In this document: positions 1 to 64,000 of the stretch, one piece after another
Layout of the letters: every line of letters starts with the position of its first letter
Numbering within the stretch: position 1 is the stretch's first letter
Source of the DNA: a virus
DNA length: 64,000 bases
Reading direction: 5' to 3' (one strand)
IMG/VR virus record: IMGVR_UViG_3300027974_000020
Location: 96,001-160,000 of that record
Notes under the pieces: generated by a model
Databases searched by the model: none
Told to the model about the DNA's origin: nothing
The model's input: the letters and a program-made list of their open reading frames with translations, nothing else
Translations under genes and position numbers: made by a program

Positions 1-2467
1 CATTAGCTGCTTCAGATAAATCAAATAAACTTGATACTAAATTTCTTGCATCTTCTTTTGAAGTACCTTCTGCCAAATGAAACATTGCGTTCATTATATT
101 ATCAGAATCTCTTGTTGCATATGAATAACTGATTTCACCGGTTTTAAATAAATTTGTTGTTTTTGGTATGGCTGATTTTTCTGCCGCCTTTTCCATTACC
201 GATAGTGGCATAAAAATATTTTCTTTTAATACCGATTCTGTACCAACTTTACCAAACACATCAAATTCTCTTACACCTTTAAGATGGGTTACTCCAAATT
301 CAGCCATGATATCACCATAGTCAGCGTATTTCATTGCATCCATTGTCCCATTTGCTATGGCTGCAGCTTTTGCCCTTTCAACATATGGAGTAGAGGCGTC
401 TGCCATTATTGTGCTAAATACCCTACTTCTAATATCTAAGAAGGCATATGGGTCTGCGGCTTTTTGTGCGGCTGTGGCAAATTGATCAACTGCACCAGGT
501 GCTCTTGCAGTATAATCTTCAAGTCCAACACTAAAGTGCCCACCAAGTGAAGATCTACCTCTTGCAATATTAATTGCATCTGCTGTTGTTTCTGGATCAG
601 AACCAAATAGACTATATGTTTGCCCTAGTCTTGCCATCAAAGTTGTTTCATTTGCAGACGCTGTTACTTTTCCTAATGTTTTTTGAAGGTTTGTTACTTC
701 ATCTATCTGATGAGCTTGAGTATAATTTATTCCCAAATCTATAATATTTAAATCTGATTGATTTGCCATTATTGCTGGAGCGTTAGATCCATATTGAGAT
801 AAAAATCCGGGAGTTTGCAGAACTCCAGTTCTTGCATCATTTAAATTTCTTGTTATTATACTTTCAGCTAAACTTTGATCTACATCAGATATATTTGCAC
901 CTACTGCAAATTTATACTTACCTTCTTTTCCATCAAACTGAAGTAACCCAGAACCAAGTCCAGCTATATCCGTACGGAGCTTTACCCCCTTCATTCCACT
1001 TTCTGTTAAAGTTGATTGAAAAACTTGTTCGGATAAATTTGAAACACTAGCTATATTAGTTGTTGGTGTTACCGCTGAAGCGCCTAATATTACACTTTGT
1101 GCACCCTTAACTAAAGGAGAGTATTGAGCTCTTGCGGCAGATTCTACTACATCTAATTTATCTGCTATTTGATATTTTGCAACATAACTTTGCAAGAATG
1201 CGTCAGTATCTGCAATGTGCGTACCACTATATATTTTTTCAAATAATTCCTTTGCCCCGGAGTCTCCAGCTATCATATCTTGTTCAATTAATTGTAATAA
1301 GTTTGTATTTGTTGCAATAGCTTCAACAGAAGATGTTCCAGTTGATCCACCAAAATGAATTTTTGACATAAAATCTTCAGAATATAACAGGTCTCTAAAT
1401 CTAGATAATTCTTGAGCGTCTGATCCTACTGCTGTAGAAAGTTTTTCATTTACTTTATCATTTAGATAAGCCCTAGAATATTGAAGTGTATCAACTATAA
1501 AATTTTCATCATTAGTCATTCTTTGTGTAAACATTTGAACTGCTTTTTGTGCACCCTCGTGCTTATCATACCCTGACATTTGCTGCATCGTGCTGAATAG
1601 TGCATTTATGTCAAAATATATGTTGTGACCAGCAACAACTTCTGCTTCCATTAGTTTATTTAAAAATTTTGAAGACTCATCCAAAAATCCTGCTCCGTTT
1701 GTTCCATGTGGAATAACCTTTGTGTTACCAGCTAAGAATTCTGACATAGCCATTGAGCCACCATTGGCATTTGCTACATTTAATCCACCCATTTGTCTTG
1801 AGGCGTAGGATAGGTTGTAGTCTGGAAGTATATTAACTTTTCCGCCGCCAATCATTTCAGCAATAGCCATTGATCGTGTTTGTGCGCCCTCAAAAAGTCC
1901 AGCTGTTTCTACGTCAAATGTATATACTTTTTTATTTTCAAGTAATTCTTTTAAAGTTTTTTGACTACCTTGTTTTACAGTCCTAAGTCCAGCAATATTT
2001 GACATTCCAACATTGAATGCTTCTAATCCAACTCGTTCTGGATTAACGTTTAGCAAAACGCTGTTTAGCAGCATCCCTGCTGGGTTTCTTGAACTGGTAT
2101 CAACTTGATACCTAAATAACTGTCTGTACAAGTTTGCTGAAGGTAAATTTATATTAGGAAGACCAACTTCCTGCATTAAGGCAGGGAGCCTGAGAATTTC
2201 ATCAGTGTAGCTTTTTCTTAATTGATCCCTTGCAGTCTTGTTTAAAACTGATAAATCTATTTTTCCTTCACTTCTTAATATTTCTAAGTTAGCTCTACTC
2301 GCAGCTCTTGGATCCAATTCTGTTTCTAGTGCTCTTAAATATCTTTGCTGAAAACCTTCATACCTAGAAATAAATTCATCAGATGTTCCATATACTTTAT
2401 CTAAAACTGTTTTATCTATTATTTTGCTAGCAACCCCTCCGGTTAACAGAGGGTAGGTTTAAGCCAT
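1..2467 (-). CDS. Large protein (>800 aa, runs off left edge) with DEDDh 3'-5' exonuclease domain; in-frame TAA at codon 3
   Basis: Manual translation (absent from ORF track): Exo I VYTFDVETAGL, Exo II VVAGHNIYFD, IVDTL, Exo III GTHIADTD. GGAAGG RBS precedes ATG 2467, but codon 3 is TAA (2459-2461); next starts are TTG 2317 and ATG 2176. Confidence 0.75.
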
Positions 2468-2505
2468 TTTTAACAAACCTTCCAACACCAGTTGTAAAAT
2501 AACTA

Positions 2506-3246
2506 TCATCTATTTTCATTTTGCTCTTCTGGAATTTCTACTATAGTTTGAGCTTCAATATATTCATCGAGCTCATAAGTACCAAGTTTTTGTTTTAATA
2601 ATTTTTCTTTTTGGATTTCAATTGCTTGAACTTTATATAAAATATCAGATATTGCTTGAGCACTATCAATCTGCATTTGTCCAGCTTTTGCTTTTGCTTC
2701 TCTAGTGGCTAACAATTGATTTCTTAAATCTTTTCTTCTTTTATGAAGCTTATCTTCTAACTCTACAGCTAAGTGTAATTCTTTTCTAAGAATTGGTTCC
2801 CCACTTTCATCAATTCCAATAATATTTTCTTGAATAAAATGTTCTTTTGCTAACAGTTTTGTTTTTCTTAAGTATTGAACTTCTTGATCAACTAAGTCTC
2901 TTATCATGGAAACTTCAACTAAATTATCATAATGAACTTCAAGTTGGTCCATATATTCAGCTGTGAATTGAGAAACGATAGACATTTCAATTGGACATGG
3001 CTTTCCTTTTGGTGCAAGATTTTCTTTAAGTAATGGGCATGTTTCGGCAAAAATGCATTTAGTCGCTTCGCAGTTCATTGGTATTGAAGAAAACATTGAT
3101 GTTCTTGTTTTCTGTGGACGTACGAGTTCTACAACTCTATCCTTTTCTTCTTCGGTCCAATTTTCTGGAAAGAATAAATCTGGTCTTAGTGATTCAAATT
3201 CTTTAATAAAACTTTTTTTTTGATTTATGTTTTCTAATTCACCCAT
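2506..3246 (-). CDS. Hypothetical phage protein with Cys cluster and coiled coil
   Basis: 246-aa ORF; CEATKC..CPLL..PCPIE followed by helical region; part of tight minus-strand operon. Confidence 0.7.
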   Translation of the reverse strand: MGELENINQKKSFIKEFESLRPDLFFPENWTEEEKDRVVELVRPQKTRTSMFSSIPMNCEATKCIFAETCPLLKENLAPKGKPCPIEMSIVSQFTAEYMDQLEVHYDNLVEVSMIRDLVDQEVQYLRKTKLLAKEHFIQENIIGIDESGEPILRKELHLAVELEDKLHKRRKDLRNQLLATREAKAKAGQMQIDSAQAISDILYKVQAIEIQKEKLLKQKLGTYELDEYIEAQTIVEIPEEQNENR

Positions 3247-3421
3247 TAAAATCTATCCATTCTGAGCTATAAAAGCTATCATTTTTAAAAGTCTCTATCA
3301 CCAAACTGTTACAATACTGACAAAGATATTCATTTTTTATAATTATATCAGATTCTTTATCATCTATAAATTGCTCTTTATATATTAAACCCATGGTGCT
3401 ATTACACCTCGGGCAGAGCAT
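3239..3421 (-). CDS. Small zinc-ribbon protein
   Basis: CPRC...CQYC; overlaps neighbour by 8 nt. Confidence 0.65.
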   Translation of the reverse strand: MLCPRCNSTMGLIYKEQFIDDKESDIIIKNEYLCQYCNSLVIETFKNDSFYSSEWIDFNG

Positions 3422-3422
3422 C

Positions 3423-3836
3423 TTACATCTCTTCCAAAAGTTTCATTAAACCTTTTTGTAATTTAATCTGGAGTTCTGCATCGTGTGTGGCATTAACGAA
3501 TGTGCTTACTTCCCTCATCTCATCTGGAGATAAATAAGAAGATATTTTATATCTTGATCCCTTGCATATGTCGCAATAGATTTCTTTCTGACCCAGATAA
3601 CATTCACATTTCTCAATGATATCAAAATGCTCTAGTGCACTAGCTACATCTAGCCATTTATTCTTGAATAACTTTTTTGTCTGCTCTTTATAAGCCCTAA
3701 GCTTTTGGGCATCGTTTGACAGAAGTGTTCCCATGTCTAAAGAATGTTTCATTAGTTCATTTATGCTTTTATACAAAAAATTAGCTAACTGAAAATCTCC
3801 ATTTTTATCTGTATAATTCTTCCAATCATCCATCAC
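3423..3836 (-). CDS. Hypothetical protein with CxC...CxxCxG zinc motif
   Basis: ORF in operon; CEC..YCDICKGS. Confidence 0.7.
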   Translation of the reverse strand: MMDDWKNYTDKNGDFQLANFLYKSINELMKHSLDMGTLLSNDAQKLRAYKEQTKKLFKNKWLDVASALEHFDIIEKCECYLGQKEIYCDICKGSRYKISSYLSPDEMREVSTFVNATHDAELQIKLQKGLMKLLEEM

Positions 3837-3862
3837 ATATCACATCTTTCCTATATAAAATA

Positions 3863-4159
3863 TTAAGCGTATCTTCCTGATCCCCTAGGTCCCTTGTAAC
3901 CGCCCCTTGAACCATCTCTATTTCTCATCATACCAGCACCACCAAACAAAGCGGCACCGGTGAGAGCTCTTGCCCCCACCTGCCTCTGCCTAAGACCTAC
4001 TGCTGTTTGCCTAGCTGTTGATCCTGCTGCTGTATTTTTTGAGGCTATCTTCATTAACCTTTTCGCCCCGCGAGAACCATTATCAATATACTTTTGTGCT
4101 GATGCTGTATTATGCAGCATTGATCCAACACGCCTTGTTGCACCTGCTCTAATCCCCAT
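3863..4159 (-). CDS. Small basic Gly/Arg/Ala-rich protein
   Basis: 98 aa, very few acidic residues; tandem with a similar gene. Confidence 0.65.
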   Translation of the reverse strand: MGIRAGATRRVGSMLHNTASAQKYIDNGSRGAKRLMKIASKNTAAGSTARQTAVGLRQRQVGARALTGAALFGGAGMMRNRDGSRGGYKGPRGSGRYA

Positions 4160-4161
4160 AA

Positions 4162-4428
4162 TTAATGACCGTACATTCCAGTTGGCCTACCAGGAGTTCT
4201 CCTACCTGTTCCGCTTCCTCTTCTTTTTGAAAGTCCAGACATCCCAGCAGCTCCGCCGACAACCATGCCCGCCCTCATTTTACCTGACCTTGCCAATGCT
4301 TTAGTTCCAGGGTTAGAGCCAGCCTTGCGACCAATTGCCCCTACTGCACCAAAAAAACCATGTGCCTGTCTATTTGCACCAAATGTTTTTCTTGCTGCGG
4401 ACCCTGCTGCCATTCCTTGTTTAAACAT
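4162..4428 (-). CDS. Small basic Gly/Arg/Ala-rich protein
   Basis: 88 aa, no acidic residues; 2 nt from neighbour. Confidence 0.65.
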   Translation of the reverse strand: MFKQGMAAGSAARKTFGANRQAHGFFGAVGAIGRKAGSNPGTKALARSGKMRAGMVVGGAAGMSGLSKRRGSGTGRRTPGRPTGMYGH

Positions 4429-4439
4429 TTAAAAATATC

Positions 4440-5852
4440 CTACTTTGCTAGTTTAGTTTTCTTAGATGGTTTAATTAAATTAAAACTAAATTTATCTTCA
4501 TTGTAATCGATATTGAAAATAGTACCTTTAGGTATAGTATTTTGAACTATTATCCTAGATAGTTCAGTCTCTATTTGATCTCTTCGTATTTGTGATAAAC
4601 CTCTTGCGCCCTTTACTGAATCAATACCCTTATCAATCAAAGCATTGATTACATTGCTATTGTATTCTGCTGAAAAACCTTTTTTAATTAATTTATTTAA
4701 AACTACTCTCATTTCTAGTTCTGCTATTTTTTCACAATCTTGTCTTGACAAATGATTAAAAACTATTATTTTATCTAATCTATTAATCATTTCTGGTTTA
4801 AAGTATTTTCTTATTGCATCCATTGTATGTTTTTCTACAATATGTTTGGGTGGTAATGCGGTTGTAGAATTAAGATAATGAACATTTTTATTAAAACCAG
4901 TTCCACTTCCAATTAAATGATCCACAGTTTTATCGTTTCCTAAATTTGTTGTAAGAATAATAATTGTTCCTCTAAAGTCAACCTTATTTCCTTTTGCGTC
5001 TGTTACAACGCCTTCGTCAAATATCGTCAAAAATGTATTCCAAATATCAGGGTGAGCTTTTTCTACCTCATCAATAAGAACTACCGAATTTGGATTCTTC
5101 TGAATCTGGTTAACTAATTGCCCACCTTCATCATGGCCTACATATCCTGGCGGAGAACCAATCAGCTTAGCACCTTCGTGCTTTTGTTGATACTCGCCAC
5201 AATCAATTCTTACCATTGGCGTATCTGAACTGAATAAAAAATCATGCAGTGTTTTTGCAAGATGTGTTTTACCCACTCCAGATGAACCAGATAATAAGAA
5301 TACACCCAATGGCCTATTGACATCATTCATATCAGCCTGAGATCTCAATAGTGCTTGACACACTGCTTGTATAGCTTCATCTTGGCCAATAATATTATTT
5401 TTTAAATAATGTTCTAAAGAAATAAACTTTTGTTTTGAAACTTTCTTTATTTGTTTTTGTTTATTACCTTTACCTAAAGGTTTTTGTCCATATCTTGATA
5501 TTATATTTTTTATTTCATCAAAATTTTTATCAAGCTCAACTTCTGGCTCTAATGGCGACGATGCATATGCGATTGCAATCCAATAATCTATATCTAGACC
5601 TGGATTAAGCATTACACATCCGGTATATAATGCTTCTATACATCTTTCGGCATTAGACCTAGTCATCATTCCTAGTGCGGCTGAGATATCTGTCTTTAAA
5701 TTAAAAATAACATGTTGAAGAATTTTTCTTCTTCTATCTTTTTCTGTTTTTACTGTTATCTGAGAAACGAATTCATCAATTTCTTCCGGTTCCAAGACTT
5801 TGTATTTTACATATACATTTAAATCTGGAACGTATATTTGATATATCTTCAT
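4440..5852 (-). CDS. ClpA/ClpB-type AAA+ ATPase (second nucleotide-binding domain only) with unique N-terminus
   Basis: IIGQDEA, GSSGVGKT (Walker A), LIGSPPGYVGHDEGGQL, VLIDEVEKAHPD (Walker B), FKPEMINRLD, GARGL; start moved to ATG 5852 behind GGGAG. Confidence 0.9.
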   Translation of the reverse strand: MKIYQIYVPDLNVYVKYKVLEPEEIDEFVSQITVKTEKDRRRKILQHVIFNLKTDISAALGMMTRSNAERCIEALYTGCVMLNPGLDIDYWIAIAYASSPLEPEVELDKNFDEIKNIISRYGQKPLGKGNKQKQIKKVSKQKFISLEHYLKNNIIGQDEAIQAVCQALLRSQADMNDVNRPLGVFLLSGSSGVGKTHLAKTLHDFLFSSDTPMVRIDCGEYQQKHEGAKLIGSPPGYVGHDEGGQLVNQIQKNPNSVVLIDEVEKAHPDIWNTFLTIFDEGVVTDAKGNKVDFRGTIIILTTNLGNDKTVDHLIGSGTGFNKNVHYLNSTTALPPKHIVEKHTMDAIRKYFKPEMINRLDKIIVFNHLSRQDCEKIAELEMRVVLNKLIKKGFSAEYNSNVINALIDKGIDSVKGARGLSQIRRDQIETELSRIIVQNTIPKGTIFNIDYNEDKFSFNLIKPSKKTKLAK

Positions 5853-6227
5853 ACGTTCTCCCAACCATTTTTAAAAATAAAGATTCTATATATACTATAT
5901 ATTATAATAATATATATATATAGTAATATTATATATATAGATATATATAAAGGGGTAGGGGGTAGGGGGTAAATTCCCAGTCTACTAAACTTTTTATGCT
6001 TTGTCAAATTCACTTTGAATATTTTTCAACCGAAGGACAATCTTCCATGCATGGTCCGCAGAAAGACCAAAATCTTACTAAATCATCAACAGTATTAATT
6101 TTTTTTTCAAGTAAAAACTTTGCTCGATAAAAATCTTCTTTTTTTGTCATATTGTGTCGCATTGATATTCCGTTCTATGTATACTTGCCTAGAGCAATTA
6201 TACCATCCATCAAACACAGGAGACTAT

Positions 6228-6458
6228 ATGGAAAACACCTTAATCGACTATAAAAAAGAAATTGATGAAAAAATTGTATACATTAAAAAATTGGTTAAGT
6301 TAAAAGAAAAAGTACGTTTTGTGCAACTTGGCGCAGATGTACAATCTAGGGTAGAATATAAGTACATAGAAAAGCAAGTTGATAAAAAAATTGCTGAAAC
6401 AAAAAAAATAGCCAATGAACTTATTCTTAAACAAAAAAGAAATCAAAAAGGACAATAA
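6228..6458 (+). CDS. Hypothetical coiled-coil protein
   Basis: AGGAG RBS before ATG 6228. Confidence 0.6.
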   Translation: MENTLIDYKKEIDEKIVYIKKLVKLKEKVRFVQLGADVQSRVEYKYIEKQVDKKIAETKKIANELILKQKRNQKGQ

Positions 6459-6463
6459 AAAAA

Positions 6464-7426
6464 ATGGCAAATGAATCCAAGGGGCTAGAGCTAGCAATAG
6501 CACAACTTGAAAGACAATTTGGATCAGGCTCTATTATGAAGCTTGGTAATTTTACGACTCAACCTTGGCCGTCAGTTCCTACTGGTGCTCCGACTCTAGA
6601 TAGAATTTTAGGTAATGGCGGTTTACCTCGTGGCAGAATAGTAGAAATATACGGTCCAGAATCATCTGGCAAATCGACTGTAGCTTTGTCAGTTATTGCT
6701 GAAGCACAGAAGATTGGTTTAAAATGTGCCTATATAGATGCAGAACATGCTCTAGATCCAATATACATGCAATCTCTTGGGGTAGATCTCGATGCATTGC
6801 TTTTATCTCAGCCCGATTATGGCGAACAAGCACTAGAAATTGTAGACAAGTTAGTTAGAACAGGTGAAATTGGAGTAATCGTTATAGATTCAGTTGCTGC
6901 TCTTATTCCTAAGGCAGAGCTGGAGGGGGAGATGGAAGCCTCTCAGATGGGTCTACAAGCTCGTCTAATGGCCAAAGCGATGAGAAAGCTAGTTGCACTA
7001 GCCTCGGAAAATAAAACGCTCCTATTGTTCATAAACCAACTTAGAAGTAAAATTGGTATTATGTTTGGAAATCCAGAAACAACTCCAGGTGGAATGGCCC
7101 TAAAATATGCAGCTTCTGTAAGAATAGATCTTCGCAAGAAAGAAGACATTAAAGATAAAGAAGGTGTGTCTATTGGAATTAAAGTAAAAGCTAAAGTTAT
7201 TAAAAATAAAATGGCTCCTCCATTAAAAATGGTAGAATTTGATATACTTTACGGTAAGGGAGTTGACCAATACGGATGCCTATTTGACATAGGTATTGAG
7301 AAACAAATATTTACACAAAAAGGCGCATGGGTTTACTATAAAGATGAAAACTTTGCTCAAGGTAGAGATAATGCAATTGAAAAACTTAAATCAAGAGAAG
7401 ACATCATTGATCAAATAAGATTATGA
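6464..7426 (+). CDS. recA: RecA recombinase
   Basis: GGLPRGRIVEIYGPESSGKST, DAEHALDP, IDSVAAL, FINQLR, ETTPGGMALKYAASVR, KNKMAPP. Confidence 0.97.
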   Translation: MANESKGLELAIAQLERQFGSGSIMKLGNFTTQPWPSVPTGAPTLDRILGNGGLPRGRIVEIYGPESSGKSTVALSVIAEAQKIGLKCAYIDAEHALDPIYMQSLGVDLDALLLSQPDYGEQALEIVDKLVRTGEIGVIVIDSVAALIPKAELEGEMEASQMGLQARLMAKAMRKLVALASENKTLLLFINQLRSKIGIMFGNPETTPGGMALKYAASVRIDLRKKEDIKDKEGVSIGIKVKAKVIKNKMAPPLKMVEFDILYGKGVDQYGCLFDIGIEKQIFTQKGAWVYYKDENFAQGRDNAIEKLKSREDIIDQIRL

Positions 7427-7575
7427 ACCCAGTATTGAATCCAGCTGTTTGCGAAGAATGTTCTTTTCCACCTAATTTTGCTGTTAATTGCATTTCAAAA
7501 AAAACAGATGAAGTTCAAGTTTTTACAATTAAATGTAGAGATTGCGGAGATCAATGGAAGGAGCAATTAAATTAA
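7423..7575 (+). CDS. Small zinc-ribbon protein (50 aa)
   Basis: Manual ORF MNPVLNPAVCEEC...IKCRDCGDQW; ATGA overlap with recA stop. Confidence 0.65.
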   Translation: MNPVLNPAVCEECSFPPNFAVNCISKKTDEVQVFTIKCRDCGDQWKEQLN

Positions 7576-7576
7576 T

Positions 7577-8431
7577 ATGAATATGTTTGAAGAGTCTTTT
7601 AGAAAAAATCCAAATATAGAGCAAATCGCACCAAAACTTTTTATTTATAGAAATTTCATAAATGGTGATTTATTAGAAAAAATAAATTCTATCTTAGTAA
7701 AACAAATAGATACCCCGTCAGTTACCCATAATGTTGATTGGTATAACGATAGATTCACAACTCTTATTCCAGAAATGCACGAAGTATGGGAACTTGCCTC
7801 TGAATTAATTTATCCAGAACTAGCGATGCACCCGCAACTTTGCCTATTGAGGGCTAAAGTTGGAGATGATGGGATGTATCATCACGCTGATGCACCTGGT
7901 GCGCCACACGAAGATTGTGGCCCAATTTGTGGCACGTGTGAGATAGCAAAAAGTGTTTTGATATCCCCAGACAGATGGGACACTTGCTGTAGACTTCACT
8001 ATGGATTGATAGTATATTTTGGTGACTTTGAGGGTGGAGAAGTATATTATCCAAATTTTAATTCAAAAGCAGAGTATATTGGTGATTTTACCTCATTTGA
8101 AAATGATGATGAGTTGCGCGTTAAACCAAATAATGGAGATTTAATAATTCACGGTTCACATAGAGATTATTGTCATGGAACAAAAGAAATTACAAGTGGA
8201 GTACGCTTTGCTTTTTCTAACTTTGTAATACCAGCACATACTAATCCTGGAACTTTTTATAACTATAAAACAAAAGAATATTATGATCAAATAGAGTTTA
8301 TAAAACAAGACCCAGATAGTAGATGGTCAACTTGGTTTGAAACGATTAATGGATATGCTTGGGAAGAACCACCAGCGGTGTTAGAAGATAAGAAAAATGG
8401 CATAACAGGCATTAGGTATAGAGATCTATAA
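7577..8431 (+). CDS. 2OG-Fe(II) oxygenase
   Basis: HxD (HHAD), FEGGEVYYP, HGTKEITSGVRF. Confidence 0.85.
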   Translation: MNMFEESFRKNPNIEQIAPKLFIYRNFINGDLLEKINSILVKQIDTPSVTHNVDWYNDRFTTLIPEMHEVWELASELIYPELAMHPQLCLLRAKVGDDGMYHHADAPGAPHEDCGPICGTCEIAKSVLISPDRWDTCCRLHYGLIVYFGDFEGGEVYYPNFNSKAEYIGDFTSFENDDELRVKPNNGDLIIHGSHRDYCHGTKEITSGVRFAFSNFVIPAHTNPGTFYNYKTKEYYDQIEFIKQDPDSRWSTWFETINGYAWEEPPAVLEDKKNGITGIRYRDL

Positions 8432-8488
8432 TATTTATTATGTTATATTATTATAATAATTTAATTTATTTAAAAAAGTTTTAGATTT

Positions 8489-9283
8489 ATGAAATTACAT
8501 TGGATGAGCGTTCATGACGACAGTAGCATAGATAGTTTAAGAGAAAATTCAAAAATATTAAATGAATGCAATTATTATTCAAATTTATTAGTTTATCATT
8601 CAACAAATAATGACTATTGGATAAAGTGCGCAAATGTTTTAGATTTAAATCATAAATTTAAATATCTTTTAGCAATCAGGACTTATTCTATAAGTCCAGA
8701 ATATTTTGTAATGATGTATAAATCGTTTAATGAAATTCAAAAAAATAGAATAATGTTTAATATAGTTTCTGGAGATATCCATGATGGTGAATTTTCGATA
8801 AATGATCTTGTTACCGGACAAGATAATTTTAACACAGTAGAGAAAAGAGTTGCTTATACAGATAAGTGGATGCAAAAAACTTTATCTATTTTAAATAGAC
8901 AAAAACAAGAAATACCAGAAATAGTCATGTCTGGCATTTCGGATGAAACACTAAATTCTTCTGCAAAATTTGCTAACTATAATTTAGCTATGATGTCTGA
9001 ATATATAGAGTCACCAAAAAAGTTTGAAAAAAATAAAAATAGAATGATCGCAGCTGCTGTAGTCATAAGAGATTCTTATGACGATGCAGAGCGTGTTGTT
9101 GATCAAATTGACCAAAAGCATCAAAAAAAATGGACAATTTTTGGAACAGAAGAACAAGTTATAGAAAAAATAAAATATTTAGAGAGTATTGGAGTTACAG
9201 ATTTAATGATACGAACTCATAGAAATGATGATCAATACAATTTAATACACACCTTAGCAAAAAAGAACCATGGAGTAATTTAA
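8489..9283 (+). CDS. Luciferase-like (LLM) flavin-dependent monooxygenase-family protein
   Basis: LAIRTYSISP, NRIMFNIVSG, IFGTEEQVIEKI..L...GVTD. Confidence 0.7.
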   Translation: MKLHWMSVHDDSSIDSLRENSKILNECNYYSNLLVYHSTNNDYWIKCANVLDLNHKFKYLLAIRTYSISPEYFVMMYKSFNEIQKNRIMFNIVSGDIHDGEFSINDLVTGQDNFNTVEKRVAYTDKWMQKTLSILNRQKQEIPEIVMSGISDETLNSSAKFANYNLAMMSEYIESPKKFEKNKNRMIAAAVVIRDSYDDAERVVDQIDQKHQKKWTIFGTEEQVIEKIKYLESIGVTDLMIRTHRNDDQYNLIHTLAKKNHGVI

Positions 9284-9287
9284 TAAA

Positions 9288-9944
9288 ATGAAAAAAATAT
9301 ACTTAATTGGAGACTGTCATTTATCTAGAGTTTCTGAACATTATGAAGAAGATAACAACCAAGTTGACATGACTTTTTGGGGCAAGGCAGCAAAGAAAAT
9401 TTGGGATCTAGATTTTCAAGAAATGTATAAAGAGGATGAATTGTCTTCTGGCAAAGAGTCACAAAAATTTCAAAATGATGGTGTTATTCCATTTTCTGAA
9501 ATAAAAGATGATGGAATATTATTTTCTTGGTTTGGATATGTAGATGTAAGAACATTCTTATCAGCATATGATAACGCAGAAACTGTGGCAAGAAAGTATA
9601 TAGACCAATTAAAACAAAATTTTAATAATTCAAAAATAGTGATAATAGAACCACTCCCGCAGTTTACGGAGATGCTATTAAAGTATGAAGGGATCAGCCC
9701 ATCTTATACCTATGAGCAAAGATTGGAGCAGAATAGAAAGTTCTTAGACTCCATGCATGTGCATGCGCGTGAGGCTGGAATAACAGACTTTATTCTTCAA
9801 TCGGAGATACTGGATTCATTAGGTGTATCTAAGTTAATTCCTGAAATGACACATGATAAAGCTCCTCATCCAGTAGATGGCCTTCAAGACAAATATAATA
9901 AAAAAATATTAGATCTATTTATAAAAAAGGCATTAGAATTATAA
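9288..9944 (+). CDS. SGNH-hydrolase-like protein
   Basis: N-terminal LIGDCH, FGYVDVR block, late DG motif. Confidence 0.5.
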   Translation: MKKIYLIGDCHLSRVSEHYEEDNNQVDMTFWGKAAKKIWDLDFQEMYKEDELSSGKESQKFQNDGVIPFSEIKDDGILFSWFGYVDVRTFLSAYDNAETVARKYIDQLKQNFNNSKIVIIEPLPQFTEMLLKYEGISPSYTYEQRLEQNRKFLDSMHVHAREAGITDFILQSEILDSLGVSKLIPEMTHDKAPHPVDGLQDKYNKKILDLFIKKALEL

Positions 9945-10487
9945 ATGATTAAGTTAACTAAAGATATTTTATTATTTACAGATTTATTTGAAGATTTAGA
10001 TAAAATATTTTTAAATTTAACAGAACTAGACTGGAAAATGTGGGGTCGAAATAACAATGATCCAAACTACAGAATTGGCGAAACAGGCACAATAGACGAT
10101 AACGAGTATTTATCTACTCAGATAAAATCTGCTACTCAAAAATGCCTAGATGATTATATGCTAAATTTGGGTATAGATAAAAATTTATATTATCATTACC
10201 AACATGGTCTATATGTAAGAAAATGGGATTTTCCAATGGCCGGCATGAGTGCTCATAGAGATTACACTTATGATGATCAAGGTGGAATCAAAAAAGTTGC
10301 ATATACAATATGCGGTTACCTTAATGATGATTATGAAGGTGGATTAATAGAATTTCCGGAACACGATCTTTCGATTAAACCGCCGGCTGGATCCGCAATT
10401 GTTTTTAACTCAAATGAATTACATCTGGTAACAGACTTAAAAGATAAACACAGATACATGTGGTCTTGCTTTGTTTATAACAAATAA
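9945..10487 (+). CDS. 2OG-Fe(II) oxygenase (prolyl-hydroxylase-like)
   Basis: AHRD, YLNDDYEGGLIEFP, KPPAGSAIVF, HLV..R. Confidence 0.88.
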   Translation: MIKLTKDILLFTDLFEDLDKIFLNLTELDWKMWGRNNNDPNYRIGETGTIDDNEYLSTQIKSATQKCLDDYMLNLGIDKNLYYHYQHGLYVRKWDFPMAGMSAHRDYTYDDQGGIKKVAYTICGYLNDDYEGGLIEFPEHDLSIKPPAGSAIVFNSNELHLVTDLKDKHRYMWSCFVYNK

Positions 10488-10583
10488 TCGACTCATGCTA
10501 ATCCTTTGATCCCCCGCCCCAAATCCGCGGCGAATTATTTTTTTTATTTTTAATAATTTGTAGTATTATGATACTATAAGGGG

Positions 10584-10973
10584 ATGGAAGAAAAATACTT
10601 ATGGATACTTTTAGGGCTTATATTTGGAGTTACTATTAGACTTATGAATGAACACATCTTTAGAAAGATTCTATCCTTTTTTATGACCTCTAGAGATCCG
10701 CACTATGACGAGTCTGGCCTCTGTTCATTTGCAGTTGGTGAATCTGAAGAGTTAACCAAGTTTATCACCATTCATGGAGACGCAAAAGGTAATCTTATAT
10801 TCTCTGCTTTTGAACCAGAAGAATGGGAGATGATGGTTGGTATGTGTGAAATTACCGGTAAAGACATTTCTCAGTTTATTGAAGAAATCCAAGAGGATAA
10901 TAAATCAAGAATGCTAGTAGTAGATCCAACTAAATTTACAGATGATGATGAGGATCCATTCGGAATGTTCTAG
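10584..10973 (+). CDS. Hypothetical protein with N-terminal TM segment
   Basis: Hydrophobic N-terminus, acidic C-terminus. Confidence 0.65.
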   Translation: MEEKYLWILLGLIFGVTIRLMNEHIFRKILSFFMTSRDPHYDESGLCSFAVGESEELTKFITIHGDAKGNLIFSAFEPEEWEMMVGMCEITGKDISQFIEEIQEDNKSRMLVVDPTKFTDDDEDPFGMF

Positions 10974-10993
10974 TAAGATATAAAAAGATATAT

Positions 10994-11032
10994 AAAAAAA
11001 GACCCCTATCCATTCGGAGAAGGGTCTTTTTT
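10994..11032. terminator. Bidirectional intrinsic terminator between convergent genes
   Basis: A7-GACCC...GGGTC-T6. Confidence 0.75.
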
Positions 11033-11047
11033 AATTTATATAGGTTT

Positions 11048-11266
11048 TTAGAAGTCTGAGCTATATTCGTAGTTATCCATATCATAATTATCGTAATTTA
11101 CTCCAACTTGGGCTGAAGCGCCATAATAAGTCTTTACACTAAGAGCATCCTCAAATTCATCTTCAACCCACTGTAGACAGTCTGGACAACGTAGATTATC
11201 ATCATACATTCCCTCTGATACCACTATCTCTGATGAACAGTATGGGCAATCTATAAAGCTTGACAT
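11048..11266 (-). CDS. Small zinc-ribbon protein
   Basis: CPYC...CPDC. Confidence 0.65.
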   Translation of the reverse strand: MSSFIDCPYCSSEIVVSEGMYDDNLRCPDCLQWVEDEFEDALSVKTYYGASAQVGVNYDNYDMDNYEYSSDF

Positions 11267-11557
11267 ATTCTTATCTTCCCTTCGCCTTATTAGGCATTGT
11301 TGTTATGGATGTTTATTCTTCTTATTATATAACAGCTCAATCATAATACACATTTGTATAGATCAAAACAACTCCTGATCAAACTTTTTTTCTGCGGGCC
11401 AATTCTTATTCTCAACCTGTATAAACATATATAAAATTCCTATAAGCCTAAAAAATAGGTAAAAAATATAAGGGGGTAATAGTGAGTATATGTTGTGCTT
11501 CATAAGTTTTAACGAGGCCACCCCTGTATACCCCATCGCTCCTCTGTTTACAAGAGC

Positions 11558-11644
11558 TAACCGTTGACAATGAGGTTATAAAACACAATGTAAGTCTGAC
11601 ACTACATAGGCGAAGGTGATATGGATGCACCTACCAATACATCC
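11558..11644 (+). ncRNA. Predicted tandem pseudoknot leader (3 units)
   Basis: Stems TAACC/GGTTA, ATGTA/TACAT, AGGTG/CACCT; each loop complementary to a 3' segment (e.g. GGATG/CATCC). Confidence 0.5.
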
Positions 11645-11670
11645 CACTACATGTTCCTTAAGGAGGAGAC

Positions 11671-11964
11671 ATGTTTACATCAATCATTGAGTGGTTAGTA
11701 TTCCTTACAGTAGTAGGCAGTATCGCAGCATCTGTAGGCCTGATGGTCTATGGTGTGTATGTGGTCGTGTCAGATATAAGTACTGTTAATGCAGTGCTGG
11801 TCTTGACAGGGCTATTTGGTACAGTGTTCTCACTGCTTGCGCCATTTATATTCAATGGTGTTATCCCAGCTAATAACTGGGGATTAATGGTTGGTTTTAG
11901 CTGCTGGTTGGTAGCTCTTCCTGCCTTTATAATACTGGGTGCTTGGGCTATAGAGCGCAAGTAA
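11671..11964 (+). CDS. Membrane protein (3 TM)
   Basis: AAGGAGG RBS; hydrophobic. Confidence 0.75.
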   Translation: MFTSIIEWLVFLTVVGSIAASVGLMVYGVYVVVSDISTVNAVLVLTGLFGTVFSLLAPFIFNGVIPANNWGLMVGFSCWLVALPAFIILGAWAIERK

Positions 11965-12047
11965 TCAGTTAATCAACTAAGAAGGCTCTTCCATGGTAGT
12001 GCATGGGAGAGCTTTCTTTTTTATGGCTAGGTATAAGACATCTAGCT

Positions 12048-12148
12048 ATGTCTCATCAGATCGACATTAACTGTCTGTGACCCCAGCGTAGGTAGTGGCT
12101 GGACAACACACTGCTATGGAGACACGCGTGCCATATATAACAGCGTGT
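12048..12148 (+). ncRNA. Predicted tandem triple pseudoknot leader
   Basis: ATGTC/GACAT with CAGA/TCTG; CCAGC/GCTGG with GTAGTG/CACTGC; TATGG/CCATA with ACACGC/GCGTGT. Confidence 0.65.
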
Positions 12149-12164
12149 AATAAGGAGGTAGCTT

Positions 12165-12449
12165 ATCGCTGCTATAACACAAGGTAAGACAGTTACATTC
12201 AAGCAAGTTGATGATATCATCAATTCTGCCGCTAAGGAATACCGGGTTTACCACTACAATGGTGGACAGGTCTTCATCCGTTTAAGCGCGTTGGATAATA
12301 TGATGATGGTTATCGACCATTCAACAGTAGACATTACAGTTGAGTTGTTTGACGGAACTGCATACTTGGCTGCATATGCCAATAACAACACTGAATACAG
12401 CAACCGTTTTATTGCTGCGCCATCACAATTGGCTGTGTTGTTTGCTTAA
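12165..12449 (+). CDS. Hypothetical protein (94 aa) with probable non-canonical ATC start
   Basis: TAAGGAGGT SD 5 nt before ATC; 95-codon open frame fills the unit up to the terminator. Confidence 0.65.
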   Translation: MAAITQGKTVTFKQVDDIINSAAKEYRVYHYNGGQVFIRLSALDNMMMVIDHSTVDITVELFDGTAYLAAYANNNTEYSNRFIAAPSQLAVLFA

Positions 12450-12553
12450 GTAAGTAATAAAGAAAGATACCCTGGGGTCTTCGGACCCTGGGGTTCTTTT
12501 TTTATGACTAGGACAAAGGTCTTATGTCAATACTCTCTAGGAGGGGAGTAGAT

Positions 12554-12823
12554 ATGAATATGAAAGACAAACTAATAATGGCAATAATTGCAGTATTATC
12601 AGTGCTTGCAATTGTTAGCTTTGTAGATGCAAGTAACAACCCAGTATCCTGCCAAGTTGACAGTTTGGTAGCGACATATGGAGATACCTATTGGACATTG
12701 AGCAGTGATGCTGGTTGTGTTGGTGGGTATGATAAGCAAAGTAGGGTTGGGCAGATAATTGATCTTAATGGAGGTTCTGCGGATCTCCGTCATGGTCAAT
12801 TGGTAATATTCCCAACTAAGTAA
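12554..12823 (+). CDS. Membrane-anchored LysM-like domain protein
   Basis: N-terminal TM; GDTYWTL...IIDLNG...LRHGQLVIFP. Confidence 0.7.
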   Translation: MNMKDKLIMAIIAVLSVLAIVSFVDASNNPVSCQVDSLVATYGDTYWTLSSDAGCVGGYDKQSRVGQIIDLNGGSADLRHGQLVIFPTK

Positions 12824-12915
12824 ATTAAGTAAGTAAACCCAAAAAGAATTCCCCGAGCTGGTACCCTCTGCCAGCTTGGGGTTTTCTTTTTATGACTAGA
12901 GCTCAGGCTTTAGTC

Positions 12916-12975
12916 GGGCTATAAGCGTTACGCCCTGAAAGTAATGCACCGGTCGTTGGCTACCGTAAAGCTAAC
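12916..12975 (+). ncRNA. Predicted tandem double pseudoknot leader
   Basis: GGGC/GCCC with GCGTTAC/GTAATGC; CGGT/ACCG with GTTGGCT/AGCTAAC. Confidence 0.6.
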
Positions 12976-13027
12976 ACCTGTTGCGCAATTTGGGACTTTC
13001 TCTCCCAAAAAAACAGGAGGAATACTA

Positions 13028-13351
13028 ATGATTACAATGATCATTATCGCAACACTCATGGTTGTGGCTGCAGTTGCAGTTACAGTCTGCGTGATGCAGC
13101 AAAAGGCAATCGTTCTGATCAATCAGATCAAGAACCTCATCGTTCAATTGAGCGAAGAGAAAGCAAAAGCAGCCAAGGTTCTTTCCGAAAAGGAACAAGA
13201 ACTGAGGGAAGCCAAGGATACAGCACGCCGTCATTTAAATGATTGGAATGCTCTCTACTTGGAGAAAAGGGCAGCTGAAGCCAAAAAGGCAGAAGCAGCA
13301 AAGAAGACAGAAGCGAAAGCTACTGTAAAGAAGACCAAAACAACCAAATAA
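13028..13351 (+). CDS. TM plus coiled-coil protein with Lys/Ala-rich tail
   Basis: AGGAGG RBS before ATG 13028. Confidence 0.75.
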   Translation: MITMIIIATLMVVAAVAVTVCVMQQKAIVLINQIKNLIVQLSEEKAKAAKVLSEKEQELREAKDTARRHLNDWNALYLEKRAAEAKKAEAAKKTEAKATVKKTKTTK

Positions 13352-13476
13352 GACAAATTAGGGAAAGTCCTAATTGCGCAACAACAAAAGATGCCCTGGG
13401 GGTTAACACCCCTGGGGTTTTCTTTTTATACCTAGAACATAGGTCCTTATAATAAGTGAAGGGAGGTGAAATAGAA

Positions 13477-13650
13477 ATGGAAAACGCTAGGAATGGCATA
13501 TTCCCACATAAGTGTGGATGGCCATCCTGTGAGTTTGTAGTGGAATTGGACGATGAGCCCAATTGCTTTACTCATTCACCAGACAGCGGCAGTTCCGAGG
13601 TCGGCTACTCTGCAAGGAGAGATGCTGAACGCGGAATCGTACGGTTCTGA
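13477..13650 (+). CDS. Small Cys/His zinc-binding protein
   Basis: GGAGGTG RBS; CGWPSC...CFTH. Confidence 0.6.
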   Translation: MENARNGIFPHKCGWPSCEFVVELDDEPNCFTHSPDSGSSEVGYSARRDAERGIVRF

Positions 13651-13785
13651 TGGGATGGCAGCCAACTGACTAAGAGTCGGGGCAGATGAATAGTGCCTGG
13701 CAACAGAAACTATCATGAAAGAATAATCTCAGGGGTTAGCATCCCTGAGATTTTCTTTTTATGACTAGGGAAAAGGTCTCTAGTC

Positions 13786-13836
13786 TGGTTAGCAGACCAT
13801 AATCTGTTTAGCCGTAGCTGTACATACGGTGCCAGC
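13786..13836 (+). ncRNA. Predicted tandem double pseudoknot leader
   Basis: TGGT/ACCA with AGCAG/CTGTT; GCCGTA/TACGGT with GCTG/CAGC. Confidence 0.5.
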
Positions 13837-13879
13837 GTGATGGGCGCATCCCATCTTTATGATTTCTTAAGGAGGAATC

Positions 13880-14170
13880 ATGTTCGGCATCATATTGCTA
13901 CAAAACTGGTTGACTTTTGCGATATTCGCAATTTTGATATCAGTCTCGGTAATGATCATTATCGAGGAAACAAAAGGTAAAGGTATCATTAACACTATCC
14001 TATACACTTTAGGATTTGTGTCACTGTTGTCTTTATGGCCTGTATTTAATATCTATACAGCCATACCTATCACAAACGATAATAATTTATTATTTATAAT
14101 AGCTTTATTTACAACATATTTTGCTCTGGTATTTGCTGGAACAGAGTTGATGGATAAAGCTACAAAATAA
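13880..14170 (+). CDS. Membrane protein (3 TM)
   Basis: AAGGAGG RBS; hydrophobic. Confidence 0.75.
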   Translation: MFGIILLQNWLTFAIFAILISVSVMIIIEETKGKGIINTILYTLGFVSLLSLWPVFNIYTAIPITNDNNLLFIIALFTTYFALVFAGTELMDKATK

Positions 14171-14336
14171 TAAAAAACTAGAATACTTTAGTTGTACAGA
14201 GCTAAAGTTTTCTTACCAAACTAAGAAGTCCTTGGGGTTAGCATCCCAGGGATTTCTTTTTTATGCCTAGTGGATAGGTCACTAGGTAGGCAATCTTATT
14301 ATGCCTACAAATAATAAGAGGAAGGGGAGCCTCATC

Positions 14337-14522
14337 GTGTCTGACACCTTGAAGCGCTTTCCTACCCTGACCTTACAATGCGCAGACACAATCTGCTTCA
14401 TTTGTAAGACAGAAACCAAAGTCAATGGGGATACCAACCCCTATGACCTTGGTTTTGCCAGGGTAGGTGGCAACTCCGCCAACGGGTACGAGATCTATCA
14501 CATCTCGTGCTGCAACGGCTGA
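14337..14522 (+). CDS. Small Cys-rich protein
   Basis: AAGGGGAG RBS before GTG; CFIC...HISCC. Confidence 0.6.
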   Translation: MSDTLKRFPTLTLQCADTICFICKTETKVNGDTNPYDLGFARVGGNSANGYEIYHISCCNG

Positions 14523-14680
14523 GTTAGCCTAATACTGGCCACCTGTGCCTGTCTCATAACTGGGGGACATTAAACTACTCAGTGAGAGGGTAGCCCAAAG
14601 CATTAGCTAGGGCTACCCTCTTTTTATATGACTAGGAGAAAGGCTTCTGGTTAAACCAAACATACAACAAAGGAGAAACC

Positions 14681-14950
14681 ATGCGTACATCACCACGCTG
14701 TGTTGGTATAGTAAAACCAACAAGTAGGCGAGTGTTAAAGAAGGGGTTGGAGAGGTATCCTCAGATAAAGGGGGATGTAACTCAACAACGGTGCTTAAAA
14801 AGTATCAACTGCCCACACCACAGGGTTGCTAATGCTAGAATTATGGAGCTTCCATTAGAAGAACCATATGTAGAGCTAACAAGAGAGCAAATAAGGCAAT
14901 TGATTAACATCGGTTACATGGCTGAAACAGGCCGTCCATACTACTTATAG
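14681..14950 (+). CDS. Hypothetical protein (C..C..CPHH zinc motif)
   Basis: AAGGAG RBS. Confidence 0.7.
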   Translation: MRTSPRCVGIVKPTSRRVLKKGLERYPQIKGDVTQQRCLKSINCPHHRVANARIMELPLEEPYVELTREQIRQLINIGYMAETGRPYYL

Positions 14951-14974
14951 ACCATAGGTCAAAGGAGAATAACA

Positions 14975-16102
14975 ATGAAATCATTAAAGCGTTTATTAAT
15001 AATCTCTACTGTTGCAATTTCTTTTATTGGGGTCAATGAAAGTTCTGCTTCAGCTAGAAATAACAAATGTGTAAAAGTTGGCACATTTAAAACGGCAGTA
15101 AAAGTTAAGTACGAATGCAAGAGATTGACCACAGGTCTCAGATGGGTAAAGGTACAAACAAAAGTTGTACCAACAACACCTGCTGAAGTTATAATACCAA
15201 TACCAACTGATTGGTCAAATATTGAAAAGTATGCACAAAACATACCATACGCAGCATGGAAGGCAAGTGTTGGCGCGATCACCACTGGTATGCCTCAGAT
15301 GCCAACAGTGAATATCATTAATGGACCAAATGCCCTTATAGCTTATTCAACTCCGGAAGTTAAGATTAATTTAACATCACGTTTATTTTCATCTGCAAAG
15401 CAACTTTCGCAGGTAAATATTATGCGTTTTGGGTATGATGATATTGGATGGGCTAATTCAAAGTGGTTAGAGCAATTTAATGGCCAAGATAATTCTGTTC
15501 CAAGAGAAATATTCGATACGTGTAAAACTACCACGACATGTTGGGGTGGCATTTCGCGCAATACCAAAAGTGGAATAGCTTGGTTTGCTTTGGCAACAAT
15601 GAAAGATAATCTATCTGAACCTAAACTTGTAAACGGGACTAACTACGCGCACTCATATGCTCATGCAATCCAATACGCAGCACTGTCTGAAATACCAGCA
15701 CAAAGACTGCCAAGATGGTTGCTTGAAGGAGTTGCTACTTATTCACAAGCTGCTGTTGAAGGCATGGTAAGTTTTGATTTATACAAGTCTGAACGCACAA
15801 GAGAAACAGGAGGATTAAATAACTCTCTTGAATGGCTTGAATCATTTCTTGCCCCAACAGGCAATGATTGGTCTCATTGGAACAAATATACTGGTAATGA
15901 TTCTTGGAGAGTTTATGATGTTGGTTTTATGGCAACCGAAGCGTTAGTAGCCCTCAGAGGACCAAACACTGTAATGAGTTTGTATACAAAAGTAGGAAGT
16001 GGTCAAACTTTTGATCAAGCGTTTAATGAGCTATATGGAATCTCTTGGGCTGAAGCTCACAAGATAATTGCTCGTGTAATTTCCTTACAAATTAACAAAT
16101 AA
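14975..16102 (+). CDS. Secreted protein with degenerate gluzincin-like motif
   Basis: Signal peptide; HSYAH (HExxH with E replaced by S) followed by PRWLLEGVA. Confidence 0.65.
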   Translation: MKSLKRLLIISTVAISFIGVNESSASARNNKCVKVGTFKTAVKVKYECKRLTTGLRWVKVQTKVVPTTPAEVIIPIPTDWSNIEKYAQNIPYAAWKASVGAITTGMPQMPTVNIINGPNALIAYSTPEVKINLTSRLFSSAKQLSQVNIMRFGYDDIGWANSKWLEQFNGQDNSVPREIFDTCKTTTTCWGGISRNTKSGIAWFALATMKDNLSEPKLVNGTNYAHSYAHAIQYAALSEIPAQRLPRWLLEGVATYSQAAVEGMVSFDLYKSERTRETGGLNNSLEWLESFLAPTGNDWSHWNKYTGNDSWRVYDVGFMATEALVALRGPNTVMSLYTKVGSGQTFDQAFNELYGISWAEAHKIIARVISLQINK

Positions 16103-16190
16103 TCTTATTAAAGAATAGAGGGTCCTTCGGGGCCCTTTTTTCTTTATGACTAGTGGATAGGCCACTAGTCTTTAGTTAAGGAGAAGAGTA

Positions 16191-16517
16191 ATGAAAGAAA
16201 TGGAATGGTGTGGATGCATGGATGTGCGTTCATGGAAAGATGGCTTTGCTGATATTTTTAGCAGAGAGTTAGTAGAAGGTAAAAGAAAAGGTGAGTTGTA
16301 TGAATTGTTTGAAGTTAAAAGCTTTGAAGAATTTAAGGATGAGTTAAGTGATATTGCATGGGGTGTAGGACGTATTGTTGGTGGTTTGGTTGGTAAGCCA
16401 TATGTACGGATTATTGGTGATGCAATACATTACAATAAGGTTGTTTCTCGTATGAATGAATATGGTTGTATGAGGAGCAAGCGATTTCTTATTAAGGGTG
16501 AATGTCCTAATAAGTGA
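16191..16517 (+). CDS. Hypothetical protein
   Basis: AAGGAG RBS; fills one repeat-delimited unit. Confidence 0.75.
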   Translation: MKEMEWCGCMDVRSWKDGFADIFSRELVEGKRKGELYELFEVKSFEEFKDELSDIAWGVGRIVGGLVGKPYVRIIGDAIHYNKVVSRMNEYGCMRSKRFLIKGECPNK

Positions 16518-16633
16518 TTTAAGTTAATTAGTAAATAATTGACGGGGTATGCCCCTAGGGTCGTTTGATCCTAGGGGTATATTTTTTATGCCTAGTGGAA
16601 TGGCCGCAGGTTATAGATTATAGGAGAAGAGAA

Positions 16634-17065
16634 ATGAAAGAGAAAGCAATTATAGTTGATATTGATGGTACTTTGTTTGAAGAGGTGCCAGGTTGGACAA
16701 TGGAGACTGATGCATGGTGGGTGGAAGAAACACTTAAGATGCGTGAGTTGAAAGTTGGAATTGGATTAATTAAAGTATTTAAGGAAATGGGATTTAAGTT
16801 GGTTTTCTTGACAGCAAGAGGACAAAGCTGCAAGAAGAATACTTTGATTAAGTTTAAGGAAGCTGGTATTGATAACTTGGTAGATTCGATGTGGCACAGG
16901 CCAGTTAAGTGGAATGGCGTGGCACCAGTTGAATATAAGAAGTTCATGATGCAACGGATTATGAAAAAGTATGATGTTGTGTTTGCTATGGATGATAGCG
17001 ACAAGAACTTGGAAATGTTTAAGGGATTGGGTATCAAGGTATTTGATGCAAAGAGGTGGTGGTGA
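16634..17065 (+). CDS. HAD-superfamily phosphatase (polynucleotide-kinase phosphatase type)
   Basis: DIDGTL, LTAR, K, MDD motifs; AGGAG RBS before ATG 16634. Confidence 0.85.
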   Translation: MKEKAIIVDIDGTLFEEVPGWTMETDAWWVEETLKMRELKVGIGLIKVFKEMGFKLVFLTARGQSCKKNTLIKFKEAGIDNLVDSMWHRPVKWNGVAPVEYKKFMMQRIMKKYDVVFAMDDSDKNLEMFKGLGIKVFDAKRWW

Positions 17066-17148
17066 GGTTATTGATAAACCTCAGACCAAAGAAACTAGGG
17101 TCCTTCGAGGCCCTTTTTTCTTTATGACTAGGACACAAGTCTTAAGTC

Positions 17149-17213
17149 TGTCTATTGGTAGACATAAACTTCATGACCCCACTATTGGTAGTAGGTGGCA
17201 AATCATACTACCA
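17149..17213 (+). ncRNA. Predicted tandem pseudoknot leader
   Basis: TGTCTA/TAGACA-TAAAC-TTCATGA; CCAC/GTGG with TGGTAGTA/TACTACCA. Confidence 0.6.
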
Positions 17214-17251
17214 GGGCACAGCCTTCACTGTGACTAATAAAGGAGAATAAA

Positions 17252-17932
17252 TTGGAAATGAACGAAGAGCCCAAAGCAATGCCAAAGTGGTTGGGTAAAT
17301 TCCCAGCCTACATCAAACAATTGTGGTTGGATTCAAACAAAATTGAACCCACACCACCAGTGGAACCATCACTGCCAGCAGAAGGCGAATTTCGTTTTCT
17401 GTTGATTCCACAAAATGACACAAGCAACTCCGAGGCGGTACCGATGTTGGTGCTCATCCAGAAAGTACTTCAAGATGGGTACTTCCAGGTAATGCTTACT
17501 CATTGTGAAGATGCAATGCAAACATACTCTGATCTTTACGTCACTAGTGGCGAAACAGGTTTGGGGTATGGTGTTTTCATTAGCACCGCAATACAAAATC
17601 AAGCTAACGTGAATTGCTTGAGCGAAACTGCAGTTGGTAAGTTGATTCCTTCAATGGTACGAGCTAGGGGTACATACAATTTTGGACCTAATGATGAGTG
17701 GCGCAGAGGACGTCGCTTTTCTTCAGATCGATTTGTTGCACAACTAGATCCACGTTGGAAGTTCGTTAATGAACAACTTACTGCAATGCAATACCTACTG
17801 GGCGCATATGAAGATGAAGGCGATACTCGTGACTCTGAATTGAGCGCAAAACACCAAGCAGAAGACATGAAATCGTTTTACCAAGTTGACCGTGACAATG
17901 GTGAACTTCTTCCATCGCAGAAAAACAACTAA
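17252..17932 (+). CDS. Hypothetical protein
   Basis: AAGGAG RBS; 226 aa. Confidence 0.75.
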   Translation: MEMNEEPKAMPKWLGKFPAYIKQLWLDSNKIEPTPPVEPSLPAEGEFRFLLIPQNDTSNSEAVPMLVLIQKVLQDGYFQVMLTHCEDAMQTYSDLYVTSGETGLGYGVFISTAIQNQANVNCLSETAVGKLIPSMVRARGTYNFGPNDEWRRGRRFSSDRFVAQLDPRWKFVNEQLTAMQYLLGAYEDEGDTRDSELSAKHQAEDMKSFYQVDRDNGELLPSQKNN

Positions 17933-17941
17933 GTAAGTAAT

Positions 17942-18012
17942 AGGTCTGATTGGATCGACCTTAACTGTCCATGAACCAACCGTTAACCAAGAGGTTGTAA
18001 TTCACATGGTTA
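17942..18012 (+). ncRNA. Predicted tandem double pseudoknot leader
   Basis: AGGTC/GACCT with TGGA/TCCA; CAACC/GGTTG with TAACCA/TGGTTA. Confidence 0.65.
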
Positions 18013-18040
18013 TTTAATCACAAACAAAAGGAGAAGGATA

Positions 18041-18559
18041 ATGTCAGATAACAAAAACAAATTCCAGTCAAGGCTGGATGCAATCTCAAAGGTTGCAATT
18101 GTTTTACATGCCTTTGGCACATGGTATGAACTACAAATTGAATCCAGTGACAAAAATCGGTTGACTGATGGGGCACTGAAGTATACACAGCATGTTAGCT
18201 TGTTCCCAAGCAGCAGAACATTGTATTCTTTTGTTGGTGTTTCAGAAGATGGTGCAATTGTCAATGGTTTCATGCATGATGGAACAAGCAACGACAATGG
18301 TGGTTATGGCAGTGATTCGTTTGAATTGACGATGAAAGATGGATCACACAAAGTCATAACAGGACCATGGAGCTCAAGACCAGGAGTTCATACTGTTAAC
18401 AGCGGTATTCAATACACTGAAGTTAGAGTTGGTTATGGTATGTATGGATTCTCAAGGGAATTCATTGAAGCCATAATTGATCGATTTAACCTCGATGTAA
18501 ATCTTGACTCAGTAACTTTGGAAGACAAAGAAATTAATCTGAAAGTAACACCTAAGTAA
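18041..18559 (+). CDS. Hypothetical phage protein
   Basis: RBS; GGYG...GPWSS motif. Confidence 0.75.
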   Translation: MSDNKNKFQSRLDAISKVAIVLHAFGTWYELQIESSDKNRLTDGALKYTQHVSLFPSSRTLYSFVGVSEDGAIVNGFMHDGTSNDNGGYGSDSFELTMKDGSHKVITGPWSSRPGVHTVNSGIQYTEVRVGYGMYGFSREFIEAIIDRFNLDVNLDSVTLEDKEINLKVTPK

Positions 18560-18655
18560 GTAGCAGCGGTGAGCCTGGAGTTAGGTTTCAGGCTAAGGAA
18601 ATTAGGGTCCTTCGGGGCCCTTTTTTCTTTATGACTAGGAATAAGGTTCCAAGTC

Positions 18656-18725
18656 CGTCTGATTGGATCGACGTAAAATGTCCATGACCCCTGGTTATTG
18701 GTTACCCAGGACAACTACGTAACCA
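18656..18725 (+). ncRNA. Predicted tandem double pseudoknot leader
   Basis: CGTC/GACG with TGGA/TCCA; CCTGG/CCAGG with TGGTTAC/GTAACCA. Confidence 0.65.
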
Positions 18726-18773
18726 GAGAGACACTATCTCTCTATAATAAAAAGTGTAATAAGGAGGAATGTT

Positions 18774-19163
18774 ATCAAAGAGCAAATCAACAAAATCAAC
18801 CAGGTCACTGATGGTGACAAGGTCAAGTGCGAGCCGTGCTTTGGCACAGGTAAGTACATGAGCAAAACCGTCATCGATGGAACATGTTTCCGTTGCAAAG
18901 GCACTGGTTCAGAAAAAGCAATGTCAATCAAGCAATACAATTTCATCAAGGAATTGTTCATGGCATTGGTGAAAATGAACATCATTGTGAAAGAGAACAA
19001 TGAATGGCATGAAATGGTTAACACCATGAACCAACACAAGGATGGAATTACATTGCGGTCATCCAAGTGGGCATCAGACAAGATTGAGGAATACAAGGCT
19101 CGCAAGAACCGTGTCCTCAAACCTAAGAGGCCAGTGTATTCAGTTACCCACTGTGGAATTTGA
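18774..19163 (+). CDS. DnaJ-type zinc-finger protein, probable ATC start
   Basis: Frame extends upstream of ATG 18858 to include CEPCFGTG, partner of CFRCKGTG; AAGGAGG 6 nt before ATC 18774. Confidence 0.7.
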   Translation: MKEQINKINQVTDGDKVKCEPCFGTGKYMSKTVIDGTCFRCKGTGSEKAMSIKQYNFIKELFMALVKMNIIVKENNEWHEMVNTMNQHKDGITLRSSKWASDKIEEYKARKNRVLKPKRPVYSVTHCGI

Positions 19164-19354
19164 GCAGTGGGATGAACCACAGTGGGTAACTGAAGAATGG
19201 AAAGCTGGAGAAGATGCAGAGGCTGACATATACTAGCACCGCCAGGTGTATAGGTAGTCATCAAGTCAAAGAAGAGGGGGTCCTTCGGGGCCCTCTTTTC
19301 TTTTATGCCTAGGACACAGGTCTCAGGCTAACACTCTCTAGGAGGGGAGTAATC

Positions 19355-20806
19355 ATGAAGAATAAACCAACAACAAACAAGGAGGAAACGGTGTATAAAG
19401 ACACTGTCTACGCAAAACTGAGAAGGGCACTTTACAATGTCATTCTCGAAGGTAAATTCATGCAAGAAACTCAATGGGACGAGAATGGACGATGCCACAT
19501 GGTTCAGACATTTGGTGACCGTGGAATTATTGCAACAATGCAACGAAAAGCAAATAACAAAGGATGGGTTGTATTCTTTACTTTGTGCATGTACAAGCAC
19601 GAGCAAAATCACATTCCATTCATGCGTGATTTGAAAGTTAGATTGACTATCAATGAAACTCCATCTGGAGTAAGATTATTGTGGTTTGTTAATGGTAAGC
19701 CACAATGGATGGTAGAAAGTAGTCAAATGGCTTTCTCAAATAAATTCCATCATACTGGACATATAGTTCAAGAAGTTATTAATCAGATCAAGAGTATATA
19801 TTCTCCTGAAGATTTTATACCGATCTTGAAGTACATGCAAAATCCAACATGCAAAGAGTATACTTTGTATGGCCTTAACCAAAGGTGGATGAAAAAGTTA
19901 TCAGGTGGAACAAACCCTAGGCAAATCTTGAATAAAATCTATGGCAAAGATGGGCAGGATGGGTTGAGCAGAAATGCTTTTGGTTCAAATATTGGCAAAA
20001 AGAGTTTTGCTACATTTGCTATAGCAGCTGAGCTAGTGCGATATTTGAAATCATTTCCTACATCATTCTTTGATAAAATCATTCTTGATGACTTTGCAGT
20101 ACAAGATATTGCATACTTGGGGATGATGTATCAAGATGTAACTTACATCCAATATTTCATTAAGTACTTTAATCACAGTAAAATCCAACAAGATTTTATT
20201 AATGCGATTAATAACTTTGAAATGTATCCACATTCTGATTATGACATTTCAGATGCTACAGAACGTTTCTTTAGGATGAGCATTTGGCAGGAAGCACGTG
20301 ATACCGGCAGGATGTTCAAGGAAATAAAGAACAGAGCTGTTCGGAGAAACATCATTGCACTTAAAGGCACGGTTCAAGAAACCCATGACCTTGTCACTAT
20401 CGAGAATGCAAAGCTAGCTCGAGAAGATAAGCAAATCAAATACAGTGATAAGAGCCTTATCCTGGATGGTCAACAGATAACAGATAATATTATTTCTGTT
20501 CTTCCGAAGACAACGTTTGATTTAATATTATGGGGTTCACAACAGCACAACTGCATAGGTAGCTATGGAGATCGTGTTGCTCGTGGCACAGGTGCGATTG
20601 TTGTTGGATTCAAAGATGTGACAACAGATACTTGGGTCGGCCATGCTGAACTCAATAACTATTTCAACAGCTTTGGAAGTTCTTGGACAATCATGCAGTT
20701 GAGGGGCAAATATAACTCAAACCTTGATGAGTCAGATGAAACTACTATTCGTTTGTTTCTGGACAACATACTCAATGCTTGGAATGAAGAGTTAGTATTG
20801 CCATAA
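19355..20806 (+). CDS. PcfJ-like domain protein
   Basis: C-terminal LILWGSQQHNCIGSY...MQLRGKYN; start may be GTG 19391. Confidence 0.75.
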   Translation: MKNKPTTNKEETVYKDTVYAKLRRALYNVILEGKFMQETQWDENGRCHMVQTFGDRGIIATMQRKANNKGWVVFFTLCMYKHEQNHIPFMRDLKVRLTINETPSGVRLLWFVNGKPQWMVESSQMAFSNKFHHTGHIVQEVINQIKSIYSPEDFIPILKYMQNPTCKEYTLYGLNQRWMKKLSGGTNPRQILNKIYGKDGQDGLSRNAFGSNIGKKSFATFAIAAELVRYLKSFPTSFFDKIILDDFAVQDIAYLGMMYQDVTYIQYFIKYFNHSKIQQDFINAINNFEMYPHSDYDISDATERFFRMSIWQEARDTGRMFKEIKNRAVRRNIIALKGTVQETHDLVTIENAKLAREDKQIKYSDKSLILDGQQITDNIISVLPKTTFDLILWGSQQHNCIGSYGDRVARGTGAIVVGFKDVTTDTWVGHAELNNYFNSFGSSWTIMQLRGKYNSNLDESDETTIRLFLDNILNAWNEELVLP

Positions 20807-20936
20807 AGTTTTACCTCAGGTAAATAAGAGAGAAGGGTCCTTCGGGACTCTTTTCTTTTATGCCTAGTTCACAGGTCTCAGATCACTGAGGTCGCTAGGC
20901 AAGTAATACAAACCAATAAACCCTTAAGGAGGGAAT

Positions 20937-23528
20937 ATGGAAGACCAACCGGTCAAACCGCCCGATGCAGCGGCCAATGCATCAACAAAGGAGAAGAAGA
21001 TGCCAAAAGGTATCATCACTTTCCTGAAGGGGCGCTTTCGCGTTCTGACAAATAATCCAACTCCGAAAGAGGAGCAGGCATACAATTTGTCTCAGGAAAC
21101 CAATAAGCCAGTCCCGTTTGGACGGATCAAGACTGTTACTGGATACAATTATGTCCAGGACGTCTACGCTGTTCAGACTGGTGACTTCACCTACTCCTTG
21201 TTGGAGAACAAACTTACTAAGCGGGGAATTAAGTTCCGTTTAGGAGTCGTCTCTAACAAGGATCTATCAGAGCTCGTAATCAAACACGAACTGTTCAGTC
21301 TTAATGACATGATCAGTAAGTGCAGGTTCGCATGGGCTAACGCATCATACACCTTCTTCCTGGAGGTTCAAGACAGTAAAGAAGCATCAAGCTTTGATCT
21401 GTCTGATCTTGGGTTGGAGGTCTATGACTTCAAGAAGACCAGCAAACGTTTGCAGGAAGTGACTCGTATCACTCAAATGCATTCGTCTGGTCCGATTGGC
21501 AAACTTGATTATCGCATGTTGGAAGATCTTCCTGGTGAAGAACTTGCATATGATGGTCCAGTATTTGTCAGCGACTCATTTGCAGTGCGTTCTTGCTTTA
21601 GTATGACTGATGGTCCTGCTAAGAACAAGCACATTGCAATGATCAATCGCGGTAAGATCGGTCCAATGATTGGTCGTATTCTGATGGATCAAGGTGAAGT
21701 TAAGGGCCTTGTCCACGTTGTTCCACGACAACAGCTAGGTGCGGATGTGGTTTTCCACAAATCTGCTCTGAAGCGAGAGTTAAAGACTGACGATGGACGT
21801 TGGCACTATACTGCCTTCAAACACAAGAACCTCCACACTGCTATGTGGGATATGCAAACTATGTTCAATAACCATACCTGGTTAATGACCAAAGAGCAAT
21901 TCACACTGGACATGGAGTCTGTTATCACTGACTTTAACAAGTCTGTTGAGAATGGACAGCTTCCTGACTGGATTATCCACCAGGAAACTGACGGGCACAA
22001 GGATGACTCAGCTCCACAAGTAGAGCATGTGACATCTGGCTGGAAGAAGAGTTACATCCGCTGGCAACAAGCTGGTTTGGATGTAACTGCATCTAGCAAC
22101 CTCGTCTACATGGCTTTCGGATCATTGCTGAACCAAATGCGTTCTGCTTTGAAACGAAACACGTGGTGGGTTCCCATCTCTAATGCCTTTACGGCGACAG
22201 TAACCACCTTCGATGCTTTGGAGGTCATGGGTAACTTTGAGCTGCCTCAGCACAAACGAGACATGGTGTTCTTTGATGAACGCTTTGGCTGTATTGTGCC
22301 GACTAAGCGGTTCATTGAGACTGCTGACCTTCATGACACGTGGGATCAGGACGGTGACCAAGCTAAGTTCATCCGCATTAAACTGTGGAGTTCTTCGCTT
22401 GTTATGAGCCTTGATGGATACAACCATCCGGAACTCAGGGAAACATATGTCATTCCTGCTGATTTGGTAGTGCCAAGCACTCCTGAAGAGGCAATTGATA
22501 TGTGTGTCGTTATCCGTTCACCAAACGGTCCTGGCGGTTACTCTATCGAACGGTTTGATGCTGAAACGATGCCATGGCTTCGTGTAGCGGAAGATCGTGT
22601 ACAGGTAATTGATCTGGCCAAAGCACCAGCTGCAATGAGCACTTTGCTCGTTACAACTGAATGCGGTCAGATTAATAGCTCCACTACCTACAGCAAGGAA
22701 TTGTTCAACCGGGATCATGCTCTTAATATGATCTTGGCACAGATGAATAACCCTGGTGTTGGTAGGTACGCTAATCTCATTATGGTTTGGGCTGCAACAT
22801 TTGGTCCAAGCTATCCTGATAAGTTGCCTGCAATTGGTAACGATGTCATTGACTGTGTTCAACAGACCGCAGACCTTGGTTCATTTGTTCAATTGCAAAG
22901 TGACTACTCAGAAATGGCTGAAAGCATTGCTCAGGCGATCATTGACAGCGGTTGTGGTATTGACCGTTATGTTCTTGAGACCCGGTTCCCTGCACTCAGC
23001 GATGAGACACGCCAAATGCTGGTAGATATTGCAGTAGACGGTCAGTTTACTGAGATGTACAACGCATACAATCAAACTATTACAAAGGTGCAAAATATCG
23101 CATCCAAGGGTAGCTTTGATCTGCGTTTGACATCTGACACTCGTAACAAAGTGTACAATGCAATTCCAGCTATGAGGGAGTCAACCTCTGTTTGGTGCCG
23201 TGGCATCTGGTCAAAGTATGAACGTGAACTCTCAAGGGTTGACGGTAAGTACTCTGAACTGTCCAAGAATACCAATCGCTTTGTAAAGATGTCTGCTGTT
23301 GCACAACGCACAGAAGAAATCTCTACCATCATTGGTGCACTGTTGGATGAAGTCAAGGCAACATCACATCCTGAGCTCTATGCTCTTGCTATCTACCGTT
23401 GGATCATTGATCCGGAACTGACTCGCAGTAAGTATGGCGTGTCTGACCGTATCATCTTCCAGAACGGAATAGACGGACAAGAGACCATCATGGATCTCAT
23501 TATCACAGCAATCAAGGACCTGAAGTAA
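20937..23528 (+). CDS. Putative single-subunit two-barrel RNA polymerase (cellular RdRP/YonO-like), paralogue A
   Basis: KKTSKRL, YDGPVFVS, GRI..GEVKGLV, DVVFHKSALK, catalytic DQDGD (22344-22358), IRSPN, GVGRYAN, VIDCVQ; alternative start ATG 21000. Confidence 0.75.
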   Translation: MEDQPVKPPDAAANASTKEKKMPKGIITFLKGRFRVLTNNPTPKEEQAYNLSQETNKPVPFGRIKTVTGYNYVQDVYAVQTGDFTYSLLENKLTKRGIKFRLGVVSNKDLSELVIKHELFSLNDMISKCRFAWANASYTFFLEVQDSKEASSFDLSDLGLEVYDFKKTSKRLQEVTRITQMHSSGPIGKLDYRMLEDLPGEELAYDGPVFVSDSFAVRSCFSMTDGPAKNKHIAMINRGKIGPMIGRILMDQGEVKGLVHVVPRQQLGADVVFHKSALKRELKTDDGRWHYTAFKHKNLHTAMWDMQTMFNNHTWLMTKEQFTLDMESVITDFNKSVENGQLPDWIIHQETDGHKDDSAPQVEHVTSGWKKSYIRWQQAGLDVTASSNLVYMAFGSLLNQMRSALKRNTWWVPISNAFTATVTTFDALEVMGNFELPQHKRDMVFFDERFGCIVPTKRFIETADLHDTWDQDGDQAKFIRIKLWSSSLVMSLDGYNHPELRETYVIPADLVVPSTPEEAIDMCVVIRSPNGPGGYSIERFDAETMPWLRVAEDRVQVIDLAKAPAAMSTLLVTTECGQINSSTTYSKELFNRDHALNMILAQMNNPGVGRYANLIMVWAATFGPSYPDKLPAIGNDVIDCVQQTADLGSFVQLQSDYSEMAESIAQAIIDSGCGIDRYVLETRFPALSDETRQMLVDIAVDGQFTEMYNAYNQTITKVQNIASKGSFDLRLTSDTRNKVYNAIPAMRESTSVWCRGIWSKYERELSRVDGKYSELSKNTNRFVKMSAVAQRTEEISTIIGALLDEVKATSHPELYALAIYRWIIDPELTRSKYGVSDRIIFQNGIDGQETIMDLIITAIKDLK

Positions 23529-23872
23529 TAGGTTCTTCCGAGTAAAGAGAGAGAGCCCCTGGGGAAACCTAGGGGTTCTTTCTTTATTCCTAGATCCTAG
23601 GTCTTTAGTTATTATATTAATATTTTTTTTTCCTAGATCTTAGGACCCTATTCTAAAGTCACTCGGCGATTGCTTAGCCCTCAGACTCAAAATAGGCTGA
23701 GATTCTAAATCCTCTTTGGCTCATTTCCCTTGACGGGCTTGGGCTAAAAGGGGGGATTTTCTCTCTTCTTTGCTCAATGTCCCTAACGGGTCTGGGCCAA
23801 AAGGGGGGGATTATTCCCTATTATAAAGGCATTCTTGGGAGCCTACAATTCCAAGAGAACAAGGAGACGATT

Positions 23873-24385
23873 GTGACACTCACAGTCTACATTAATACCC
23901 CTCCTGCTGTTCGGGAGAACAAGACCACAGGTGAGACTTTCTTCTCATCTTTGGTTGGCGTTTCTGCCGAACTCAGGGCAACACTTCCACAGGTGGACGT
24001 TCTCAACTGGAACATCCAAAAGTGGGAAAACCTCACGCTTGACGCTGAAGTTGCTGCACTCATTGGCTACACCGCTGATGAGCCAGTTGACGAAGTGGTC
24101 ATTCCAAAGCACGAAGCCATTGACGCCTTCTTCCAATCTGCTGTTGCAGGTGGACTGAAGTTGGCAATCGTTTGTGACTCCGTCCAGCACGGGAAAGTCA
24201 CTGAAGGTGTTAACCCTAACACTAACAAGAACGAGCGCCGTATGGCTATCTGGCCTGAAGGTGAGTTCAGCATTGAACTGTTCAAGCCGACTGCAAAGGC
24301 TAAAGTCAGTGCTGCTACGGCAGACCGCTTGCGTAACAACAAGCAAGAAACAGCAGTAACTTCGGACGGAGATGCACCGTTCTGA
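23873..24385 (+). CDS. Hypothetical protein with SSB-like acidic-aromatic tail
   Basis: AAGGAG RBS before GTG; ends DGDAPF. Confidence 0.7.
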   Translation: MTLTVYINTPPAVRENKTTGETFFSSLVGVSAELRATLPQVDVLNWNIQKWENLTLDAEVAALIGYTADEPVDEVVIPKHEAIDAFFQSAVAGGLKLAIVCDSVQHGKVTEGVNPNTNKNERRMAIWPEGEFSIELFKPTAKAKVSAATADRLRNNKQETAVTSDGDAPF

Positions 24386-24410
24386 GTTGACTGCTCATTC
24401 CCCAAGGTGT

Positions 24411-24460
24411 GGAGTGTGGGACATTTGCTTCGGCGAGTGTCCTACACTCCCCCTTTTTTT
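24411..24460 (+). terminator. Intrinsic terminator
   Basis: GGAGTGTGGGACA...TGTCCTACACTCC followed by T7. Confidence 0.75.
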
Positions 24461-24687
24461 ACTTAGTTCCTCGGCTACTCCTACGGAGTAGGCCTCAGAA
24501 CTAATTCGCTGGCTGACGCCAGCTCAGACTCTTGCTATCCCCTCCTTGGATGTGCTAGCTCAGTAGTATAATAATATTGTATTACTGGGCTAGACATTCT
24601 AAAAAAAAATTCAACTAGTACAATAGTCACCAAAACTCAACTACAAAAGGGGGGTTTTCTAAATATTCCTATCTTGAAAGGATTGTT

Positions 24688-24906
24688 ATGACATCAGAAG
24701 ATACCGTATGGCACATCTCAAGTGCAATCATTGCTGCAATGTTTCCACCTAAATCATGGTGTGAAGAAGCAACCAACGATGAACTTGACAAAGCATTGTT
24801 CAGGGTCCTCAACAGTGAAGGGGAATCAAAAATCTCTCACATCAAAGGACTGAACAAGTTGGATGAAGTCCTTGCTACTCTTGCTAAAGAAGCAGGAATA
24901 AAATAA
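24688..24906 (+). CDS. Hypothetical protein
   Basis: GAAAGGA RBS. Confidence 0.65.
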   Translation: MTSEDTVWHISSAIIAAMFPPKSWCEEATNDELDKALFRVLNSEGESKISHIKGLNKLDEVLATLAKEAGIK

Positions 24907-25127
24907 TGTCAACAATAAGAATTAACACAAACACGTGTTTGCATTGCAAGCAAGAAGGTTTCATCGAAATGTCAGAAGATGAATACAATCGAGGCATCAA
25001 TGCATTCAACGAAGGAGAATTAATTCAATGTGCATTCCCAGGTCTATCTGTAGATCAAAGGGAACAAGTCATTTCTGGAACTCATCCAGAGTGTTGGAAT
25101 GAACTGTTCGCAGAAAAAGAACATTAG
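24906..25127 (+). CDS. Small phage zinc-binding protein
   Basis: CLHC...IQCAFPGL..DQRE..ISGTHPECW. Confidence 0.75.
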   Translation: MSTIRINTNTCLHCKQEGFIEMSEDEYNRGINAFNEGELIQCAFPGLSVDQREQVISGTHPECWNELFAEKEH

Positions 25128-25191
25128 ATCTACGGGCATTTGTTTGTAAAAGCTGACCCTTTTTGGGTTGCGCAGACATTTGCGCCGTATA

Positions 25192-25287
25192 CAGGTAATC
25201 AACACCTGAAAACCCCTCGGTAGTCCTATCGAGATGAAGTTGATTATGGATAGACGAGCTATAGCGTCTTTAAACATTTAGGATAGC
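25192..25287 (+). ncRNA. Predicted pseudoknotted intergenic RNA
   Basis: CAGGT/ACCTG with AATCAAC/GTTGATT; AGACG/CGTCT with GCTAT/ATAGC. Confidence 0.5.
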
Positions 25288-25505
25288 CTAGGCCACTGGT
25301 ACAAGGGCGACACAAGAACACTGTCTGGTATATGCAGAAGAAGCGTTGTATCAATATACTTTTAAAAAATAAGACTAGTACCCTACGTAAAAGGGGGGAA
25401 GGGCAATATGAAAACAATAACATTAATATTAACATCATTCATCGCCGGCGGACTTACCATGATCGTATGGGTTCGCAGGATGTTCAAAACAATGGAAGGA
25501 CAATT

Positions 25506-25691
25506 ATGAGTTACAAAAAGTTATTTTGGGGCTATGTAACACTAAACGTTATTTGGGGATTTCTTTATGGAATCTACCTTGGTGGCAAACAAGTCCAAGC
25601 AAGCGACAGGATCAGTGAGTTCAAGTTCAGCGATAAAATGCAAGAAATGGTCAAGTACTACGAAAACAAGAATAAGGAACAAGTAGCATGA
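25506..25691 (+). CDS. Small membrane protein
   Basis: Start refined to ATG 25506; one TM. Confidence 0.55.
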   Translation: MSYKKLFWGYVTLNVIWGFLYGIYLGGKQVQASDRISEFKFSDKMQEMVKYYENKNKEQVA

Positions 25692-25955
25692 TGATCCAAG
25701 TCATAGATGGTGAACTACGTACAGGCGTATGTGCAATATGTCACAAAAGAAAACCAACCATAACTGTATCAATAAACACTAAAGGAAGTCGGATACTCAC
25801 CACTGAAGATTGGTGCTTAGAAGACTTTAATAGTCTAAAAGAAAGAATATCACTAAAATGAAGAAACTCACAGCAATCACTACAGCAATAGCATTTGTTC
25901 TTGCCGGCTTAGCCGTATATCTCAAGAAAATGAGACTATTCAAAAAGGATAAATC

Positions 25956-26195
25956 ATGAACTCAATACTTATTATTTCACTTGTATTGTCTCATCTACTA
26001 GCCATAGCCATAAGCGCAAAATGGACATCTAAACTCATCTACACTGACATTAAAACTAATTACGATGTTATTGAGTTTGTGCGGGTGATAGAAGAAGTTC
26101 AATCTAGAAGAAACCACCCCACAGCTAGGCCTCAGTTCTATGATTGGGAAACGGAAGAAAAGTTCGAAAACATCATCGATCAATTCGACAAATAA
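25956..26195 (+). CDS. Small membrane protein
   Basis: RBS; N-terminal TM; RRNHPT motif. Confidence 0.65.
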   Translation: MNSILIISLVLSHLLAIAISAKWTSKLIYTDIKTNYDVIEFVRVIEEVQSRRNHPTARPQFYDWETEEKFENIIDQFDK

Positions 26196-26307
26196 TCATT
26201 CTAAACCACCTCCTATAAAAGGGGGGCAATCATAGAAAGGGGTGATGAATGTTCGATTGGTTCTTTGATTTAATAGCTGATCTAATAGATGCAATATTCG
26301 GAAACTA

Positions 26308-26535
26308 ATGAAAGGAAAAAGTATGCGTAAGCTTGGAGAACTGCTTGGTAAAACCACAGCAGGAAGTAAGGAACTGGTTAAAAGTTCAATTACTGGTTCT
26401 AAGAAAGTGGCTTCTGTCACTAAAACAGCAGTAGTCGATGCAAAATCTGACTTTGTTGCTGGCTTCAAAGCTACTTCTGGTACTCCTGTTGTTCCAACAG
26501 TAGATACAATAGAAGTTATTGAAGTAACGGAGTAA
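26308..26535 (+). CDS. Hypothetical protein
   Basis: ORF; probable start 26323. Confidence 0.6.
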   Translation: MKGKSMRKLGELLGKTTAGSKELVKSSITGSKKVASVTKTAVVDAKSDFVAGFKATSGTPVVPTVDTIEVIEVTE

Positions 26536-26625
26536 ACCCAAAAGGGGGGATTGCGTATCTAGTGCAATCTCTTTATATAATATCACATAACAACATATCC
26601 CATAATATCACAGAAAGATAATATC

Positions 26626-27669
26626 ATGTCAACACTAAGCAATATGTTTGGTATCAATAGCGATGATCTCGCTCTTGTTACCGAAAATCCCGATGCGTTC
26701 AAAAGCCAAAGCAATACCACGCTACTCCGTAAGGATAAGCGGGTAAAGGCAAAAGGCTCGATCAACAACATCGAAATCCCAACCTACGTCACACTTGAGA
26801 GTGCCTTCTGGACTCGTCTCACTGTGCGTGACCACTACATCAACCGTGCAGGCGCAGAAGCTCGTACCAGCCAAGTATTTGGTGGTGTCTTCAAGCCAGT
26901 CAAAATGAAGGTTGAAGTTGAAATCAACGGTAAAACTATGCTCTTGCAAGAGCTCATCCGCGACCTCATCGCTGAAACCTCTGCAGGCAAGTCAGCCGAC
27001 GAAATCAATCGTATCATTGAAGATACAAATCTTCTTCGTGGCTTTGCCGATGGTATGCCGTTGATGTTCCAACAAATGGGTGCCAGCGAAAACGGCTTCC
27101 AGCATGCAATTGAAATCTTCCGTTCCGCAGGAGCAGTAGATGACCTTGCTTCATTGAAGGGTAACAGCCGATTCCACACCTGCTATGACATGAAACAGAA
27201 ACAGGGTCTTGAAGTTGTAGCCTTTGAACTTGGTTCAGCAGACCGCACACAATCAAAAACAGGACAGGGCTTTACTGACATCATTGATGCAGTAATCAGC
27301 AATCTTGTTCGTGTCATCGGTCACAAAACAACTGCTGCTATTCTTCGTAAAGAAATTGAAGAAAAAGTTGCAAGTCTTTCGCAAGGTGACATCAAGGCTA
27401 AGCAGACTAAGATTGATTCTGAATTGGCAATGAGCCGTCAGTATCCAGTCATTTGGTCTGGTGCTGCGCGTCAGAAAGACACAACAGAAACTGGCGATAT
27501 GGTTACCCGTGATAAGTACAATGCTGTCAATGCACCTTGTGGTCGTTGGACTGTACTTCTCAATGGTCAAACAGAAGATCTGGATGTATGGTCAAATTCG
27601 ACCAAGCAACCAATCAATGCTGTAACCACCGCAACTGCAGTTGTAGATACAACGGTTAAACCGTTCTAA
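26626..27669 (+). CDS. Hypothetical protein (347 aa)
   Basis: Long ORF with biased codon usage; ends KPF; hairpin downstream. Confidence 0.85.
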   Translation: MSTLSNMFGINSDDLALVTENPDAFKSQSNTTLLRKDKRVKAKGSINNIEIPTYVTLESAFWTRLTVRDHYINRAGAEARTSQVFGGVFKPVKMKVEVEINGKTMLLQELIRDLIAETSAGKSADEINRIIEDTNLLRGFADGMPLMFQQMGASENGFQHAIEIFRSAGAVDDLASLKGNSRFHTCYDMKQKQGLEVVAFELGSADRTQSKTGQGFTDIIDAVISNLVRVIGHKTTAAILRKEIEEKVASLSQGDIKAKQTKIDSELAMSRQYPVIWSGAARQKDTTETGDMVTRDKYNAVNAPCGRWTVLLNGQTEDLDVWSNSTKQPINAVTTATAVVDTTVKPF

Positions 27670-27778
27670 CTATAACCAACATTTAAGTTCTGCTCTGGAA
27701 TATGTTAACCTCATTGCATATTCCAGAGTAGACTTAATTAAAAAAATAACACTAGACCTTTAATGAAAGGAAGGCTCT

Positions 27779-28060
27779 ATGTATATATTAGCATTAGCAA
27801 TCCTTCTTGGACTCGCTGTGGCAACCGTCACAGAAATTGTCTATGAAGTTGCACCAGCTATAAGTAAGATTAAGTACCTCGGCAACCCAGATCTTCTGTT
27901 CCCACTGCTTGCAATCCTCGCAGTATGGGCAACTGATACATCTATCCTAGGTGCCTATGGTCTTAACGGTGCAGAATGGTTTGACGTTGTAGGTTCAGGT
28001 TTGGCTGTCGCCGCTGCAACCAAAGCAACTGATGCCGTAGTTAACTATCTTAACAAATAG
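27779..28060 (+). CDS. Holin-like small membrane protein (3 TM)
   Basis: Three hydrophobic segments; own terminator. Confidence 0.6.
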   Translation: MYILALAILLGLAVATVTEIVYEVAPAISKIKYLGNPDLLFPLLAILAVWATDTSILGAYGLNGAEWFDVVGSGLAVAAATKATDAVVNYLNK

Positions 28061-28162
28061 TAAACTATAAACAATGATGTTAGCGTGGGTGGTAGAACTC
28101 TATCTCTATCACCCACACTAATCATAATATTATTTTTTTATTCTAACTCAAAAGGAAATAAG

Positions 28163-28426
28163 ATGAGCACACCAACTGAAGTAGTCGAAATCCAACGTTG
28201 GATGAAAGACGCAGCATGTAAGGGGAACACTGAAGGTGACTGGTTCCCAGAAGCCCCAGGCAATAACTCTGGAGTAAAAATAGCTTTAGCAATATGTAAA
28301 GATTGTCTAGTCAAACAAGAATGCTTTGACTATGCAATAACAAGACCAGAACTATCAGGTATCTGGGGTGGAGTAACATCACGCAAGCGTGGATCCTTAC
28401 GAGCCGAAAGGAAAAAAGGTGAGTGA
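28163..28426 (+). CDS. whiB: WhiB-family Fe-S transcription factor
   Basis: WMKDAAC...WFP...ICKDCLVKQEC...GIWGG. Confidence 0.93.
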   Translation: MSTPTEVVEIQRWMKDAACKGNTEGDWFPEAPGNNSGVKIALAICKDCLVKQECFDYAITRPELSGIWGGVTSRKRGSLRAERKKGE

Positions 28427-28796
28427 ATACCCAACAGATTATCCTCGCAATGGTTTCCATATCTGTCATGGGTGTGGGTCTATGGCTCCGCATCATAGTC
28501 AAGAAAGCCTTCCAGATAATGGATGGACATTCGATCTCAACCTATTCGGATACTATGGCGGTTTTACAGATCCCATTGGAGAAGAACCACAAAGAATAAG
28601 GTTATGCCACGACTGTGTGCTTAAGTTTCTAAACACATTTCCTCTATTAGGAGTACTCATAGGATCAGGCTGTCATAGTATGTCTGGCCCCAATGAAAAA
28701 CCATGCTGCAAATATGCATGGAAACTAGACTCCATAGAGAATAATCATATCACGTGGATAGCCACTGAAGATGGTGAATCTTGGACTGTGTTGTAA
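28419..28796 (+). CDS. Cys-rich hypothetical protein
   Basis: CHGC, GYYGGFTD, LCHDC. Confidence 0.7.
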   Translation: MSEYPTDYPRNGFHICHGCGSMAPHHSQESLPDNGWTFDLNLFGYYGGFTDPIGEEPQRIRLCHDCVLKFLNTFPLLGVLIGSGCHSMSGPNEKPCCKYAWKLDSIENNHITWIATEDGESWTVL

Positions 28797-29080
28797 TGCT
28801 TCTTCCCTATAGGCTTATCTATATATGTCTATAGGGAATAAGTACCCTTTGCCCTTGTTTTCGGGGGGGACCCGCGAAGCGGGGGGGTCCCCGATATTAA
28901 AATGACAACCCTTGTGGTTGTCTTAAAAAATAGAGGTAGTCTTTAGACTACCGAATAAAAAATAAGCCTAGGCTTTAGTCCGCCGGCTTAAAAAACTTTT
29001 TCTACTACGTGTTGTCATAGGCATGTTATACCTGCTATGATATACATATCAAGTAGTACACGACGATAGGAGTAATACAG

Positions 29081-29302
29081 ATGCCTCGGCAACATCAATC
29101 AAAAGCAATCAAACGGGTCTTTTCAGAACTGACAAGACTCGGCTTTGTAGTAGAGCAAAAAAGATCAGGGTCGTATAGGATTGTACCCCCTTCAACAATC
29201 CAAGGACCCGTATACACAACTCACGGTACAGAGTCGGCATTGCACCCAATGCGCCGTGACTTTAAAAAATATTATAATATAAACTTAAACTCTATCTCCT
29301 AG
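29081..29302 (+). CDS. HicA-like (dsRBD-fold) small protein
   Basis: ELTRLGFVVEQKRSGSYRI...VYTTHGT; AGGAG RBS. Confidence 0.5.
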   Translation: MPRQHQSKAIKRVFSELTRLGFVVEQKRSGSYRIVPPSTIQGPVYTTHGTESALHPMRRDFKKYYNINLNSIS

Positions 29303-29606
29303 AGATGCGGTTTACTCCTTGTAGGGTGTAGGGTAATATCAGAGCAATCTGAGTTACCTTACACCTTAATAATAAGATTTAACTATAAGAATAAGAATAA
29401 GAATTAACTTAAAATAAGAATAAATTGTTATCAATATAAAGAATTGGACCCCTCTCAGGGGTGGACCCATTTATAACATATATAAAGTATACAAAGTGTA
29501 CATATATGTTCCCCCACATGTCCCCATTTATCCCCATTCTTCTATCGTTATGCACATAACTCAAAACAATGCTTAATTACTCCTAGAAAGAATATGAGGA
29601 TTACTC

Positions 29607-30053
29607 ATGAATAACCCTAAGATTGTAGTAGAACAGTTCCTATCAGATCTAATCAATGATGTTTACCCTACCCTTAACAAAGATATGTCTTATCTCTATG
29701 GAATAGAGAATAAGCAATGTTATGTTTCGGGGGCGGCTCAACTGTTAACTACAAAAAAAGACATATACCAAATACTAGAAGATGATGCGACAGAAGCTTA
29801 TACAGCTATGTATGATATTCTCGCATTCTTCATTTGGGGATGGGCTGCACCCCTCCAATCAGATGAAGACCTCAACGTTCCACCTAGTCAACATCCAGAC
29901 AAAGTAAGAATATTCTTATCTATGTTCTCCTATAGTGATGGAACTATAATGTCAGCGTTAAAACATTGTGAAGATCCAAATATGCAGTTGCAATTCCAAT
30001 ATGGAGAAACGCAAGGTCCATTATATGAAACCCTATCTCAACTATATAACTAA
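29607..30053 (+). CDS. Hypothetical protein
   Basis: GWAAP...PPSQHPDK.R motif; RBS. Confidence 0.75.
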   Translation: MNNPKIVVEQFLSDLINDVYPTLNKDMSYLYGIENKQCYVSGAAQLLTTKKDIYQILEDDATEAYTAMYDILAFFIWGWAAPLQSDEDLNVPPSQHPDKVRIFLSMFSYSDGTIMSALKHCEDPNMQLQFQYGETQGPLYETLSQLYN

Positions 30054-30096
30054 TCTCTAAAACGTCAAAAAATTACAAAAAATTTTGCGGCGGATC

Positions 30097-30169
<73 letters not shown>

Positions 30170-30388
30170 CGAGGCATGGTAATCTAAAGCAATGGCTTAT
30201 TACCAAGCCACCAGCAGTGTAATCCCCGGGCATGAATTGCCCTCGTGTGACAGTAACCAATCAAAGATTGAGTCTCTACCTCCAGTTAAGAATCTCTTTG
30301 TGTCCACCCAAATTACCCCATAATTGGGTGCCGGGGTTTACACCCCTTTTTTTAGAAAGGCAATATCTAGTATATTAGAAGGAATGAA

Positions 30389-30868
30389 ATGACTATCTTA
30401 GAACAAGAAAGTAAACTTAAGTCGTTAGGCACAAGAGTGCCTTTGACGGATGATCCTAAAATTAGGGGCATCTTAGCAGTCCATTACAGCCTTTGGCAGG
30501 GCCGCGAATCTATTGAGCATAATGGCAAACAACTGACGGTTTACCAGCCGGCACATAAAGGATATTCATCCGTAGTTATCCCTTCAGAATCGGGTTATAA
30601 TTTTCTGTGGATTACACAGAATATGGAACCCTCTAAAGATAGCTACGGTTCAATGGCTATCCGTAGATCTCAACAGCTTGGGGACAACAAAATGATCACC
30701 TGGATTGTAGACAATACTGGTGGTAAATTTGTTTATGTAGGTAGCATACATACTACCCATTACTTCAACGGAGACCAAGATGTTATAATCGAAAGATACG
30801 TAGAAGGACAGACTGAAGTAGTCTACACAAACATGCCGTTCTATTATCAAGCTAAATCCAAATATTAA
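30389..30868 (+). CDS. Hypothetical protein
   Basis: 159-aa ORF with RBS. Confidence 0.75.
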   Translation: MTILEQESKLKSLGTRVPLTDDPKIRGILAVHYSLWQGRESIEHNGKQLTVYQPAHKGYSSVVIPSESGYNFLWITQNMEPSKDSYGSMAIRRSQQLGDNKMITWIVDNTGGKFVYVGSIHTTHYFNGDQDVIIERYVEGQTEVVYTNMPFYYQAKSKY

Positions 30869-31040
30869 AATTGTTATACCCCTAAATTTATATAGGTTTG
30901 CATGCCAACCCTATATAATAATATATGAGTTGTAACAATAAAAAAAACATTATCAACAAACTTGCTTAATTTTCATTTTTATACTATAATATTTATATAC
31001 CCTTATACACCTAAATAACCCACAGAAAACGGAGATTGAA

Positions 31041-31256
31041 ATGGCTAAGCCATCAAAAACCCCACTTATTAATCAATTCATTAATTCCAATACAGACAAA
31101 ATTTATTCCACAAAAGAAATGTGTGTACAAATTGGCGTTAGCCTTCCAACACTTCTTAGTTATATTAAGAGCAACACAGAGCGTTTTGAACTTGTTCAAT
31201 ACGGTGTTTACAAGATCGTTAAGAGTGGTCAACAACCTATTGCAGTTGAGATTTAA
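31041..31256 (+). CDS. Small helix-turn-helix protein
   Basis: STKEMCVQIGVSLPTLLSYI. Confidence 0.65.
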   Translation: MAKPSKTPLINQFINSNTDKIYSTKEMCVQIGVSLPTLLSYIKSNTERFELVQYGVYKIVKSGQQPIAVEI

Positions 31257-31430
31257 TAGTTAGTTTATTTAAAAATAAAGTTACTATTATTGCATCATCT
31301 ATAAACATAGACGGTGCGCAGTCAAGTCTGCTTTAAAACAAGATCTTTTAAGTTAAAAGATTAAGTAGACCCAACCAAGGAGTATTGGTATAAATACTTA
31401 CAATAACAAGAAATGTGATATAATAAATAC

Positions 31431-31610
31431 AATGCCCGTAACATGCGGGCAGGGAAATAATCCCTAACGTAACAGAGTAATACTGTGAAGTCGGAGATGG
31501 CTAACCTGCCAACTGTGACGGGCATTTCGTATCTGTCCGCACATCTTCGGTTTCGCAACCTGCGCCGTACTAATGGTGTTTCGCAACACCAGACAAAGAC
31601 GAAAAGGAGC
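31431..31610 (+). promoter_or_regulatory. Structured 5' leader of transglycosylase gene
   Basis: AATGCCCGT/ACGGGCATT long stem competing with local TGCCCGTA/TGCGGGCA hairpin; two GTTTCGCAAC hairpins; TTCGT..TGTC/GACA..ACGAA stem adjoining the AAGGAG RBS. Confidence 0.55.
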
Positions 31611-31619
31611 GAACACGAA

Positions 31620-32210
31620 ATGCAAGTAAAATACAAAAAAGCAATGCTAGTATCTATTGTTGCAGGAATATTCCTGTCTTCTGGTATAGCCAATTCTAGT
31701 GCTACTAGGATTGAACAACCAGTACAGGAACCTCCCAGTACCGTCAAGGTACTAACTGCACCCGATAGATTAGACAAATATAATGCAATTGATTCAATTG
31801 TGTTTAAACATGGAGATATATCTTGGCTTCCATTATTAGCCAAAGAGGCTGGTTGGCCCCGTAAAACGTGGGACAAACTAGGCGATATTATTCTCCGTGA
31901 ATCAGGTGGATGCCCCAATCGAATTGGTGGTTCCATAGTTGACAAAAATTGTAATGTAGTTGGGCACTCAGGTGCTGCAAATAAATCCGATTCAGGATTG
32001 CTACAAATCAATGGAGTCAATTGGGATCCCAAAAGAGATGGCAGACAACTACTTTGTGCAGATTATAGAATCTGTACTCAAGAACAACTCCTGGATCCGG
32101 TTACCAACTTAGTTGCAGGCTATGTCCTGTATCAAAAATCTGGTTGGGATCCATGGGACCCATGTGCATGGGGGCCTAGTTTTGCCCATAGGTGTAAAAC
32201 TGGCAAATAA
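31620..32210 (+). CDS. Secreted lytic transglycosylase (SLT/lysozyme-like)
   Basis: Signal peptide; IILRESGG (catalytic Glu), DSGLLQIN, LLDPVTNL, GWDPW; start refined to ATG 31620. Confidence 0.85.
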   Translation: MQVKYKKAMLVSIVAGIFLSSGIANSSATRIEQPVQEPPSTVKVLTAPDRLDKYNAIDSIVFKHGDISWLPLLAKEAGWPRKTWDKLGDIILRESGGCPNRIGGSIVDKNCNVVGHSGAANKSDSGLLQINGVNWDPKRDGRQLLCADYRICTQEQLLDPVTNLVAGYVLYQKSGWDPWDPCAWGPSFAHRCKTGK

Positions 32211-32308
32211 TTACAAATAAATATTATGAATAAAAGGGGGGGCCTTGTGCCCCTCCTTTTTGTTAATTCAAAACAAAGCATCCCATCGAACTAAAGAAAG
32301 GCTAGTTC

Positions 32309-32731
32309 ATGCTACTAACTATGATGTTAATCTTAGCTATCACTTCAACTCTAGTAGAGTTGTTGATTGCTTCTAAAGTTAAATGGTGGAGACAGAAGTC
32401 TCACGACAGCAAACTGTTCAACATGTTGAACTCGCTATTCCTATCATTCTTGATAGGTTTAGCATTCAGTGCCTCTGGCTTAATTGCCATGGGTGCTGGC
32501 GTAATATCAACCGTGTTGTCCGTTCCCGGCTATCAATTCCTGTATTGGAATTATGATGGCCCAATGGCACAAAAACATGGTGGTAATATGATGTTACATT
32601 TGAAATCTAAATGGTTTCAAACAATTAAGGATTTCTTTACACTTGTGTATAAAATCCTGAGAATAATCACATTCCCAATTTGGGGAACTAGATGGGCAGT
32701 AACTAAACTAAAGACAATCAAAACTAAATAA
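32309..32731 (+). CDS. Membrane protein
   Basis: Several hydrophobic segments; GAAAGG RBS. Confidence 0.7.
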   Translation: MLLTMMLILAITSTLVELLIASKVKWWRQKSHDSKLFNMLNSLFLSFLIGLAFSASGLIAMGAGVISTVLSVPGYQFLYWNYDGPMAQKHGGNMMLHLKSKWFQTIKDFFTLVYKILRIITFPIWGTRWAVTKLKTIKTK

Positions 32732-32759
32732 AAAAATCGAGTAGACCGTAGGAGGTAGC

Positions 32760-35321
32760 GTGTCACTAATCACATACAGACCAATTGTTCGGCTTCGCTC
32801 AGAAGCAAATGGGCCACTTCGCAGCATGAATGATTACCAGTTCGGATTTTACGATACTGGTTTTCTTCGTCAAGCTATGAAGTCTATCCCTAACGCAACA
32901 AATTATCGAATGGCTACTATGCCCATTCCACAGAATCCACACGAAGCTCGGATTGCTGAACAGATTATTAAGCACCCCGATGTATGCTATGCCGTAGTTG
33001 ATAAAAATAAGATTGCAATTGTTATCATAGAGAACAATCCAGGATGGTTGTCAATCTTTAAAGAAATGGGCTATGAAGTCTTTGCCGGCGATAAGACTGG
33101 CAAACGACTCAAGACCTTTCATCGTCCAGCATTGTTGAACGCTCACTTTGAAAAAGATGAGATTAAAGTTCACGTTGCTGATTCAACAGACTATTGCTCA
33201 TATGACTTTGAGAATGGAGAAGTTGCAAAACAATTTTGCGACCCATCCATTACTAAACGCCTTCTTGATGGCGGTTTTGTAATTTCTCGCAAGTTCGTTA
33301 AAAGAGCAATAGAAAATATTCCAATGTATCATCCAGAAGATACAACTGACAACAAAGAATATTATTATGATTGGCGTATTCGTAAGAAGCTTGTAAAGAA
33401 TCTTATGAAAGCTCCAATCCTTAATGTTCGCATTGTCTTTGAAGGAGGCTTCCTCAAGGGCAATGCAATCGTTGTTGACGAAGAACAAATGCCAGATGAT
33501 ATTGATATTATTACCAGTAGTGAAAATATTAAATCTGAAATAAAATATCACAATGGTTTTCAATTTCTGGCCGAACCTCAAGGTTCCCATGAACGAGTCA
33601 TCACTGACGATCAAACTGTAATCAATTTGGATAATCTTTTCATCACATCCGATATGGATTTCTGGTTAACAGAAGAATATGAGAAGATGTTCAATGATGC
33701 TATTAATTCTAAACTATTGACTAATTGGCAAGAAATTTACAAACGTCAGTTTCGTAATGTTGCATCAGCAGAAGATGAAGAAGCTAACTCTCGCATGTCC
33801 TATGTGGGATATCGTTGGGTGGCAAGCGGTATGAAAATTACCGATTCTCCATGGCTCTTTGAGACATTAGCAACAAGTCATGCAAAGCCATTTCAAAAGC
33901 GTATTCCAATTCCTTGCACAGTTTATGAGCAAGTAATTCCAGAATCTTTAGCTCGTGTGGCTGGCTATGACATTGATGTTGAGACAGAAACTATTCAGCG
34001 TATTAATGAACTTGGAGTTCATGTTGTCAATGATCTTGACTGGCTTGAGATGTATGAATCTCATGGCGGTCACGACGAGGACGACTACTTCAAATGCTTT
34101 TATCGCACAATGGTTGGTGGACAACAATTCGATGGCGAACGTGTCGTCATCATTTGTCGTTCTCCTAATGGCTATGGTGAGTATTCAATCTTTAGATATG
34201 TAGAAGGACAATGGTCTCCAACATGGCATAAAGCAGATGGTACTCCAATTCAGTTTCCTGAAGTTTCTGGACGTGGATGGCCAACTCGTTTGAGTGAAGC
34301 TATCTACCAGAATGAAGTTAAATATGACAAACTTCCATCTGAGTATCAAAATAAAGTAAAACCAAATGGTCATTATACTCCAGACGACGTTATCCACGAC
34401 ATGCGTGTAGCTATGGGTGGTGGTAATGTCGGTGGATATGTAAACGCCGTTATGGCTCATTCCCTTGTTTTACACACTCATCGTCCAAACCAACTCTGCT
34501 CCATGGAGAAAGCAATCGACAAATGTATCAATCCAGATTATATCGAAGATGCTCTTGCTATCGATGCCGAAGCTAGAGCTATCGTTAGAGAAATCATTGA
34601 TTCTAAACAACCAATCGATTCTGAATTCTGGAGCCGCAGAGGCTTTTCACGTTATCTAAAAGATGGTGAAACAGTAGATCTTTTCGAAGGAAAGATGAGT
34701 CACATGAACACATTGTGTTCAGAAAAATATCGTGACTACTGTTCTCGAATTCGTGAATGGTCACAAGCAAATGCTGGCCCACCACAGATAGTTCATGATC
34801 TTGGTAAGCGTTTGTATTTTCACGCACTGCCTATTGTAAGAAACTTTAGAAGTACTATTTATACAGTAAATACTTCTGAAGCTACTCAAGCAACAGGTAC
34901 AATTGTTCGCAATTCTTGGGAAGAATTGTATTCTGATATTGTAAATATTGTTAATTCTTTTGATAGAGAAGAAGACAAGCATGATTTTATTATTGCTATG
35001 TATTCTGTATCTTTAAAAGTACCAACTTCTAGTGGTAAAATAACAGATCAAATTGTTATGAATCGATTTGTATATCCTTATCTAGAAGCAGCTTTACAAT
35101 TTTATGGCATTGCAAATACCGTTGTATTTTCTCCTACCGAAGATGGAGACGTTGATATATTCAACGTTGAAAACAAAGAATGGAGATATCCTAATCCAAA
35201 TGGAGATATTGTAGTTTACAATGATCCAATTGAATTTCAAAATGCTCATCGAATAGATAGCACAGTTGTTTTTACAACTCAAGAACCACCAGTCAGACAA
35301 TCTAATATATCCAAATATTAA
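32760..35321 (+). CDS. Putative single-subunit two-barrel RNA polymerase (cellular RdRP/YonO-like), paralogue B
   Basis: DKTGKRL, LDGGFVIS, NVRI..GFLKGNA, DIITSSENIK, RIPIP, GGHDEDD (Asp residues 34074-34085), CRSPN, NVGGYVN, AIDKC; collinear with paralogue A. Confidence 0.7.
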   Translation: MSLITYRPIVRLRSEANGPLRSMNDYQFGFYDTGFLRQAMKSIPNATNYRMATMPIPQNPHEARIAEQIIKHPDVCYAVVDKNKIAIVIIENNPGWLSIFKEMGYEVFAGDKTGKRLKTFHRPALLNAHFEKDEIKVHVADSTDYCSYDFENGEVAKQFCDPSITKRLLDGGFVISRKFVKRAIENIPMYHPEDTTDNKEYYYDWRIRKKLVKNLMKAPILNVRIVFEGGFLKGNAIVVDEEQMPDDIDIITSSENIKSEIKYHNGFQFLAEPQGSHERVITDDQTVINLDNLFITSDMDFWLTEEYEKMFNDAINSKLLTNWQEIYKRQFRNVASAEDEEANSRMSYVGYRWVASGMKITDSPWLFETLATSHAKPFQKRIPIPCTVYEQVIPESLARVAGYDIDVETETIQRINELGVHVVNDLDWLEMYESHGGHDEDDYFKCFYRTMVGGQQFDGERVVIICRSPNGYGEYSIFRYVEGQWSPTWHKADGTPIQFPEVSGRGWPTRLSEAIYQNEVKYDKLPSEYQNKVKPNGHYTPDDVIHDMRVAMGGGNVGGYVNAVMAHSLVLHTHRPNQLCSMEKAIDKCINPDYIEDALAIDAEARAIVREIIDSKQPIDSEFWSRRGFSRYLKDGETVDLFEGKMSHMNTLCSEKYRDYCSRIREWSQANAGPPQIVHDLGKRLYFHALPIVRNFRSTIYTVNTSEATQATGTIVRNSWEELYSDIVNIVNSFDREEDKHDFIIAMYSVSLKVPTSSGKITDQIVMNRFVYPYLEAALQFYGIANTVVFSPTEDGDVDIFNVENKEWRYPNPNGDIVVYNDPIEFQNAHRIDSTVVFTTQEPPVRQSNISKY

Positions 35322-35376
35322 TAACTAACAGTGTGAGTATATTCTGCTCACACTGTTAGTATAAATAAAGAAAGGA

Positions 35377-35763
35377 GTGCTCGTGAGCACTACTACATCA
35401 TATACCAATACACATCCAATTGATGAAATGTTTAATAATATTCGTAATATCATTTCATCTCAACCTATTAGGTCAGATTATATTCCATATGTTGAAGAAA
35501 GAAATTCTGTTTCTTACAAACTTGGAAAATATAGCCGCAAAACTGTATCTTACTTTAAGAGATCAGAGACAAAAGCCTCTATGTTAATTGCAACATGGGC
35601 TGTAGAGAGTTTAGCATACGCTCTTACATTCCTAGTTCTAGTAACTTCTGGAGCTTTTATCACTGCAGCTCTTTGGACAGCTCTTTATGGGTATATTTCA
35701 TATGCATTCTTTGCTATGTTGCGCGACGCAGCTGTAGCAAATGTAATTTTTACAAAGAAATAA
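35377..35763 (+). CDS. Membrane protein
   Basis: Two C-terminal TM segments. Confidence 0.7.
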   Translation: MLVSTTTSYTNTHPIDEMFNNIRNIISSQPIRSDYIPYVEERNSVSYKLGKYSRKTVSYFKRSETKASMLIATWAVESLAYALTFLVLVTSGAFITAALWTALYGYISYAFFAMLRDAAVANVIFTKK

Positions 35764-35773
35764 TTACACAACA

Positions 35774-36376
35774 ATGAACTATTCTCAAATTAAATCCTAT
35801 GTTTCTGATCCAGAACAAGAGATATTGTCAATAAAATCTTCTTTTGAAGAACACGTATCTTTAGCTGGAAAAGAAACTTATCGCCCAAGAGTTATGTTCT
35901 ATAACTTTTTTGGCGAAAAACTTTTTGGCATAGTCTCTAGGCCATACGTTGATCAAACTGATTATATTAGTTCTATCGCAGAAATGATGTATTCTTATAC
36001 TGCTTTAACTGCATCTTCTGCTGTTATAGTTTTAGAAAGTAACATCACTAAAAATGGAAACCTAATTGGCAGTTGTCTAAATGCTTATTTGGTATCATCA
36101 GATACTGCTCACGCAGTAACCATTCCTTATGATCATGCCCCAGATAATAAAGTTATTTGGAAATCTTCTGAAGAAATTATTAAAGAAGTAGATATGAATA
36201 CAAATTCAGGCATGCCTTTGGAAATGCTAGAATTATCATATGCTTTTTCGCATATTGATGATGCTCCATTTTCAATGCCAGAATTGTTATCGTATTATAC
36301 TTCTATGGGGTTTATATTTAAATCCTTTAAGAAACTTAATTATACATACATAGATTATGCAGAAAATAATACATAG
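35774..36376 (+). CDS. Hypothetical protein
   Basis: 200-aa ORF in operon. Confidence 0.75.
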   Translation: MNYSQIKSYVSDPEQEILSIKSSFEEHVSLAGKETYRPRVMFYNFFGEKLFGIVSRPYVDQTDYISSIAEMMYSYTALTASSAVIVLESNITKNGNLIGSCLNAYLVSSDTAHAVTIPYDHAPDNKVIWKSSEEIIKEVDMNTNSGMPLEMLELSYAFSHIDDAPFSMPELLSYYTSMGFIFKSFKKLNYTYIDYAENNT

Positions 36377-36548
36377 ATTATGTCTTACTCAAACTCCCCA
36401 GAAAAAAAGCAAAAGCTTTATTGCTCAATTAAAGATAAAACTGTTATAGTGTACACTAAAACAGAACCACTTACCGATGAACAATTAGAAGACATGATGG
36501 TAGATTCTTTACCACATGGATATACGGAACCTTTTATCTAAGGAAAAC

Positions 36549-38240
36549 ATGACTATAACATTACGACCATACCAAACAGAAGCACTGCAGTCTATTGTAG
36601 ATTATCTTGAAAAAGGAATAAATAAACAACTAGTAGTGCTACCAACTGGTTCTGGTAAAACTGTAATATTTAGTCATATCCCTCAGATCATACCTAATAG
36701 TTTACCAATGTTAGTATTAGCTCACCGTGGTGAGCTATTAATCCAAGCAAAAGATAAGATATTAATATCTAATCCTCGTCTTGATGTACAAACAGAAAAA
36801 GCAGAAGATACCGCAGAGCTTAATGGCGATGTCGTTGTAGCTTCTGTCCCCACTTTGGGAAGAGCAGATTCTAAAAGATTATCTAAATTCCCTAAAGATT
36901 ATTTTAAAACTATAATTGTTGATGAAGCACATCACGCTTCTGCTGAATCATATAGAAGAATTCTAGATTATTTTAAACCAAACTTGTTGCTTGGTGTAAC
37001 TGCTACTCCTCAAAGATCCGATTCTGTTCGTCTTACAGATGTCTTTGATGAAATTGTATATTATAAAAATATAATTGATCTTATTCAAGAAGGTTATCTT
37101 TGTAGACTAGTAGGATACAGAGTTAAAACAGACACCGATATATCAGAAGTGGAGACTTCACATGGCGACTACATGGCTTCCCAATTGGAAGATACGATTA
37201 ACACTCCTAGGCGCAATGCTACTGTTGTTAAGTCTTATCTTGAGTTTGCTCCGAACAAAAAAGCAATCGTATTCGCATCCGGAGTTGCTCACGCCAAAGA
37301 CTTGGCCACATCCTTTGCGCAAAAGCAGATACCTGTACGAGTAGTACTAGGTGAAACATCAGATGAAGAAAGAAAAGAAATCTTTTCTAAATTCTCATCT
37401 GGTGAAATTAAAGTAATTGTTAACGTAGGTGTGCTCACTGAAGGATTCGATGAACCCTCTGTCGAATCAATCATATTGGCTAGACCTACTAGATCTTCAC
37501 TTCTTTATACTCAAATAGTAGGACGTGGTACACGTTTATTTGAAGGTAAAGAAAACTGCATTATCATAGATATTGCGGACATGACCAAAGGTAAAAAGCC
37601 TCTAGGTTTGCCAACCTTATTGGGCATGCCTGCAGATTTTGATTTGCAGGGTAGTGATCTAGTAGACATCTCTGAAAAATATAAAGAGCTTGAAGCTTAT
37701 TGTCCGGGAGAAGCAGTACGTGTACTTTCTCCTGATGACATAGACTTAGCTTATAAGCGTATTGATCTCTTCATGCCTCCTCCACCAAATGAATTCATTA
37801 TGCAATATTCCAGCTTTGTCTGGGCTGAAATTGCAGAAGGTGAATATCACCTTGGATTAAATAATAATGAATCATTAAAGATTTTTGCTGATACTTTAGG
37901 TAGAATAGTTGTATCTCATACACAAAAAACTACTGCTGGTAATCCTCCAAACATAACTATTCTAGGTTATCCAGATGATATTCGAGAAGCATTTGCGCGA
38001 AGCGATAGATGGGTGATGAACAATCGTCCAGTCTCAGTAAATCTTATTAACAATACTGCTGCTTGGAGAACTGATTATCCAACTGATAAACAAGTTAAAC
38101 TACTCAAGCGCATTGGTGTACCAGTTACGTCAGACATGACCAAAGGAACAGCAAGCAATATTATTTCTAAATATTACGAAGCTAATCCTAAACCAAAATG
38201 GCTTGAAAACAAAATAACTTATAACAAAAAATGGAATTGA
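36549..38240 (+). CDS. Superfamily II DEAH helicase (Irc3/RadD-like)
   Basis: LRPYQ, PTGSGKT, DEAHH, TATPQR, TEGFD, QIVGRGTR. Confidence 0.93.
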   Translation: MTITLRPYQTEALQSIVDYLEKGINKQLVVLPTGSGKTVIFSHIPQIIPNSLPMLVLAHRGELLIQAKDKILISNPRLDVQTEKAEDTAELNGDVVVASVPTLGRADSKRLSKFPKDYFKTIIVDEAHHASAESYRRILDYFKPNLLLGVTATPQRSDSVRLTDVFDEIVYYKNIIDLIQEGYLCRLVGYRVKTDTDISEVETSHGDYMASQLEDTINTPRRNATVVKSYLEFAPNKKAIVFASGVAHAKDLATSFAQKQIPVRVVLGETSDEERKEIFSKFSSGEIKVIVNVGVLTEGFDEPSVESIILARPTRSSLLYTQIVGRGTRLFEGKENCIIIDIADMTKGKKPLGLPTLLGMPADFDLQGSDLVDISEKYKELEAYCPGEAVRVLSPDDIDLAYKRIDLFMPPPPNEFIMQYSSFVWAEIAEGEYHLGLNNNESLKIFADTLGRIVVSHTQKTTAGNPPNITILGYPDDIREAFARSDRWVMNNRPVSVNLINNTAAWRTDYPTDKQVKLLKRIGVPVTSDMTKGTASNIISKYYEANPKPKWLENKITYNKKWN

Positions 38241-38243
38241 TAA

Positions 38244-38705
38244 ATGACTAGAATATTAGCTAAACATCCAACAATTCAACCTGAGAATTATCAAAGAAGT
38301 AAAAATTCAAAAGATTTACGTGTTAAATCTTTGCTTCTTCCTTCTTCTGATTTAATGTATCCAGAATTAATTTTTGATTCTTCTTTAAATATAAAAGAAA
38401 AAGTATTTTATAATTTAGAGGATATTTACCTACTTCCATTACATCCTTATTATCATATCTATATTGATAAATCTGTACAGTATGATTTAAAAAATGTTAA
38501 TCCTGTAGCTACTTACATTTATCGTCAATCTATTCGTTCTTTTATCGGCAAAAACAGTATCGAAACAATACATGGAGATGTATTATTTTTCGGTTCTGTT
38601 AATGCAGATACAAAAGAGAATGATGATATCGACTATTCTGTTCCTTACGAAATCGTAGAACAGATAGCTAGATATTATGATTTTAATATTTTCCCATCTA
38701 GTTAA
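38244..38705 (+). CDS. Hypothetical protein
   Basis: ORF; NPVAT...IHGDVL motif. Confidence 0.7.
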   Translation: MTRILAKHPTIQPENYQRSKNSKDLRVKSLLLPSSDLMYPELIFDSSLNIKEKVFYNLEDIYLLPLHPYYHIYIDKSVQYDLKNVNPVATYIYRQSIRSFIGKNSIETIHGDVLFFGSVNADTKENDDIDYSVPYEIVEQIARYYDFNIFPSS

Positions 38706-38750
38706 AATAAAAAAATAGGGTTCGTCAGAATTCCTATAAAGGAGACATTC

Positions 38751-38975
38751 GTGTCACTAAGTATAATGATAAATCAAACATCAGAAGATATCAGCATGAT
38801 TTCTTCTATTAAAAGTTATCTGGTTCAACTCGATCATAATAGTTATGATGTATCTGAATTAGATCTAATACCTTTAGACAACACTATCAAGTGGTTAAAC
38901 AATATATTATTAGTTCTTGATGATCCAGAATTTGGTCAGGAAGAACTTTATAATCCACTTGAAATATCTGGTTAA
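38751..38975 (+). CDS. Hypothetical protein
   Basis: AAGGAG RBS. Confidence 0.6.
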   Translation: MSLSIMINQTSEDISMISSIKSYLVQLDHNSYDVSELDLIPLDNTIKWLNNILLVLDDPEFGQEELYNPLEISG

Positions 38976-38980
38976 CATTA

Positions 38981-39066
38981 GCCCAGGTGGCGGAATTGGT
39001 AGACGCAAGGGGCTTAAACCCCCTCGGCTAGAAATGGCCGTACGGGTTCAATTCCCGTCTTGGGCA
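38981..39066 (+). tRNA. tRNA-Leu(TAA)
   Basis: Cloverleaf with long variable arm; TAA anticodon loop. Confidence 0.95.
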
Positions 39067-39087
39067 CATTAGATAGAAAGTTGAGTT

Positions 39088-39417
39088 ATGCGGCATATCC
39101 CCAAAATCAAAAATGTATTATATAATGTTTCTTGGATGAATAAAGCCGCTTGCAAAGGTCTTACTCATATATTCTTTGGCAAATATGCAGAAAGACCACA
39201 ATCTACTGTAAGGAGAGAAGCCAGAGCTAAATCTATTTGTAGCCAGTGTTCTGTCTTTGATCAGTGCCGTCAATATGCTAGAGATAATATGGAACTTGGT
39301 TACTGGGCCGGCGAAAACGAATATGATAGATATTTAATTTCTCCTTCTGAAAAAGTTCCAAGCATACATGCTAGAGCTTTAAAAACTTATTCTAATAAAT
39401 TAAATAAAAACAATTAA
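39088..39417 (+). CDS. whiB: WhiB-family Fe-S transcription factor
   Basis: WMNKAAC...FF...AKSICSQCSVFDQC...GYWAG. Confidence 0.92.
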   Translation: MRHIPKIKNVLYNVSWMNKAACKGLTHIFFGKYAERPQSTVRREARAKSICSQCSVFDQCRQYARDNMELGYWAGENEYDRYLISPSEKVPSIHARALKTYSNKLNKNN

Positions 39418-39425
39418 AAAATTTA

Positions 39426-39498
39426 TGGCGAGTAGCTCAGTTGGCAGAGCAGCGGACTGTTAATCCGCTTGTCGTAGGTTCGAGCCCTACCTCGCCAG
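39426..39498 (+). tRNA. tRNA-Asn(GTT)
   Basis: Cloverleaf; GCGGA-CT-GTT-AA-TCCGC. Confidence 0.95.
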
Positions 39499-39950
39499 CT
39501 ATGACAAAACAAATTACAGACCTTATAGATAATGCTATTAAACAAATATCAGGAAGACAATTAGTTTCATCTTCCGAGATGACTGATCTTCTTCTTGATA
39601 TTAGACTTCATCTTATGATAGATGAAGAATTAATTAAGGTTAATTAATGAACCCTTTACTAAGAAAATGTTCATCGCTTACAATTAATAAAACTTCTTGT
39701 AAGCGTATAGCTTTAAGGTTTAGCTCTTATTGTAGAGCTCATGAACAACCACACAAAAGAAAGCATTCTTTATGATTTCTTCTATATTAAATCCTGGTGT
39801 ATTTGAACCAGATTTTAGACCAATGATTATTTTAATATTAGCTATGACTTTTTCTATAGCTTATGTTATTAAAAAAAATTGGAATAATATTAAAGATGAT
39901 TTTGATGATGATTGGGAATCATAATATTATAATATAATACAAGGAGCAAT

Positions 39951-41360
39951 ATGAGAAAGTCTATTTCCTGGATTGTTTCCGCATCTTTGATCGGAACATT
40001 ATTTTTTATAAACAGTCCTCAAGTTGATGCTAAGGTATCAATGGACGTAATGCAGGCCACTGGTCCTGTACAGTTTAAATTAAATTTAACTAAAGCTATT
40101 CCTTACATCTCTGCAAACATCCCGTACGATTCGGGATACAAGGGACAAGGTAGCTACGTAGTAGTTATTGATTCTGGTGTGCAATCTGATCACCCATTCC
40201 TTGCAGGCAAAGTAGCTCTTGAGGCATGCTTTGCTCCTGTATGCCCTAACGGTACCACTAAGCAGATTGGACCGGGAGCTGCTAAACCAGTTCACTGGCA
40301 CGGCACTCACGTAGCTGGAATTATTGCAGGTTCCAATGCAACCATGCACGGTGTTGCACCAGAGGCAAAGATTATTGCTGTCAATATCTTTAATGCTGCT
40401 GGTTCAACTTACGATGAAAATATTATTGAAGCACTTACGTGGGTTGATTCAATATCTTCTGAGTATAATATCGCAGCGATAAATATGTCTTTGGGTACTT
40501 CTCAAGTATTTAAAACTTCATGCAATAATTATATTCCAGCACTTACATCTATTATCTCTACGCTTAAATCAAAAAATATTGCTACTGTTGTTGCCGCAGG
40601 AAACGGCTATGCATACGGCATGAGTTCTCCTGCGTGCATTACTGACACTGTTAGTGTGGCAGCAACTTATTCTGACAGAGATCTTATTACAAACTTTTCT
40701 AATGTTCATGAAGATACAGATCTTTCTGCTCCCGGTAGTGGAATAAATTCTTCAGATTCTTATTCAAGCTATCGTGTAGCTTCAGGTACATCTATGGCCG
40801 CACCAATGGTTGCTGGTTCATATGCTGTATATCGATCTAAATTTGGCATTCAATCAGTTGATAAAGTCACTTCTGATTTTAGAACTACTGGTATTGATGC
40901 CAAAGATGATTATACTTCTGTGATTACAAAACGTATAGATTTTAAATCTTTATTTAGTACTGGTTTACCTCCAACTACTACAACAATACCTCCAACAACA
41001 ACAACTACTTTACCCGGAGCAACCACTACAACAACCACAACAATACCTCCAACGGATGAAGAAGTAGAGTTTGGTTTATCAATTCCTTATATTGTATCTT
41101 TAAAGAAATATAAACCTAATACATCTTATATGTATGTAGATTTTGTTTATAGATACAATGAAACTAAATTATCTTCTTTCATTCTTGATTGTAGATATAA
41201 CAATTTGCCAAATGCTACAAAAGAAGTTTCAGACCGTAATAAAAATTATAATAATTATTTTATTAAAATTTCTACTGCGTCTATTCGTTCATGCAGAATG
41301 GCTGCAGTAGCTTACGATGGTACAATCGGCCAATATAGTAAATTTGTTTTAGTTAAATAA
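39951..41360 (+). CDS. Secreted subtilisin-like (S8) serine protease with Thr-rich linker
   Basis: VIDSG, HGTHVAG, AAGN, GTSMAAP; signal peptide; PPTTTT repeats. Confidence 0.93.
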   Translation: MRKSISWIVSASLIGTLFFINSPQVDAKVSMDVMQATGPVQFKLNLTKAIPYISANIPYDSGYKGQGSYVVVIDSGVQSDHPFLAGKVALEACFAPVCPNGTTKQIGPGAAKPVHWHGTHVAGIIAGSNATMHGVAPEAKIIAVNIFNAAGSTYDENIIEALTWVDSISSEYNIAAINMSLGTSQVFKTSCNNYIPALTSIISTLKSKNIATVVAAGNGYAYGMSSPACITDTVSVAATYSDRDLITNFSNVHEDTDLSAPGSGINSSDSYSSYRVASGTSMAAPMVAGSYAVYRSKFGIQSVDKVTSDFRTTGIDAKDDYTSVITKRIDFKSLFSTGLPPTTTTIPPTTTTTLPGATTTTTTTIPPTDEEVEFGLSIPYIVSLKKYKPNTSYMYVDFVYRYNETKLSSFILDCRYNNLPNATKEVSDRNKNYNNYFIKISTASIRSCRMAAVAYDGTIGQYSKFVLVK

Positions 41361-41386
41361 TTTTAACAAAAAACAATGACTTTGTT

Positions 41387-41462
41387 GCGCTTTTAGCTCA
41401 GCCGGTAGAGCACCGGACTTTTAATCCGTTGGTCCCGAGTTCGATCCTCGGAGGGCGCACCA
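41387..41462 (+). tRNA. tRNA-Lys(TTT)
   Basis: Cloverleaf with encoded CCA. Confidence 0.95.
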
Positions 41463-41532
41463 TACTAGAAATAATAACATACTGTGATATGTCTTTCTAG
41501 CTTTTTTAATTACAACAACATTAGGAGAATAT

Positions 41533-41877
41533 ATGCCACCATTTGGTAACAAACAAAAAAGAGCAGAAGACAAACGTTCTTCTAATGAAATCGCTATAGA
41601 TTCTGCTAAAACGTCTACCTATAATCTGTGTACTCCAATGTATAAAGCCGAACATATTCGTTTACGCAATCCCATTACTGGCTTAGACAAGCTGTACTCT
41701 GTTTCTGATCCAGCATTTTATGAAGCTTTTTATGAACTTTCTCAATTGGGTCTTCAAGATAAACTCATGCTTGAAATTGAAACATTTACTGCATCTATAG
41801 ATCCCGACTGGCAACCAGTCTATGATTCTCTTCAAGGCTATTTAAAGGCTAAGGAAAAAGAAAACCAAAATGTTTAA
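41533..41877 (+). CDS. Hypothetical protein
   Basis: AGGAG RBS. Confidence 0.75.
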   Translation: MPPFGNKQKRAEDKRSSNEIAIDSAKTSTYNLCTPMYKAEHIRLRNPITGLDKLYSVSDPAFYEAFYELSQLGLQDKLMLEIETFTASIDPDWQPVYDSLQGYLKAKEKENQNV

Positions 41878-42070
41878 AAATATAGTTCTTAAAAATATAG
41901 ATTCAGCTCAAAAGAGAAGAGATTCTTTTATCAAAAAGACTCCAGATGATATCTCTAGTATTCGCTTTTGGGATGGATACATATACGCTTTAAATACACT
42001 TGTATCAGTTCTCCCCGAAGAGTCTGATCAACAGGATATCGAAGATGAATGGTGGCAGGCAATTAAATGA
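41870..42070 (+). CDS. Hypothetical protein ending WWQAIK
   Basis: Shares motifs with 42765..43247. Confidence 0.65.
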   Translation: MFKNIVLKNIDSAQKRRDSFIKKTPDDISSIRFWDGYIYALNTLVSVLPEESDQQDIEDEWWQAIK

Positions 42071-42381
42071 AAATTAATAATATTAAACCTGGTAGTTCGA
42101 CTATACTTATATTGAACTATCTTGGAATGAGAAAAAGAAACAAAAAACAATGGACTACTTTAAAGGAAATTGCAAACTTTTTTCCTCATAAGTTTACAAG
42201 TAACACAAAAAAAACTGGTAATCTTTCTACTGCTATTAATCGTTTAGTTGAATCTAATTTTATTGTTAACAAAAAAATTAATAATGTAGATAACTATTCT
42301 ATTACTTCACTAGGTTCTGTTGTACCTTTTCAAGTTGCTTCCAATGCAAAAAAGAAATCAAAAGGTGTTATTTATGAATGA
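42067..42381 (+). CDS. Winged-helix-like DNA-binding protein
   Basis: ILNYL...TLKEIA...LSTAINRLVESNFI...YSITSLG. Confidence 0.6.
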   Translation: MKINNIKPGSSTILILNYLGMRKRNKKQWTTLKEIANFFPHKFTSNTKKTGNLSTAINRLVESNFIVNKKINNVDNYSITSLGSVVPFQVASNAKKKSKGVIYE

Positions 42382-42832
42382 ACTACAATTACAGATAGAG
42401 GAACTTAAGAAAAAAATAGTTCCTGAATACTGGAAATCAATAGATGTTGACGAAGGCTGGTATCAAATTGTTATTGATTGCGATAAAGAACTAACACAAA
42501 TAGATCCTGACTATCAAATATATCAAATAAAAGAAAAGTTTGGTAGGCTTCGTTATTATCACAAGGCTTCTCAACCATTTGAAGAAAAAATTTATTTAAA
42601 ACTAGCATCTATCGTAAGTAAATATGAAGCTCTTTCTAGTTGCACTTGTGAAGCCACTGGTCTTCCCGGTTTACTTATGAAGTCTCCAAATGGATACTAC
42701 AAAACATTAAATCCACAATGGACTTCTACATCTGAAGTTTATAGTAAATATACTATAGTTAAACATGATACTTATAAACAAACAGATGACATGTTACCTT
42801 GGCAGCATTCTGATGATAGTGACTACATCTGA
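42374..42832 (+). CDS. Hypothetical phage protein (GW...QIKEKFG.LR family)
   Basis: Characteristic motif; start refined to ATG 42374. Confidence 0.75.
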   Translation: MNELQLQIEELKKKIVPEYWKSIDVDEGWYQIVIDCDKELTQIDPDYQIYQIKEKFGRLRYYHKASQPFEEKIYLKLASIVSKYEALSSCTCEATGLPGLLMKSPNGYYKTLNPQWTSTSEVYSKYTIVKHDTYKQTDDMLPWQHSDDSDYI

Positions 42833-43247
42833 TATGGATACTGTAGATTGGTATAAAGTTTCTCAAGATTGGAAAAAAACAGCAGAACTTTTAGCAATAA
42901 ATATTGGCAATGTTAAATCTGCTCAAGAAATTTATCAGGATATTGCTGATGGTTTATATGATAGAGTTCGCGAAAAAATGGCTATTGAAAAAAATACTCA
43001 AAATACATTTGATTCCATTCATGATTATGTAAATGTAATTTCTCAAAAAACTTTAATGGCAGAAGCCCAAAGATCGTTAGCAGAAGCTGATGGCACTAGT
43101 GATTATTATTACTGGGAGGGTTATGTTGACGCATTAGATTATGCTATCGATCTAGTCCCTAATTATAATGATTCTCCAGAAACTGAATCACCCGCCGTAA
43201 AAGCTGCTTATGATCTTGAAGAAGATTGGTGGCAAGCAATAAAATAA
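42765..43247 (+). CDS. Hypothetical protein ending WWQAIK
   Basis: ORF; true start probably downstream. Confidence 0.65.
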   Translation: MILINKQMTCYLGSILMIVTTSDMDTVDWYKVSQDWKKTAELLAINIGNVKSAQEIYQDIADGLYDRVREKMAIEKNTQNTFDSIHDYVNVISQKTLMAEAQRSLAEADGTSDYYYWEGYVDALDYAIDLVPNYNDSPETESPAVKAAYDLEEDWWQAIK

Positions 43248-43252
43248 TAAGA

Positions 43253-43325
<73 letters not shown>

Positions 43326-44308
43326 CTATATCTATAATTAACAAAGGATACTATATGAAAAAAATAAACGGTAATAAGCTGCGTAAAAAGCTGCACAAAA
43401 TTCTTCCTAATTCTTCTTTTGATAAAGATAATGAAGGTCAGGTTATTATTTACACAGGTTTAAAAGAAACCAAAAACCAAAATTACAAGGTAAAAAAATG
43501 AACAAGAAAAACTTTATTTCTTTATATAAGATGAATCGCCTATGGGGCGACAGTAGACTTGAAGCAGCATACTGGGCATTGCGCGGTAAAGCATTTCTTA
43601 CTTCTTTTGAAGGTCGTCTATTAGAAGACCAAATAGTACAATATGAGAATTGGGGCGATTAAATATTGTGTCTCAAGGAATAAACTGCAATCCTAAAAAA
43701 ATTATTCAATGGTTTACTGATAGCGAAAAATGTTTAATGCATTCAAATACATCGTTTCTTGAAGTTGTTGAGATTACTTTATCCAATGATCAATTAGACG
43801 CATTGATTAAACAGGGAGAGAAAGTTACTAATCAACTTAAAGAAGATAAAAGAAACCCAAAATTATGTTGACCGATTACATTGCCCACACATTAACAAAA
43901 TTTAAAAAACAAAAATATGAAAACAAACGCAAAGATTCACACTCTATACACATGCGTATACGTCGTCATCAATCTAAGCGTAGGATAGACGGAGACTTCA
44001 ATGCTTAATAGTAAATTTAAAATTGCAGTTTATATCACCATAGCTACTATGTATATGTTTTTTATGATTTCACTAATTGCTTCTTGCGTTGAAAGTTTAT
44101 AATGAGTGATCAAATTAAAAATACAGAATCATTTAAACTTATTCAACAAATGCCAAGAGGAGAATGCTCTTATTGTGACCTAGAGTATGACAAGCCTACT
44201 GGCTTCTTTCCGCCTCACACAGCGTCTCCTAGGTGCCAATCAGGGCATTATAATCACTGTACATGTGATACTTGTTTTTAAACAATATTAAACAACAAAG
44301 GATATATT

Positions 44309-44551
44309 ATGACAACTTTACCAGCTATAGAATTACCGCTTAATCCTGAATCTTATTACGGTCAAAGCAGCACTATACCAAACCTCATGCCTAATTCTTA
44401 TATATATATTGGCCCTTCCCGCACTGCTACAGCTGTTCTTGTAAATCATATTAATTACAACCCACAAGGGTGGCATGAATTATACACAGATCATGCTGTT
44501 TATATTGCCTTACCAAATACTAGAGTAGCTTTTAAAAATGATAACTTATAA
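44309..44551 (+). CDS. Hypothetical protein
   Basis: AAGGA RBS. Confidence 0.6.
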   Translation: MTTLPAIELPLNPESYYGQSSTIPNLMPNSYIYIGPSRTATAVLVNHINYNPQGWHELYTDHAVYIALPNTRVAFKNDNL

Positions 44552-44562
44552 GGAGATTTACT

Positions 44563-45057
44563 ATGGGCATGGATGTCTATGGAAGAGAACCAATCAGTGA
44601 GGTTGGATCTTATTTTAGAAATAATGTTTGGTGGTGGCGGCCACTTTGGAATTATTGCATAACTCAATATCCAGAATTAACTGAAGAAGTTGCAGACAAT
44701 GGTCACAGTAATTCTGGAGATGGATTAGATGCAAAGAAAGCTTATGAATTAGGTAAGAAGTTACAAGAAGATATAGATTCAGGAGTTGTTCTTCAGTATA
44801 AAGAAGAATATATGCAATATATAGAATCTTTACCTATGTTAGATTGCGAATATTGTGAAGGCACTGGAACAAGACGTGACAAATTAATTGCTACTGACAC
44901 TCCTACTGTGCCTTGCGGTTCTGCTCCGGTTAATTGCAACGTATGCAGTGGTGCCGGTAAGGTTAAAGATTTTTCCGCAAATTATCCATTTTCTGTTGAG
45001 AACGTTCAAGAATTTTCTAAGTTCCTTGTTTGTTCTGGTGGATTTAATATATGGTAG
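44563..45057 (+). CDS. Phage protein with DnaJ-type zinc finger
   Basis: MGMDVYG, FRNNVWWWRPLW, CEYCEGTG, CNVCSGAG, SGGFNIW. Confidence 0.8.
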   Translation: MGMDVYGREPISEVGSYFRNNVWWWRPLWNYCITQYPELTEEVADNGHSNSGDGLDAKKAYELGKKLQEDIDSGVVLQYKEEYMQYIESLPMLDCEYCEGTGTRRDKLIATDTPTVPCGSAPVNCNVCSGAGKVKDFSANYPFSVENVQEFSKFLVCSGGFNIW

Positions 45058-45252
45058 ACAAGTCAATTCTTACTGTTCCTCCAGTTCATTTTATGACAAA
45101 AATACTGGAACGTTATCAACAACAGCTCAAAACATTGGGTTATATAGATGCTCTTGTAAATTATAAAAACTCAATGCAGAATTTGTATATTAGATACAAT
45201 CCTCATATCAGGAGAAGATTTATCACTAGAGATAATGTTCTTCCTAATTGAC

Positions 45253-45324
45253 GCCCGTTTAGCTCAGTGGTAGAGCTCTGCACTTGTAATGCAGTGGTCC
45301 TCGGTTCAATCCCGAGAGCGGGCT
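45253..45324 (+). tRNA. tRNA-Thr(TGT)
   Basis: Cloverleaf; CTGCA-CT-TGT-AA-TGCAG. Confidence 0.95.
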
Positions 45325-45449
45325 CTAGACAGCAGCGTGTCTTACTGGAAACAGTGGGTGAACCTAATGATGTAATTAGCACGTGAGACACATATTCTCT
45401 TGGCATCACTGCTGTCTTTTATCTTTGATAATGATATGATAGGATCAAT

Positions 45450-45656
45450 ATGTTTTTTAAAAAAACTGTCAAAGTAGTATTGATATCTGATTCTACTGAT
45501 AGAATTATAGATACAATAAAGTTTTCTAAAAAAGAATTTGATCTATTTAAACAATTGGCAGAAAACAACAATATGACCATTGATCAGTTTTTTTCATTTG
45601 CTTTAAACAATGCTTTAAAACAGCACCCATTAGATTTAGAAGGAAAGTTACAATGA
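45450..45656 (+). CDS. Small ribbon-helix-helix-like protein
   Basis: TIKFSKKEFDLFKQLAENNNMTIDQFF. Confidence 0.5.
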   Translation: MFFKKTVKVVLISDSTDRIIDTIKFSKKEFDLFKQLAENNNMTIDQFFSFALNNALKQHPLDLEGKLQ

Positions 45657-45687
45657 CGATTAATCGAATAGGCAGCATATAAGACAC

Positions 45688-45763
45688 AGGGCGGTATACC
45701 CTCACTCTTATAAGGTGTTGAAAGGTTAGTTGGTTCACGTGGGTTCAATCCCCACCCGCCCTA
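45688..45763 (+). ncRNA. Non-canonical tRNA-like gene (TAT anticodon loop, no D-arm, long extra region)
   Basis: Acceptor AGGGCGG/CCGCCCT; T-arm GTGGG-TTCAATC-CCCAC; CACT-CTTATAA-GGTG. Confidence 0.75.
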
Positions 45764-45777
45764 CTAGAAAGAATTTT

Positions 45778-46059
45778 ATGAAGAAAAATCAAGTTGATCA
45801 GTTATTTGAGGAAACTTATTCTTCTTATAGCAATAAAATAAACGATAAAGTTATTGAAATACAATCTATTATTATGGAGATAACAGATACTACTTCAAAG
45901 TATTCTTCATTAAAAGAAACTCTTACTTCTCTTTTTGTAAATGAAGATTTTGATGACAATGACACGTTACAAGTTTATGAACTTTTTTCTGCTATAATAA
46001 GAGATATTAATAGATTGAATCAAGATCTATTTAACATCATGCAAAAAGAAATTAAATAA
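45778..46059 (+). CDS. Hypothetical protein
   Basis: Start refined to ATG 45778, after the tRNA-like gene. Confidence 0.65.
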   Translation: MKKNQVDQLFEETYSSYSNKINDKVIEIQSIIMEITDTTSKYSSLKETLTSLFVNEDFDDNDTLQVYELFSAIIRDINRLNQDLFNIMQKEIK

Positions 46060-46064
46060 TTTTA

Positions 46065-46379
46065 ATGTTAAATCAAAATCCTAATGAACAAGATTTTACT
46101 TGGCACAATAAAGCTGCATGTAAAGACCTCCCTGCAGATGTATTTTTTCCACTTAACTATAATGCCTCTTCTTTAGAACAAGCAAAACAAATATGTTCTA
46201 GTTGTCCTGTCAAGGTTGAATGTTTTCAAGATGCAATTAGCAACAACGTTTACGGTATATGGGCCGGCACTACAGAATACCAAAGAAGAAATATTGTAAA
46301 TAATTATTACAATGGTGAATATAAAGTAATTACTTTAAAAGAAGCTAAGTATATTTTAAATTCAATAATAAAATCTTAA
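46065..46379 (+). CDS. whiB: WhiB-family Fe-S transcription factor
   Basis: WHNKAAC...FFP...AKQICSSCPVKVEC...GIWAG. Confidence 0.93.
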   Translation: MLNQNPNEQDFTWHNKAACKDLPADVFFPLNYNASSLEQAKQICSSCPVKVECFQDAISNNVYGIWAGTTEYQRRNIVNNYYNGEYKVITLKEAKYILNSIIKS

Positions 46380-46424
46380 ATCTAATTCAAAGTACTAGAC
46401 CTACCTTAGTAAGGATGTACTCCC

Positions 46425-47177
46425 ATGAGCGAGAATTCATATTCTCAAAGCGATGATGATCTTTTCGATTACGATCCTTCTATCGAAAAACCAAAAGAAC
46501 AATTATATAATCCGGTTTCAGATATTAAATCAGATAACACACTTCTTAGTGATTTATCCCGGAATATAAAAAATAATGATGACCAAACTTTTGATGGTCA
46601 CACGGAAATACGTGTAAAATTAGCTGAAGCAATTCTTGGTTCTTACGACAAATGGATTAATAACGCTAGTTCTGTAGCCTATTTTAGCACCTTAAACACA
46701 ATGCTTGACGAACTAACAAATGGTCGTTTTAGTGTTATGTATTTCTATAACACAATAGAACAAAAGATACTTCGTCGGATTAATATTAACACTTTAATAG
46801 GTGAATCTTTTATTGTTAAAAATGACAACACTAAAGATAGTTTAAAAGATTTCTTAGGCAGAATAGGCATCTCTTATGATGGCCCTTATCTTTCAACCTA
46901 TGTAGGAACATTGGTTAGAATATCTAATCACATTCTTATACGGGAAAGAGCAATGTATCTTTCTTTGTCTGAAAGACTTCAGCTTCCTTGTAATCCTTTA
47001 ATTTCTCAAGATAGTCCAAACTTTGAAGAAGTTATTGCACTAAGCCAATTTACTGTTACTGATCAACAAGAGAAAATTATTCAAAATCAATTTATCCATA
47101 ATTCTGACGAATACTTTTTAGAAAAACTTAACAATATTAATTTATCTAATATTAACTTTAAAATTAGATCTATATGA
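46425..47177 (+). CDS. Hypothetical protein
   Basis: 250-aa ORF. Confidence 0.75.
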   Translation: MSENSYSQSDDDLFDYDPSIEKPKEQLYNPVSDIKSDNTLLSDLSRNIKNNDDQTFDGHTEIRVKLAEAILGSYDKWINNASSVAYFSTLNTMLDELTNGRFSVMYFYNTIEQKILRRININTLIGESFIVKNDNTKDSLKDFLGRIGISYDGPYLSTYVGTLVRISNHILIRERAMYLSLSERLQLPCNPLISQDSPNFEEVIALSQFTVTDQQEKIIQNQFIHNSDEYFLEKLNNINLSNINFKIRSI

Positions 47178-47623
47178 ATTCAAAATTTAAGTCTATTTTT
47201 ATGTTAATAATTACAGCTTCAGCCCTTGCTGCGATAAATTATACTATTGTTCATTCACCAACAGTATTTATTATCACTGCTGTACTTATTGCTCATGAAT
47301 TGGGACATTATTTTGCTGCTATTTCTAATGGCGCAAAAGCAGACATCCCATATATTATACCTTTTCCATTTTTTGGAATAGGAATAACAAGAATTAAAAA
47401 CTTTAAAAAATTAGATCCACAGGTTAGAAAGTCCATACTTCTGTTTGGACCTACTGCTGGTGTATTTACTGCTATTATAATTTTATTATTGTCTTTTATA
47501 ACTTCTCTTATAACTCCAATTTCAATTTTAATTATAGCATTGTTTGAAATCTTGTTTAATTACTTTGGTTCTGACGGAAAAAAGTACCGTCAAGCTGAAA
47601 AAGATATAGTGTTTGCTGCTTGA
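47174..47623 (+). CDS. Site-2-protease (M50)-like membrane metalloprotease
   Basis: HELGH in TM segment, FGP, SDGK motif. Confidence 0.75.
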   Translation: MNSKFKSIFMLIITASALAAINYTIVHSPTVFIITAVLIAHELGHYFAAISNGAKADIPYIIPFPFFGIGITRIKNFKKLDPQVRKSILLFGPTAGVFTAIIILLLSFITSLITPISILIIALFEILFNYFGSDGKKYRQAEKDIVFAA

Positions 47624-47666
47624 TATATTATCATATCCCACACTTATCTCACAGAAAGATCTAACA

Positions 47667-47888
47667 ATGAAAAATGAACAGGAACTTCGCAATACAATAT
47701 CTGAATACCTTGATGATTGTTGTTTTGATATTCACGGAATATCCTCTTCATCTTCTCTATCTTCTGCTTCCGAAGTTCAGCTTGCTAGAATTCTAACAAA
47801 AATAGCCATAGGAACTGCTTCCATATGGTGGTCTGTAATTGAGTTTAGAGATTTTATATCTAACAGAAAAATATCGAAAGGGTTGTAA
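47667..47888 (+). CDS. Hypothetical protein
   Basis: Start refined to ATG 47667. Confidence 0.6.
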   Translation: MKNEQELRNTISEYLDDCCFDIHGISSSSSLSSASEVQLARILTKIAIGTASIWWSVIEFRDFISNRKISKGL

Positions 47889-48247
47889 TGACTAATATTG
47901 ATAGATTTCATTTTTCATTTGAAATGGCTTCTAAAGTAAAAAAACAATTGGAAGATGAAGCTTTTATTTTAAAGCAAAGAATTGATAAAATTGTTGATCA
48001 TTTTACAATAAGCGACACACCCATATTGAGGTTTATTCTTAATATGGAACCTAATAGAGATGACTTAAAAAAATTATCTAAAGCCTTAGATCGCTTGGCT
48101 GATATAGTCCAAGTTTATGAAGGCATTATGACAAAGCTTTCTGTTGTTAAAGCAGCGGAATCAGATCCAAATTGGTTTGCTTTGGCATTTGGTGATTTTG
48201 AAAAAGAGATTGATCAAGATATAGAAACGTTCTTTAACGCAAATTAA
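47888..48247 (+). CDS. Hypothetical protein
   Basis: TAATG coupling with upstream gene. Confidence 0.7.
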   Translation: MTNIDRFHFSFEMASKVKKQLEDEAFILKQRIDKIVDHFTISDTPILRFILNMEPNRDDLKKLSKALDRLADIVQVYEGIMTKLSVVKAAESDPNWFALAFGDFEKEIDQDIETFFNAN

Positions 48248-48251
48248 TATA

Positions 48252-49334
48252 TTGAAAGGTTGCAGCATAGTGAATTCTAAAGCTGATTATACATTCGTCC
48301 AGGAAAATGATTCTATTGTTTTTCGTTCTAAAGTAAAGTCGTTTGATCTTGATCATGTTACCGATAAAGATTTAGCGTCTTTTTATTTTAGCTTCTCTAA
48401 ATATGCCACTATGGATACAGGTTTACTTCCCCTTGATGGAACAGGTCTTCTTGGTATACGTAAAGCCGGCGATCATACTCAGGTGATATACCAGCATAAG
48501 CCTGGTACATATTACGTTAATTGGGGCCAGTACGAAAGAGATGTTAATGCTAAAAAATATTATCTTGCTCAACCTTATAGAATTATAATTGTAGATTTTA
48601 TCAATGACAATTTACTAGGTGCAAGAACTTTTTATTCCCCAATCCCAGCTACACATCCGGATATCCCTTTGTACCATGTTAATCTTCCTAACATAAATTG
48701 CAGAGGATATCGAGGCAATGCTGTTGGTTGGATTTGCTTGTATCACAATGAAGATTGGTCTAATCTTCCATTTAACGAAAGACTTGTAAAAGCTATTGAT
48801 CGCTGTTCTGGCACAGAAGCTTACAATGATGGAAACATGAGTGAGACTGATGGTCCAGGTTTTTATCGTGATCACCATAGAGATAATTCTGATTACCAGT
48901 ATTTGTGGAATCCACAAGAATGGGAGAGAAAAACTTCTCAAGAAGGTTTTCTTTGGACCTTAGATGAAGATGCTTGGATTCCAGTTCATGTTGATTCAAT
49001 TGATTCACAATCTCAACACAATCCAAAAGGAGAAGTTCTTACTCTTAAGATGGCTATTTTTGGAAATTATAAAGCCTATTATGACGATCAATATATTCCC
49101 AAACCAATTAATGCAATTCAACGTAATGAATTTAACAATGGAATTAAATTAATAACCAGTTGGTTTACACGAGCTTTTGTTACTGCAAAAACTAAGTATA
49201 GTGGTTTAGATTTATTTTCTGAAAGTTCTAAAGTTAGACAAGAAAATATTAAAAATGTTTATGATCTTCAAACTGAACACGAAGAAGATGAACCAGATGA
49301 AGATCACAACGAAGATGACGAAGGACCATTTTAG
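48252..49334 (+). CDS. Prokaryotic E2-like (UBC-fold) protein 1
   Basis: TGLLP, LAQPY, LYHVNLPNIN...GWICL (PN...G.IC with Cys); directly upstream of JAB-E1-Ubl. Confidence 0.7.
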   Translation: MKGCSIVNSKADYTFVQENDSIVFRSKVKSFDLDHVTDKDLASFYFSFSKYATMDTGLLPLDGTGLLGIRKAGDHTQVIYQHKPGTYYVNWGQYERDVNAKKYYLAQPYRIIIVDFINDNLLGARTFYSPIPATHPDIPLYHVNLPNINCRGYRGNAVGWICLYHNEDWSNLPFNERLVKAIDRCSGTEAYNDGNMSETDGPGFYRDHHRDNSDYQYLWNPQEWERKTSQEGFLWTLDEDAWIPVHVDSIDSQSQHNPKGEVLTLKMAIFGNYKAYYDDQYIPKPINAIQRNEFNNGIKLITSWFTRAFVTAKTKYSGLDLFSESSKVRQENIKNVYDLQTEHEEDEPDEDHNEDDEGPF

Positions 49335-49398
49335 TTCTTTAAAATCTAAATATAGAATTTCTTAATAATTTATTTAATTTTAATATGAAAGGAATGTT

Positions 49399-51153
49399 AT
49401 GTCTCAAGTAACTATGGACCAATTAAAACATTTTTGGATGCCCTCAGGGGTCCCATGTTTTATCGCAGATCGTTCAGACATCTGCGACTTAGTAGAGGGT
49501 ATGGGTTTCCAAATTTATTACCTTTTGGCTAATGATATTAAAGAAACTAAAGTAACACCTAATACTGCTCACCAAGGAAAATCTTATGGATATGGTGCAA
49601 CTACATATACTTATAATTCTCCAGCCGCTCCTCCACCTCCAATCATTACAAAAAATACAAAATTATTTAAAGTAGTTAATAATTTTGTTGGAAGATCAAT
49701 AGCTATTTCCGCCGACCCTATGCCAGATGAGTTTTTGTCAATTAACGAATCTTGCGAATACTGCATGCCCCCAATTCCTAATGTAATCATTGATAAACTT
49801 GATCAATTCTTTAGACTTGTTCATAGTCAACATGGTACAGAATCAATTGTTATTCTTACTTACAATATGAATGCAACTGGCTCAGAAGGTTGGGGCGTTC
49901 TTGTTCCAGATCAAACAAACACTCCAGCACATTGCAAATACGATGCTGACAGCATTGCTGAATTAAAACCTGAAGATGTTATGATTGTCGGATCTGTTCA
50001 TAGCCATCCAGAAATGAGTGCTTATGCTTCTGGCACAGATCATGCAGACCAAGCAGATTTTGATGGTTTACATATTACTTATGGTTGGCAGAAGTCTCAA
50101 AACAATGGTGCAACTCAGTACCATCTTGAACTTCAAATGTCTGGTCAAAATTATATTCTTAAACCAGAAGATGTTTTTGAAGATATTTCACTTTTAAAAG
50201 ATCCTGATCCAGACGTTGTAGAATGGTCCAATAAAGTAAAAAAAGTTCACCCCCCGTATTCAGCGGGGGTCCCGTCACAAATAACTCAGCAACAATTTCA
50301 GGCTACCCCTCAACGAGCTATACAACAAACGGCTGGGGACTTTAAATCTTTTCACAGTAGTACCCCTCAAATGCAAGAGGCACTATTGAATTTAAAGCTT
50401 CCCTCAGATGCTATTGTTGCTATTGAAATTCAACTTGAATCAGACAATAAAAGCTCTTGCCCATGTTGTGAATATGAAATTGATATTCATGATGTAAACA
50501 GTGGAGCTTGTACTGTTTGTGATATTCCTTTAGTTTCTACTACTGATTCTATAAATCAAATGTGTTTAAAAATTCATGATTATATTTCCAAAAGAAAGAT
50601 TAGTCATACTTCAGCAGTATATCTTTGGGGTTACGATGATAAAGACACCAGAGATTTTATTATAAACATTACTGAAGAATATGAATTTCATGCTTCTAAA
50701 TATTCTACTAGTTATTTAGATTTAGGTAATTCCGTTGTACCGGTTACTTCTTCTCACTGGGATTATTGGAGAGATGACGTTGATGATGATGACTTTTTAT
50801 TCAACAGTCTTCAGCATGCAACTGCCTGTTGCAACACTCCGATGACTAATGCTCACAGCCAATGCGAATGTCCTGTTATGCTGTTTAAAGAAGATTTAGT
50901 TGATTTTGATATTTATGTAAATAAAATAGAATCTGACATATATAGTTATGACGGAAATTGTTTTAATTGTTCATATTATCACACTACTGAATGCCCTGCT
51001 TTCTACAGTTTAGTTTCTGCATTTGTAACTGATAAAAGTAAATTTCTTTTAGATGAAAACACTCCTAAGATAACTGATTGTTCAAAATTTAAATTTTTTA
51101 CTTACGAAGATGAAAGTTTACAAAATCAAACTATTGATATAACAAAAGAATAG
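49399..51153 (+). CDS. JAB/MPN+ metallopeptidase with C-terminal Cys-rich zinc domains
   Basis: TESIV (Glu), VPDQ, GSVHSHPEMSAYASGTD (HxH-x7-S-xx-D); multiple CxxC. Confidence 0.88.
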   Translation: MSQVTMDQLKHFWMPSGVPCFIADRSDICDLVEGMGFQIYYLLANDIKETKVTPNTAHQGKSYGYGATTYTYNSPAAPPPPIITKNTKLFKVVNNFVGRSIAISADPMPDEFLSINESCEYCMPPIPNVIIDKLDQFFRLVHSQHGTESIVILTYNMNATGSEGWGVLVPDQTNTPAHCKYDADSIAELKPEDVMIVGSVHSHPEMSAYASGTDHADQADFDGLHITYGWQKSQNNGATQYHLELQMSGQNYILKPEDVFEDISLLKDPDPDVVEWSNKVKKVHPPYSAGVPSQITQQQFQATPQRAIQQTAGDFKSFHSSTPQMQEALLNLKLPSDAIVAIEIQLESDNKSSCPCCEYEIDIHDVNSGACTVCDIPLVSTTDSINQMCLKIHDYISKRKISHTSAVYLWGYDDKDTRDFIINITEEYEFHASKYSTSYLDLGNSVVPVTSSHWDYWRDDVDDDDFLFNSLQHATACCNTPMTNAHSQCECPVMLFKEDLVDFDIYVNKIESDIYSYDGNCFNCSYYHTTECPAFYSLVSAFVTDKSKFLLDENTPKITDCSKFKFFTYEDESLQNQTIDITKE

Positions 51154-51164
51154 GAGTAAATTAC

Positions 51165-51926
51165 ATGACTGATAATAAACGTTTTGTTGTCATTGGTGCT
51201 GGCGGAATAGGCACTTGGCTTATCGCTGGTCTTGTTAGGCTCTTGGAATGGAAACTTCCTGGTTCAGGTTTAATTATAGTTGATGGTGATAACTATGAAG
51301 AGAAAAATAAAGAGCGTCAAGATTTTGGAAAATTAGGTAATAAAGCAGTTGTTAAAGCAGCTGAACTTACTTCTCAATTTCCTTCTACCACTATTATTCC
51401 AGTTCCTAAATGGGTTGTTTCTGACGAAGATACGGGTGTATCTGCAGATGACGATGCACCAAGGATTAAAGCATCTCAGCTTATCCGCGAAGACGATGTA
51501 GTGTTTGCGGTAGTAGACAATTTTGCAGCACGGAAGATTCTATTTGATGCAGCCGCTAAATTAGACAATATTGATGTTTTTACTGGCGGCAATGATGATT
51601 TATTGTTTGGTTCTGTTTATCATTATCAAAAAAGAAACGGTATACAAGTAACAGAACATCCCGTTACGTTTCACCCTGAATACGAGAATCCACCAGATAA
51701 AAATCCTGGTGAACTTTCTTGTCAAGAAAGATCTAAACTTGAAGGTGGCACTCAGCTATTGGCTACAAACATGGCTGTTGCGTCCTTTATTTTAGGAAGA
51801 GTCCATAAGACAATAGTGCTAGATCAAAGTCCTGACGAGACCGAAATCTATTTTGACTTAGGACTTGGTAAAGCTGAACCATACAACAGAACAGTTTCTC
51901 AGGTTACACAACCTGTGATGATATAA
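51165..51926 (+). CDS. ThiF/MoeB-family E1-like activating enzyme
   Basis: GAGGIG, DGDNYEEKNKERQ, NKA, VDNFAAR, candidate catalytic ELSCQE. Confidence 0.92.
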   Translation: MTDNKRFVVIGAGGIGTWLIAGLVRLLEWKLPGSGLIIVDGDNYEEKNKERQDFGKLGNKAVVKAAELTSQFPSTTIIPVPKWVVSDEDTGVSADDDAPRIKASQLIREDDVVFAVVDNFAARKILFDAAAKLDNIDVFTGGNDDLLFGSVYHYQKRNGIQVTEHPVTFHPEYENPPDKNPGELSCQERSKLEGGTQLLATNMAVASFILGRVHKTIVLDQSPDETEIYFDLGLGKAEPYNRTVSQVTQPVMI

Positions 51927-51942
51927 AAAAAGGAGATATAAC

Positions 51943-52194
51943 ATGGATCAATCATCCAATCAACAGCAGCCATCTGCTGGAAATGGAATGGCAAACGTTA
52001 GATTTGGCGTTTACAATCAACCAGGCAATATCGCTGGTAAGTCTGTAAAAGACGCTAGAGACCAGTTTTCACGCCTTTGGGGAATTCCTCAAGATGCAGT
52101 TGCCTACAAAGGCAAAGATAAACTCGACGAAAACTATGTCATTCAAGCAGGCGACAACGTGGAATTCCACCGTCGTGCCGGCGAGAAGGGTTAA
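51943..52194 (+). CDS. Ubiquitin-like (beta-grasp) protein
   Basis: 83 aa; GKSV..AR..F...IP..AVA....LDENYVIQAGDNVEF; free C-terminal Gly (AGEKG). Confidence 0.82.
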   Translation: MDQSSNQQQPSAGNGMANVRFGVYNQPGNIAGKSVKDARDQFSRLWGIPQDAVAYKGKDKLDENYVIQAGDNVEFHRRAGEKG

Positions 52195-52209
52195 TTAGTT
52201 TTTAAGATC

Positions 52210-52258
52210 GTGGGGGAATCCGTGCGCCTTTCTCATGGGTTCCCCCACACATTTTTTT
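52210..52258 (+). terminator. Intrinsic terminator after Ubl gene
   Basis: GTGGGGGAA...TTCCCCCAC followed by T7. Confidence 0.7.
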
Positions 52259-52291
52259 ACAAGGCACTGATCTATTCATAGAAAGAATATT

Positions 52292-53893
52292 ATGCTCTTT
52301 AATCAAATAAAATTAGGCTATCCATCTTTATGGATTAAATCAACAGAGTTTGATAGATTAATTAATTCAATTGTTCAATATAATTTTAGAGAGTATTTTA
52401 CAATTGATACTGAAAAAGGATTTTCTCAGTACATTGATGGATCTTGGAAACCAGTTCTTGTAGACATTCCAGATCCAGAACAGGGTGGGACTATATTAAC
52501 TACCCCATTTGATTTGTCTTTGTGTTACGAATATATTAATAAATATATTGAATCTTCTAATAAACAAGTTAGTCTTATTATTAAAGTTTTTGGCAAGCCT
52601 GAATCAATAATGAATTATGTTCCTTTAATATCATCTCTCCAATCCAAGCACCGTAATATGTTTTGGAGTGATGAAATTGCAAGCTATCCTCAAATTATAT
52701 TTTTATCTTCTTTTGATGTTCCAGAAGATTATTCTTATTTATTTAAATCTTCTAATTTTGCATTTCCAAACGCGCAAGAATTATACCAAATCATTGATCA
52801 TATTAATGTTTCTTCTGAAGGCAAGTTTGTTGCTCAAGATTCTATTAAAGAAGTAGTTAGATCTGGTTTAGGTCTTAATGAATCTGAATTTATAGATTAT
52901 TGCTTACAGTCTGTAGTCGAAAATGGAACTGTTGATCCTAAATATATTTATGATAATAAAATGCGTTCCATTAAACAGCATGGAATTCTTGAAATTATTA
53001 AGCCAACAATGTCTTTTGATAACATTGGTGGTTTAGATAATATTAAAGACATAATCAGAAGAACTGCTTTTCTACGCGCAAATAAAGATCAAGCTGATAA
53101 GTTCGGGGTAGTTCCAATCCGCAGAGTATTGATGGTGGGTATACCTGGTACTGGTAAATCTGCTATTTGTCAAGCTACTGCTAACGAGCTTCAACTTGAC
53201 CTTGCTAGAACTGGTATAAGCCAAGTAATGAATTCTTTTGTTGGTCAATCAGAAGCTAATATGCGTGCAGTATTTAATCAGATTAAAGCAATGAATCCTC
53301 TTTGTGTTTGGATTGACGAGTTTGGTCGCGACCTTTCTGGTGGTGCTTCTTCTGCTTCTGTTGACGCTGGCACTACAGACAGAGTTCATGGTGAGTTTTT
53401 GACTGGTCTTCAAGAGTTGCCAGAAGAAACATTTTTGATGTGTGCTGCCAATCAATTGGATAATCTTCGTCCAGAAATGTTACGCGCAGATAGATTTGAT
53501 AAGATTATATTTGTTGGTATGCCTTCGCTTAATGAGAGATTAGATATTCTCAAAATTTATCTTAAAGAGATCAACACTGATCACCAATTTGATTATTATG
53601 CTCTTGCAGAATCAACTGAATATTTTACCGGTGCAGAAATTTCTTCTTTAATTCGAGAAGTAAAATTCTTTGTTGTTTCTCAAGATTTTAGACCTATTAA
53701 TACTCAAGATATTATATCTTATGTTCCAAAAATTAGAAATACAATTTGGAACAAACACAGAGACATGGTTCAGTCTATGTATCAGTTCGCTCTCGAACAA
53801 TGGGACTGGGCCTCGACAGAACAATATAATGATGCTAATATGATTATATCTGGCAGATCTTCGGTATCCCCTGAAGTATCTTGGAAAATATAG
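52292..53893 (+). CDS. AAA+ ATPase (Ycf46/CDC48-like; one intact and one degenerate domain)
   Basis: IGGLDNIK, GIPGTGKS, CVWIDE, AANQ, PEMLRADRFD, FTGAEI. Confidence 0.9.
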   Translation: MLFNQIKLGYPSLWIKSTEFDRLINSIVQYNFREYFTIDTEKGFSQYIDGSWKPVLVDIPDPEQGGTILTTPFDLSLCYEYINKYIESSNKQVSLIIKVFGKPESIMNYVPLISSLQSKHRNMFWSDEIASYPQIIFLSSFDVPEDYSYLFKSSNFAFPNAQELYQIIDHINVSSEGKFVAQDSIKEVVRSGLGLNESEFIDYCLQSVVENGTVDPKYIYDNKMRSIKQHGILEIIKPTMSFDNIGGLDNIKDIIRRTAFLRANKDQADKFGVVPIRRVLMVGIPGTGKSAICQATANELQLDLARTGISQVMNSFVGQSEANMRAVFNQIKAMNPLCVWIDEFGRDLSGGASSASVDAGTTDRVHGEFLTGLQELPEETFLMCAANQLDNLRPEMLRADRFDKIIFVGMPSLNERLDILKIYLKEINTDHQFDYYALAESTEYFTGAEISSLIREVKFFVVSQDFRPINTQDIISYVPKIRNTIWNKHRDMVQSMYQFALEQWDWASTEQYNDANMIISGRSSVSPEVSWKI

Positions 53894-53901
53894 GAGTTAA
53901 A

Positions 53902-54522
53902 ATGGATTTTGAAAACATCGATGAGTTTATAGAAACGGTTGAACAACCAACTGTAACAGATACTCTACAAAAAGAATACGATAAAGACCTTTATAAAAAA
54001 TGGTTTCGTTCTAAAACTCAGAGTGGATTTTTGTCCATTAAGCCTTGGTATCAGGGTTTAAAATTTAAAGTTGATATTGGCAAAACTTCTATCGATGGCA
54101 AATTATTGTCTAGCACAATGGTTTATTTAGACGCTATAGATTTTTCTGCTTATCTTAATTCTGTTGCTAATGGCACTGGTAAATTAAATTATATTCAGAA
54201 TGATAAAAGTGGTGTACCAACAACTGAAGGATTTGTATCTTACGGTGGCGGCATTATAGAATCAAAGCCTATATCAAGAATATTTAAATCTCATTACTGG
54301 CAGAATTCAGACCAGTCTTATGATGATTCTGCTTTTGTATGGAAGTGCGGTCATTTTGCTGCTCGAAAAACTGAATCAGGAGCTTTTATACCAGACATGA
54401 AAACATCTCTGTCTGTAGATAGTATCAAAGTTACAAGAGCTGAACTATGCAGCATTGCAAATATTATTAACCTATCTTTAATATCTCATGTTACCAATAA
54501 GTCTGATTGGTACGCAGTATGA
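53902..54522 (+). CDS. Hypothetical protein
   Basis: AGGAG RBS before ATG 53902. Confidence 0.8.
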   Translation: MDFENIDEFIETVEQPTVTDTLQKEYDKDLYKKWFRSKTQSGFLSIKPWYQGLKFKVDIGKTSIDGKLLSSTMVYLDAIDFSAYLNSVANGTGKLNYIQNDKSGVPTTEGFVSYGGGIIESKPISRIFKSHYWQNSDQSYDDSAFVWKCGHFAARKTESGAFIPDMKTSLSVDSIKVTRAELCSIANIINLSLISHVTNKSDWYAV

Positions 54523-54887
54523 TTTACGATAACGATAATGATACTCTCCAGGCTACTTTAAACACTATGCTTGATACTTTAAATAAAACTGTTCAAAATT
54601 CTTTTTCTGATTTAGACAATCGTATTGAATCTTTAGAAAAACAAATGGCTACTTTAGTATTGGCTTACGGCGAGCAAGCTGTTTTTATGGAAGCTTTAAT
54701 TTCTCAAATTTCTTTTGCTTCTGAACAGGCTCAAAAGTCTTTTCATGAGACTCTTAAAGAAGCTAGAAAGTCTATGTTAGAGGTGATGAAAGATGGAGCA
54801 GAAAATCTTGTGGCCCCAAGCGATCCAGTCCTTGGACAAGCCATTGTCAATATGGCTTCTGAAAAGTTATCTGACATTAATAAATGA
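54519..54887 (+). CDS. Coiled-coil hypothetical protein
   Basis: ATGA overlap. Confidence 0.7.
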   Translation: MIYDNDNDTLQATLNTMLDTLNKTVQNSFSDLDNRIESLEKQMATLVLAYGEQAVFMEALISQISFASEQAQKSFHETLKEARKSMLEVMKDGAENLVAPSDPVLGQAIVNMASEKLSDINK

Positions 54888-55076
54888 TAACGAATGTGCT
54901 CTGTTTGTTGACAAGCAAAATTACGAGTTACTGAATAGTTTCGAGTATTTATCTAAAATATATGGGTGTGCTAAACAAGTTTACCCTTCTTTTAAATCAA
55001 TGCATTTTATTAATTCAAACTTTTTAGAACATCTTAGATCAAATAAAATAGAACTATATTCAATAGAGGTCCTTTA

Positions 55077-55799
55077 ATGTCAATTATATCTTCTCCAATA
55101 TCTAAAGCTGATTTTAATGAATTGTACACTCAACGGATACAAAATTATAATCAGTTATTAAAGCTTAATCCTGTTACATATTTTGCTGCTTCTGTAGGGT
55201 CTCGTTCCTATCTTAGGATGCTTGTTTCTGGACAAGCACAGGATCATGTTCCGGAAACTCTTAGACAATCAGAAATTGAAGTTATTTTAAATCATATAGA
55301 TAAAGGTAGAACTGTTACTCCATTAGCTATTGAAAAGATTATAAATGAATATCCCCATGTACAGGTTGATCATTCTGGCCAATATGTATTTCCTGGAGAT
55401 ATAGAAGAATTTTCTTCGACATTTTTTCCCGGTATGCTTCCATCTATAAATAAAGTTATTATTGAACATTTGTTATTTAATAAAGTTATAAACGTTTTTG
55501 GTTCTTCAGCAAAACGATTTTTATTACTTAAAAATTACGATATTTCTGATATATCAATTACCGTAATTCAAAATAAAATAAATTCATGTTCTTATGATAA
55601 ACAAAGCTATGATAATTATTCTAATGTTTTAGAAAAGTATATCGCTACCATTGATGAATCATTAAAGAATTATCAGGTCGATCAACAGTATTTACTTGAT
55701 ATAGTTGATCGTTTATCTAAACGTGTTTTTGAACTGGAAACTGCTTTGGAAACTCAACAAAAAGAAGGTGTCAGTGGATATCTTCTCAGTTGGCATTAA
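55077..55799 (+). CDS. Hypothetical protein
   Basis: 240-aa ORF. Confidence 0.75.
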   Translation: MSIISSPISKADFNELYTQRIQNYNQLLKLNPVTYFAASVGSRSYLRMLVSGQAQDHVPETLRQSEIEVILNHIDKGRTVTPLAIEKIINEYPHVQVDHSGQYVFPGDIEEFSSTFFPGMLPSINKVIIEHLLFNKVINVFGSSAKRFLLLKNYDISDISITVIQNKINSCSYDKQSYDNYSNVLEKYIATIDESLKNYQVDQQYLLDIVDRLSKRVFELETALETQQKEGVSGYLLSWH

Positions 55800-55822
55800 A
55801 TTGAAAGGTATTTATAAAAACT

Positions 55823-57070
55823 ATGGATTCATTTACTAATAAAGAATATTATCAAAAAATACTTCAGTATTTTTATTCTAAAAAAACTGCTCAATATCAA
55901 TTAATCCCATCGGAAAAAATAAACACAAAGGTATGTCAATTAAGTGTTTCTTTGCCCGATATTCCACCGTTTACATATGGTGTCATGCTTAACGGCAGAG
56001 AGAATTTATCAGATAACCACATTGTTATTTGGGATGTTTTTAATACTGGTGAGTTTTATGTCAGCGATGGAGTTTACAATGCTGTAACTTACTTTAAGGG
56101 ATTATTTCCTGTATTTTATATTCATAATCTTAGTGATCAAAATACTGGTGTTTTTAATCCAAGTTTAGGAAATTCTTCTGCTGATTCACCAATTGCTCAA
56201 AATATAGGAGAAAAAACTTTTATATATTATAGATATAAAGATAATAATTATGATGGTTGGGCTTTTACCTGGACTTCATTGTTCAGTAATGAACCAATAG
56301 ATCCTACAGATTTTTCAGATAGTGATGAAAACAATTCTCAACTTGAAATTCCATTTGAAGTTGATAGCAATATAGACGTTAACAATGTCAGCAACGATAT
56401 CTTAGCTAATCTTTTCTCTGCGCTTTCAACTAACCAAAGTGCTTCTATGACAAATGAAAAGATTACTAAATTAATTAAAACTATCAAAATTGGCAAACAA
56501 GCTAAAAATCTTTTGTCTCAAATAGATGAACTTTCTTCTGATTCTAAGAGTTCATCTTCTTGTATTTGTTCTAATTTTACTTGTGTATCAAAATCTTCTT
56601 CTATAAATATAGTTTCAAAAGATCATGCTTTTGCTAATGCACCAGAGGGGTTTAGTTATTGTTCACACAAAAATGCAGAAAAGTCCTTTAACGGAACTGT
56701 TGCAGTTTGTGCTTGGCCCACTGGTAGCCAGCCTAGATGTTCTTTGTATAGTCCAAAAACTGAATTAGTTGAAAGAAGAAATTCTTTAGATACTTTTGGG
56801 AATATTTTATATGATTTTGAAGTTTCATTAAATACATTATCTAATTTTGATAATGTTATTTTTATTAAAAATATGATTAACAATGAAGTTGTTAATACAA
56901 TTACTTACCCAGCCAATGCTAAAAAAGAAGATGTAATAGCTGAATCTATTCGTGTTCTTGAAGAGTTAATTTTAGCTTGGACAGATCTTCCTCAAGAAAA
57001 TAAAAATATTATTTTTCCACAAGTTGAGTCTAGACCAAAGAAAGAAAGTTATATACTTTCATTGGCATAA
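55823..57070 (+). CDS. Hypothetical protein with Cys cluster
   Basis: 415-aa ORF. Confidence 0.75.
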   Translation: MDSFTNKEYYQKILQYFYSKKTAQYQLIPSEKINTKVCQLSVSLPDIPPFTYGVMLNGRENLSDNHIVIWDVFNTGEFYVSDGVYNAVTYFKGLFPVFYIHNLSDQNTGVFNPSLGNSSADSPIAQNIGEKTFIYYRYKDNNYDGWAFTWTSLFSNEPIDPTDFSDSDENNSQLEIPFEVDSNIDVNNVSNDILANLFSALSTNQSASMTNEKITKLIKTIKIGKQAKNLLSQIDELSSDSKSSSSCICSNFTCVSKSSSINIVSKDHAFANAPEGFSYCSHKNAEKSFNGTVAVCAWPTGSQPRCSLYSPKTELVERRNSLDTFGNILYDFEVSLNTLSNFDNVIFIKNMINNEVVNTITYPANAKKEDVIAESIRVLEELILAWTDLPQENKNIIFPQVESRPKKESYILSLA

Positions 57071-57082
57071 GAAAGGTTTAAT

Positions 57083-58600
57083 ATGATAAATATCTTAAAT
57101 TACGATAGTCAGTATACTGAGTTGGTTACTCTTAATTTTACTAAATATTCTGAAGATTATTGTTACGTAAAAGATTCATATTACCATAATACAAGAAGTA
57201 TTCTTCCTTCTATTTTTAATCTTTTTATAGATGCTAGTTATCAAGTTCCAACTCGTTATATAGATCACGACAGGTCTATGAAGAGTACAATTGTTAATCC
57301 GAATAGTTTGTATCCTATTGCTGTTCGGTATGTAACTACAGATAATGTTTACGTAATTGAACGACCTCCTTTTAAGCTATCTGTTGATTTTAAAAATTCT
57401 CGAGCTGCTCATAATTCTCCAAAAGTAGAACCTGTTGAAATTTGGATTCCTTGGACTGTAATGGTTCTTCCTTGGAATCAAGTAGTTAATGGTGATCCTA
57501 GCAATTTAAGACTCTATTTTAATGATGGTCCAATACAATCCTTAGATGATTGTGTAGTAGCACCTTATCTTCCTAATTCTTATTCAGATGGAAGAATATG
57601 CTGGTCTCATTCTTATAATCAGCTCTTAACTCAGCTTAATGTTTCTGAACCAAATACTGTAGATGTTAATTATTTATATTCCTCTATACTTAATGATTAT
57701 TTAATGGGTGGATGGAACACGGATCTAAATTTTCATTATCGTTATCTTCAGTATAGAGATTCTCACACATTTAATGCACAACTTGAATCTAACAATTATC
57801 CAATGATTTCTTTATTTGTTGATACATTAAAAACAAATTTAGATTTTTCAAATAAAGTTAGGTCAATTCTTGAAAGTAAGTTTGGATTAACTAAACGCAG
57901 AAGTCTTTCTTGTGTTGATGGTTCTATAATAAAAGATAAAAATAATGTTCCTTGTTCTAAAGATATATACCTTAAATTATTTGCTTTTATGTCTGCAGCG
58001 TCTCTTTCTGATACTCTTGCTTTTGTTTCTGAACTAAAAAGTATTTCACATTCTTCAAAAAGTATTTATAATAAAAAAAATACTATTTTAGAAATATCTT
58101 CCGTTAATCAAAATGCACACAATAATGATGATAGCATTACTTTATTAGCTTCTACATCCCCGATTAGAAGTGCCGCTGTTAATAATTCTATAGACCCAGA
58201 ATTGCGAACAATGAATGCTATCGTAGTTTATGCTAAAGATTATACTCCTGAGGAATCTGGATTTGTATCTTATGCTTCAAGAAGAGGTGATAATCTTGAG
58301 GCTATTTTAAGTGCGGATTTTGCATCGGAAAGTGATTTGCATGAGCTTATATATTTGTCAATGTATAAATTATGTAAACATAGATATAGTTATGAAACAC
58401 AAGATGAGCATAAGCCTTTTGTTGTTGTTATAAATGGTAACACTGGGACATTATCCATATATGATACTGACTATTTAGATGTTTTATTTTCTCAAGTATC
58501 CAGTAGAATAAAAGAATCTATGTCTAAAAACACTCATTTGAAATCTAATATTCGTGTATCAACCTATGTTGAACAGCATCTAAAGGAGCAAAATGCTTGA
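57083..58600 (+). CDS. Prokaryotic E2-like (UBC-fold) protein 2
   Basis: VIERPP, IWIPW, APYLPNSYSDGRICW, WNTDL. Confidence 0.72.
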   Translation: MINILNYDSQYTELVTLNFTKYSEDYCYVKDSYYHNTRSILPSIFNLFIDASYQVPTRYIDHDRSMKSTIVNPNSLYPIAVRYVTTDNVYVIERPPFKLSVDFKNSRAAHNSPKVEPVEIWIPWTVMVLPWNQVVNGDPSNLRLYFNDGPIQSLDDCVVAPYLPNSYSDGRICWSHSYNQLLTQLNVSEPNTVDVNYLYSSILNDYLMGGWNTDLNFHYRYLQYRDSHTFNAQLESNNYPMISLFVDTLKTNLDFSNKVRSILESKFGLTKRRSLSCVDGSIIKDKNNVPCSKDIYLKLFAFMSAASLSDTLAFVSELKSISHSSKSIYNKKNTILEISSVNQNAHNNDDSITLLASTSPIRSAAVNNSIDPELRTMNAIVVYAKDYTPEESGFVSYASRRGDNLEAILSADFASESDLHELIYLSMYKLCKHRYSYETQDEHKPFVVVINGNTGTLSIYDTDYLDVLFSQVSSRIKESMSKNTHLKSNIRVSTYVEQHLKEQNA

Positions 58601-59720
58601 TACAATCAGTGTTGTAACTGTTAATTCCCCTTATAATTCAATATATTCTGTTGCTAAAGTTGTTACTCAATATGGCAGTGAGTATGTTTTGAATCAAGAG
58701 CAGACAAGAGATTATTTACTTAATCATTATTCTTTGGGATATACTACTTTTTCTTCTCATTCTAAACCTACTGGCCTTATGCCTCCTGGTGTAAAGGCTA
58801 TTTTCCCTAATGTAGTTGTTTTTGAGCGTCCGCCAACTTATCAGAATGTATTCTATATTGCAGATACAGTATCTGAACGAATGTCTGAAGAACAACATGT
58901 TTATAGAGTTGCTCTTCCTTGGCAGCTTTATGTTGCTGTTTATAATTCTGATTTTTATTTAACTAATGTTTATATGTATTTTATGGATGCGCCTCTTACT
59001 TCTATACAGCAGAATATTTATGCTCCAAACATTCCCAATTTCTTTGCAAATGGATTATTGTGTAGGCCTAATTTTTCAACAATGGATGAAGTAGAAAGAT
59101 ATTCAAAAGATGTTTCTGGTATTATTCATTCTACTTTTGATTGGGTTTGGAATAACGGAACCAATCACGATTTAACTGAATCAATGGTTCTACTTCCAAA
59201 ATATACTAAAGATCTTTCTACTACAGTAATCGGTGGCTTACCTATATCTGGTCATTATTTTGATAAAAGCTACTGCAATGGTTATAAGCTTTCTGTAGCA
59301 CAAGTTAAAACAGCTTTTGCTTCTTGGGAAAAAATTGAAATTAAAGATATTTTAAATTATAAATGGGTTTCTCCATCTACCCAACTTCATGATGTCAACA
59401 GTGATAATTATATGTCTTCTATTCAAGAGTCTGCTCCTTATTCTGATAATGTTTATAGTTGGTTATCTGACCATTATTCCGATGAAGATGAAGACGATAT
59501 TATTAATAGAATGGATAATGGAGAATATGATATAGCTGAATATATTTCTTATCTTATAGATAATAATTATGTTTCTCCTCCATTTAATAAAAGAGCTGAT
59601 TTTTCTTATGAGCAAATGTTAAATGTTATTTTTTCAGAAAACAATACTTTAAGAAGAAAAACAGTAGGTATTTTGTCTGATATTAAAAAAATAACTGAGA
59701 TACTTCAACCTGTTTCTTGA
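58593..59720 (+). CDS. Prokaryotic E2-like (UBC-fold) protein 3
   Basis: TGLMPPG, VFERPP, VALPW, APNIPNFFANGLLC, TNHDL. Confidence 0.72.
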   Translation: MLDTISVVTVNSPYNSIYSVAKVVTQYGSEYVLNQEQTRDYLLNHYSLGYTTFSSHSKPTGLMPPGVKAIFPNVVVFERPPTYQNVFYIADTVSERMSEEQHVYRVALPWQLYVAVYNSDFYLTNVYMYFMDAPLTSIQQNIYAPNIPNFFANGLLCRPNFSTMDEVERYSKDVSGIIHSTFDWVWNNGTNHDLTESMVLLPKYTKDLSTTVIGGLPISGHYFDKSYCNGYKLSVAQVKTAFASWEKIEIKDILNYKWVSPSTQLHDVNSDNYMSSIQESAPYSDNVYSWLSDHYSDEDEDDIINRMDNGEYDIAEYISYLIDNNYVSPPFNKRADFSYEQMLNVIFSENNTLRRKTVGILSDIKKITEILQPVS

Positions 59721-59780
59721 CACATTTTTCTTTTAATGCTACTATATATAGATATATAAACTTAAATAAAGGTAGATAAA

Positions 59781-60075
59781 ATGGTCAAAAATGCTATTAC
59801 CGAGCCAATATTTAATAGGTCCGAAGTTGCTCAAATTCTTAATGTATCTACTTTAACCGTTTCTAATAGGGAAAAAAATCGGTAAATATCCTCAAGCTAA
59901 AAGAGATTTAAATAATTATAGAGTATATACTCTAAATGATTTATTTAATCTTCAATTAATTACATATAGTCATGTAGATCCCAAGCCTATTATATCTATA
60001 TTGTATGACAAAGGATATCAAAATATAAAAGTCTTGGGTCAAATGATTGATGATATCTTATCAAAGAGGGTGTGA
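59781..60075 (+). pseudogene. MerR-type HTH gene split by a one-base frameshift in an A7 run
   Basis: Frame 1 RSEVAQILNVSTLTVSNREK; shifted frame continues IGKYPQAKRDLNNYRVYTLNDL; A-run at 59872-59878. Confidence 0.75.
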
Positions 60076-60320
60076 TGGACAAAGAACGTTCTAATTCAGA
60101 GTCATACAGTTTAGTAGATGAAGTCCCCGAAGAAATATCGACTGATGTTATAACCGACCTTAAATCAGGTATTTATAATTTATTTATATCATTATACAGT
60201 CACCTCGTAATTGATTTTGGTGTTGACGAAGCAGTCAATCAATCAACTGCTTTTATCGACGACATATCACTAAACTTTAAACAAATAACCAATAAAAACA
60301 CAGAAAGCCAAACAACATGA
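60072..60320 (+). CDS. Hypothetical protein
   Basis: Coupled to neighbours. Confidence 0.65.
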   Translation: MMDKERSNSESYSLVDEVPEEISTDVITDLKSGIYNLFISLYSHLVIDFGVDEAVNQSTAFIDDISLNFKQITNKNTESQTT

Positions 60321-60760
60321 TAGATCCAAAAAACATAATAAATATTACCGGTGGAGTCGTTGCTGATCCAGAACTAGTAAACGATGGAAAGATTGCTAAC
60401 TTTACCCTTGCAGTTGACTACGCTGGTTCAGAAAAAGGCTCTGATAACAATACAGGTTATTTTGATATAGTTTACTACCTCAAAGATGGAAGTGCTTTTG
60501 CTAGCAAAAATGCATCTTTTATTCATAATCAAATTTCTGAGTCTAAAATCAAAAAAGGTGCTAGACTTTCAATTGTTGGTCGCGTAGTCCAGCAACGTTG
60601 GAAACAAGATGACAAAACTAGAACTAAAATAGTTATCATTGCAGAGCACATTGCTTACGCAGTCACGTCAGGTGCAAAGCCAGCAAATGGTTCAACTACT
60701 TCTTCAGATGCAAAAGAAACAACTTCTGCTTCAGCCGCTTCGGTTCCAGATAGCTTTTAA
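60317..60760 (+). CDS. ssb: Single-stranded DNA-binding protein
   Basis: ITGGVVADPEL, FTLAVD, KKGARLSIVGRV.QQRW, tail PDSF. Confidence 0.88.
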   Translation: MIDPKNIINITGGVVADPELVNDGKIANFTLAVDYAGSEKGSDNNTGYFDIVYYLKDGSAFASKNASFIHNQISESKIKKGARLSIVGRVVQQRWKQDDKTRTKIVIIAEHIAYAVTSGAKPANGSTTSSDAKETTSASAASVPDSF

Positions 60761-61494
60761 TGGAAGAAGAATTTGACGAAGCGTATTTAGCTTCTTTAAT
60801 TGAAGAAGCTTTAGGCGATAAAGGCAATAACCAAATGCATCCGTCTTCTGGCATGCATCTTGGTTTTGCCGAGTCGAATTTGATGTCTTTGGTTTATGAT
60901 AAATTAACTAAGTATTTTCCTGAGTCTAATTTAAATTCTTTTTTTCAAGATTTTAGATCTGATTTAACATCAAGAAAAGTTTCTTTGTCTATCAAAGAAT
61001 TGCATACTATAACCAAAAATTGCAAGAAGTGTTCTTTACTTTCGGCTGCAGAGCTTCCAAAATGGAATGTTGTAGATCCTGATGTTTTAATAATATTAGA
61101 ATCTCCAAATATACAATCGGATGCTGTAGATCTCTTGGTTAAAAAAATAAAATCAATTGGATTTACGTCTTCACAGATGTGTTTGACCTATGTCAATAGG
61201 TGTCCAAAATATGGTAAGTATGAAAATAAAGAAATAATTAATTGTTCTCCTTATTTGCATAACGAAATACAATTACTTAATCCCAAAGTCATTGTGCCAA
61301 TGGGTTCTTTAGTTACATCTGTTTTATTAAATTCAGACATAAAAATTAAGGACTATCGTGGTAATTTAGTTTGGCTAGGACATTGGCCTATAGTACCAAC
61401 GTATTCTCCTTCATATGCTTTGCGCTCTGGTTCAACCGCGCTGCAGAGTTTTGAAAATGATTTATCTTATGTTTATAAATTTATAAATACATGA
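60760..61494 (+). CDS. Uracil-DNA glycosylase family 4-like protein
   Basis: CKKC, LTYVNRCP, NCSPYL..EIQLLNPKVIVPMG, PTYSPSYALR; GEAP motif is ESP. Confidence 0.75.
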   Translation: MEEEFDEAYLASLIEEALGDKGNNQMHPSSGMHLGFAESNLMSLVYDKLTKYFPESNLNSFFQDFRSDLTSRKVSLSIKELHTITKNCKKCSLLSAAELPKWNVVDPDVLIILESPNIQSDAVDLLVKKIKSIGFTSSQMCLTYVNRCPKYGKYENKEIINCSPYLHNEIQLLNPKVIVPMGSLVTSVLLNSDIKIKDYRGNLVWLGHWPIVPTYSPSYALRSGSTALQSFENDLSYVYKFINT

Positions 61495-61504
61495 CAGGAA
61501 AAAT

Positions 61505-61879
61505 ATGACATTACATACTATCTACAATAGAAATGAATTATCTGCATTTGAAGCTTTAGTCACTAAAGATGTTAAATCTCAAATATCTGATTCAGAGATG
61601 GATACACTTGTTCTAAACATTGATAAGTGGTTATATTGTTTATATGTAATGAAGAGAGATGTGGAATATTATCTTTCTTCTAGAGTTTCTACCAGAAAAA
61701 TTTCTACACAACAAATGAAAGATAGATCTGCTCCCCAAGAGGAGCTGACTGTTTTTCTTGCTTCTGAATCTCTTTGGAAAGTTAATACTTTAAAGTTTTT
61801 AAATTCTTTAGAAAAGAAGATTTTGTTTGTTAAATTTTTATCTAAAGAATTATCTAATTCTAAAACATTAGAAGCTTAA
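61505..61879 (+). CDS. Hypothetical protein
   Basis: ORF with RBS. Confidence 0.7.
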   Translation: MTLHTIYNRNELSAFEALVTKDVKSQISDSEMDTLVLNIDKWLYCLYVMKRDVEYYLSSRVSTRKISTQQMKDRSAPQEELTVFLASESLWKVNTLKFLNSLEKKILFVKFLSKELSNSKTLEA

Positions 61880-62332
61880 ATGTCAGAATCACTTCTTCAT
61901 ACTCCAGAACTATTGTTTTCAATAGATTCTACTGTAGATGAAGAATCTTCCTATAATTTAGTTTCTTTGTATAGGTCTACTTTTATTCTAAATAATTATT
62001 ATGATTCAAAAGAATATACTTTAGAACAAATTTTGTATTTATGCACACAATTTGCATTATTTTCTGGTAGAGTAAAAATTGCTTCCAAACAGGATTCTCC
62101 CACTATAGCCTCTAAAATACCTTTAGAGGTTTTTAGATATAAGATGTTAGATGATGGTTCTTGGTATTATGCTAAAACCACACCTAGAAATCATAAACCT
62201 GGATATATAGTAGAAGGTGCTCTATGGACAAATGGCATGTTCTATTTAACCAGAACTGAAGATACTAAACAGATTTTAGAAGCCACTCTATCCGTTGATC
62301 AATATACAAAGGATTTACACGGTTACCCATGA
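61880..62332 (+). CDS. Hypothetical protein
   Basis: Abuts neighbour. Confidence 0.7.
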   Translation: MSESLLHTPELLFSIDSTVDEESSYNLVSLYRSTFILNNYYDSKEYTLEQILYLCTQFALFSGRVKIASKQDSPTIASKIPLEVFRYKMLDDGSWYYAKTTPRNHKPGYIVEGALWTNGMFYLTRTEDTKQILEATLSVDQYTKDLHGYP

Positions 62333-62589
62333 CAATTAAAACAACTTTTTACCGGTCGAGTTCATTTATTACGAATGTCTCTTGGGACGATGATACCGAA
62401 ACTTTACTTGTACAGTTTATCAGCGGAACTACTTGGTTATATCATGATGTACCTCAAGATACGTACAACCGTTTAGTTCGTTCTCCTTCTGTCGGACAAT
62501 TTTTTAATAAAAATATTAGAGACAAATATCCAAGCGAAGTAATAAATAGAGCATCTCAGCAGGTGGTGAAAAATGGGGAAGAAAAATAA
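62329..62589 (+). CDS. KTSC domain protein
   Basis: SSFITNVSWD...LLVQF.SG..W.Y.DVP...Y..L..SPSVGQFFN..IR. Confidence 0.88.
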   Translation: MTIKTTFYRSSSFITNVSWDDDTETLLVQFISGTTWLYHDVPQDTYNRLVRSPSVGQFFNKNIRDKYPSEVINRASQQVVKNGEEK

Positions 62590-62773
62590 AAATAAACGTT
62601 TTAAAAACTATGGTTATAATTATAGAAACCAGCATTTCTATGAGAATTTTTCCACAAATACCACTGGTTATATCGCTAAATCAGACCAAATAAATAAAAT
62701 TGCTTTAGAAGTTTTTGGTTCTTTACATTTTCAAGTCACTGCAGAAGACTAGAATATCTGCTATAATGTTATT

Positions 62774-63382
62774 ATGACTACCATAGTTGCCCTCCAAGGT
62801 GACGGCTTTGCTTTAGTTTCTTGTGATTCCCGTATATCAGATGTAGACAGTAGCGGTTATATTTCACAAGTTAGCACCTTAAAAGAAGGTACTGCAAAGG
62901 TTGCTTTAAACGGCAAATATCTTTTGGGTGCTGCTGGCGATCTTAGGGCAATAAACATTCTTCATCATGCCTTTACTCCTCCTCCACCACCTGCTGGAAT
63001 AAAGGGTAAGAAACTCGATCAGTTTTTTACTGTTAAGTTTATTCCTGCACTTCGTGAATGTTTTGAATCTCAAGGCTATGCTACTCCAGACAAAGACGAG
63101 AAAATGCATATGGCTGAACATGATTCATTATTGATTGTTGCTGTATGCGGGAATATTTATGTTGTTGACGGCGATTATTCTTGGCTATCTGATACATCCG
63201 GAGTCTATGCTCTTGGTAGTGGTTCTTCTTATGCTCTTGGAGCATTAACCGCGTTAATGCCAAAGACTGCACTAACGGTGCAAACAGCAAAAAAAACCGC
63301 ACTTAAAGCAATGAGTATAGCTTCTAGATTTGACCCTCACACTGGATCTCCATTTCATACTTTTGTTCAGGAAAATCAATAG
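62774..63382 (+). CDS. Proteasome-beta/HslV-like Ntn threonine peptidase
   Basis: MTTIVA (N-terminal Thr), DSR, K, GAAG, ALGSGS.YALGAL, D..TG. Confidence 0.88.
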   Translation: MTTIVALQGDGFALVSCDSRISDVDSSGYISQVSTLKEGTAKVALNGKYLLGAAGDLRAINILHHAFTPPPPPAGIKGKKLDQFFTVKFIPALRECFESQGYATPDKDEKMHMAEHDSLLIVAVCGNIYVVDGDYSWLSDTSGVYALGSGSSYALGALTALMPKTALTVQTAKKTALKAMSIASRFDPHTGSPFHTFVQENQ

Positions 63383-63456
63383 CTTATAAATTGTTTATAA
63401 TACGTTTTTATTGATTATTATATTCTTTAACTACATTATTGATTTTAAGGTCTAAC

Positions 63457-63834
63457 ATGAACGAAACTTTAGTTTGCACAGTGTGTGACAAGAAATGGCA
63501 AAGATTACGTGCCCGTGGCAGAAAACCAATTGTTTGCCCTGCATGCGTTGTCCAAGAAGCTTCTGACAATAAAGAACTTCTTACTACCCCTAAAGTTGAA
63601 ACTCATAATAATGATTTAACTTCTGATGTAAAAAGCATTCTTTGTAACGTATATAGTGCTTATTATCCGAAAGATATTAATGTTTACAAAATAACAGAAT
63701 CTAAACCCAAGGTAAAATGGGTTTGTGTTCATTGTAATTTTGAAATGGTTAGTGTTATACCATTAACTGCTGTGCCTTTGCACAAGTGTTCCAAAAACAC
63801 CTCTTCTCTTACTGAACTATCCTTAGCTAAGTAA
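63457..63834 (+). CDS. Zinc-finger protein
   Basis: CTVC..RGRKP..CPAC; CVHC..HKC. Confidence 0.7.
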   Translation: MNETLVCTVCDKKWQRLRARGRKPIVCPACVVQEASDNKELLTTPKVETHNNDLTSDVKSILCNVYSAYYPKDINVYKITESKPKVKWVCVHCNFEMVSVIPLTAVPLHKCSKNTSSLTELSLAK

Positions 63835-64000
63835 GTTATATATTATATTAATATATCACTCATTTCATAGCTCAAAAGGATTATATGGAGACTCAAGAAC
63901 AAATTAATACACCATTAGATAAGATAAAATATTTTTTATTAAATTTAATTAAAAAGTTATCTGATTTTAAAGTTTTTGTTAGAATAACTGAACTTATATT

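Follow-up and report, generated by a model that had tools for sequence, protein, structure and literature searches.

Tandem H-type pseudoknots with coremin-like sequence features in early leaders and spacers of a large lake phage

The early cassette array of a large lake phage (IMG/VR record IMGVR_UViG_3300027974_000020, 169 kb) contains leaders of 100-140 nt that are nearly all paired. These leaders and the spacers of the array were analyzed in a window of 64,000 nt, corresponding to positions 96,001 to 160,000 of the record; all features described below lie on the + strand and are numbered from the first base of the window. A preliminary description had proposed recurrent tandem H-type pseudoknots at nine intergenic sites, and every stem and loop/tail pairing that it quoted was found in the sequence at its place. 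A covariance model built from one copy class (R1) gave five matches in the record, starting at 11538, 12048, 17148, 17942 and 18655, all inside the early cassette array and none elsewhere. In related viral and metagenome contigs (L numbers below), 95 R1 matches representing 67 distinct sequences were found.

Each copy consists of two H-type pseudoknots, PK1 and PK2, which differ from each other in sequence, at times with a third knot beside the Shine-Dalgarno site. PK1 spans ~29 nt and is composed of a GUC/GAC stem, a 10-nt loop (8-10 nt over the copies), a UUAAA-type linker and a 5-bp helix that joins the loop to the 3' tail. Its loop and linker show strong base conservation, and in 63 of the 67 distinct copies GUC...GAC is followed by N-U-W-A-A-M. 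In types c and d, stem 2 of PK1 is just ~3 bp long. Stem 1 of PK2, a 5-bp hairpin, is always present, 4-6 nt downstream of PK1.

The copies at 12048, 17942 and 18656 fully bear out the proposed fold. Copy A holds PK1 of type b (12048..12077; 5-bp stem 1, stem 2 CAGAU/GUCUG), PK2 (12083..12114; 5+6 bp) and PK3 (12115..12148; 5+6 bp), the last lying 3 nt 5' of the Shine-Dalgarno site at 12152. Behind it, a gene starts with ATC at 12165. Copy C is intercistronic and scores 98.6 bits with R1, its PK1 (17942..17971; 5+5 bp) beginning 9 nt beyond the stop codon that ends gene 17252-17932 and its PK2 (17977..18012; 5+6 bp) lying ~15 nt 5' of the Shine-Dalgarno site of gene 18041. In copy D, PK1 (18656..18684; 4+5 bp) is located immediately 3' of a promoter-associated hairpin and is followed by PK2 (18690..18726; 5+8 bp), for which the relative L030:6151 shows a compensatory change from G-C to A-U, and by PK3 (18725..18756; 7+4 to 5 bp), 5 nt 5' of the Shine-Dalgarno site of a gene that starts with ATC at 18774.

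Two further R1 matches agree with the proposal in part. Copy B has a strong PK2 (17179..17214; 5+9 bp), but its PK1 (17149..17173) belongs to type c, with an 8-nt loop and a stem 2 of just ~3 bp, a type also present in 8 distinct relatives; the hairpin 3' of this PK2 (17217-17243) has a loop able to pair with the Shine-Dalgarno site. In the leader of gene 11671, the unit at 11558..11591 (R1 match 11538-11593, E 7e-5) is a PK2 homologue, but the loop/tail pairing has decayed in this genome to 3 contiguous bp. A 4-bp hairpin lies just 5' of the unit, at about 11539-11558. In the relative L028:6645 the loop/tail helix is a perfect 7 bp, and this upstream hairpin carries a compensatory change. The same leader contains an additional H-type pseudoknot (11614..11644; 5+5 bp), the sequence of which is kept in the L028 and L045 leaders.

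The other sites vary in how far they belong to the family. The leader of gene 13028 (12916..13022) contains three successive pseudoknots (12916-12947, 12955-12985 and 12989-13022), as proposed, and the stem-2 3' strand of the last one is formed by the Shine-Dalgarno purines; its family homology is partial, the 3' half being common to PK1-PK2 leaders in relatives, for example L045:1872, and the variants are too few to show covariation. The site at 14550..14583, in a 3' untranslated region, is a single PK1-like knot whose linker equals the spacer of coremin, an RNA element of eukaryotic viruses considered below; a terminator hairpin lies 2 nt further 3', and a search for relatives of this knot found none. 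The pseudoknots proposed at 13680 and 13786 are unproven. The former (13680..13713; 4+5 bp), also in a 3' untranslated region, has a near-identical sequence as its sole relative, and the latter (13783..13808), at the leader start of gene 13880, may be a hairpin or a small pseudoknot, since both positions that vary among its eight distinct relatives suit a 5-bp hairpin and a pseudoknot alike. A pseudoknot of 7+8 bp (14286..14319) in the leader of the gene starting near 14339, kept in L031, was absent from the preliminary list.

The leaders and spacers of the window, 946 nt in all, contain 12 non-overlapping H-type pseudoknots under a stringent definition (at least 10 bp, at most one wobble), compared with 0.77 ± 0.89 in dinucleotide shuffles, none of which reached 12 (0/300). 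The preliminary description had named similar numbers in shuffled sequences as refuting; its structural reading is upheld. Its claim that homologous copies co-vary also held. For the CAACC class in relatives, 92.9% of cells were paired, a value equaled in 0/500 shuffles, while slid controls gave 25-36%; for PK1, 93.8% of cells were paired across 18 sequences (0/500 shuffles equal). Among 39 distinct loop/tail pairs of PK2, 90% formed at least 6 bp with their own partner, whereas cross-class partners and shuffled tails did so in 7% and 8%, and the 13 distinct stem-1 and 29 distinct stem-2 sequences of PK2 are all complementary. Compensatory changes are present in four of four helices. In the L031:11968 lineage, the PK1 loop and stem-2 bases are all swapped and a knot of 6-7 bp is retained, and a conserved U.G pair of PK1 becomes U-A in L030:3547. 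Wobbles of this kind fit only + strand RNA. Nested folding energies of the elements were no better than those of shuffles (z +0.8 to -1.9), as is expected from a nested model, which cannot represent pseudoknots.

The copies occupy regular positions and are exchanged as modules. They start at most ~3 nt from a promoter-associated hairpin, at most ~10 nt from an upstream stop codon or just after the palindrome at the head of the first leader, and they end 3-20 nt 5' of a Shine-Dalgarno site; about half of them are intercistronic, starting at most 10 nt after a stop codon. Near-identical modules head many unrelated ORFs of 47-220 codons without family assignment, and one orthologous gene has a pseudoknot leader in this phage and a short leader in L028. 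The PK1 position can also hold sequence-unrelated knots, as at 12916. Leaders with three knots co-occur with the weak start codons ATC, ATT and TTG at the orthologous position. The PK1+PK2 module is restricted to the lake-phage clade. In agreement with the preliminary description, which recognized no named RNA family, the elements in the window and in seven relatives had no match among the Rfam 15 families, which include preQ1, SAM-II, guanidine-III, pistol and flaviviral xrRNA, and a 96-nt slice gave zero matches at E values up to 10. ToxI-like type III antitoxin RNAs, which are direct tandem repeats of ~34-36 nt, were considered and rejected, as Tandem Repeats Finder detected no array at any element.

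A sister pseudoknot of 28 nt with an 8-nt loop, absent from the databases searched, occurs in many other, unrelated viral contigs, where it is positioned after stop codons. Like PK1, it has a CGUC/GACG stem with the same GUC/GAC core, a UUAAA linker (UUAAAC) and covarying loop/tail pairing, which reaches at least 4 bp in 30 of 37 copies, other loop lengths being near chance. Unlike PK1, which has four bridging bases, a 5-bp stem 2 and PK2 behind it, the sister knot has a single bridging base, a stem 2 of 6 bp and usually no following hairpin. In four relatives (L029, L066, L077 and L063) it lies directly 5' of PK1.

Several known systems share single aspects of this arrangement. Flaviviruses carry tandem xrRNAs, and the upstream domain of the tobamovirus 3' UTR comprises three pseudoknots. 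These are likewise consecutive, independently folded and located in untranslated viral RNA, but they belong to RNA viruses of eukaryotes, adopt other folds (a ring-like three-way junction and a tRNA-like context, respectively) and have no sequence in common with the phage elements. The promoter-early stem-loop (PeSL) cassettes of T4-type phages, reportedly described by Arbiol et al. in 2010, are also repeated regulatory modules that flank small early genes and are swapped between genomes, but they combine a promoter with a simple stem-loop and have no pseudoknots. In T4-type phages, the gene 32 mRNA has a leader pseudoknot that serves as a translational operator. It resembles the present elements as an H-type knot at the 5' end of an mRNA leader, with an unstructured run and the ribosome-binding site following downstream. 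The module here departs from an operator of this type, with a single knot and one autoregulated gene: it heads many unrelated ORFs and also lies between cistrons. The gene 32 leader pseudoknot is mentioned in PMC10690425.

The resemblance to coremin (xrRNA-C), which stalls Xrn1 in vitro, extends to sequence. Coremin and its Watson-Crick variant are known from eukaryotic RNA viruses, among them beny- and cucumoviruses (Dilweg et al. 2019, PMC6546385; 2023, PMC10520033, PMC10321173). The motif is GUC-YGAD-GAC-G-UUAAACUAC followed by a second hairpin, its 10-nt spacer G-UUAAACUAC being conserved and A16-A20 essential (PMC6546385). In the Watson-Crick variant (xrRNA-WCC), the loop pairs with the spacer, and tandem copies occur in plant viruses (PMC6546385, PMC10321173). 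PK1 likewise has a first hairpin of 3-5 bp with a GUC/GAC stem (63/67 distinct copies), a G/N-UUAAA linker straight after it and a second hairpin of variable sequence downstream, and the copies are in tandem and located in untranslated or intergenic RNA. The PK1 loop pairs, like that of the Watson-Crick variant, with the bases after the linker, here by five antiparallel Watson-Crick pairs with compensatory changes (UGGAU/GUCCA, CAGAU/GUCUG, U.G to U-A and the full swap in L031). The first 6-7 positions of the coremin spacer match PK1 (N-U-W-A-A-M), and the stem-2 3' strand takes the place of the last three, again as in that variant; the full 9-nt spacer is present in the copy at 14550 only.

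PK1 differs from coremin in several respects. Its loop is 8-10 nt long with a 5-bp stem 2, compared with 4-8 nt and at most 3 bp in coremin, and it does not follow the coremin loop rule (YGAD/YGNNAD, 4-8 nt): the first four loop bases are UGAU or CGAU in 31/63 copies, the others having CAAU, UAUU, CAUU or UCAU. The second hairpin, in coremin of at least 4 bp and adjacent to the spacer, is here separated from PK1 by 4-6 nt and is itself pseudoknotted. Moreover, the carrier is a DNA phage, and its host has no Xrn1. PK1 appears to be a lineage-specific variant of a coremin-like pseudoknot; alternatively, small knots with A-rich linkers might have converged on this likeness.

The most likely function of the elements would be that of a cis-acting roadblock shielding the downstream cistron from 5'-to-3' decay, a reading to which we assign a probability of roughly 40%. 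The host is probably an actinobacterium, since the phage carries three WhiB genes, and actinobacteria possess RNase J. The long early-array leaders and intercistronic spacers are transcribed as sense-strand strings of small knots, which would act in cis and without protein as mechanical roadblocks, stopping enzymes that draw in RNA beginning at its 5' side, RNase J foremost but also 5'-end-dependent RNase E. PK2 supplies the hairpin required after coremin, and in some leaders the third knot abuts the Shine-Dalgarno site. Every downstream cistron, whether behind a promoter or in mid-operon, would retain a 5' edge that is protected and a ribosome-binding site that is free. In vitro, a folded flaviviral xrRNA halts bacterial RNase J1 (PMC5760640). 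An exonuclease block, one of three functions suggested in the preliminary description, gains indirect support from the stem and linker shared with coremin and from the WhiB genes. It is possible, though on balance doubtful, that the knots are true exoribonuclease-resistant RNAs made by a DNA bacteriophage, coremin relatives or convergent twins, and that in tandem they halt RNase J, and perhaps ribosomes, where one cistron borders the next. Against a roadblock stand the departures from the coremin loop rule, the 4-6 nt distance of the following hairpin and the ~3-bp stem 2 of PK1 types c and d. In addition, promoter-proximal leaders already start with a hairpin, so that two or three further knots seem to exceed what a simple 5' block requires.

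The knot at 12989-13022, which sequesters the Shine-Dalgarno site, and the three-knot leaders with weak starts hint instead at translational control, which ranks as the main rival to the nuclease roadblock despite being unlikely in our estimate. The knots would then be operators at which a protein of phage or host represses or times an early regulon, or protein-free elements, enhancers (as also suggested in the preliminary description) or insulators, that set the use of the adjacent ribosome-binding site. In every case the final knot lies 3-20 nt away from the Shine-Dalgarno site. Pairing with Shine-Dalgarno purines is possible for the hairpin at 17217-17243 and for the knot at 12989-13022, PK1 loop and linker are conserved as a binding site would be, three-knot leaders go with ATC, ATT or TTG starts, and T4 gene 32 is a precedent. 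However, the downstream genes are many and unrelated, no RNA-binding protein is recognizable among their products, and the copy at 14550 has no gene behind it. One lineage swaps all PK1 loop bases with the fold kept, unrelated knots substitute at the same position, and coremin shows that tertiary folding alone can conserve bases (PMC6546385).

A barrier to other 5'-to-3' translocases, keeping post-termination ribosomes out of the next cistron and so uncoupling adjacent genes, or denying Rho a loading or tracking path along untranslated RNA, is less probable still. It would fit the half or so of copies that start at most 10 nt after a stop codon, the similar placement of the sister family, the long, nearly fully paired leaders and the ability of coremin to block scanning ribosomes and stimulate frameshifting in eukaryotic systems (PMC10520033, PMC10321173). 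Copies straight behind promoters, however, face no upstream ribosome, and the C/A-rich linkers are scarce, with nothing to link them to Rho.

The preliminary description had also suggested recognition by RdRP-like polymerases. As a promoter function this is unlikely, about half of the copies being intercistronic after a stop codon and far from a promoter motif. There is a small chance that the knots are signals for the YonO-like RNA polymerases of the phage, for example put-like antitermination RNAs allowing read-through of cassette terminators: the array is terminator-dense (24 terminator-like sites vs 6.8 in shuffles) and ends at a polymerase gene, and several copies closely follow the promoter-associated motif. 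Many intercistronic copies have no terminator nearby, though, each cassette has its own promoter-like motif, and the sister family is spread over many unrelated viruses. A classical H-type riboswitch for a small molecule, in the style of preQ1-I or SAM-II, would agree in size, topology, A-rich third loop and conserved PK1 loop bases, but is highly improbable given the lack of Rfam matches even at E up to 10, the small orphan (not metabolic) proteins downstream, the numerous modular copies and the replaceable pocket-forming bases. Equally improbable are junction sequences without RNA function and with incidental pairings, for although near-identical modules recur within single genomes and gene conversion could maintain them, recombination between cassettes does not give rise to double compensatory changes across 29 stem-2 variants or to strand-specific wobbles.

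In summary, the elements form a clean family for Rfam with strong covariation, explain the 100-140 nt leaders on some early genes of this phage clade and aid annotation, two genes behind the knots starting at ATC. They also link a clade-specific module to a much wider-spread phage pseudoknot. As parts of 30-70 nt, they may be portable for stabilizing or insulating messages in actinobacteria. Should the knots indeed stop RNase J or RNase E, phage mRNAs would have their first described case of structure-based nuclease shields, the coremin solution would be shared or reinvented across very different viruses, and structure-based nuclease evasion would extend from eukaryotic RNA viruses to actinobacterial phages.

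The stems and loop/tail pairings quoted for the leaders in the preliminary description were all found in the sequence. Within 946 nt of leaders and spacers, 12 non-overlapping H-type pseudoknots of at least 10 bp with at most one wobble were counted, against 0.77 ± 0.89 in dinucleotide shuffles, and 0 of 300 shuffles reached 12, so that shuffled leaders do not give similar numbers of pairings. The count includes two knots, at 11614 and 14286 on the + strand, that had not been listed. Nested minimum-energy folding gave the leaders z-scores of +0.8 to -1.9 against shuffles and did not set them apart; because that model cannot represent pseudoknots, it was given no weight either way.

The knots are arranged in tandem as PK1, PK2 and, in leaders A (12048) and D (18656), a third knot, PK3, the 3' end of which lies 3-5 nt ahead of the Shine-Dalgarno sequence. 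In PK1, stem 1 is 4-5 bp long and built on an invariant GUC/GAC; four bridging bases and a 5-bp stem 2 come next, then one base, a 5-6-nt linker that mostly reads UUAAAU or UUAACU, and a U-R-A junction. In PK2, stem 1 is 5 bp, the bridge 1-4 bases and stem 2 5-9 bp; 0-3 bases then lead to an A/C-rich linker of 7-9 nt, which is enlarged by a small extra hairpin in some relatives. Both have the loop lengths of classical H-type knots. PK1 types c and d, which occur in copy B (17149) and in relatives, have shorter loops and a stem 2 of only ~3 bp. In several classes, PK2 shares its bridging bases and the start of stem 2 with PK1 and looks like a diverged duplicate of it. In one natural variant (L059:2416; L numbers denote related viral or metagenome contigs), PK1 is kept and PK2 is lost, and PK1 joins directly to the downstream leader that follows PK2 in L063. 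An upstream ORF at the PK1/PK2 junction (AUGA) was rejected: six distinct copies read AUA in place of its AUG, and it has no Shine-Dalgarno sequence ahead of it.

Both knots covary, in agreement with the earlier proposal that homologous copies change in concert. In the CAACC class, defined by its PK2 stem 1, 92.9% of cells are paired with double changes at five pairs, a level reached by 0 of 500 shuffles, and pairing falls to 25-36% when the partner strand is slid. Likewise, 93.8% of cells are paired among 18 PK1 sequences, with four pairs altered on both sides, a value that none of 500 shuffles matched. When all copies were parsed structurally, the PK2 5' strands fell into 13 stem-1 and 29 stem-2 variants, each with a matching partner. 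A helix of at least 6 bp is formed by the loop and its own tail in 90% of 39 distinct compact PK2 copies, compared with 7% when tails of other classes and 8% when shuffled tails are used. Stem 2 of PK1 varies as UGGAU/GUCCA and CAGAU/GUCUG, including a change of U.G to U-A, and at L031:11968 it is replaced by a wholly different helix of 6-7 bp with different loops. Read on the opposite strand, the recurring G.U pairs would become A.C mismatches, indicating that the folded molecule is the sense RNA.

Viral contigs yielded 11 loci in an exact-pattern scan, and a metagenome scan added 50. A covariance model of the PK1-PK2 module (A2, R1), built on eight gap-free copies, gave 95 matches, of which 67 are distinct (window, ten viral relatives and metagenome loci). 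In the 169 kb of this phage, the model matched only at 11538, 12048, 17942 and 18655; the copy at 17148 was recovered in a smaller search. A candidate at 63550 was discarded because it lies inside an ORF. BLAST of the 8.5-kb region and of the 71-nt module against 50,697 phage records found no cultured relative. Searches of the window, a 96-nt slice and seven relatives against Rfam, at gathering thresholds and at E up to 10, found no family, bearing out the initial impression that the knots belong to no named RNA family.

Support differs among the individual sites. Those at 12048, 17942 and 18656 are fully supported, and at 17149 the PK2 is supported but the PK1 is weak. At 11558 there is a true homologue of PK2, with pairing that has decayed in the window copy; its counterpart in L028 is perfectly paired, with a compensatory change in the preceding hairpin. 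The 12916 leader, which holds three knots, the last using Shine-Dalgarno purines, is plausible and partly homologous to the PK1-PK2 leaders of relatives, with too few variants for covariation. At 14550, a lone PK1-like knot lies in a 3' untranslated region, with a terminator hairpin 2 nt 3' of it, but no relatives of it were found. The site at 13680 has a single, near-identical relative and its knot is only a candidate, and at 13786 a plain hairpin fits as well as the knot that had been proposed. In six relatives (L028 ~4860-5000 on the - strand, L038, L045, L053, L058 and L074), a leader that begins like window 13783 runs on as a GC-rich, conserved stretch of ~130 nt ahead of the gene; this stretch, which has no Rfam match, may be another structured RNA.

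Thirteen cassettes lie in an array between 12022 and 20859. Each has, in order, an intrinsic terminator, a conserved motif that contains a covarying hairpin, the leader, a strong Shine-Dalgarno sequence and 1-2 small ORFs, and all genes and elements discussed are on the + strand. The motif follows every terminator (13 copies, 12022-20880; e.g. 16145-16170 and 17123-17148), and its core is a covarying hairpin of the form CUAG-N3, loop, N3-CUAG. Its G.U pairs occur on the + strand only, suggesting a transcribed 5' stem-loop as its probable form rather than a DNA hairpin. A sigma-70 promoter scan of the array found sites at chance level. Family assignments for the small proteins are limited to a weak DnaJ-type zinc finger and, at 16634-17065, a phosphatase of the HAD group (polynucleotide kinase-phosphatase type; Pfam E 3e-12), which may have an RNA-end repair function among the early genes. 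A second, alternative leader module is seen in short leaders (12528-12553 and 19330-19354, and relatives L028, L030 and L031), in which a covarying hairpin presents or half-buries the AGGAGG Shine-Dalgarno sequence. The window, which covers bases 96001-160000 of the 169-kb IMG/VR record, carries six tRNA genes and three WhiB-family genes scoring above the Pfam cut-off (28199-28396, 39133-39330 and 46101-46292), the latter making an actinobacterial host probable. Actinobacteria possess both RNase J and RNase E.

In two of the cassette genes, at 12165-12449 and 18774-19163, the first ATG, GTG or TTG comes only at codon 43 and codon 30, respectively, and the protein sequence upstream of these codons is conserved, including a CxxCxGxG zinc finger. 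In both, an ATC lies 6 nt 3' of AGGAGG, and the orthologous first-cassette gene has TTG, ATC or ATT as its start codon depending on the phage. The two genes look like cases of non-canonical AUC/AUU starts.

Approximately half of the 67 distinct copies begin within 10 nt of the upstream stop codon, with no terminator or promoter motif between, while ~15 begin within 3 nt of the promoter-associated hairpin and ~10 follow a 12-bp palindrome heading the first leader. Stop codons in 2-3 frames are found within ~12 nt at gene ends (17930-17941, 12447-12458 and 12821-12836). The ORFs behind the CAACC module are many and varied, with an ordinary AUG as start codon. Orthologues of gene 17252 have a pseudoknot leader in this phage and several relatives and a short hairpin leader in L028, showing that the module is exchangeable. 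The module is an alternative cassette junction to the terminator-plus-promoter unit.

The closest known structure is coremin (xrRNA-C) of plant viruses, a GUC-YGAD-GAC hairpin, a G, the spacer UUAAACUAC with essential central bases and a second hairpin of free sequence, which stalls Xrn1 (PMC6546385). Loops of up to eight bases are functional, and scanning ribosomes are blocked too (PMC10520033); coremin also stimulates frameshifting, and in a Watson-Crick variant of it the loop pairs with the spacer end (PMC10321173). PK1 shares with coremin the stem, the following base and the first 5-6 linker bases (63 of 67 copies), and as in the Watson-Crick variant its loop pairs with sequence 3' of the linker, after which a hairpin comes. 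However, its loop departs from the coremin rule and its second hairpin is not adjacent, so PK1 is regarded as coremin-like and not as a member. Matches in two pattern scans of viral contigs were mostly due to chance. The exception is a class that combines an 8-nt loop with the UUAAAC linker, in which 30 of 37 distinct matches have at least 4 bp of loop/tail pairing, covariation is visible and the knots are placed after stop codons. At L029:8246, L066:669, L077:3384 and L063:1289, a knot of this widespread 8-nt-loop, coremin-like class stands immediately 5' of PK1 (30 nt upstream), making three knots running, its stem sometimes flipped to GAC...GUC; this adjacency directly links the two knot types. 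Both small H-type knots in untranslated viral RNA and knots like coremin are of a known kind; no literature report of phage tandem pseudoknots or phage xrRNAs was found. Neither Rfam nor the searched literature contains the tandem PK1-PK2(-PK3) module, a comparison that leaves out the unnamed models of the IMG/VR structured-RNA catalogue (PMC10690425).

What the module does is throughout a matter of what we infer. The strongest rival to a decay roadblock is translational control, a possible though doubtful reading, in favor of which the last knot hugs the ribosome-binding site, one knot sequesters it and the three-knot leader goes with weak start codons. A barrier to ribosomes or Rho is unlikely, and a signal for phage polymerases improbable. 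Stimulation of frameshifting or readthrough was rejected, given that stops in 2-3 frames separate the upstream ORF from PK1 and that a slippery site at the right distance is missing. Also rejected were a ToxI-like antitoxin, the elements having no tandem direct repeats, and a CsrA-type GGA loop site, the GGA being missing in PK1 types b, c and d. A riboswitch, or a lack of any function, is very improbable.

The knots would fit better as a protein-free structural device than as a specific operator or riboswitch, because the fold persists where its sequence is wholly replaced, a given position can be taken by unrelated knots, 5' ends and intercistronic sites alike carry the module, and the RNA that it resembles is known for no activity other than stopping 5'-to-3' machines. 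A folded xrRNA stops RNase J1 in vitro (PMC5760640). By analogy with this arrest, and because the probable actinobacterial host would have RNase J as well as RNase E, we tentatively rank first, at a probability of about 0.4, that the tandem knots may serve this phage and its relatives as a roadblock to RNA decay.

What the first reader, a model, noticed from the sequence alone, without database searches (positions are those of the whole stretch)
11981..23647. Gene-cassette array delimited by 14-15 copies of terminator + ATG(A/C)CTAG-N5-AGG element
Seen: nearly every 1-2-gene unit starts with a T-tract then a bipartite motif with invariant 5-nt spacing, e.g. ATGACTAG-GACAA-AGGTC (12504), ATGCCTAG-TGGAT-AGGTC (14263), ATGACTAG-TGGAT-AGGCC (16146), ATGCCTAG-GACAC-AGGTC (19305), ATGCCTAG-TTCAC-AGGTC (20860, upstream of polymerase A). 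It does not match a sigma70/HrdB TANNNT -10 box. Inference: a phage-polymerase-specific promoter fused to the previous terminator, making each unit an autonomous module; the repeats could also promote recombinational shuffling of units.
Basis: partly seen in the sequence, partly recalled or inferred. Interest (0 to 1): 0.85.

Follow-up and report, generated by a model that had tools for sequence, protein, structure and literature searches.

The report
Phage terminator-promoter gene cassette array
An uncultured lake jumbo phage fences about 13 small early genes, and its own RNA polymerase gene, with one repeated signal (terminator hairpin, T-run, fixed motif, RNA hairpin) that is most likely a phage-specific promoter, and related phages swap genes at exactly these signals.

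Summary
There are 13 good copies and 2 degenerate copies of [GC hairpin + T-run + ATG(A/C/G)CTAG-N5-AGG(T/C)C]. All lie on the + strand at window 11979-23644 and nowhere else in the 169-kb phage genome.

A sister clade with core ATGGGTAG carries the compensating change in the 3' arm.

The element recurs (about 150 distinct copies) only in metagenomic relatives that carry a homolog of the 863-aa gene closing the array. That protein models as a two-barrel RNA polymerase (QDE-1/RDR2 and Thermus-phage type).

In ten close relatives the cassettes differ in content and order, and synteny breaks fall inside the element. One junction is a clean crossover within the shared repeat.

No sigma-70-like promoter, sigma factor or integrase was found.

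Best reading (about 0.55): a composite terminator/promoter, like T4 PeSLs but with a non-sigma-70 promoter read by a phage polymerase, plus a 5' RNA hairpin. No transcript data could be obtained, so the promoter role is inferred.

This scan had already noted a similar array in another lake jumbo phage (e1-5343037).

The parts
11979..12049 (+). Element 1: terminator hairpin 11979-12018, T-run, core ATGGCTAG at 12023, 5' hairpin 12023-12049. Followed by a long leader and an ORF at 12177-12449.
12462..12529 (+). Element 2: terminator, T-run, core at 12504, hairpin 12505-12529. ORF 12554-12823.
12844..12915 (+). Element 3: terminator, T-run, core at 12892, 9-bp hairpin 12894-12915. ORF 13028-13351.
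13388..13444 (+). Element 4: terminator, T-run, core ATACCTAG at 13428, short hairpin 13430-13444. ORF 13477-13650.
13719..13785 (+). Element 5: terminator, T-run, core at 13761, hairpin 13763-13785. ORF 13880-14170.
14223..14288 (+). Element 6: terminator, T-run, core at 14263, hairpin 14264-14288. ORF 14301-14522.
14584..14653 (+). Element 7: terminator, T-run, core at 14628, hairpin 14629-14653. ORFs 14681-14950 and 14975-16102 (weak Peptidase_MA match).
16113..16170 (+). Element 8: terminator, T-run, core at 16146, perfect 9-bp hairpin 16148-16170 with loop ATAGG. ORF 16191-16517.
16545..16611 (+). Element 9: terminator, T-run, core at 16588 (TGG in place of AGG), hairpin 16590-16611. ORF about 16635-17065 (polynucleotide kinase/phosphatase-like PHROG).
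17091..17148 (+). Element 10: terminator, T-run, core at 17124 (AAG in place of AGG), hairpin 17126-17148. Long leader, then ORFs 17252-17932 and 18041-18559.
18598..18655 (+). Element 11: terminator, T-run, core at 18631, hairpin 18633-18655. Long leader, then a CxxCxGxG zinc-finger ORF at about 18774-19163.
19270..19328 (+). Element 12: terminator, T-run, core at 19305, hairpin 19307-19328. ORF 19355-20806 (PcfJ-like domain).
20829..20876 (+). Element 13: terminator, T-run, core at 20860. It lies directly upstream of the polymerase gene.
20937..23528 (+). 863-aa two-barrel RNA-polymerase-like protein (DQDGD loop). It is the last gene driven by the motif, and its homolog marks every genome that holds the array.
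23549..23601 (+). Element 14: terminator of the polymerase gene, T-run, variant core ATTCCTAG at 23586. It is conserved at the same offset (+2645 to +2649) in close relatives.
23610..23644 (+). Element 15 (degenerate): an AT/T-run and TTTCCTAG-N5-AGG, with no GC hairpin before it.

Best explanation
Each copy is a composite transcription signal. An intrinsic terminator (GC hairpin plus T-run) closes the upstream unit, and the abutting T-run plus invariant TATG(A/C/G)CTAG-N5-AGGYC is the promoter and initial transcribed sequence of the next unit. The promoter is not of the sigma-70 type. It is most likely read by a phage-supplied RNA polymerase: either one of the phage's two-barrel enzymes delivered with the virion, or an enzyme not recognised here. 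The class drives about 13 small early genes and, last, the 863-aa polymerase gene, which would then open the next temporal class. By analogy with the phiKZ late signal T(-3)ATG(+1), transcription may start at the G of TATG. The RNA would then begin with the covarying 9-bp hairpin, acting as a 5'-terminal stabiliser or a protein-binding site. Because about 25-40 nt of the element are near-identical between cassettes, homologous recombination between copies deletes, inserts and reorders cassettes (the phage encodes a RecA).

Shown: the anatomy, the conservation, the RNA-type hairpin covariation, the cassette reshuffling at the element, and the polymerase fold.

Inferred: promoter activity, the start site, which polymerase reads it, and the role of the hairpin.
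For: (1) Every unit ends in a strong terminator, and terminator-like sites are enriched (30 against 9.5). Each downstream gene therefore needs its own start signal, and the motif is the only sequence shared between terminator and ribosome-binding site.

(2) All copies are co-oriented with the genes. In this 169-kb record (estimated 80% complete) and in two complete 210-216-kb relatives they lie only in one cluster ending at the polymerase gene: 17 forward, 0 reverse, 0 for the control pattern.

(3) Sequence is conserved beyond what pairing needs. T-run, ATG, CTAG and AGG keep fixed spacing in 151 distinct copies from genomes whose polymerase is only 37-53% identical.

(4) There is no sigma-70-type signature. 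Searches of the genome found no sigma-70 r2, beta' or integrase family.

(5) The 863-aa protein models with pLDDT 86.5. It matches RDR2/QDE-1 at Z 9.5-12.6 over about 600 residues, Thermus-phage non-virion polymerases at Z 8.7-8.9, and P23-45 gp96 at Z 7.7. It has a paralog at 32760-35321.

(6) Precedent: the P23-45 virion two-barrel polymerase reads a conserved AT-rich motif before pre-early genes, including the gene of the second polymerase (PMC10770324). Jumbo-phage virion polymerases use about 10-nt AT-rich motifs centred near -10, and the phiKZ late signal is T(-3)ATG(+1) (PMC7598289).

(7) Hairpin: mean energy is -9.5 kcal/mol against -3.9 for shuffled sequence and -7.6 for the reverse complement, but only -4.4 with DNA parameters. 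Cells paired are 69% against 26-44% in slid registers, with 89 double changes against 44. In the sister clade the core C is replaced by G, which pairs with C in 12 of 18 copies.

(8) Recombination; RecA.
Against: There is no transcript 5'-end or expression data of any kind. No virion polymerase was identified, and I could not find a third polymerase paralog in the 169 kb held, a record estimated to be 80% complete. The host is unknown, so a host alternative sigma factor cannot be excluded. Relatives of the G001 clade keep the polymerase but have neither the motif nor enriched terminators, so the polymerase does not require this signal. The fixed-register covariation is modest, 69.2% against 65.2% in column shuffles.
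Confidence: 0.55

Rival explanations
1. It is a promoter, but it is read by the host RNA polymerase with an unusual host sigma factor or an unrecognised phage-encoded specificity factor. This would follow the T7 and T4 logic, in which the host enzyme makes the early genes, including the phage polymerase.
For: The class includes the polymerase gene itself and typical small early ORFans. No virion polymerase was identified. Intrinsic terminators of the bacterial type bound the units.
Against: There is no -35/-10 architecture and no TANNNT box, only one conserved block. No sigma-70 domain is found in the genome. No bacterial genome among 185,579 species holds more than a single, chance-level match.
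Confidence: 0.15
2. It is an RNA-level element only. The array is read through as a long transcript, and the conserved hairpin is a processing site, a stabiliser or a binding site for a regulator or antiterminator. No initiation occurs at the motif.
For: The hairpin covaries and is much more stable as + strand RNA than as DNA or on the other strand. The loop (A-W-A-G-G) is conserved, as in protein-bound RNA hairpins.
Against: Strong terminators directly upstream of every copy argue against read-through as the main mode. The T-run and ATG outside the hairpin are as conserved as the stem. The core and AGG keep fixed spacing even where the pairing register shifts. No Rfam family matches.
Confidence: 0.17
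3. The primary role is recombination or mobility: an integron-attC-like or homing site that moves cassettes, with any effect on transcription secondary.
For: Cassettes are gained, lost and reordered exactly at the element. The element contains hairpins, as attC sites do.
Against: No tyrosine recombinase is found in the genome. The crossover lies inside a shared identical stretch, as expected for homologous recombination. Strict co-orientation with the genes and placement between terminator and ribosome-binding site point to an expression signal.
Confidence: 0.05
4. It is a double-stranded DNA operator: the imperfect palindrome GACTAG-N11-CTAGTC binds a dimeric phage or host regulator that switches the whole class on or off.
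For: The 3' half CTAGT is moderately conserved, 61-72%. One regulator for a whole temporal class is common in phages.
Against: Arms change together and use G-T pairs on one strand only, which an operator does not need. The left half is far better conserved than the right. An operator still leaves the promoter unexplained.
Confidence: 0.06

Closest known systems
PeSLs (promoter-early stem-loops) of T4-type myoviruses (Arbiol et al. 2010, PMC2839356; Comeau et al. 2014, PMC4122927)
   Same: A small composite terminator/promoter repeated between small variable early genes. Indels, replacements and reshuffling between related phages have their breakpoints in the element, consistent with homologous recombination between copies.
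   Different: The PeSL promoter is a sigma-70-type T4 early promoter read by host polymerase. Here there is no -35/-10, only a T-run plus TATG(A/C/G)CTAG-N5-AGGYC, followed by a covarying RNA hairpin. The phage is an unrelated, unannotated jumbo-phage lineage with two-barrel polymerases.
Promoters of the two-barrel polymerases of Thermus phage P23-45 (Chaban et al. 2024, PMC10770324)
   Same: The phage has paralogous single-chain two-barrel polymerases. A strongly conserved phage-only motif precedes pre-early genes, including the gene of the second polymerase. The 863-aa model matches these enzymes (Z 7.7-8.9).
   Different: The P23-45 enzymes and start sites are shown experimentally (ChIP-seq, ONT-cappable-seq), whereas nothing is shown here. 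No virion-fused polymerase was found here. I did not compare the motif sequences, because the logos are in figures that are not held. No terminator fusion or cassette shuffling was mentioned in the passages of that paper I read.
Early and late promoters of jumbo-phage multisubunit polymerases (phiKZ, AR9; review PMC7598289)
   Same: A bioinformatically visible AT-rich motif of about 10 nt lies before the early units. The phiKZ late signal T(-3)ATG(+1) overlaps the start site and depends on downstream sequence; here TATG is invariant after the T-run.
   Different: Those enzymes are split beta/beta' multisubunit polymerases, and none was detected here. The start site here is unknown. Those promoters are not described as fused to terminators or followed by a conserved hairpin.
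Coliphage N4 early promoters (hairpin promoters of the virion polymerase)
   Same: An early promoter class associated with a short DNA hairpin and a virion enzyme. This comparison rests on general knowledge, not on a test run here.
   Different: N4 hairpins form on the template strand, have 3-nt loops and lie upstream of the start site, and the enzyme is T7-like. Here the hairpin is favoured on the coding strand and as RNA, with 4-5-nt loops.

Membership tests
PeSL (T4-type promoter-early stem-loop) | Composite of an intrinsic-terminator stem-loop and an adjacent or overlapping early promoter, repeated between small ORFs | tested here: inconclusive
   Terminator and repeated motif between small ORFs are shown. 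Promoter activity is not shown.
PeSL (T4-type promoter-early stem-loop) | The promoter is a sigma-70-type T4 early promoter (-35 and -10 boxes) | tested here: not met
   There is no two-block architecture and no TANNNT box. The sigma-70 scan found 33 sites against 31.7 expected.
PeSL (T4-type promoter-early stem-loop) | Indel and replacement breakpoints between related genomes fall in the element | tested here: met
   42 of 68 alignment ends (20 of 37 unique) fall within an element covering 9% of the region, p about 4e-12. 100 units fall into 35 clusters with differing order. One junction is a clean crossover.
Virion-RNA-polymerase early promoters (phiKZ/AR9/P23-45 type) | A conserved phage-only motif upstream of early units, absent from the rest of the genome | tested here: met
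   The 'early' timing is inferred from gene content and position only.
Virion-RNA-polymerase early promoters (phiKZ/AR9/P23-45 type) | Primary transcript 5' ends at a fixed distance from the motif; transcription independent of host polymerase and of new protein synthesis | not testable with these tools
Virion-RNA-polymerase early promoters (phiKZ/AR9/P23-45 type) | A polymerase carried in the virion | tested here: inconclusive
   Two two-barrel paralogs are encoded. Neither is known to be packaged, and no polymerase signature was found in the giant virion-type proteins. The record is about 80% complete.
Integron gene cassettes (attC) | An adjacent tyrosine-recombinase integrase, with promoterless cassettes ending in attC | tested here: not met
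   PF00589 is absent from the genome while it was found in all 14 control genomes. The cassettes carry terminators and a shared upstream signal.
Two-barrel RNA polymerases (QDE-1/RDR2, YonO, P23-45 gp64/gp96) - for the 863-aa protein | Two double-psi beta-barrels with a DxDGD metal loop | tested here: met
   The DQDGD loop is invariant (D470, D472, D474) in 25 homologs. The model has pLDDT 86.5. Structure matches reach Z 9.5-12.6 to RDR2/QDE-1 and 8.7-8.9 to phage enzymes, and DPBB domains match residues 180-295. Catalysis and template type were not tested.
Rfam RNA families | Covariance-model match at or above the gathering score | tested here: not met
   Only 5 sub-threshold chance-level hits were found, none at the motif.

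The most novel reading that the evidence does not exclude
The element is the first readable promoter consensus for this unannotated family of single-chain two-barrel phage RNA polymerases (QDE-1/YonO-like). Initiation would be at the G of the invariant TATG, so that every early mRNA starts with a clade-specific, covarying 5' hairpin recognised by the polymerase or a partner. The same signal drives the next polymerase in a cascade and doubles as the recombination hot spot that builds the accessory early-gene repertoire.
Probability: 0.35. Interest if true: 0.75.

Novelty: new variant of a known kind. Interest (0 to 1): 0.62.

Why it matters
Single-chain two-barrel RNA polymerases of phages are barely characterised. 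The YonO promoter was still unknown in the 2017 paper that described the enzyme (PMC5467207), phi14:2 early transcripts show no common motif (bioRxiv 2020.03.07.982082), and only P23-45 has mapped promoters. A sharply defined signal of about 35 nt, conserved over a whole lineage of about 200-kb lake phages and placed in front of the polymerase gene, gives a directly testable template for in vitro transcription with the two encoded enzymes. It also extends the PeSL principle, in which regulatory repeats act as the joints of modular gene shuffling, beyond T4-type phages and beyond host-type promoters. Finally, it gives a practical marker for finding early and host-takeover genes in uncultured jumbo phages.

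Tried and rejected
- Public phage records: blastn of 19000-24000 and tblastn of the 863-aa protein gave no match.
- Pfam, PHROG and PDB sequence searches of the two large proteins gave no hit. Only the structure search was informative.
Close relatives were obtained with the single metagenome scan instead.
- Third polymerase paralog (an earlier AI note says there are three). A family HMM, phmmer, jackhmmer and motif searches over all ORFs of the 169 kb found only the two. Pfam and PHROG searches of the 3504-, 2207-, 1922- and 1510-aa proteins gave no polymerase signal.
- The protein atlas call failed on protein length and was not repeated.
- The T7-type polymerase family search (PF00940) found nothing, but its control rang in no genome, so it is uninformative.
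- My own crude terminator regex missed the known terminators and was discarded.
- CTAG is not avoided in the genome (ratio 0.92), so restriction avoidance does not explain the motif.
- AAAAGGGGGG as a clean second promoter class: the copies are heterogeneous, since some are ribosome-binding sites and one is a terminator stem.
- The integron reading was rejected because there is no integrase.
Full report
**Context**

The window is bases 96001-160000 of a single 169,197-bp viral contig, classed as linear and about 80% complete. A minus-strand arm (1 to about 101.9 kb) holds giant and virion-type proteins. A plus-strand arm starts at about 102.1 kb. The array lies 6-15 kb into the plus arm. The phage has no match in the public phage records searched, by DNA or by the 863-aa protein. 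Many uncultured relatives occur in metagenome and IMG/VR contigs of 145-216 kb.

**Observation**

- The pattern ATG(A/C)CTAG-N5-AGG has 9 exact matches, all + strand, at 12504-20860, against 0.03 expected.
- With 1-2 mismatches the family has 13 members: 12023, 12504, 12892, 13428, 13761, 14263, 14628, 16146, 16588, 17124, 18631, 19305 and 20860.
- A 14th copy with ATTCCTAG follows the polymerase gene's terminator at 23586. A degenerate 15th lies at 23629.
- Copies 1-14 are preceded by a hairpin of -11 to -30 kcal/mol and a T-run that abuts the ATG. Copy 15 has only a T-run.
- Terminator-like sites number 30 in the region against 9.5 +/- 2.8 in shuffles. Sigma-70-like sites number 33 against 31.7.
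- Genome-wide, the composite occurs nowhere else.

The motif overlaps a hairpin. In the commonest geometry G2...C24 (counting the A of ATG as 0) forms 9 pairs around a 5-nt loop A-W-A-G-G. An example is 16148-16170.

- Over 151 distinct copies, the mean energy of the 34 nt from the ATG is -9.5 kcal/mol. After shuffling the downstream part it is -3.9, and for the reverse complement it is -7.6 (p = 4e-13).
- 104 of 888 pairs are G-U, and the CTAG arm is paired in 99 copies against 25 expected.
- With DNA parameters the energy is only -4.4 (+ strand) and -4.0 (- strand). The structure therefore makes sense mainly as + strand RNA.
- On an ungapped 146-row alignment (A2), 69.2% of cells pair, against 65.2 +/- 0.6 in column shuffles (0 of 500 reach it) and 26-44% in slid registers.
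- There are 89 cells with changes on both sides against 44 expected.
- In a sister clade (loci L001, L038) the core is ATGGGTAG, and the G that replaces the C pairs with a C of the 3' arm in 12 of 18 copies. That is a clade-level compensatory change.

Sequence is nevertheless conserved beyond what pairing needs. The T-run (-10 to -1), A0 and T1 (fixed by the search pattern), G2 (89%), TAG (also fixed by the pattern), A13 (87%), G14 (81%), G15 (83%) and C17 (74%) keep fixed positions even where the pairing register shifts by one.

**Distribution**

- The element recurs in the 10 kb upstream of homologs of the 863-aa protein, in clades where that protein is 37-99% identical.
- In two complete relatives (209.7 kb with terminal repeats, and 216 kb) all 17 matches lie in one cluster, forward with respect to the polymerase gene. 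There are none in reverse and none for the control pattern.
- One clade (G001/G002) keeps the polymerase but has no motif and no terminator enrichment, 12 against 8.2. There the upstream genes are packed as an operon.
- Among 2.9 million viral contigs, only these relatives hold more than one match. Among 185,579 bacterial and archaeal species genomes there are only single, chance-level matches.

**Cassettes**

The units hold 1-2 small ORFs, mostly without family matches. The exceptions are weak: DnaJ-type zinc finger, Peptidase_MA, a polynucleotide kinase/phosphatase-like PHROG, and a PcfJ-like domain.

- In ten genomes whose polymerase is 84-99% identical, 100 units fall into 35 clusters with different content and order. 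Only the pair 'PcfJ-like unit + polymerase' is nearly constant.
- Of 68 ends of synteny alignments of at least 200 columns, 42 lie inside the 76-nt element, which covers 9.0% of the region. Of the 37 unique ends, 20 do so (p about 4e-12).
- The 99%-identical relative L021 lacks exactly the two cassettes between the copies at 16146 and 17124. Its junction has the left flank of the first copy and the right flank of the second. The switch lies inside the shared stretch running from the terminator stem to CTAG.
- This is what homologous recombination between repeats produces. The phage encodes a RecA (6464-7426, E = 9e-117) and no tyrosine recombinase.

**The polymerase**

The 863-aa protein has no Pfam, PHROG or PDB sequence match.

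- Its model, built from 25 homologs, has pLDDT 86.5 and pTM 0.83.
- It matches maize and Arabidopsis RDR2 and Neurospora QDE-1 (Foldseek E = 6e-7 to 7e-5; Z 9.5-12.6 over about 600 residues).
- It also matches the non-virion polymerases of Thermus phages (8f5m, 8f72; Z 8.9 and 8.7), P23-45 gp96 (Z 7.7) and, weakly, the crAss-like phi14:2 enzyme.
- D470, D472 and D474 of the DQDGD loop are invariant.
- The 853-aa protein at 32760-35321 is a distant paralog (BLASTP E = 2e-6; family HMM E = 3.6e-34).
- I found no third paralog, no sigma-70 and no beta'.

**Mechanism, and what is inferred**

Because each unit ends in a strong terminator, each following gene needs its own start signal. The motif is the only sequence shared between terminator and ribosome-binding site. 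It is strictly co-oriented with the genes, confined to one gene class, and unlike a sigma-70 promoter. I therefore read it as a promoter of a phage-specific transcription system, fused to the previous terminator.

Published precedents support this:
- The P23-45 virion polymerase reads a conserved AT-rich motif before pre-early genes, including the gene of the second polymerase (PMC10770324).
- Jumbo-phage virion polymerases use AT-rich motifs of about 10 nt centred near -10.
- phiKZ late promoters are T(-3)ATG(+1), with a dependence on downstream sequence (PMC7598289).

If the same geometry holds here, the T-run is the -10-like element. The start would be the G of TATG, and the RNA would begin with the hairpin. 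A 5'-terminal hairpin is a classic mRNA stabiliser (general knowledge, not tested here).

Which enzyme reads the motif is open. The rivals are a host-polymerase promoter, an RNA-only processing or regulatory hairpin on read-through transcripts, a recombination site, and a DNA operator. They are weighed in their own sections.

**Comparison with what is known**

The arrangement works like the PeSLs of T4-type phages: composite terminator/promoter repeats at the joints of shuffled early genes (PMC2839356, PMC4122927). It is not a member of that family, because the defining sigma-70-type early promoter is absent. It resembles the promoter classes of phage two-barrel and jumbo-phage polymerases in logic, but the defining experimental features (start sites, polymerase dependence) cannot be tested here.

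This scan has already reported a very similar array (T-run + ATRRNTAG + covarying hairpin) in another lake jumbo phage (e1-5343037). That note prompted my search for variant cores. The rest of my analysis was done before I read it.

**Verdict**

The feature is real, strongly non-random and conserved across the lineage. The promoter part is the best inference but is unproven. It is a new variant of a known kind.

Noticed in passing
window 12160-12180 and 18760-18776: Two cassettes (after the copies at 12023 and 18631) have paralogous leaders of about 130 nt (91% identity to the L021 copy of the 12023 leader). Their reading frames open with no ATG, GTG or TTG. The first sense codon 6 nt after a perfect AAGGAGG is ATC in both (12177 and 18774). 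This may be a non-canonical AUC start under leader control.
   Followed up: partly
window 12039-12176, 17140-17250, 18647-18770: Long, apparently structured leaders lie between the motif hairpin and the ribosome-binding site in three cassettes. Another first-stage note calls them tandem pseudoknots. No Rfam family matches them.
   Followed up: no
window 23746-32241: AAAAGGGGGG occurs 7 times on the + strand, starting right after the last motif copy (13 matches with one mismatch against 2.45 expected). The copies are heterogeneous: some look like ribosome-binding sites and one is a terminator stem.
   Followed up: partly
genome 43-90 kb (minus arm, outside the window); window 10572 and 30982: TACTATAA lies 12-102 nt upstream of about ten gene starts, mostly of the structural arm. 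It is a candidate late-class promoter containing a TATAAT-like core.
   Followed up: partly
loci L001 8102-13178 and L038 3211-9620: A sister clade carries the same kind of array with core ATGGGTAG in place of ATG(A/C)CTAG, and a matching change in the 3' arm of the hairpin.
   Followed up: yes
window 11979-20856 (terminators): Most terminator stems are extended by an A-rich 5' flank that pairs with the T-run (AAGAA...TTCTT). They could therefore terminate in both directions. Two stem families (the GGGTCCTTCGGGGCCC type and the CCCTGGGG type) are clustered in the two halves of the array, which suggests local spread or gene conversion.
   Followed up: no
window 6464-7426 and 9945-10487: A full-length RecA homolog (E = 9e-117) and a 2OG-Fe(II) oxygenase lie just upstream of the array.
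   Followed up: no
window 19355-20806: The 483-aa protein with a PcfJ-like C-terminal domain is the one cassette that stays next to the polymerase gene in most close relatives (cluster 1).
   Followed up: no
window 30097-45325 and genome 165076-165151: There are seven tRNA genes (Arg-TCT, Leu-TAA, Asn, Lys-TTT, Met, Thr-TGT, Gly-TCC), mostly for A/U-ending codons. This hints at a host with higher G+C than the phage.
   Followed up: no
genome 21350-31864 (minus strand, outside the window): A 3504-aa protein matches PHROG 20474, annotated 'endolysin' (E = 5e-124), over several stretches. The 2207-aa and 1922-aa neighbours have no family match.
   Followed up: no

Follow-up and report, generated by a model that had tools for sequence, protein, structure and literature searches.

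Two-barrel RNA polymerases (RNAPs) transcribe all cellular genomes, and to our knowledge it is taken to be universal among them that the metal loop reads DxDxD and that the elements of the active site follow one order. Several single-chain forms have been described. Thermus phage P23-45 encodes a non-virion enzyme, gp64 (PDB 8F72; gp62 of P74-26, 8F5M), and a virion enzyme, gp96, that is fused to the tape measure (8H2M/8H2N); the two act in sequence, gp96 being delivered with the virion and gp64 encoded early. QDE-1 of Neurospora and the plant RDR2 (PDB 2J7N, 7Y7P-T, 7W82/7W84, 7ROZ; Pfam PF05183) are eukaryotic RNAi polymerases. YonO of the Bacillus prophage SPbeta is a phage single-chain two-barrel RNAP of ~840 residues, which is reported to be DNA-dependent (PMC5467207) and has been placed in the same broad RdRP-like clade (PMC7824862). 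[quoted passage not shown] No extra compact paralogues have been reported from crAss-like phages.

The present analysis concerned a stretch of 64,000 nucleotides, hereafter the window, comprising positions 96,001 to 160,000 of the IMG/VR record IMGVR_UViG_3300027974_000020, which derives from an uncultured lake phage of ~200 kb and is 169 kb long (~80% complete). An earlier note on this DNA had read two of its open reading frames (ORFs), here genes A and B, as paralogous single-subunit two-barrel RNAPs of a cellular RdRP/YonO-like kind that might form either a temporal cascade or an active/regulatory pair. Considering homology and conservation in the sequences, the fold of the models, and activity and template as inferred, we regard A and B as ancient paralogues that are probably active DNA-dependent RNAPs working at successive stages of infection, with a third paralogue, C, as the candidate virion starter.

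Paralogy and predicted fold of genes A and B

20937-23528, + strand: gene A (P0001), predicted single-chain two-barrel RNA polymerase homologue, ATG start, 863 aa
Motifs of A, N-terminal part (residues): KKTSKRL 166-172, DGPVFVS 206-212, R247..KG257, D270..K279, MQT 306-308
Motifs of A, C-terminal part (residues): DQDGD 470-474, RSPN 527-530, GVGRYAN 607-613, VIDC 637-640
21474-21824, + strand: predicted first double-psi beta-barrel (DPBB) of A, beta-like and product-binding, residues 180-296, with D206/G207, R247, K256 and K279
32760-35321, + strand: gene B (P0002), predicted single-chain two-barrel RNA polymerase homologue, GTG start, 853 aa
Motifs of B, N-terminal part (residues): DKTGKRL 111-117, DGGFVIS 170-176, R224..KG234, D249..K258, DQT 284-286
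Motifs of B, C-terminal part (residues): DEDD 439-442, RSPN 467-470, NVGGYVN 556-562, AIDK 585-588

Both ORFs were recovered where the earlier note had placed them, and all of the motifs that it had listed as an ordered series shared by A and B were found, in the order claimed. Pairwise BLASTP aligned A with B at 18% identity across 639 residues (E 2e-6), and profile-profile comparison of the A family with the B family using hhalign gave a probability of 99.9% (E 5.9e-35) across 690 aligned columns. As judged from these alignments, the similarity is far above chance and A and B are real but distant paralogues, which likens them to the two P23-45 enzymes, a tailed-phage pair of single-chain two-barrel RNAPs whose genes in that genome go back to an ancient duplication.

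AlphaFold (AF2) models were obtained with a pLDDT of 86.8 and pTM of 0.83 for A and a pLDDT of 85.3 and pTM of 0.81 for B. The top Foldseek matches of A in the PDB were RDR2 (E 8.9e-7), QDE-1 (E 1e-6), P74 gp62, and the P23-45-type gp64, while B matched QDE-1 first (E 4.5e-10), followed by RDR2 and gp64/gp62. Alignment with VIA-align likewise ranked RDR2 as the best match to both models (Z 12.8 for A, with 583 aligned residues, and Z 12.0 for B; 566-583 residues overall), followed by QDE-1 (Z ~10 for A and 9.9 for B; Z 9-10 and ~600 residues across comparisons), gp62/gp64 (Z 8.6-8.8 for A; gp64 Z 9.2 for B, rmsd 5.0 Å, 412 residues; Z 8.6-9.2 overall), and gp96 (Z 7.5 for A and 7.4 for B; Z 7.3-7.6 overall, rmsd 4.1-4.5 Å, ~310-330 residues). 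The match of A to phi14:2 gp66 was weak (Z 5.1-5.2), and no solved YonO chain was among the structural matches of either model. When A was compared with 48,161 representative chains in an unbiased scan, the five top matches were RDR2, QDE-1, P74 gp62, and gp96 twice (Z 12.7-7.5), and the matches after these were single DPBB domains with Z ~5; in the structure search with B, the top 16 entries were all single-chain two-barrel RNAPs. Whole-chain superpositions of A and B on characterised RNAPs gave TM-scores of only 0.3-0.46 at an rmsd of 6-7 Å.

Residues 180-296 of A, taken alone, matched isolated and designed DPBB domains with Z ~5 and 78-82 of ~86 residues aligned, and residues 121-273 of B did so likewise (Z 4-5.5 for the barrels of A and B together). 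The same isolated domains gave no match to the second region of A or B, so that a canonical second barrel is no more than putative. At the level of the fold, the proposal of two paralogous single-chain two-barrel RNAPs in the RdRP/QDE-1 structural class was borne out, as both models match such enzymes above all else, and this core interpretation of the pair is supported by the models. As in QDE-1 and RDR2, the predicted chains run from an auxiliary helix through the first barrel, a connector, the predicted catalytic region, and a putative bridge helix to a putative trigger-loop Asp with similar residue spacing. Such best matches also give the family a bearing on the proposed phage descent of the eukaryotic RNAi polymerases.

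Kinship at the sequence level was a different matter. No RdRP (PF05183) match was listed for either protein when Pfam-A was scanned with hmmscan at E values up to 1, and Pfam and PHROGs together yielded only noise. Nothing relevant was found in PDB sequence searches with the single sequences and with the A1 and A3 profiles, and among 50,697 phage records tblastn located no match to A or B. Comparison of profiles A1 and A2 by hhalign with YonO (L013:19356-21875:-) gave probabilities of 0.2-0.4%, and with P23-45 gp64 there was no signal (0.2%); the P23-45 enzymes thus differ from the A and B families in having no detectable sequence similarity to them (hhalign probability <1%), and YonO, though near A and B in size, gave no hhalign signal to either family. 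The label of a cellular RdRP/YonO-like pair therefore holds for structural class and fails for sequence relationship, and since sequence methods link A and B to no characterised RNAP, the fold assignment rests on predicted structures. The copies held by NCBI, JGI, and UniProt are all labelled "hypothetical" or "uncharacterized," and the family to which they belong is large, unnamed, confined to phages, and metagenome-only, with 343 clusters at 50% identity.

Active-site residues and the position of the R-S-P loop

22344-22358, + strand: candidate catalytic loop of A, D470-Q-D472-G-D474, its three Asp invariant in 123 members
22515-22523, + strand: R527-S-P529 of A (RSPNG), candidate Pro-gate loop, with R527 and P529 in 123/123 members
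34074-34085, + strand: candidate catalytic loop of B, D439-E-D441-D442 within HGGHDEDD, with D439, D441 and D442 invariant in 38 B-family sequences
34158-34166, + strand: R467-S-P469 of B, invariant in its family

Residues K170, R171, G207, K256, K279, D470, D472, D474, R527, P529, and D639 (A numbering) did not vary in an alignment of 68 superfamily sequences, and were invariant over sets of 68-123 diverse members; R247 and D206 were nearly invariant in the family. These residues parallel, in order and roughly in spacing, those conserved in QDE-1, namely R671, D709, R738, K743, K767, D1007/1009/1011, N1087, and D1116 (PMC9508822), with K256, K279, R247, and D206 of A corresponding to K743, K767, R738, and D709. 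In A, G609..N613 is followed 26 residues on by D639, both in helices of the models, which parallels, by order and spacing rather than by superposition, N1087 and D1116 of QDE-1, set 29 residues apart (PMC9508822). The Asp loop lies in a strand-strand-helix-loop-strand arrangement in both models, as at the canonical DxDGD.

Two features depart from the characterised enzymes. The first is the spelling of the loop: DxDD was the norm of the superfamily (113/123 sampled members), with the DxDGD form of A confined to 8/123, having arisen in only two small clades; most of A's own large clade also reads DxDD. Every characterised two-barrel RNAP compared reads DxDxD (DYDGD in gp64, DFDGD in gp96, DNDGD in YonO, GGDxDGD in QDE-1 and RDR2, and DFDID in phi14:2 gp66, which also bears a cleft-blocking domain), and the DxDD of B and most of the family counts against the assignment. 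The second, which counts against the assignment as well, is the position of the invariant R-S-P, which follows the last Asp by 53 residues in A and 25 in B. In the comparators R-x-P precedes the loop, as RRP at −36 in gp64, RNP at −45 in gp96, and RSP at −48 in YonO; in the eukaryotic enzymes R-S-P stands at −45, as R962-S-P964 ahead of D1007 in QDE-1 (PMC9508822). At the canonical Pro-gate site of our family, 35-50 residues before the loop, there was only a weak [W/R/F/K]-x-P (P in 106/123 and R in 28/123 members), which B occupies with R381-I-P383. The motif series thus departs from the canonical order, its invariant R-S-P lying downstream of the Asp loop.

The loop of B bears on the option that only A (DQDGD) polymerises, while B (DEDD) works with it as a specificity subunit, in an autoinhibited form, or as a partner without activity. 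Such an arrangement would account for B's lack of textbook DxDxD spacing and for the co-occurrence of A and B in many genomes, and it has a precedent of sorts in QDE-1, which is itself dimeric (PMC9508822). However, as DxDD is shared by 113/123 members, including most of A's clade, an inactive DxDD would imply that almost the whole family is inactive, and C also reads GGFDLDD. B moreover has all of the active-site residues that are invariant, and its family is the better conserved of the two (mean column identity 63% in the B family vs 42% in the A family), which argues that B is not decaying. Because the DEDD of B is the family norm, we consider this pairing of active and regulatory copies very improbable.

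Most probably A and B are instead both active; their beta-like barrel would then bind the 3′ end of the RNA together with the NTP phosphates (in A through D206, R247, K256, and K279), and a second, beta′-like catalytic region would bind two Mg ions through the invariant acidic triad (DQDGD in A and DEDD in B). Each chain would additionally contribute the invariant R-S-P loop, a bridge-helix motif (G..N), and a trigger-loop Asp in its ID/AID motif.

A third paralogue among the virion genes

Genome 32335-36991 (outside the window), − strand: paralogue C, very diverged and split into two genes, detected with the superfamily profile

The count of two polymerases given in the earlier note holds for the pair itself, but the structural arm of the genome carries a third paralogue. 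In an hmmsearch with the superfamily profile, C was matched with E 1.6e-10 over FDG, GIK, GMKEE, MPN, GGFDLDD, and RQPSG, and hhalign returned probabilities of 97.2-97.8% (E 4.6e-11 to 7.9e-13). When the half C-C (P0364) was compared by hhalign, as a lone sequence, with the superfamily profile, there was no match, and the link of C-C to the polymerase comes from fused homologues together with a low-confidence extension of the profile alignment; a search of the ESM Atlas with C-N gave no usable match. The two halves are fused into one ORF in G001 (1691 aa) and G007 (2033 aa). C lies between ORFs of 2,207 and 3,504 aa, and its arm also holds terminase, portal, tail-fibre, and baseplate genes. 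Across genomes that are otherwise very different it keeps DG, K, K.E, GGFDLDD, RQP.G, G..VN, and AVD, and the retention of this full invariant set argues that C is still an enzyme. Its best analogue, also for the fused 1,691-2,033-aa forms, is phi14:2 gp66. Relative to P23-45, in which gp96 is a tape-measure fusion, this phage has three paralogues with the structural-arm copy split in two genes, and reads DxDD in B and C. On gene context, C would be packaged and injected, and it is the best candidate for the polymerase that starts the programme.

The virion role could alternatively fall to B, made at middle or late times, packaged, and reading the early cassettes of the next infection, with A as the non-virion enzyme of later genes and C as a non-polymerising structural or ejection protein. 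Phages of the phiKZ kind and P23-45 are reported to encode the non-virion enzyme early and the virion enzyme later (PMC7598289), and here A, unlike B, belongs to the early class; B also travels with a membrane protein. B lies, however, in the non-structural arm beside a helicase rather than among virion genes, whereas C, with its invariant residues kept across such different genomes, sits between giant ORFs as does the virion RNAP of crAss-like phages (bioRxiv 10.1101/2020.03.07.982082). We therefore hold a packaged B to be unlikely and retain C as the candidate for the virion.

Expression units of A and B and a proposed staged transcription programme

20857-20875, + strand: early-class motif TTTATGCCTAG-N6-GG, 80 nt before the ATG of A and just after a terminator hairpin and T-run
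23583-23601, + strand: last copy of the early-class motif, 55 nt after the stop of A, preceding the ORF at 23777-24385
24411-24450: strong terminator closing the ORF at 23777-24385
32232-32260, + strand: intrinsic terminator-like hairpin of 12 pairs (7 GC), at the end of the unit that precedes the B operon
32264-32272, + strand: TAATTCAAA motif, which may serve the B operon as a second-class promoter element
32309-32731, + strand: gene o140, which opens the B unit and encodes a small, very hydrophobic protein of membrane type
36516-38240, + strand: SNF2/ResIII-type helicase, 574 aa (Pfam ResIII 2.3e-34, Helicase_C 6e-15)

Gene A is the next-to-last cassette of an early array marked by 12 strict copies of the early-class motif, all on the + strand, between 12501 and 23583 of the window. 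Relatives carry 7-8 copies, which all lie upstream of their own A gene, the interval from A to B holding none, and the same layout is present in relatives whose A is only ~42% identical. Gene B lies in the non-structural arm in an operon ordered o140, B, o200, and SNF2-type helicase. The o140 protein, which has no Pfam or PHROG match, is encoded beside or near B in almost all of 45 B loci (43-67% identity), and at nearly all of these loci the helicase follows B at a distance of 2.5-9 kb (58-77% identity). Linkage of this small membrane protein to B is no ground for supposing that the two bind. The TAATTCAAA motif before this operon is kept at the equivalent site in the closest relatives (L032-L035, L037, and L039), and has four intergenic copies on the + strand of the + arm, 42-98 nt before gene starts; it was not enriched above shuffled controls.

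Other candidate promoters were less distinctive. De novo searches for middle or late promoter words, as exact k-mers and as one-mismatch k-mers against shuffles, found none above the null, and a sigma-70 consensus scan of 20.5-38.5 kb gave 64 sites vs 51 ± 8 in shuffles, which is not clearly above expectation. The words TACTATAA and TGGTATAA, considered as a phage promoter class, were rejected, as they resemble common −10 elements and their frequency matches expectation.

A would accordingly be expressed from behind the early terminator and promoter motif, and the B operon from behind a terminator and a different motif; being in different expression units, A and B probably act at successive stages, and a temporal cascade, as had been suggested for the pair, is plausible and fits the promoter-like motifs. 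With the two of them, the phage would not depend on the host enzyme for its transcription. Neither a beta′ domain (PF00623) nor a sigma-70 region 2 was detected in the 169-kb record, in searches whose controls were both positive; a search for a T7-like RNAP (PF00940) gave no match, but its control gave none either, so that this negative carries no information.

The linkage of B to a helicase also invites a reading in which one or both proteins are not transcriptases and serve as primases or R-loop makers in DNA replication, or produce double-stranded RNA from RNA templates. [quoted passage not shown] Yet the characterised phage members (YonO, phi14:2 gp66, P23-45 gp64, and gp96) are all DNA-dependent transcriptases; the searches of the record disclosed no other RNA polymerase or sigma factor; and the arrays of phage-specific promoter-like motifs need a reader. 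A role outside transcription thus seems decidedly unlikely, and we return to A and B as transcriptases acting in succession.

Given the duplicates A and B and a split third copy among virion genes, the phage probably stages its own transcription, using a family of enzymes to which no database gives a name. Catalytic activity, the DNA template, the promoter class read by each enzyme, and the packaging of C are inferred rather than observed. A bolder version would be a host-independent relay of three enzymes in which C transcribes early genes including A, A transcribes middle genes including the B operon, and B transcribes late and structural genes including C, all with a re-threaded active site (a DxDD loop with R-x-P after it); we offer this only tentatively and think it rather doubtful in full. 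Were it true, the catalytic barrel would be re-threaded and the active site built unlike that of every characterised two-barrel polymerase.

The family appears to keep its fold despite the DxDD loop and the downstream R-S-P, and, if the enzymes are active, they would show how much change an ancient active site tolerates and would enlarge the toolbox by compact polymerases (~850 residues) that have promoters of their own. A set of three paralogues per genome, with A encoded early, B in a separate conserved operon, and C split among virion genes, would extend the two-enzyme scheme of P23-45 and phiKZ-like phages, and could provide a model of staged, host-independent transcription for abundant freshwater phages of ~200 kb. 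Homologues of A and B occurred together on one contig in eight IMG/VR records, and five complete or near-complete genomes of 202-211 kb each carried a B-like gene and, 10-15 kb upstream of it, a second paralogue.

Kinship and predicted fold of ORFs A and B

Two RNA polymerase-like ORFs are considered here by their window coordinates:
20937-23528, + strand: A, an ORF of 863 codons
32760-35321, + strand: B, an ORF of 853 codons with a GTG start

All motifs that the earlier note had listed for this pair were found in the translations in the order stated, and the paralogy it proposed was borne out by an end-to-end alignment at 18% identity (BLASTP E 2e-6) and by a match over 690 columns (hhalign probability 99.9%, E 5.9e-35) between family alignments A1 (A homologues, n = 35 sequences) and A2 (B homologues, n = 38 sequences). 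On these sequence comparisons, A and B are genuine paralogues. A tree of 123 members placed A in a deep clade of 58 rows (support 100) and B in another of 29 rows (support 98), which indicates that the duplication is old, and conservation was higher in the B family than in the A family. The G+C content was 39-46% in the early-cassette region including gene A (window 12000-30000) and 29-36% in much of the remaining window; A itself, at 42-46%, was clearly above B, at 36-39%.

Neither protein matched a Pfam family, an informative PHROG, any PDB chain by phmmer or profile search, or any of 50,697 phage records by tblastn. Structures were predicted using AlphaFold2 fed with the family alignments (A: pLDDT 86.8, pTM 0.83; B: pLDDT 85.3, pTM 0.81). 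When the Foldseek check proposed earlier was run on both models, every significant PDB match was a single-chain two-barrel RNA polymerase, including maize and Arabidopsis RDR2, Neurospora and Thielavia QDE-1, and the non-virion polymerases of the P23-45 group (8F72, 8F5M), followed further down by gp96 of P23-45 and gp66 of crAss-like phi14:2. VIA-align gave Z-scores for RDR2 of 12.8 to A and 12.0 to B, and for both models of about 10 for QDE-1, 8.6-9.2 for gp64/gp62, and 7.3-7.6 for gp96 (rmsd 4.1-4.5 Å). In a scan of A against 48,161 representative chains, independent of Foldseek, the best five were such single-chain two-barrel enzymes only. Isolated and designed double-psi beta-barrels (DPBBs) aligned with A over residues 180-296 and with B over 121-273, and the first barrel was thus recognised independently; the second region matched no isolated DPBB domain.

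The description of the pair as YonO-like holds for the structural class only: YonO (from SPbeta) and gp64 each reached an hhalign probability of <1% against both families. For gp64, the experimentally shown non-virion RNA polymerase, we assumed identity with locus tag P23p64; in the RefSeq record of Thermus phage P23-45 (NC_009803) this gene (L004:5291-7141:-) carries the label 'head protein'.

Predicted active-site residues of the family

When 1.84 billion representatives were searched with a profile, 343 clusters fell at or below E 1e-3; none of these has a name, and no library searched had one for the A/B family. K170, R171, G207, K256, K279, D470, D472, D474, R527, P529, and D639 (A numbering) were invariant in two alignments of diverse members, one with 123 sequences and one with 68. 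The functional residues of QDE-1 are R671 in the auxiliary helix, D709, R738, K743, and K767 in the first barrel, the metal triad D1007/D1009/D1011, N1087 in the bridge helix, and D1116 in the trigger loop (PMC9508822). Working from the sequences and not from a superposition, we infer that the invariant residues parallel these in order and roughly in spacing.

The acidic loop has the family consensus HGGWDLDD and is spelled DxDD in 113 of the 123 members, DxDGD in eight (A's small clade and one other clade), and DxDDD in two, so B's DEDD follows the usual spelling and A's DQDGD departs from it. The earlier suggestion of an active/regulatory pair is accordingly weak, since a DxDD loop is what most of the family carries. 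An invariant R-S-P lies downstream of the acidic loop in the A/B family, whereas the R-x-P of gp64 (RRP), gp96 (RNP), YonO (RSP), and QDE-1 (R962-S-P964 of the Pro-gate loop; PMC9508822) lies 36-48 residues before it; the canonical place is occupied in the A/B family by a weakly conserved [W/R/F/K]-x-P. The invariant R-S-P is either a family-specific element or a sign that the order of threading differs in the catalytic barrel.

Genome context and expression units

The virus record, of which the window covers bases 96001-160000, has 169,197 bases and an estimated completeness of 80%. Its transcription runs leftwards over bases 1-101.9 kb, where terminase, portal, tail-fibre, and baseplate genes lie together with giant ORFs of 3,504, 2,207, 1,922, and 1,510 codons, and rightwards over 102-169 kb, where A and B lie. 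Searches of the record for a beta' domain and for sigma-70 region 2, each with positive controls, found neither. We propose that A and B are most likely DNA-dependent RNA polymerases with activity of their own, which would make the phage independent of the host enzyme. In view of the RdRP-like fold and of the helicase linked to B (below), priming or RNA-templated synthesis would be possible alternative roles.

A terminator followed by the motif TTTAT(G)MCTAG-N6-GG occurs in 12 copies, on the + strand only, at window 12501-23583, and copies flank A, one 80 nt before its ATG and one just past its stop. Relatives that share about 42% identity in A carry 7-8 copies of the motif upstream of A and none between A and B. 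The B unit is distinct, with the following features preceding or accompanying B (window coordinates, + arm):
32232-32260: strong terminator upstream of the B unit
32264: TAATTCAAA, after the terminator and before o140
32309-32731: o140, a small membrane protein
36516-38240: SNF2/ResIII helicase

The TAATTCAAA element also precedes three other + arm genes, and the closest relatives retain it ahead of the B operon; its shuffle test was not significant. The block o347 ... o140-B-o200-SNF2/ResIII helicase is conserved at about 45 loci, in nearly all of which o140 and the helicase accompany B. A would be produced with the early class and B from a different unit, so A and B probably work at different, successive stages.

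Within the B block, conservation is highest in the helicase (58-77% identity). Directly upstream of A, the gene at window 19355-20806 codes for a 483-aa protein in which a PcfJ-like domain was recognised (PF14284, E 2e-11); several relatives have a weak homologue upstream of A.

A third paralogue and variants in relatives

When every ORF of the record was searched with the superfamily profile (hmmsearch), a third match (E 1.6e-10) came up, the ORF P0363; with the ORF that follows it, P0363 makes up C:
genome 34727-36991 (L007:4727-6991:-), minus strand: N-terminal part, P0363, 754 codons
L007:2335-4623:-, minus strand: second part, P0364, 762 aa; both parts span genome 32335-36991, outside the window

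In P0363, FDG, GIK, GMKEE, MPN, GGFDLDD, and RQPSG all align to the family's invariant positions, and profile-profile comparison gave a probability of 97.2% (E 4.6e-11). P0363 ends just past RQPSG, at a stop whose conservation is evident from 18 homologues of 748-766 residues, and P0364, the next ORF, contains the words GVYVNRTM and ETAID, which resemble bridge-helix and trigger-loop motifs. C is a single ORF in two related genomes (1,691 codons in G001 and 2,033 in G007) and is split at differing places in others; GGFDLDD and RQP(T/S)G are kept in every copy, and homologues were present in five of five related genomes tested. With the fused forms included, the alignment to the superfamily covered 605 columns (97.8%, E 7.9e-13), with low confidence past the catalytic loop. 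Judged by sequence, C is a highly diverged two-barrel polymerase paralogue split into genes of 754 and 762 aa.

C lies in the structural arm between the 2,207- and 3,504-codon ORFs, similarly to the crAss-like virion polymerase, which is located within a giant virion-protein block. It is the best candidate for an injected enzyme, which would read the early cassettes; a less likely reading is that B is the packaged enzyme. Phage single-chain two-barrel polymerases in virion/non-virion pairs are an already known kind, and those of P23-45, which go back to an ancient duplication and work one after the other, offer a precedent for such staging of A, B, and C; the literature searched described no DxDD two-barrel polymerase and no three-paralogue set.

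The C-terminal part of C includes a membrane-like hydrophobic stretch and a tail rich in Pro and Gly. The adjoining 3,504-aa ORF (L006:6350-16864:-, genome 21350-31864) matched no Pfam family and matched the giant PHROG 20474 ('endolysin', E 5e-124); a tape-measure or ejection function is possible for it.

A-like and B-like genes occur together on one contig in eight IMG/VR records. In complete genomes of 202-211 kb with terminal repeats, a second paralogue was present in each case 10-15 kb upstream of a B-like gene. The A-family polymerases P0050, P0054, and P0066 (1,041-1,068 aa) contain PF08719, and JGI names them 'ribA/ribD-fused uncharacterized protein'; the polymerase core of P0050 starts at residue 162, which places the added sequence at the N-terminus. 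Other members reach 1,100-1,975 aa through further extensions. Two B-like genes were present in G007 (IMGVR_UViG_3300042868_009074, 267,766 bases), one at 1456-3915 that contains two in-frame TAA codons and one at 210285-212600. This could reflect a genuine duplication, a copy that is broken, or two phages joined in the assembly.

Follow-up and report, generated by a model that had tools for sequence, protein, structure and literature searches.

The window analyzed here, a 64-kb stretch of DNA from a large lake phage, carries two polymerase genes on its forward strand. Polymerase A (20937..23528, +) is an 863-amino-acid single-chain two-barrel RNA-polymerase homologue, as assigned from its open reading frame, an AF2 model, and comparisons with Foldseek and VIA, and polymerase B (32760..35321, +) is an 853-amino-acid paralogue with a DxDD loop. 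The two are distant paralogues (BLASTP E 2e-6, 18% identity), and a third paralogue, with the same order of catalytic loop and RSPNG motif, is encoded by the same phage outside the window. The wider family is abundant: grouping at 50% identity gives 551 clusters, every one of them unannotated and from uncultured phages, most of these from lakes, and 150 cluster representatives were available to the analysis. A prior sequence-only reading of this DNA had anticipated poor detection by standard HMMs, and this is indeed what we observe: hmmscan against Pfam-A at E values up to 1 gave zero matches for A and chance matches only for B, neither protein matched the PF05183 (eukaryotic-type RdRP) family HMM at the same threshold, and a PHROGs search with the polymerases returned nothing. 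Queries of the PDB by sequence, whether with each protein by itself or with profiles A1 and A4, were likewise empty, and so was a tblastn comparison with 50,697 phage records. Only 7 proteins came back when 52 distant members were searched as a profile, and a scan of viral contigs with a subgroup profile gave mostly B-type sequences; the motif counts below refer to 349 collected relatives.

In polymerase A, the catalytic loop H466-D-T-W-D470-Q-D472-G-D474 (22332..22358, +), with D470 encoded from nt 22344, lies upstream of R527-S-P-N, encoded from nt 22515. The same holds for polymerase B, where the loop H435-G-G-H-D439-E-D441-D442 (34062..34085, +; invariant in 27 B-family members), with D439 encoded from nt 34074, precedes R467-S-P-N at nt 34158, so that the order and positions proposed from the letters alone are borne out for both genes. 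H466, D470, D472, and D474 show no variation across A and B, and the joint alignment of the A and B families has D470, D472, D474, R527, P529, N530, and G533 as invariant positions. A His-x(2-4)-DxD(G)D loop followed, after 10-90 residues, by R-x-P is found in 320 of the 349 proteins (245 with DxDD and 75 with DxDGD loops), a subdomain HMM places loop then hairpin in 331 of 338, and not one family member has R-x-P-N upstream of the loop only. Moreover, an alignment of 52 very distant relatives (mean identity 16%) has just 12 invariant columns, and the Arg and Pro of RSP are two of them. Given these invariant columns and the wide retention across relatives, the order is not a product of chance. 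It is the opposite of that in YonO, E. coli β′, QDE-1, P23-45 gp64 and gp96, crAss gp66, and PolD. Sequence checks place ILRSPH ahead of FDNDGD in YonO, the canonical order, and NRAP (424-427) ahead of NADFDGD (458-464) in E. coli β′, as had been stated for the cellular, YonO, and β′ enzymes, and a structure-based alignment of six enzymes likewise has R-x-P ahead of the Asp loop (PMC10770324, Suppl. Fig. 7).

The AF2 model of polymerase A (pLDDT 86, pTM 0.83) gave 22 Foldseek matches in the PDB at E ≤ 1e-3, including QDE-1, RDR2, P74-26 gp62, and gp64, with QDE-1 (E 2.4e-7), RDR2, and P74-26 gp62 at the top, while VIA gave Z scores of 12.4 for RDR2, 9.8 for QDE-1, and 9.0 for gp64. Both programs group the model with QDE-1, RDR2, gp62/gp64, gp96, and gp66, which supports the earlier placement of A and B in the QDE-1/YonO class. 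The family is one of single-chain two-barrel polymerases, in which two barrels face a common active site and are accompanied by a connector and bridge-like helices. The first barrel of A (residues 181-296; 21477..21824, +) is a canonical double-psi β-barrel by VIA (78 residues, Z 5.0) that contains the conserved basic residues R247 and K256, which together with G257 are invariant in the joint A/B alignment; stand-alone double-psi barrels (the designed 7dww, VAT-N, p97-N, and formylmethanofuran dehydrogenase D) align to the same residues over 73-83 positions with Z 4.6-5.3. The second barrel carries the metal-binding Asp triad (DxDxD type), for which a catalytic role is predicted. Further downstream, residues 592-622 (22710..22802, +) form two bridge-helix-like helices (592-603 and 609-622) with Q602, N605, P606, G609, and N613, of which G609 and N613 are invariant in the joint alignment, and this motif probably corresponds to the LG..N motif of the QDE-1 bridge helix. 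Judging by fold, conserved residues, and phage context, A, B, and the third paralogue are most likely DNA-dependent RNA polymerases with the phage genome as their template.

The catalytic subdomain of A, modeled in isolation (pLDDT 88, pTM 0.83), folds as one compact unit; we note that the two models of A, full-length and subdomain, were both built on shallow alignments, of which one has 26 sequences and the other 56. Up to and at the loop, both confident models have just four strands (413-424, 444-447, 451-454, and 475-484). The long first strand s1 (residues 413-424, VPISNAF...; 22173..22208, +) is assigned by DSSP in both models, by VIA, which aligns it to strand β1 of RNAP β′/Rpb1, and by coevolution, in which it couples with the loop/s4 and with s7. 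Strands s2 and s3 (residues 444-454; 22266..22298, +) form a short, tight hairpin with a 3-residue turn and a coevolution ladder of sum 897, in the place of the canonical β2-helix-β3(RxP)-β4-β5. Strand s4 (residues 475-484; 22359..22388, +) leads out of the Asp loop and, by DSSP and the VIA alignment, is equivalent to canonical β6. Residues 485-518 (22389..22490, +), at the s4-s5 hairpin tip, are an insertion specific to one clade and missing in B and in 183 of 320 relatives, and they are followed by the s5-turn-s6 RSPNG hairpin (residues 519-541; 22491..22559, +) with R527, S528, P529, N530, and G533, supported by DSSP (520-526 and 536-538 in both models, with pLDDT >90 in strands) and by coevolution. 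Beyond s6, the chain forms a short helix and another conserved strand (555-560). In B, the post-loop strand, a GGQQ-type turn, the RSPNG strand, and the return strand span residues 443-480 (34086..34199, +), with 23 residues between the last Asp and the Arg and with R467, S468, P469, N470, G473, and E474 invariant.

A six-stranded canonical catalytic barrel, with the R-x-P strand (b3) ahead of the loop, is not what we find: the strands up to and flanking the loop number only four, s1 to the end of s4 spans 72 residues compared to 92-103 in gp64 and QDE-1, and the A/B alignment has no conserved Arg in 413-466. No equivalent Arg-Pro strand precedes the Asp loop, as the sequence-only reading had implied. 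Searched against the PDB with Foldseek, the isolated subdomain gave a best E value of 0.51, and VIA against 48,161 chains gave no match at Z 5 or more; RIFT, OB, and swapped-hairpin barrels were absent at Z ≥ 2, and SH3, PH, and sliding-clamp domains appeared as weak matches only. Canonical double-psi barrels align to A over residues ~414-484 only (49-62 residues, Z 2.1-2.9, 2.4-3.1 Å rmsd), and RNAP β′, Rpb1, gp96, and gp62 together with stand-alone barrels cover only subdomain residues ~10-80(108), with 49-78 residues aligned at Z 2.1-2.9. Those aligned to s1-s4 nonetheless run from their own first to their own last barrel strand; in these models, then, canonical barrels fail to align beyond four strands of the family. 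Sec18-N aligns to s1-s4 over 51 residues at 2.4 Å, and its alignment can be read as a post-loop strand flanked on both sides, as it would be in a canonical barrel, with no edge left for a hairpin partner, which tells against the explanation that we favor below.

The overall resemblance is closest to QDE-1 and RDR2, eukaryotic RNAi RNA polymerases (PDB 2J7N, 7Y7R, 7W84, 7EU1; Foldseek E 2e-7 to 1e-6, VIA Z 9-12 over ~600 residues), which have the same single-chain arrangement of first barrel, connector, catalytic barrel, and bridge-like helices, as well as a common motif set (R..G.KG, DxDGD, G..N). A sequence-level match to A is, however, absent, the isolated catalytic subdomain scores below Z 2, and QDE-1 has an A-R-S-P-A-H strand ahead of DYDGD in a six-stranded double-psi barrel, whereas the family has RSP after the loop. 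YonO of Bacillus phage SPβ, a proven single-chain DNA-dependent RNA polymerase, is like A in being a phage-encoded single-chain two-barrel protein of ~840 amino acids with a DxDGD loop and an h-h-R-S-P motif, but unlike the family it has ILRSPH ~45 residues ahead of FDNDGD, and hhalign of the family profiles against YonO gave no usable alignment. P23-45 gp64/P74-26 gp62 and gp96, the non-virion and virion two-barrel RNAPs of Thermus phages (PDB 8F72, 8F5M, 8H2M), offer another parallel, as they are compact phage enzymes like A (VIA Z 9.0 and 8.7, ~395 residues, for gp64 and gp62), and several paralogues per phage, possibly with virion and non-virion roles, occur in the Thermus phages as in the family. 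In these phage enzymes, the catalytic barrel is complete and canonical, a double-psi barrel of ~92 residues (PMC10770324, Suppl. Fig. 7). It aligns with A via s1-s4 only (Z 2.5-2.9). The virion RNAP gp66 of crAss-like phage phi14:2 (PDB 6VR4), also a single-chain two-barrel enzyme, has the variant loop DFDID and so indicates that variant loops are tolerated, as is DxDD in the family, although its match to A is weak (Foldseek E 0.14, VIA Z 5.1), its length is 2,180 residues, and its barrel order is canonical. Finally, E. coli β′ (rpoC) 344-505 has an Asp loop, strand, helix, and S-P-x-N-G turn hairpin like those of A, and its β1-to-β6 frame superposes on s1-s4, but it belongs to a multisubunit enzyme with an extra NRAP ahead of the loop inside the barrel, and hhalign of the family and subdomain profiles against this segment gave no usable alignment.

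The linker between the last Asp and the Arg offers a view of how the RSP strand is attached, being 15-24 residues long in 183 of 320 relatives, 14 in 2 more, and 43-48 in the A clade; in the short linkers, a DG/NG/GG turn sits at the center, between arms with an alternating hydrophobic pattern. Both pseudolikelihood and mean-field couplings give an antiparallel s4-s5 ladder at i+j = 1001-1003, in which a sum of 1001 pairs 474 with 527, and an antiparallel s5-s6 ladder at i+j ~1060, and each of the two ladders is recovered when long-linker and short-linker sequences are analyzed as independent halves. The couplings are of both residue parities (475-526 and 477-528, but also 476-525). In addition, s1 couples antiparallel with strand 555-560 (sum 971); neither a parallel s3-s5 ladder nor an s1-s6 ladder is seen in the coupling data. 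With ~110 effective sequences, these data are noisy and colored by clade structure, and couplings of 431-444 with 541-553 and of R458 with A519 are irreconcilable with one simple six-stranded order: a meander, 3-2-1-4-5-6, a canonical-like arrangement that puts s1 into the b3 slot, and further orders were tried, and each fails to satisfy some of the couplings. The most fitting interpretation makes the RSP strand the β-hairpin partner of the strand leaving the Asp loop, and as D474 stands opposite R527 in the coevolution register, the Arg would lie beside the Asp triad. That the RSP strand adjoins the triad, as the sequence-only reading required, is consistent with this hairpin geometry, with the 474-527 register, and with the top coupling of all, 467-534. 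Hairpin pairing and register are inferred, and so are the function of the Arg and the order of the strands as a whole.

Taking these points into account, the explanation that we consider somewhat better than evenly supported is that of phage single-chain two-barrel nucleotide polymerases with an ordinary first barrel and a rewired catalytic barrel carrying a post-loop RSP hairpin. The first barrel would be an ordinary double-psi barrel with its conserved Arg and Lys, and the family would lack the helix and the R-x-P hairpin that all characterized relatives have between their second and fifth strands. Instead, the strand out of the Asp loop would turn straight back as a β-hairpin, the return strand of which ends in the invariant Arg-Ser-Pro, followed by a second tight turn (N-G-x-G-E/G) and one more strand, such that the post-loop hairpin may supply the strands missing from the barrel. 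The ladder would then put the Arg right opposite the last catalytic Asp, with the Arg side chain toward the metal/NTP site. The canonical R-x-P arginine contacts substrate ribose or phosphates, and the hairpin Arg plausibly does the same job. A bolder proposal, which we regard as possible but tentative, puts the catalytic domain outside the double-psi topology altogether, as an all-antiparallel small barrel s3-s2-s1-s4-s5-s6 with s7 closing onto s1, the Asp triad on a long loop, and a substrate-binding Arg on the following hairpin.

The sequence-only reading had instead proposed a circular permutation in which the two pseudo-symmetric barrel halves are swapped, giving b4-psi-b5-helix-Asp loop-b6 and then b1-psi-b2-helix-b3. 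Such a swap would produce exactly the inferred s4-s5 hairpin at its b6-b1 junction, the short helix and strand 555-560 after s6 do look like a β-β-α-β unit, and s1 is antiparallel with strand 555-560 (sum 971), as b4 would be with b3. However, a half-swapped barrel would superpose in full on pseudo-symmetric double-psi barrels (~75 residues, Z ~5), and the swap is therefore not supported by alignments that cover only ~414-484 (49-62 residues, Z 2.1-2.9, compared to 78 residues and Z 5.0 for the first barrel); in the models, as far as the aligned ranges tell, nothing aligns past subdomain residue ~108, and s1-s4 alone span the targets end to end. The RSP strand, moreover, hairpins directly with the post-loop strand and with the next one, with an s5-s6 ladder in both data halves. 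Nor is it strand three of a relocated half, in which b1 and b2 must flank b6 and RSP would fall on b1 rather than on the canonical R-x-P strand. We consider the half-swap improbable. It is unlikely, if less readily dismissed, that the R-S-P hairpin is the true β3-β4 homologue, moved from before β5 to after β6 while still in the β3/β4 positions, for example by a β3-β6 duplication with loss of the flanking copies (order b1 b2 b5 b6 b3 b4, one psi loop gone). VVIRSPNGxGxYSI resembles VARSPAHFPSDI of QDE-1, ILRSPHLFREHGV of YonO, and LNRAPTLHRLGI of β′, s1-s4 superpose in sequence order on whole double-psi barrels as if exactly β3-β4 were skipped, and couplings 476-525, 478-525, and 480-521 could be cross-core contacts. 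Linkers of 14-18 residues with central DG/NG turns nevertheless look hairpin-like rather than like a crossing of the barrel mouth, the both-parity couplings (475-526, 477-528, 476-525) suit neighboring strands, and the s3-s5 (parallel) or s1-s6 ladders predicted by such a move are not seen. The RSPNG strand does resemble canonical β3-β4 (QDE-1 ARSPAH, YonO LRSPH), a likeness that would favor a relocated hairpin in the canonical slot over our preferred explanation.

The conserved hairpin downstream of the catalytic barrel in multisubunit RNA polymerases (E. coli β′ 489-505, NILSPANGEPIIVPSQD, at the start of the pore-1 region) could also be the counterpart of RSPNG, which would then be no barrel strand, with the canonical R-x-P hairpin lost and the barrel incomplete, a reading that partly overlaps our preferred explanation. 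E. coli β′ has a strand, an S-P-x-N-G-x-P turn, and a strand at the same place after β6 and a helix, with Q504 of this hairpin presumably by the active site (tagetitoxin literature), and the VIA match to β′/Rpb1 runs ~25-35 residues beyond β6 into this region. We find this correspondence rather unlikely, as hhalign of the subdomain profile against the β′ segment is empty, the closest folds (QDE-1, RDR2, and YonO) have no such motif after the loop, and the subdomain is one compact unit (pTM 0.83) in which four strands alone cannot close a barrel. Highly improbable, in our view, is an artifact in which the barrel is canonical, its upstream R-x-P strand has been missed by alignment and model alike, and RSPNG is an unrelated conserved turn. 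Both models do come from shallow alignments, isolated domains can misfold in silico, and AlphaFold2 has been reported to miss unusual barrel topologies (PMC11258233), but just 72 residues and four strands run from s1 to the end of s4, no Arg in 413-466 is conserved across A and B, and R527 and P529 are invariant across the superfamily.

In cellular RNA polymerases, RNAi polymerases, and archaeal PolD alike, the double-psi barrel with its Asp triad is regarded as the oldest and most constant part, and to our knowledge every solved double-psi-barrel polymerase has the same strand order. A family that retains the chemistry yet connects the strands differently would indicate that this core can be rewired in nature, would provide a test case for ideas on small-barrel interconversion, and may explain why profile searches miss these enzymes. 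Yagi and Tagami converted double-psi, double-zeta/RIFT, OB, and SH3 barrels into one another in the laboratory (PMC11258233). Were the all-antiparallel barrel true, the family would be a natural counterpart of these conversions and the first polymerase active site on such a variant. For annotation, it also matters that large lake phages equipped with two or three of these polymerases probably do not depend on the host to transcribe their genomes.

Two elements of the putative active site lend themselves to testing, namely, the hairpin Arg and a carboxylate that appears to move between the loop and the hairpin. The coupling of 467 with 534 is also the strongest in the long-linker half alone, and an acidic residue is present at 467 in 78 sequences and at 534 in 237, with both in 0 and neither in 5. 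On a FastTree phylogeny, the swap corresponds to 3-4 events, too few independent pairs for a sign test. The turn carboxylate is E534 in most members and is traded for the loop residue D467 in the clade of polymerase A, and this trade suggests an extra acidic ligand common to the loop and the hairpin.

Polymerases A (20937–23528, 863 aa) and B (32760–35321, 853 aa) are long ORFs in a virus record of 169 kb, which shows phage hallmarks in the window (six tRNA genes, RecA/UvsX, a helicase, a Clp-type ATPase and proteases), and are distant paralogues of each other (18% identity, BLASTP E 2e-6). The ORF translations place the catalytic loop of A, DQDGD (D470–D474; residue numbers are those of A unless stated), at nt 22344 and its RSPN (R527–N530) at nt 22515, and the DEDD loop and RSPN of B at nt 34074 and nt 34158, exactly where the sequence-only reading had put them. 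The observation that RSP follows the catalytic loop, in reverse of the cellular and YonO order, also holds: 320 of 349 collected relatives contain His-x(2–4)-DxD(G)D, then 10–90 residues, then R-x-P, whereas YonO has ILRSPH some 45 residues ahead of FDNDGD, and E. coli β′ has NRAP (424–427) ahead of NADFDGD (458–464). In a structure-based alignment, R-x-P likewise stands ahead of the Asp loop in gp96, gp64, QDE-1 (..ARSPAH.. ahead of DYDGD), gp66, Thermus β′ and PolD (PMC10770324, Suppl. Fig. 7). The reversed order is thus a trait of the family.

Searches of Pfam, PHROGs and PDB sequences, and of 50,697 deposited phage genomes, matched neither A nor B; a profile of A and B retrieved 551 clusters (50% identity, E ≤ 1e-3) among 1.8 billion representatives, and the nearest predicted viral structures are uncharacterised proteins from uncultured Caudovirales. 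A subdomain HMM finds the loop and then the hairpin in 331 of 338 proteins, with DxDD (245 proteins) commoner than DxDGD (75), and the Arg and Pro of RSP are among the only twelve columns invariant in 52 very distant members. The same genome encodes a third, very divergent paralogue outside the window (G000:C1:34901–35953 (–); locus L141, 1327–3591 (–)), a 754-aa ORF ending ..FDLDD-x23-T-R-Q-P-S-G.., which may belong to a longer protein, possibly one associated with the virion, given that a second long ORF (407+ aa) follows directly. A- and B-type genes are found together on the same contigs, and polymerase subfamilies share viral contigs of 200–230 kb (loci L016 and L102, L011 and L109, L013 and L119), so that several paralogues per phage are the rule in this group. 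Some A-family polymerases (P0050, P0054, P0066) carry an N-terminal PF08719 domain (one source's name: 'ribA/ribD-fused uncharacterized protein').

The AlphaFold2 model of A, built from a 26-member alignment, is confident (pLDDT 86, pTM 0.83). Foldseek matches it to QDE-1 (E 2.4e-7), RDR2 (E 1.3e-6), P74-26 gp62 (E 5e-5) and gp64 (E 2e-4), with P23-45 gp96 and crAss gp66 ranked lower, and the structural alignment search VIA to RDR2 (Z 12.4, 606 residues), QDE-1 (Z 9.8) and gp64 (Z 9.0); by these matches of the predicted structure, these proteins are single-chain two-barrel polymerases. All stand-alone double-psi barrels align in VIA to residues 181–296 (~78 residues, Z ~5), the stretch with the invariant residues R247, K256 and G257, indicating that the first barrel is canonical; none of them picked the second barrel of the full-length model.

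In the model, this second, catalytic barrel region runs through strand s1 (413–424), a helix (425–431), s2 (444–447), s3 (451–454), a helix (456–461), the Asp loop, s4 (475–484), an insertion specific to the A clade, s5 (520–526, ending in RSP), s6 (536–538) and s7 (556–559). From s1 to s4 it has 72 residues and only four strands, compared with 92–103 residues and six strands in the gp64 and QDE-1 equivalents. The sequence-only reading had proposed a circular permutation that swapped the two barrel halves, in which case the domain would be expected to superpose fully on a pseudo-symmetric barrel, over ~75 residues with Z ~5 and out to s7, like the first barrel of the protein. Folded alone with 56 subdomain sequences from the fetched loci, the catalytic subdomain (405–565) gave a model (pLDDT 88, pTM 0.83) that reached no Z ≥ 5 against 48,161 PDB representatives in VIA and a best E of only 0.51 in Foldseek. 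Partial VIA matches to RNAP β′/Rpb1 homologues, gp96, gp62, Ufd1-N, Sec18-N and a designed symmetric double-psi barrel reach only model residues ~10–80(108), that is, s1–s4 (49–78 residues, Z 2.1–2.9), and on s1–s4 alone these targets cover their own barrel from first through last strand. Because the full alignment out to s7 is absent, the models make a half-swapped catalytic barrel very improbable; the rearrangement is real, but very probably no exchange of barrel halves.

Three independent lines (linker length, couplings and a split-half check) point instead to a β-hairpin of s4 and s5. Between the last Asp and the Arg lie 15–24 residues in 183 of 320 relatives (14 in 2 more), and these short linkers have a central DG, NG or GG turn between two alternating hydrophobic arms; the linkers of 43–48 residues in the A clade look like insertions at the hairpin tip. 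Coupling analysis (mean-field and pseudolikelihood, ~110 effective sequences) gives an antiparallel s4–s5 ladder at i+j = 1001 (475–526, 476–525, 480–521) and a second, s5–s6 ladder at i+j near 1060, both recurring when long-linker and short-linker sets are analysed separately. The s4–s5 register pairs 474 with 527, which would set the invariant Arg directly opposite the last catalytic Asp. These sequence statistics would therefore place the Arg beside the Asp triad, probably at the active site, so that this part of the earlier proposal is supported together with the rearrangement itself, while the swap of halves is not. Within the A-clade insertion, residues 504–515 (window 22446–22481, YVIPADLVVPST) contain I-P-A-D...V-V-P-S-T and resemble S-P-A-N-G-E-P-I-I-V-P-S-Q of E. 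coli β′ (492–504), a likeness that may be coincidence; the VIA alignments to β′/Rpb1 extend into this stretch.

The top coupling overall, and in the long-linker half alone, joins position 467, just after the loop His, to position 534, which closes the N-G-x-G turn. An acidic residue is present at one of them in 315 of 320 relatives and is mutually exclusive, either Asp after the loop His (467 only, 78 sequences) or Glu ending the hairpin turn (534 only, 237), with none acidic at both and 5 at neither. A has D467 (22335–22337) and G534 (22536–22538), and B has G436 (34065–34067) and E474 (34179–34181). The exchange required at least 3–4 changes on a FastTree tree of 125 representatives, too few for an independent-pairs test, and is suggestive of a hairpin turn that abuts the catalytic loop, with an acidic ligand common to both.

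An all-antiparallel catalytic barrel fits most of the evidence. Here, s1 would pair with s4 and the loop, in the way that β1 pairs with β6 in canonical barrels; s2–s3 would be the remainder of β4–β5 once β2, the helix and β3 had been lost; the s5–s6 hairpin would occupy the gap along the free edge of s4; and s7 would close onto the first half of s1, a pairing whose coupling register (971) recurs across the coupling analyses. The main rival keeps the canonical frame and seats the RSP hairpin in vacant β3/β4 slots, for which speak the resemblance of RSPNG..YSI to canonical β3–β4 and the fit of s1–s4 to Sec18-N at 2.4 Å; a third reading makes the hairpin the counterpart of the post-barrel S-P-x-N-G hairpin of β′. 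As to the all-antiparallel barrel, Yagi and Tagami found that a few changes can convert a double-psi peptide into such folds, and that AlphaFold2 failed on one of them (PMC11258233), which is ground both for interest and for caution.

On the combined grounds of fold, an invariant Asp triad, basic residues in the first barrel, a bridge-like G..N helix and two to three polymerase paralogues per phage, A and B are most likely phage-encoded DNA-dependent RNA polymerases for different infection stages, on the model of the stage-specific pair gp96 and gp64 of P23-45 (PMC10770324). The kind of enzyme is already known; the reversed loop/RSP arrangement is a new variant. Directly upstream of polymerase A, the window encodes a PcfJ-like protein (PF14284, E 2e-11; 19355–20806 (+)), and tRNA genes for Arg-TCT, Leu-TAA, Asn-GTT, Lys-TTT, Met-CAT and Thr-TGT lie downstream of the polymerases (30097–45325). 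G+C is 40–46% over 12–28 kb, which holds polymerase A, compared with 29–36% at the left end and past 34 kb, and the strand bias flips near 6 kb.
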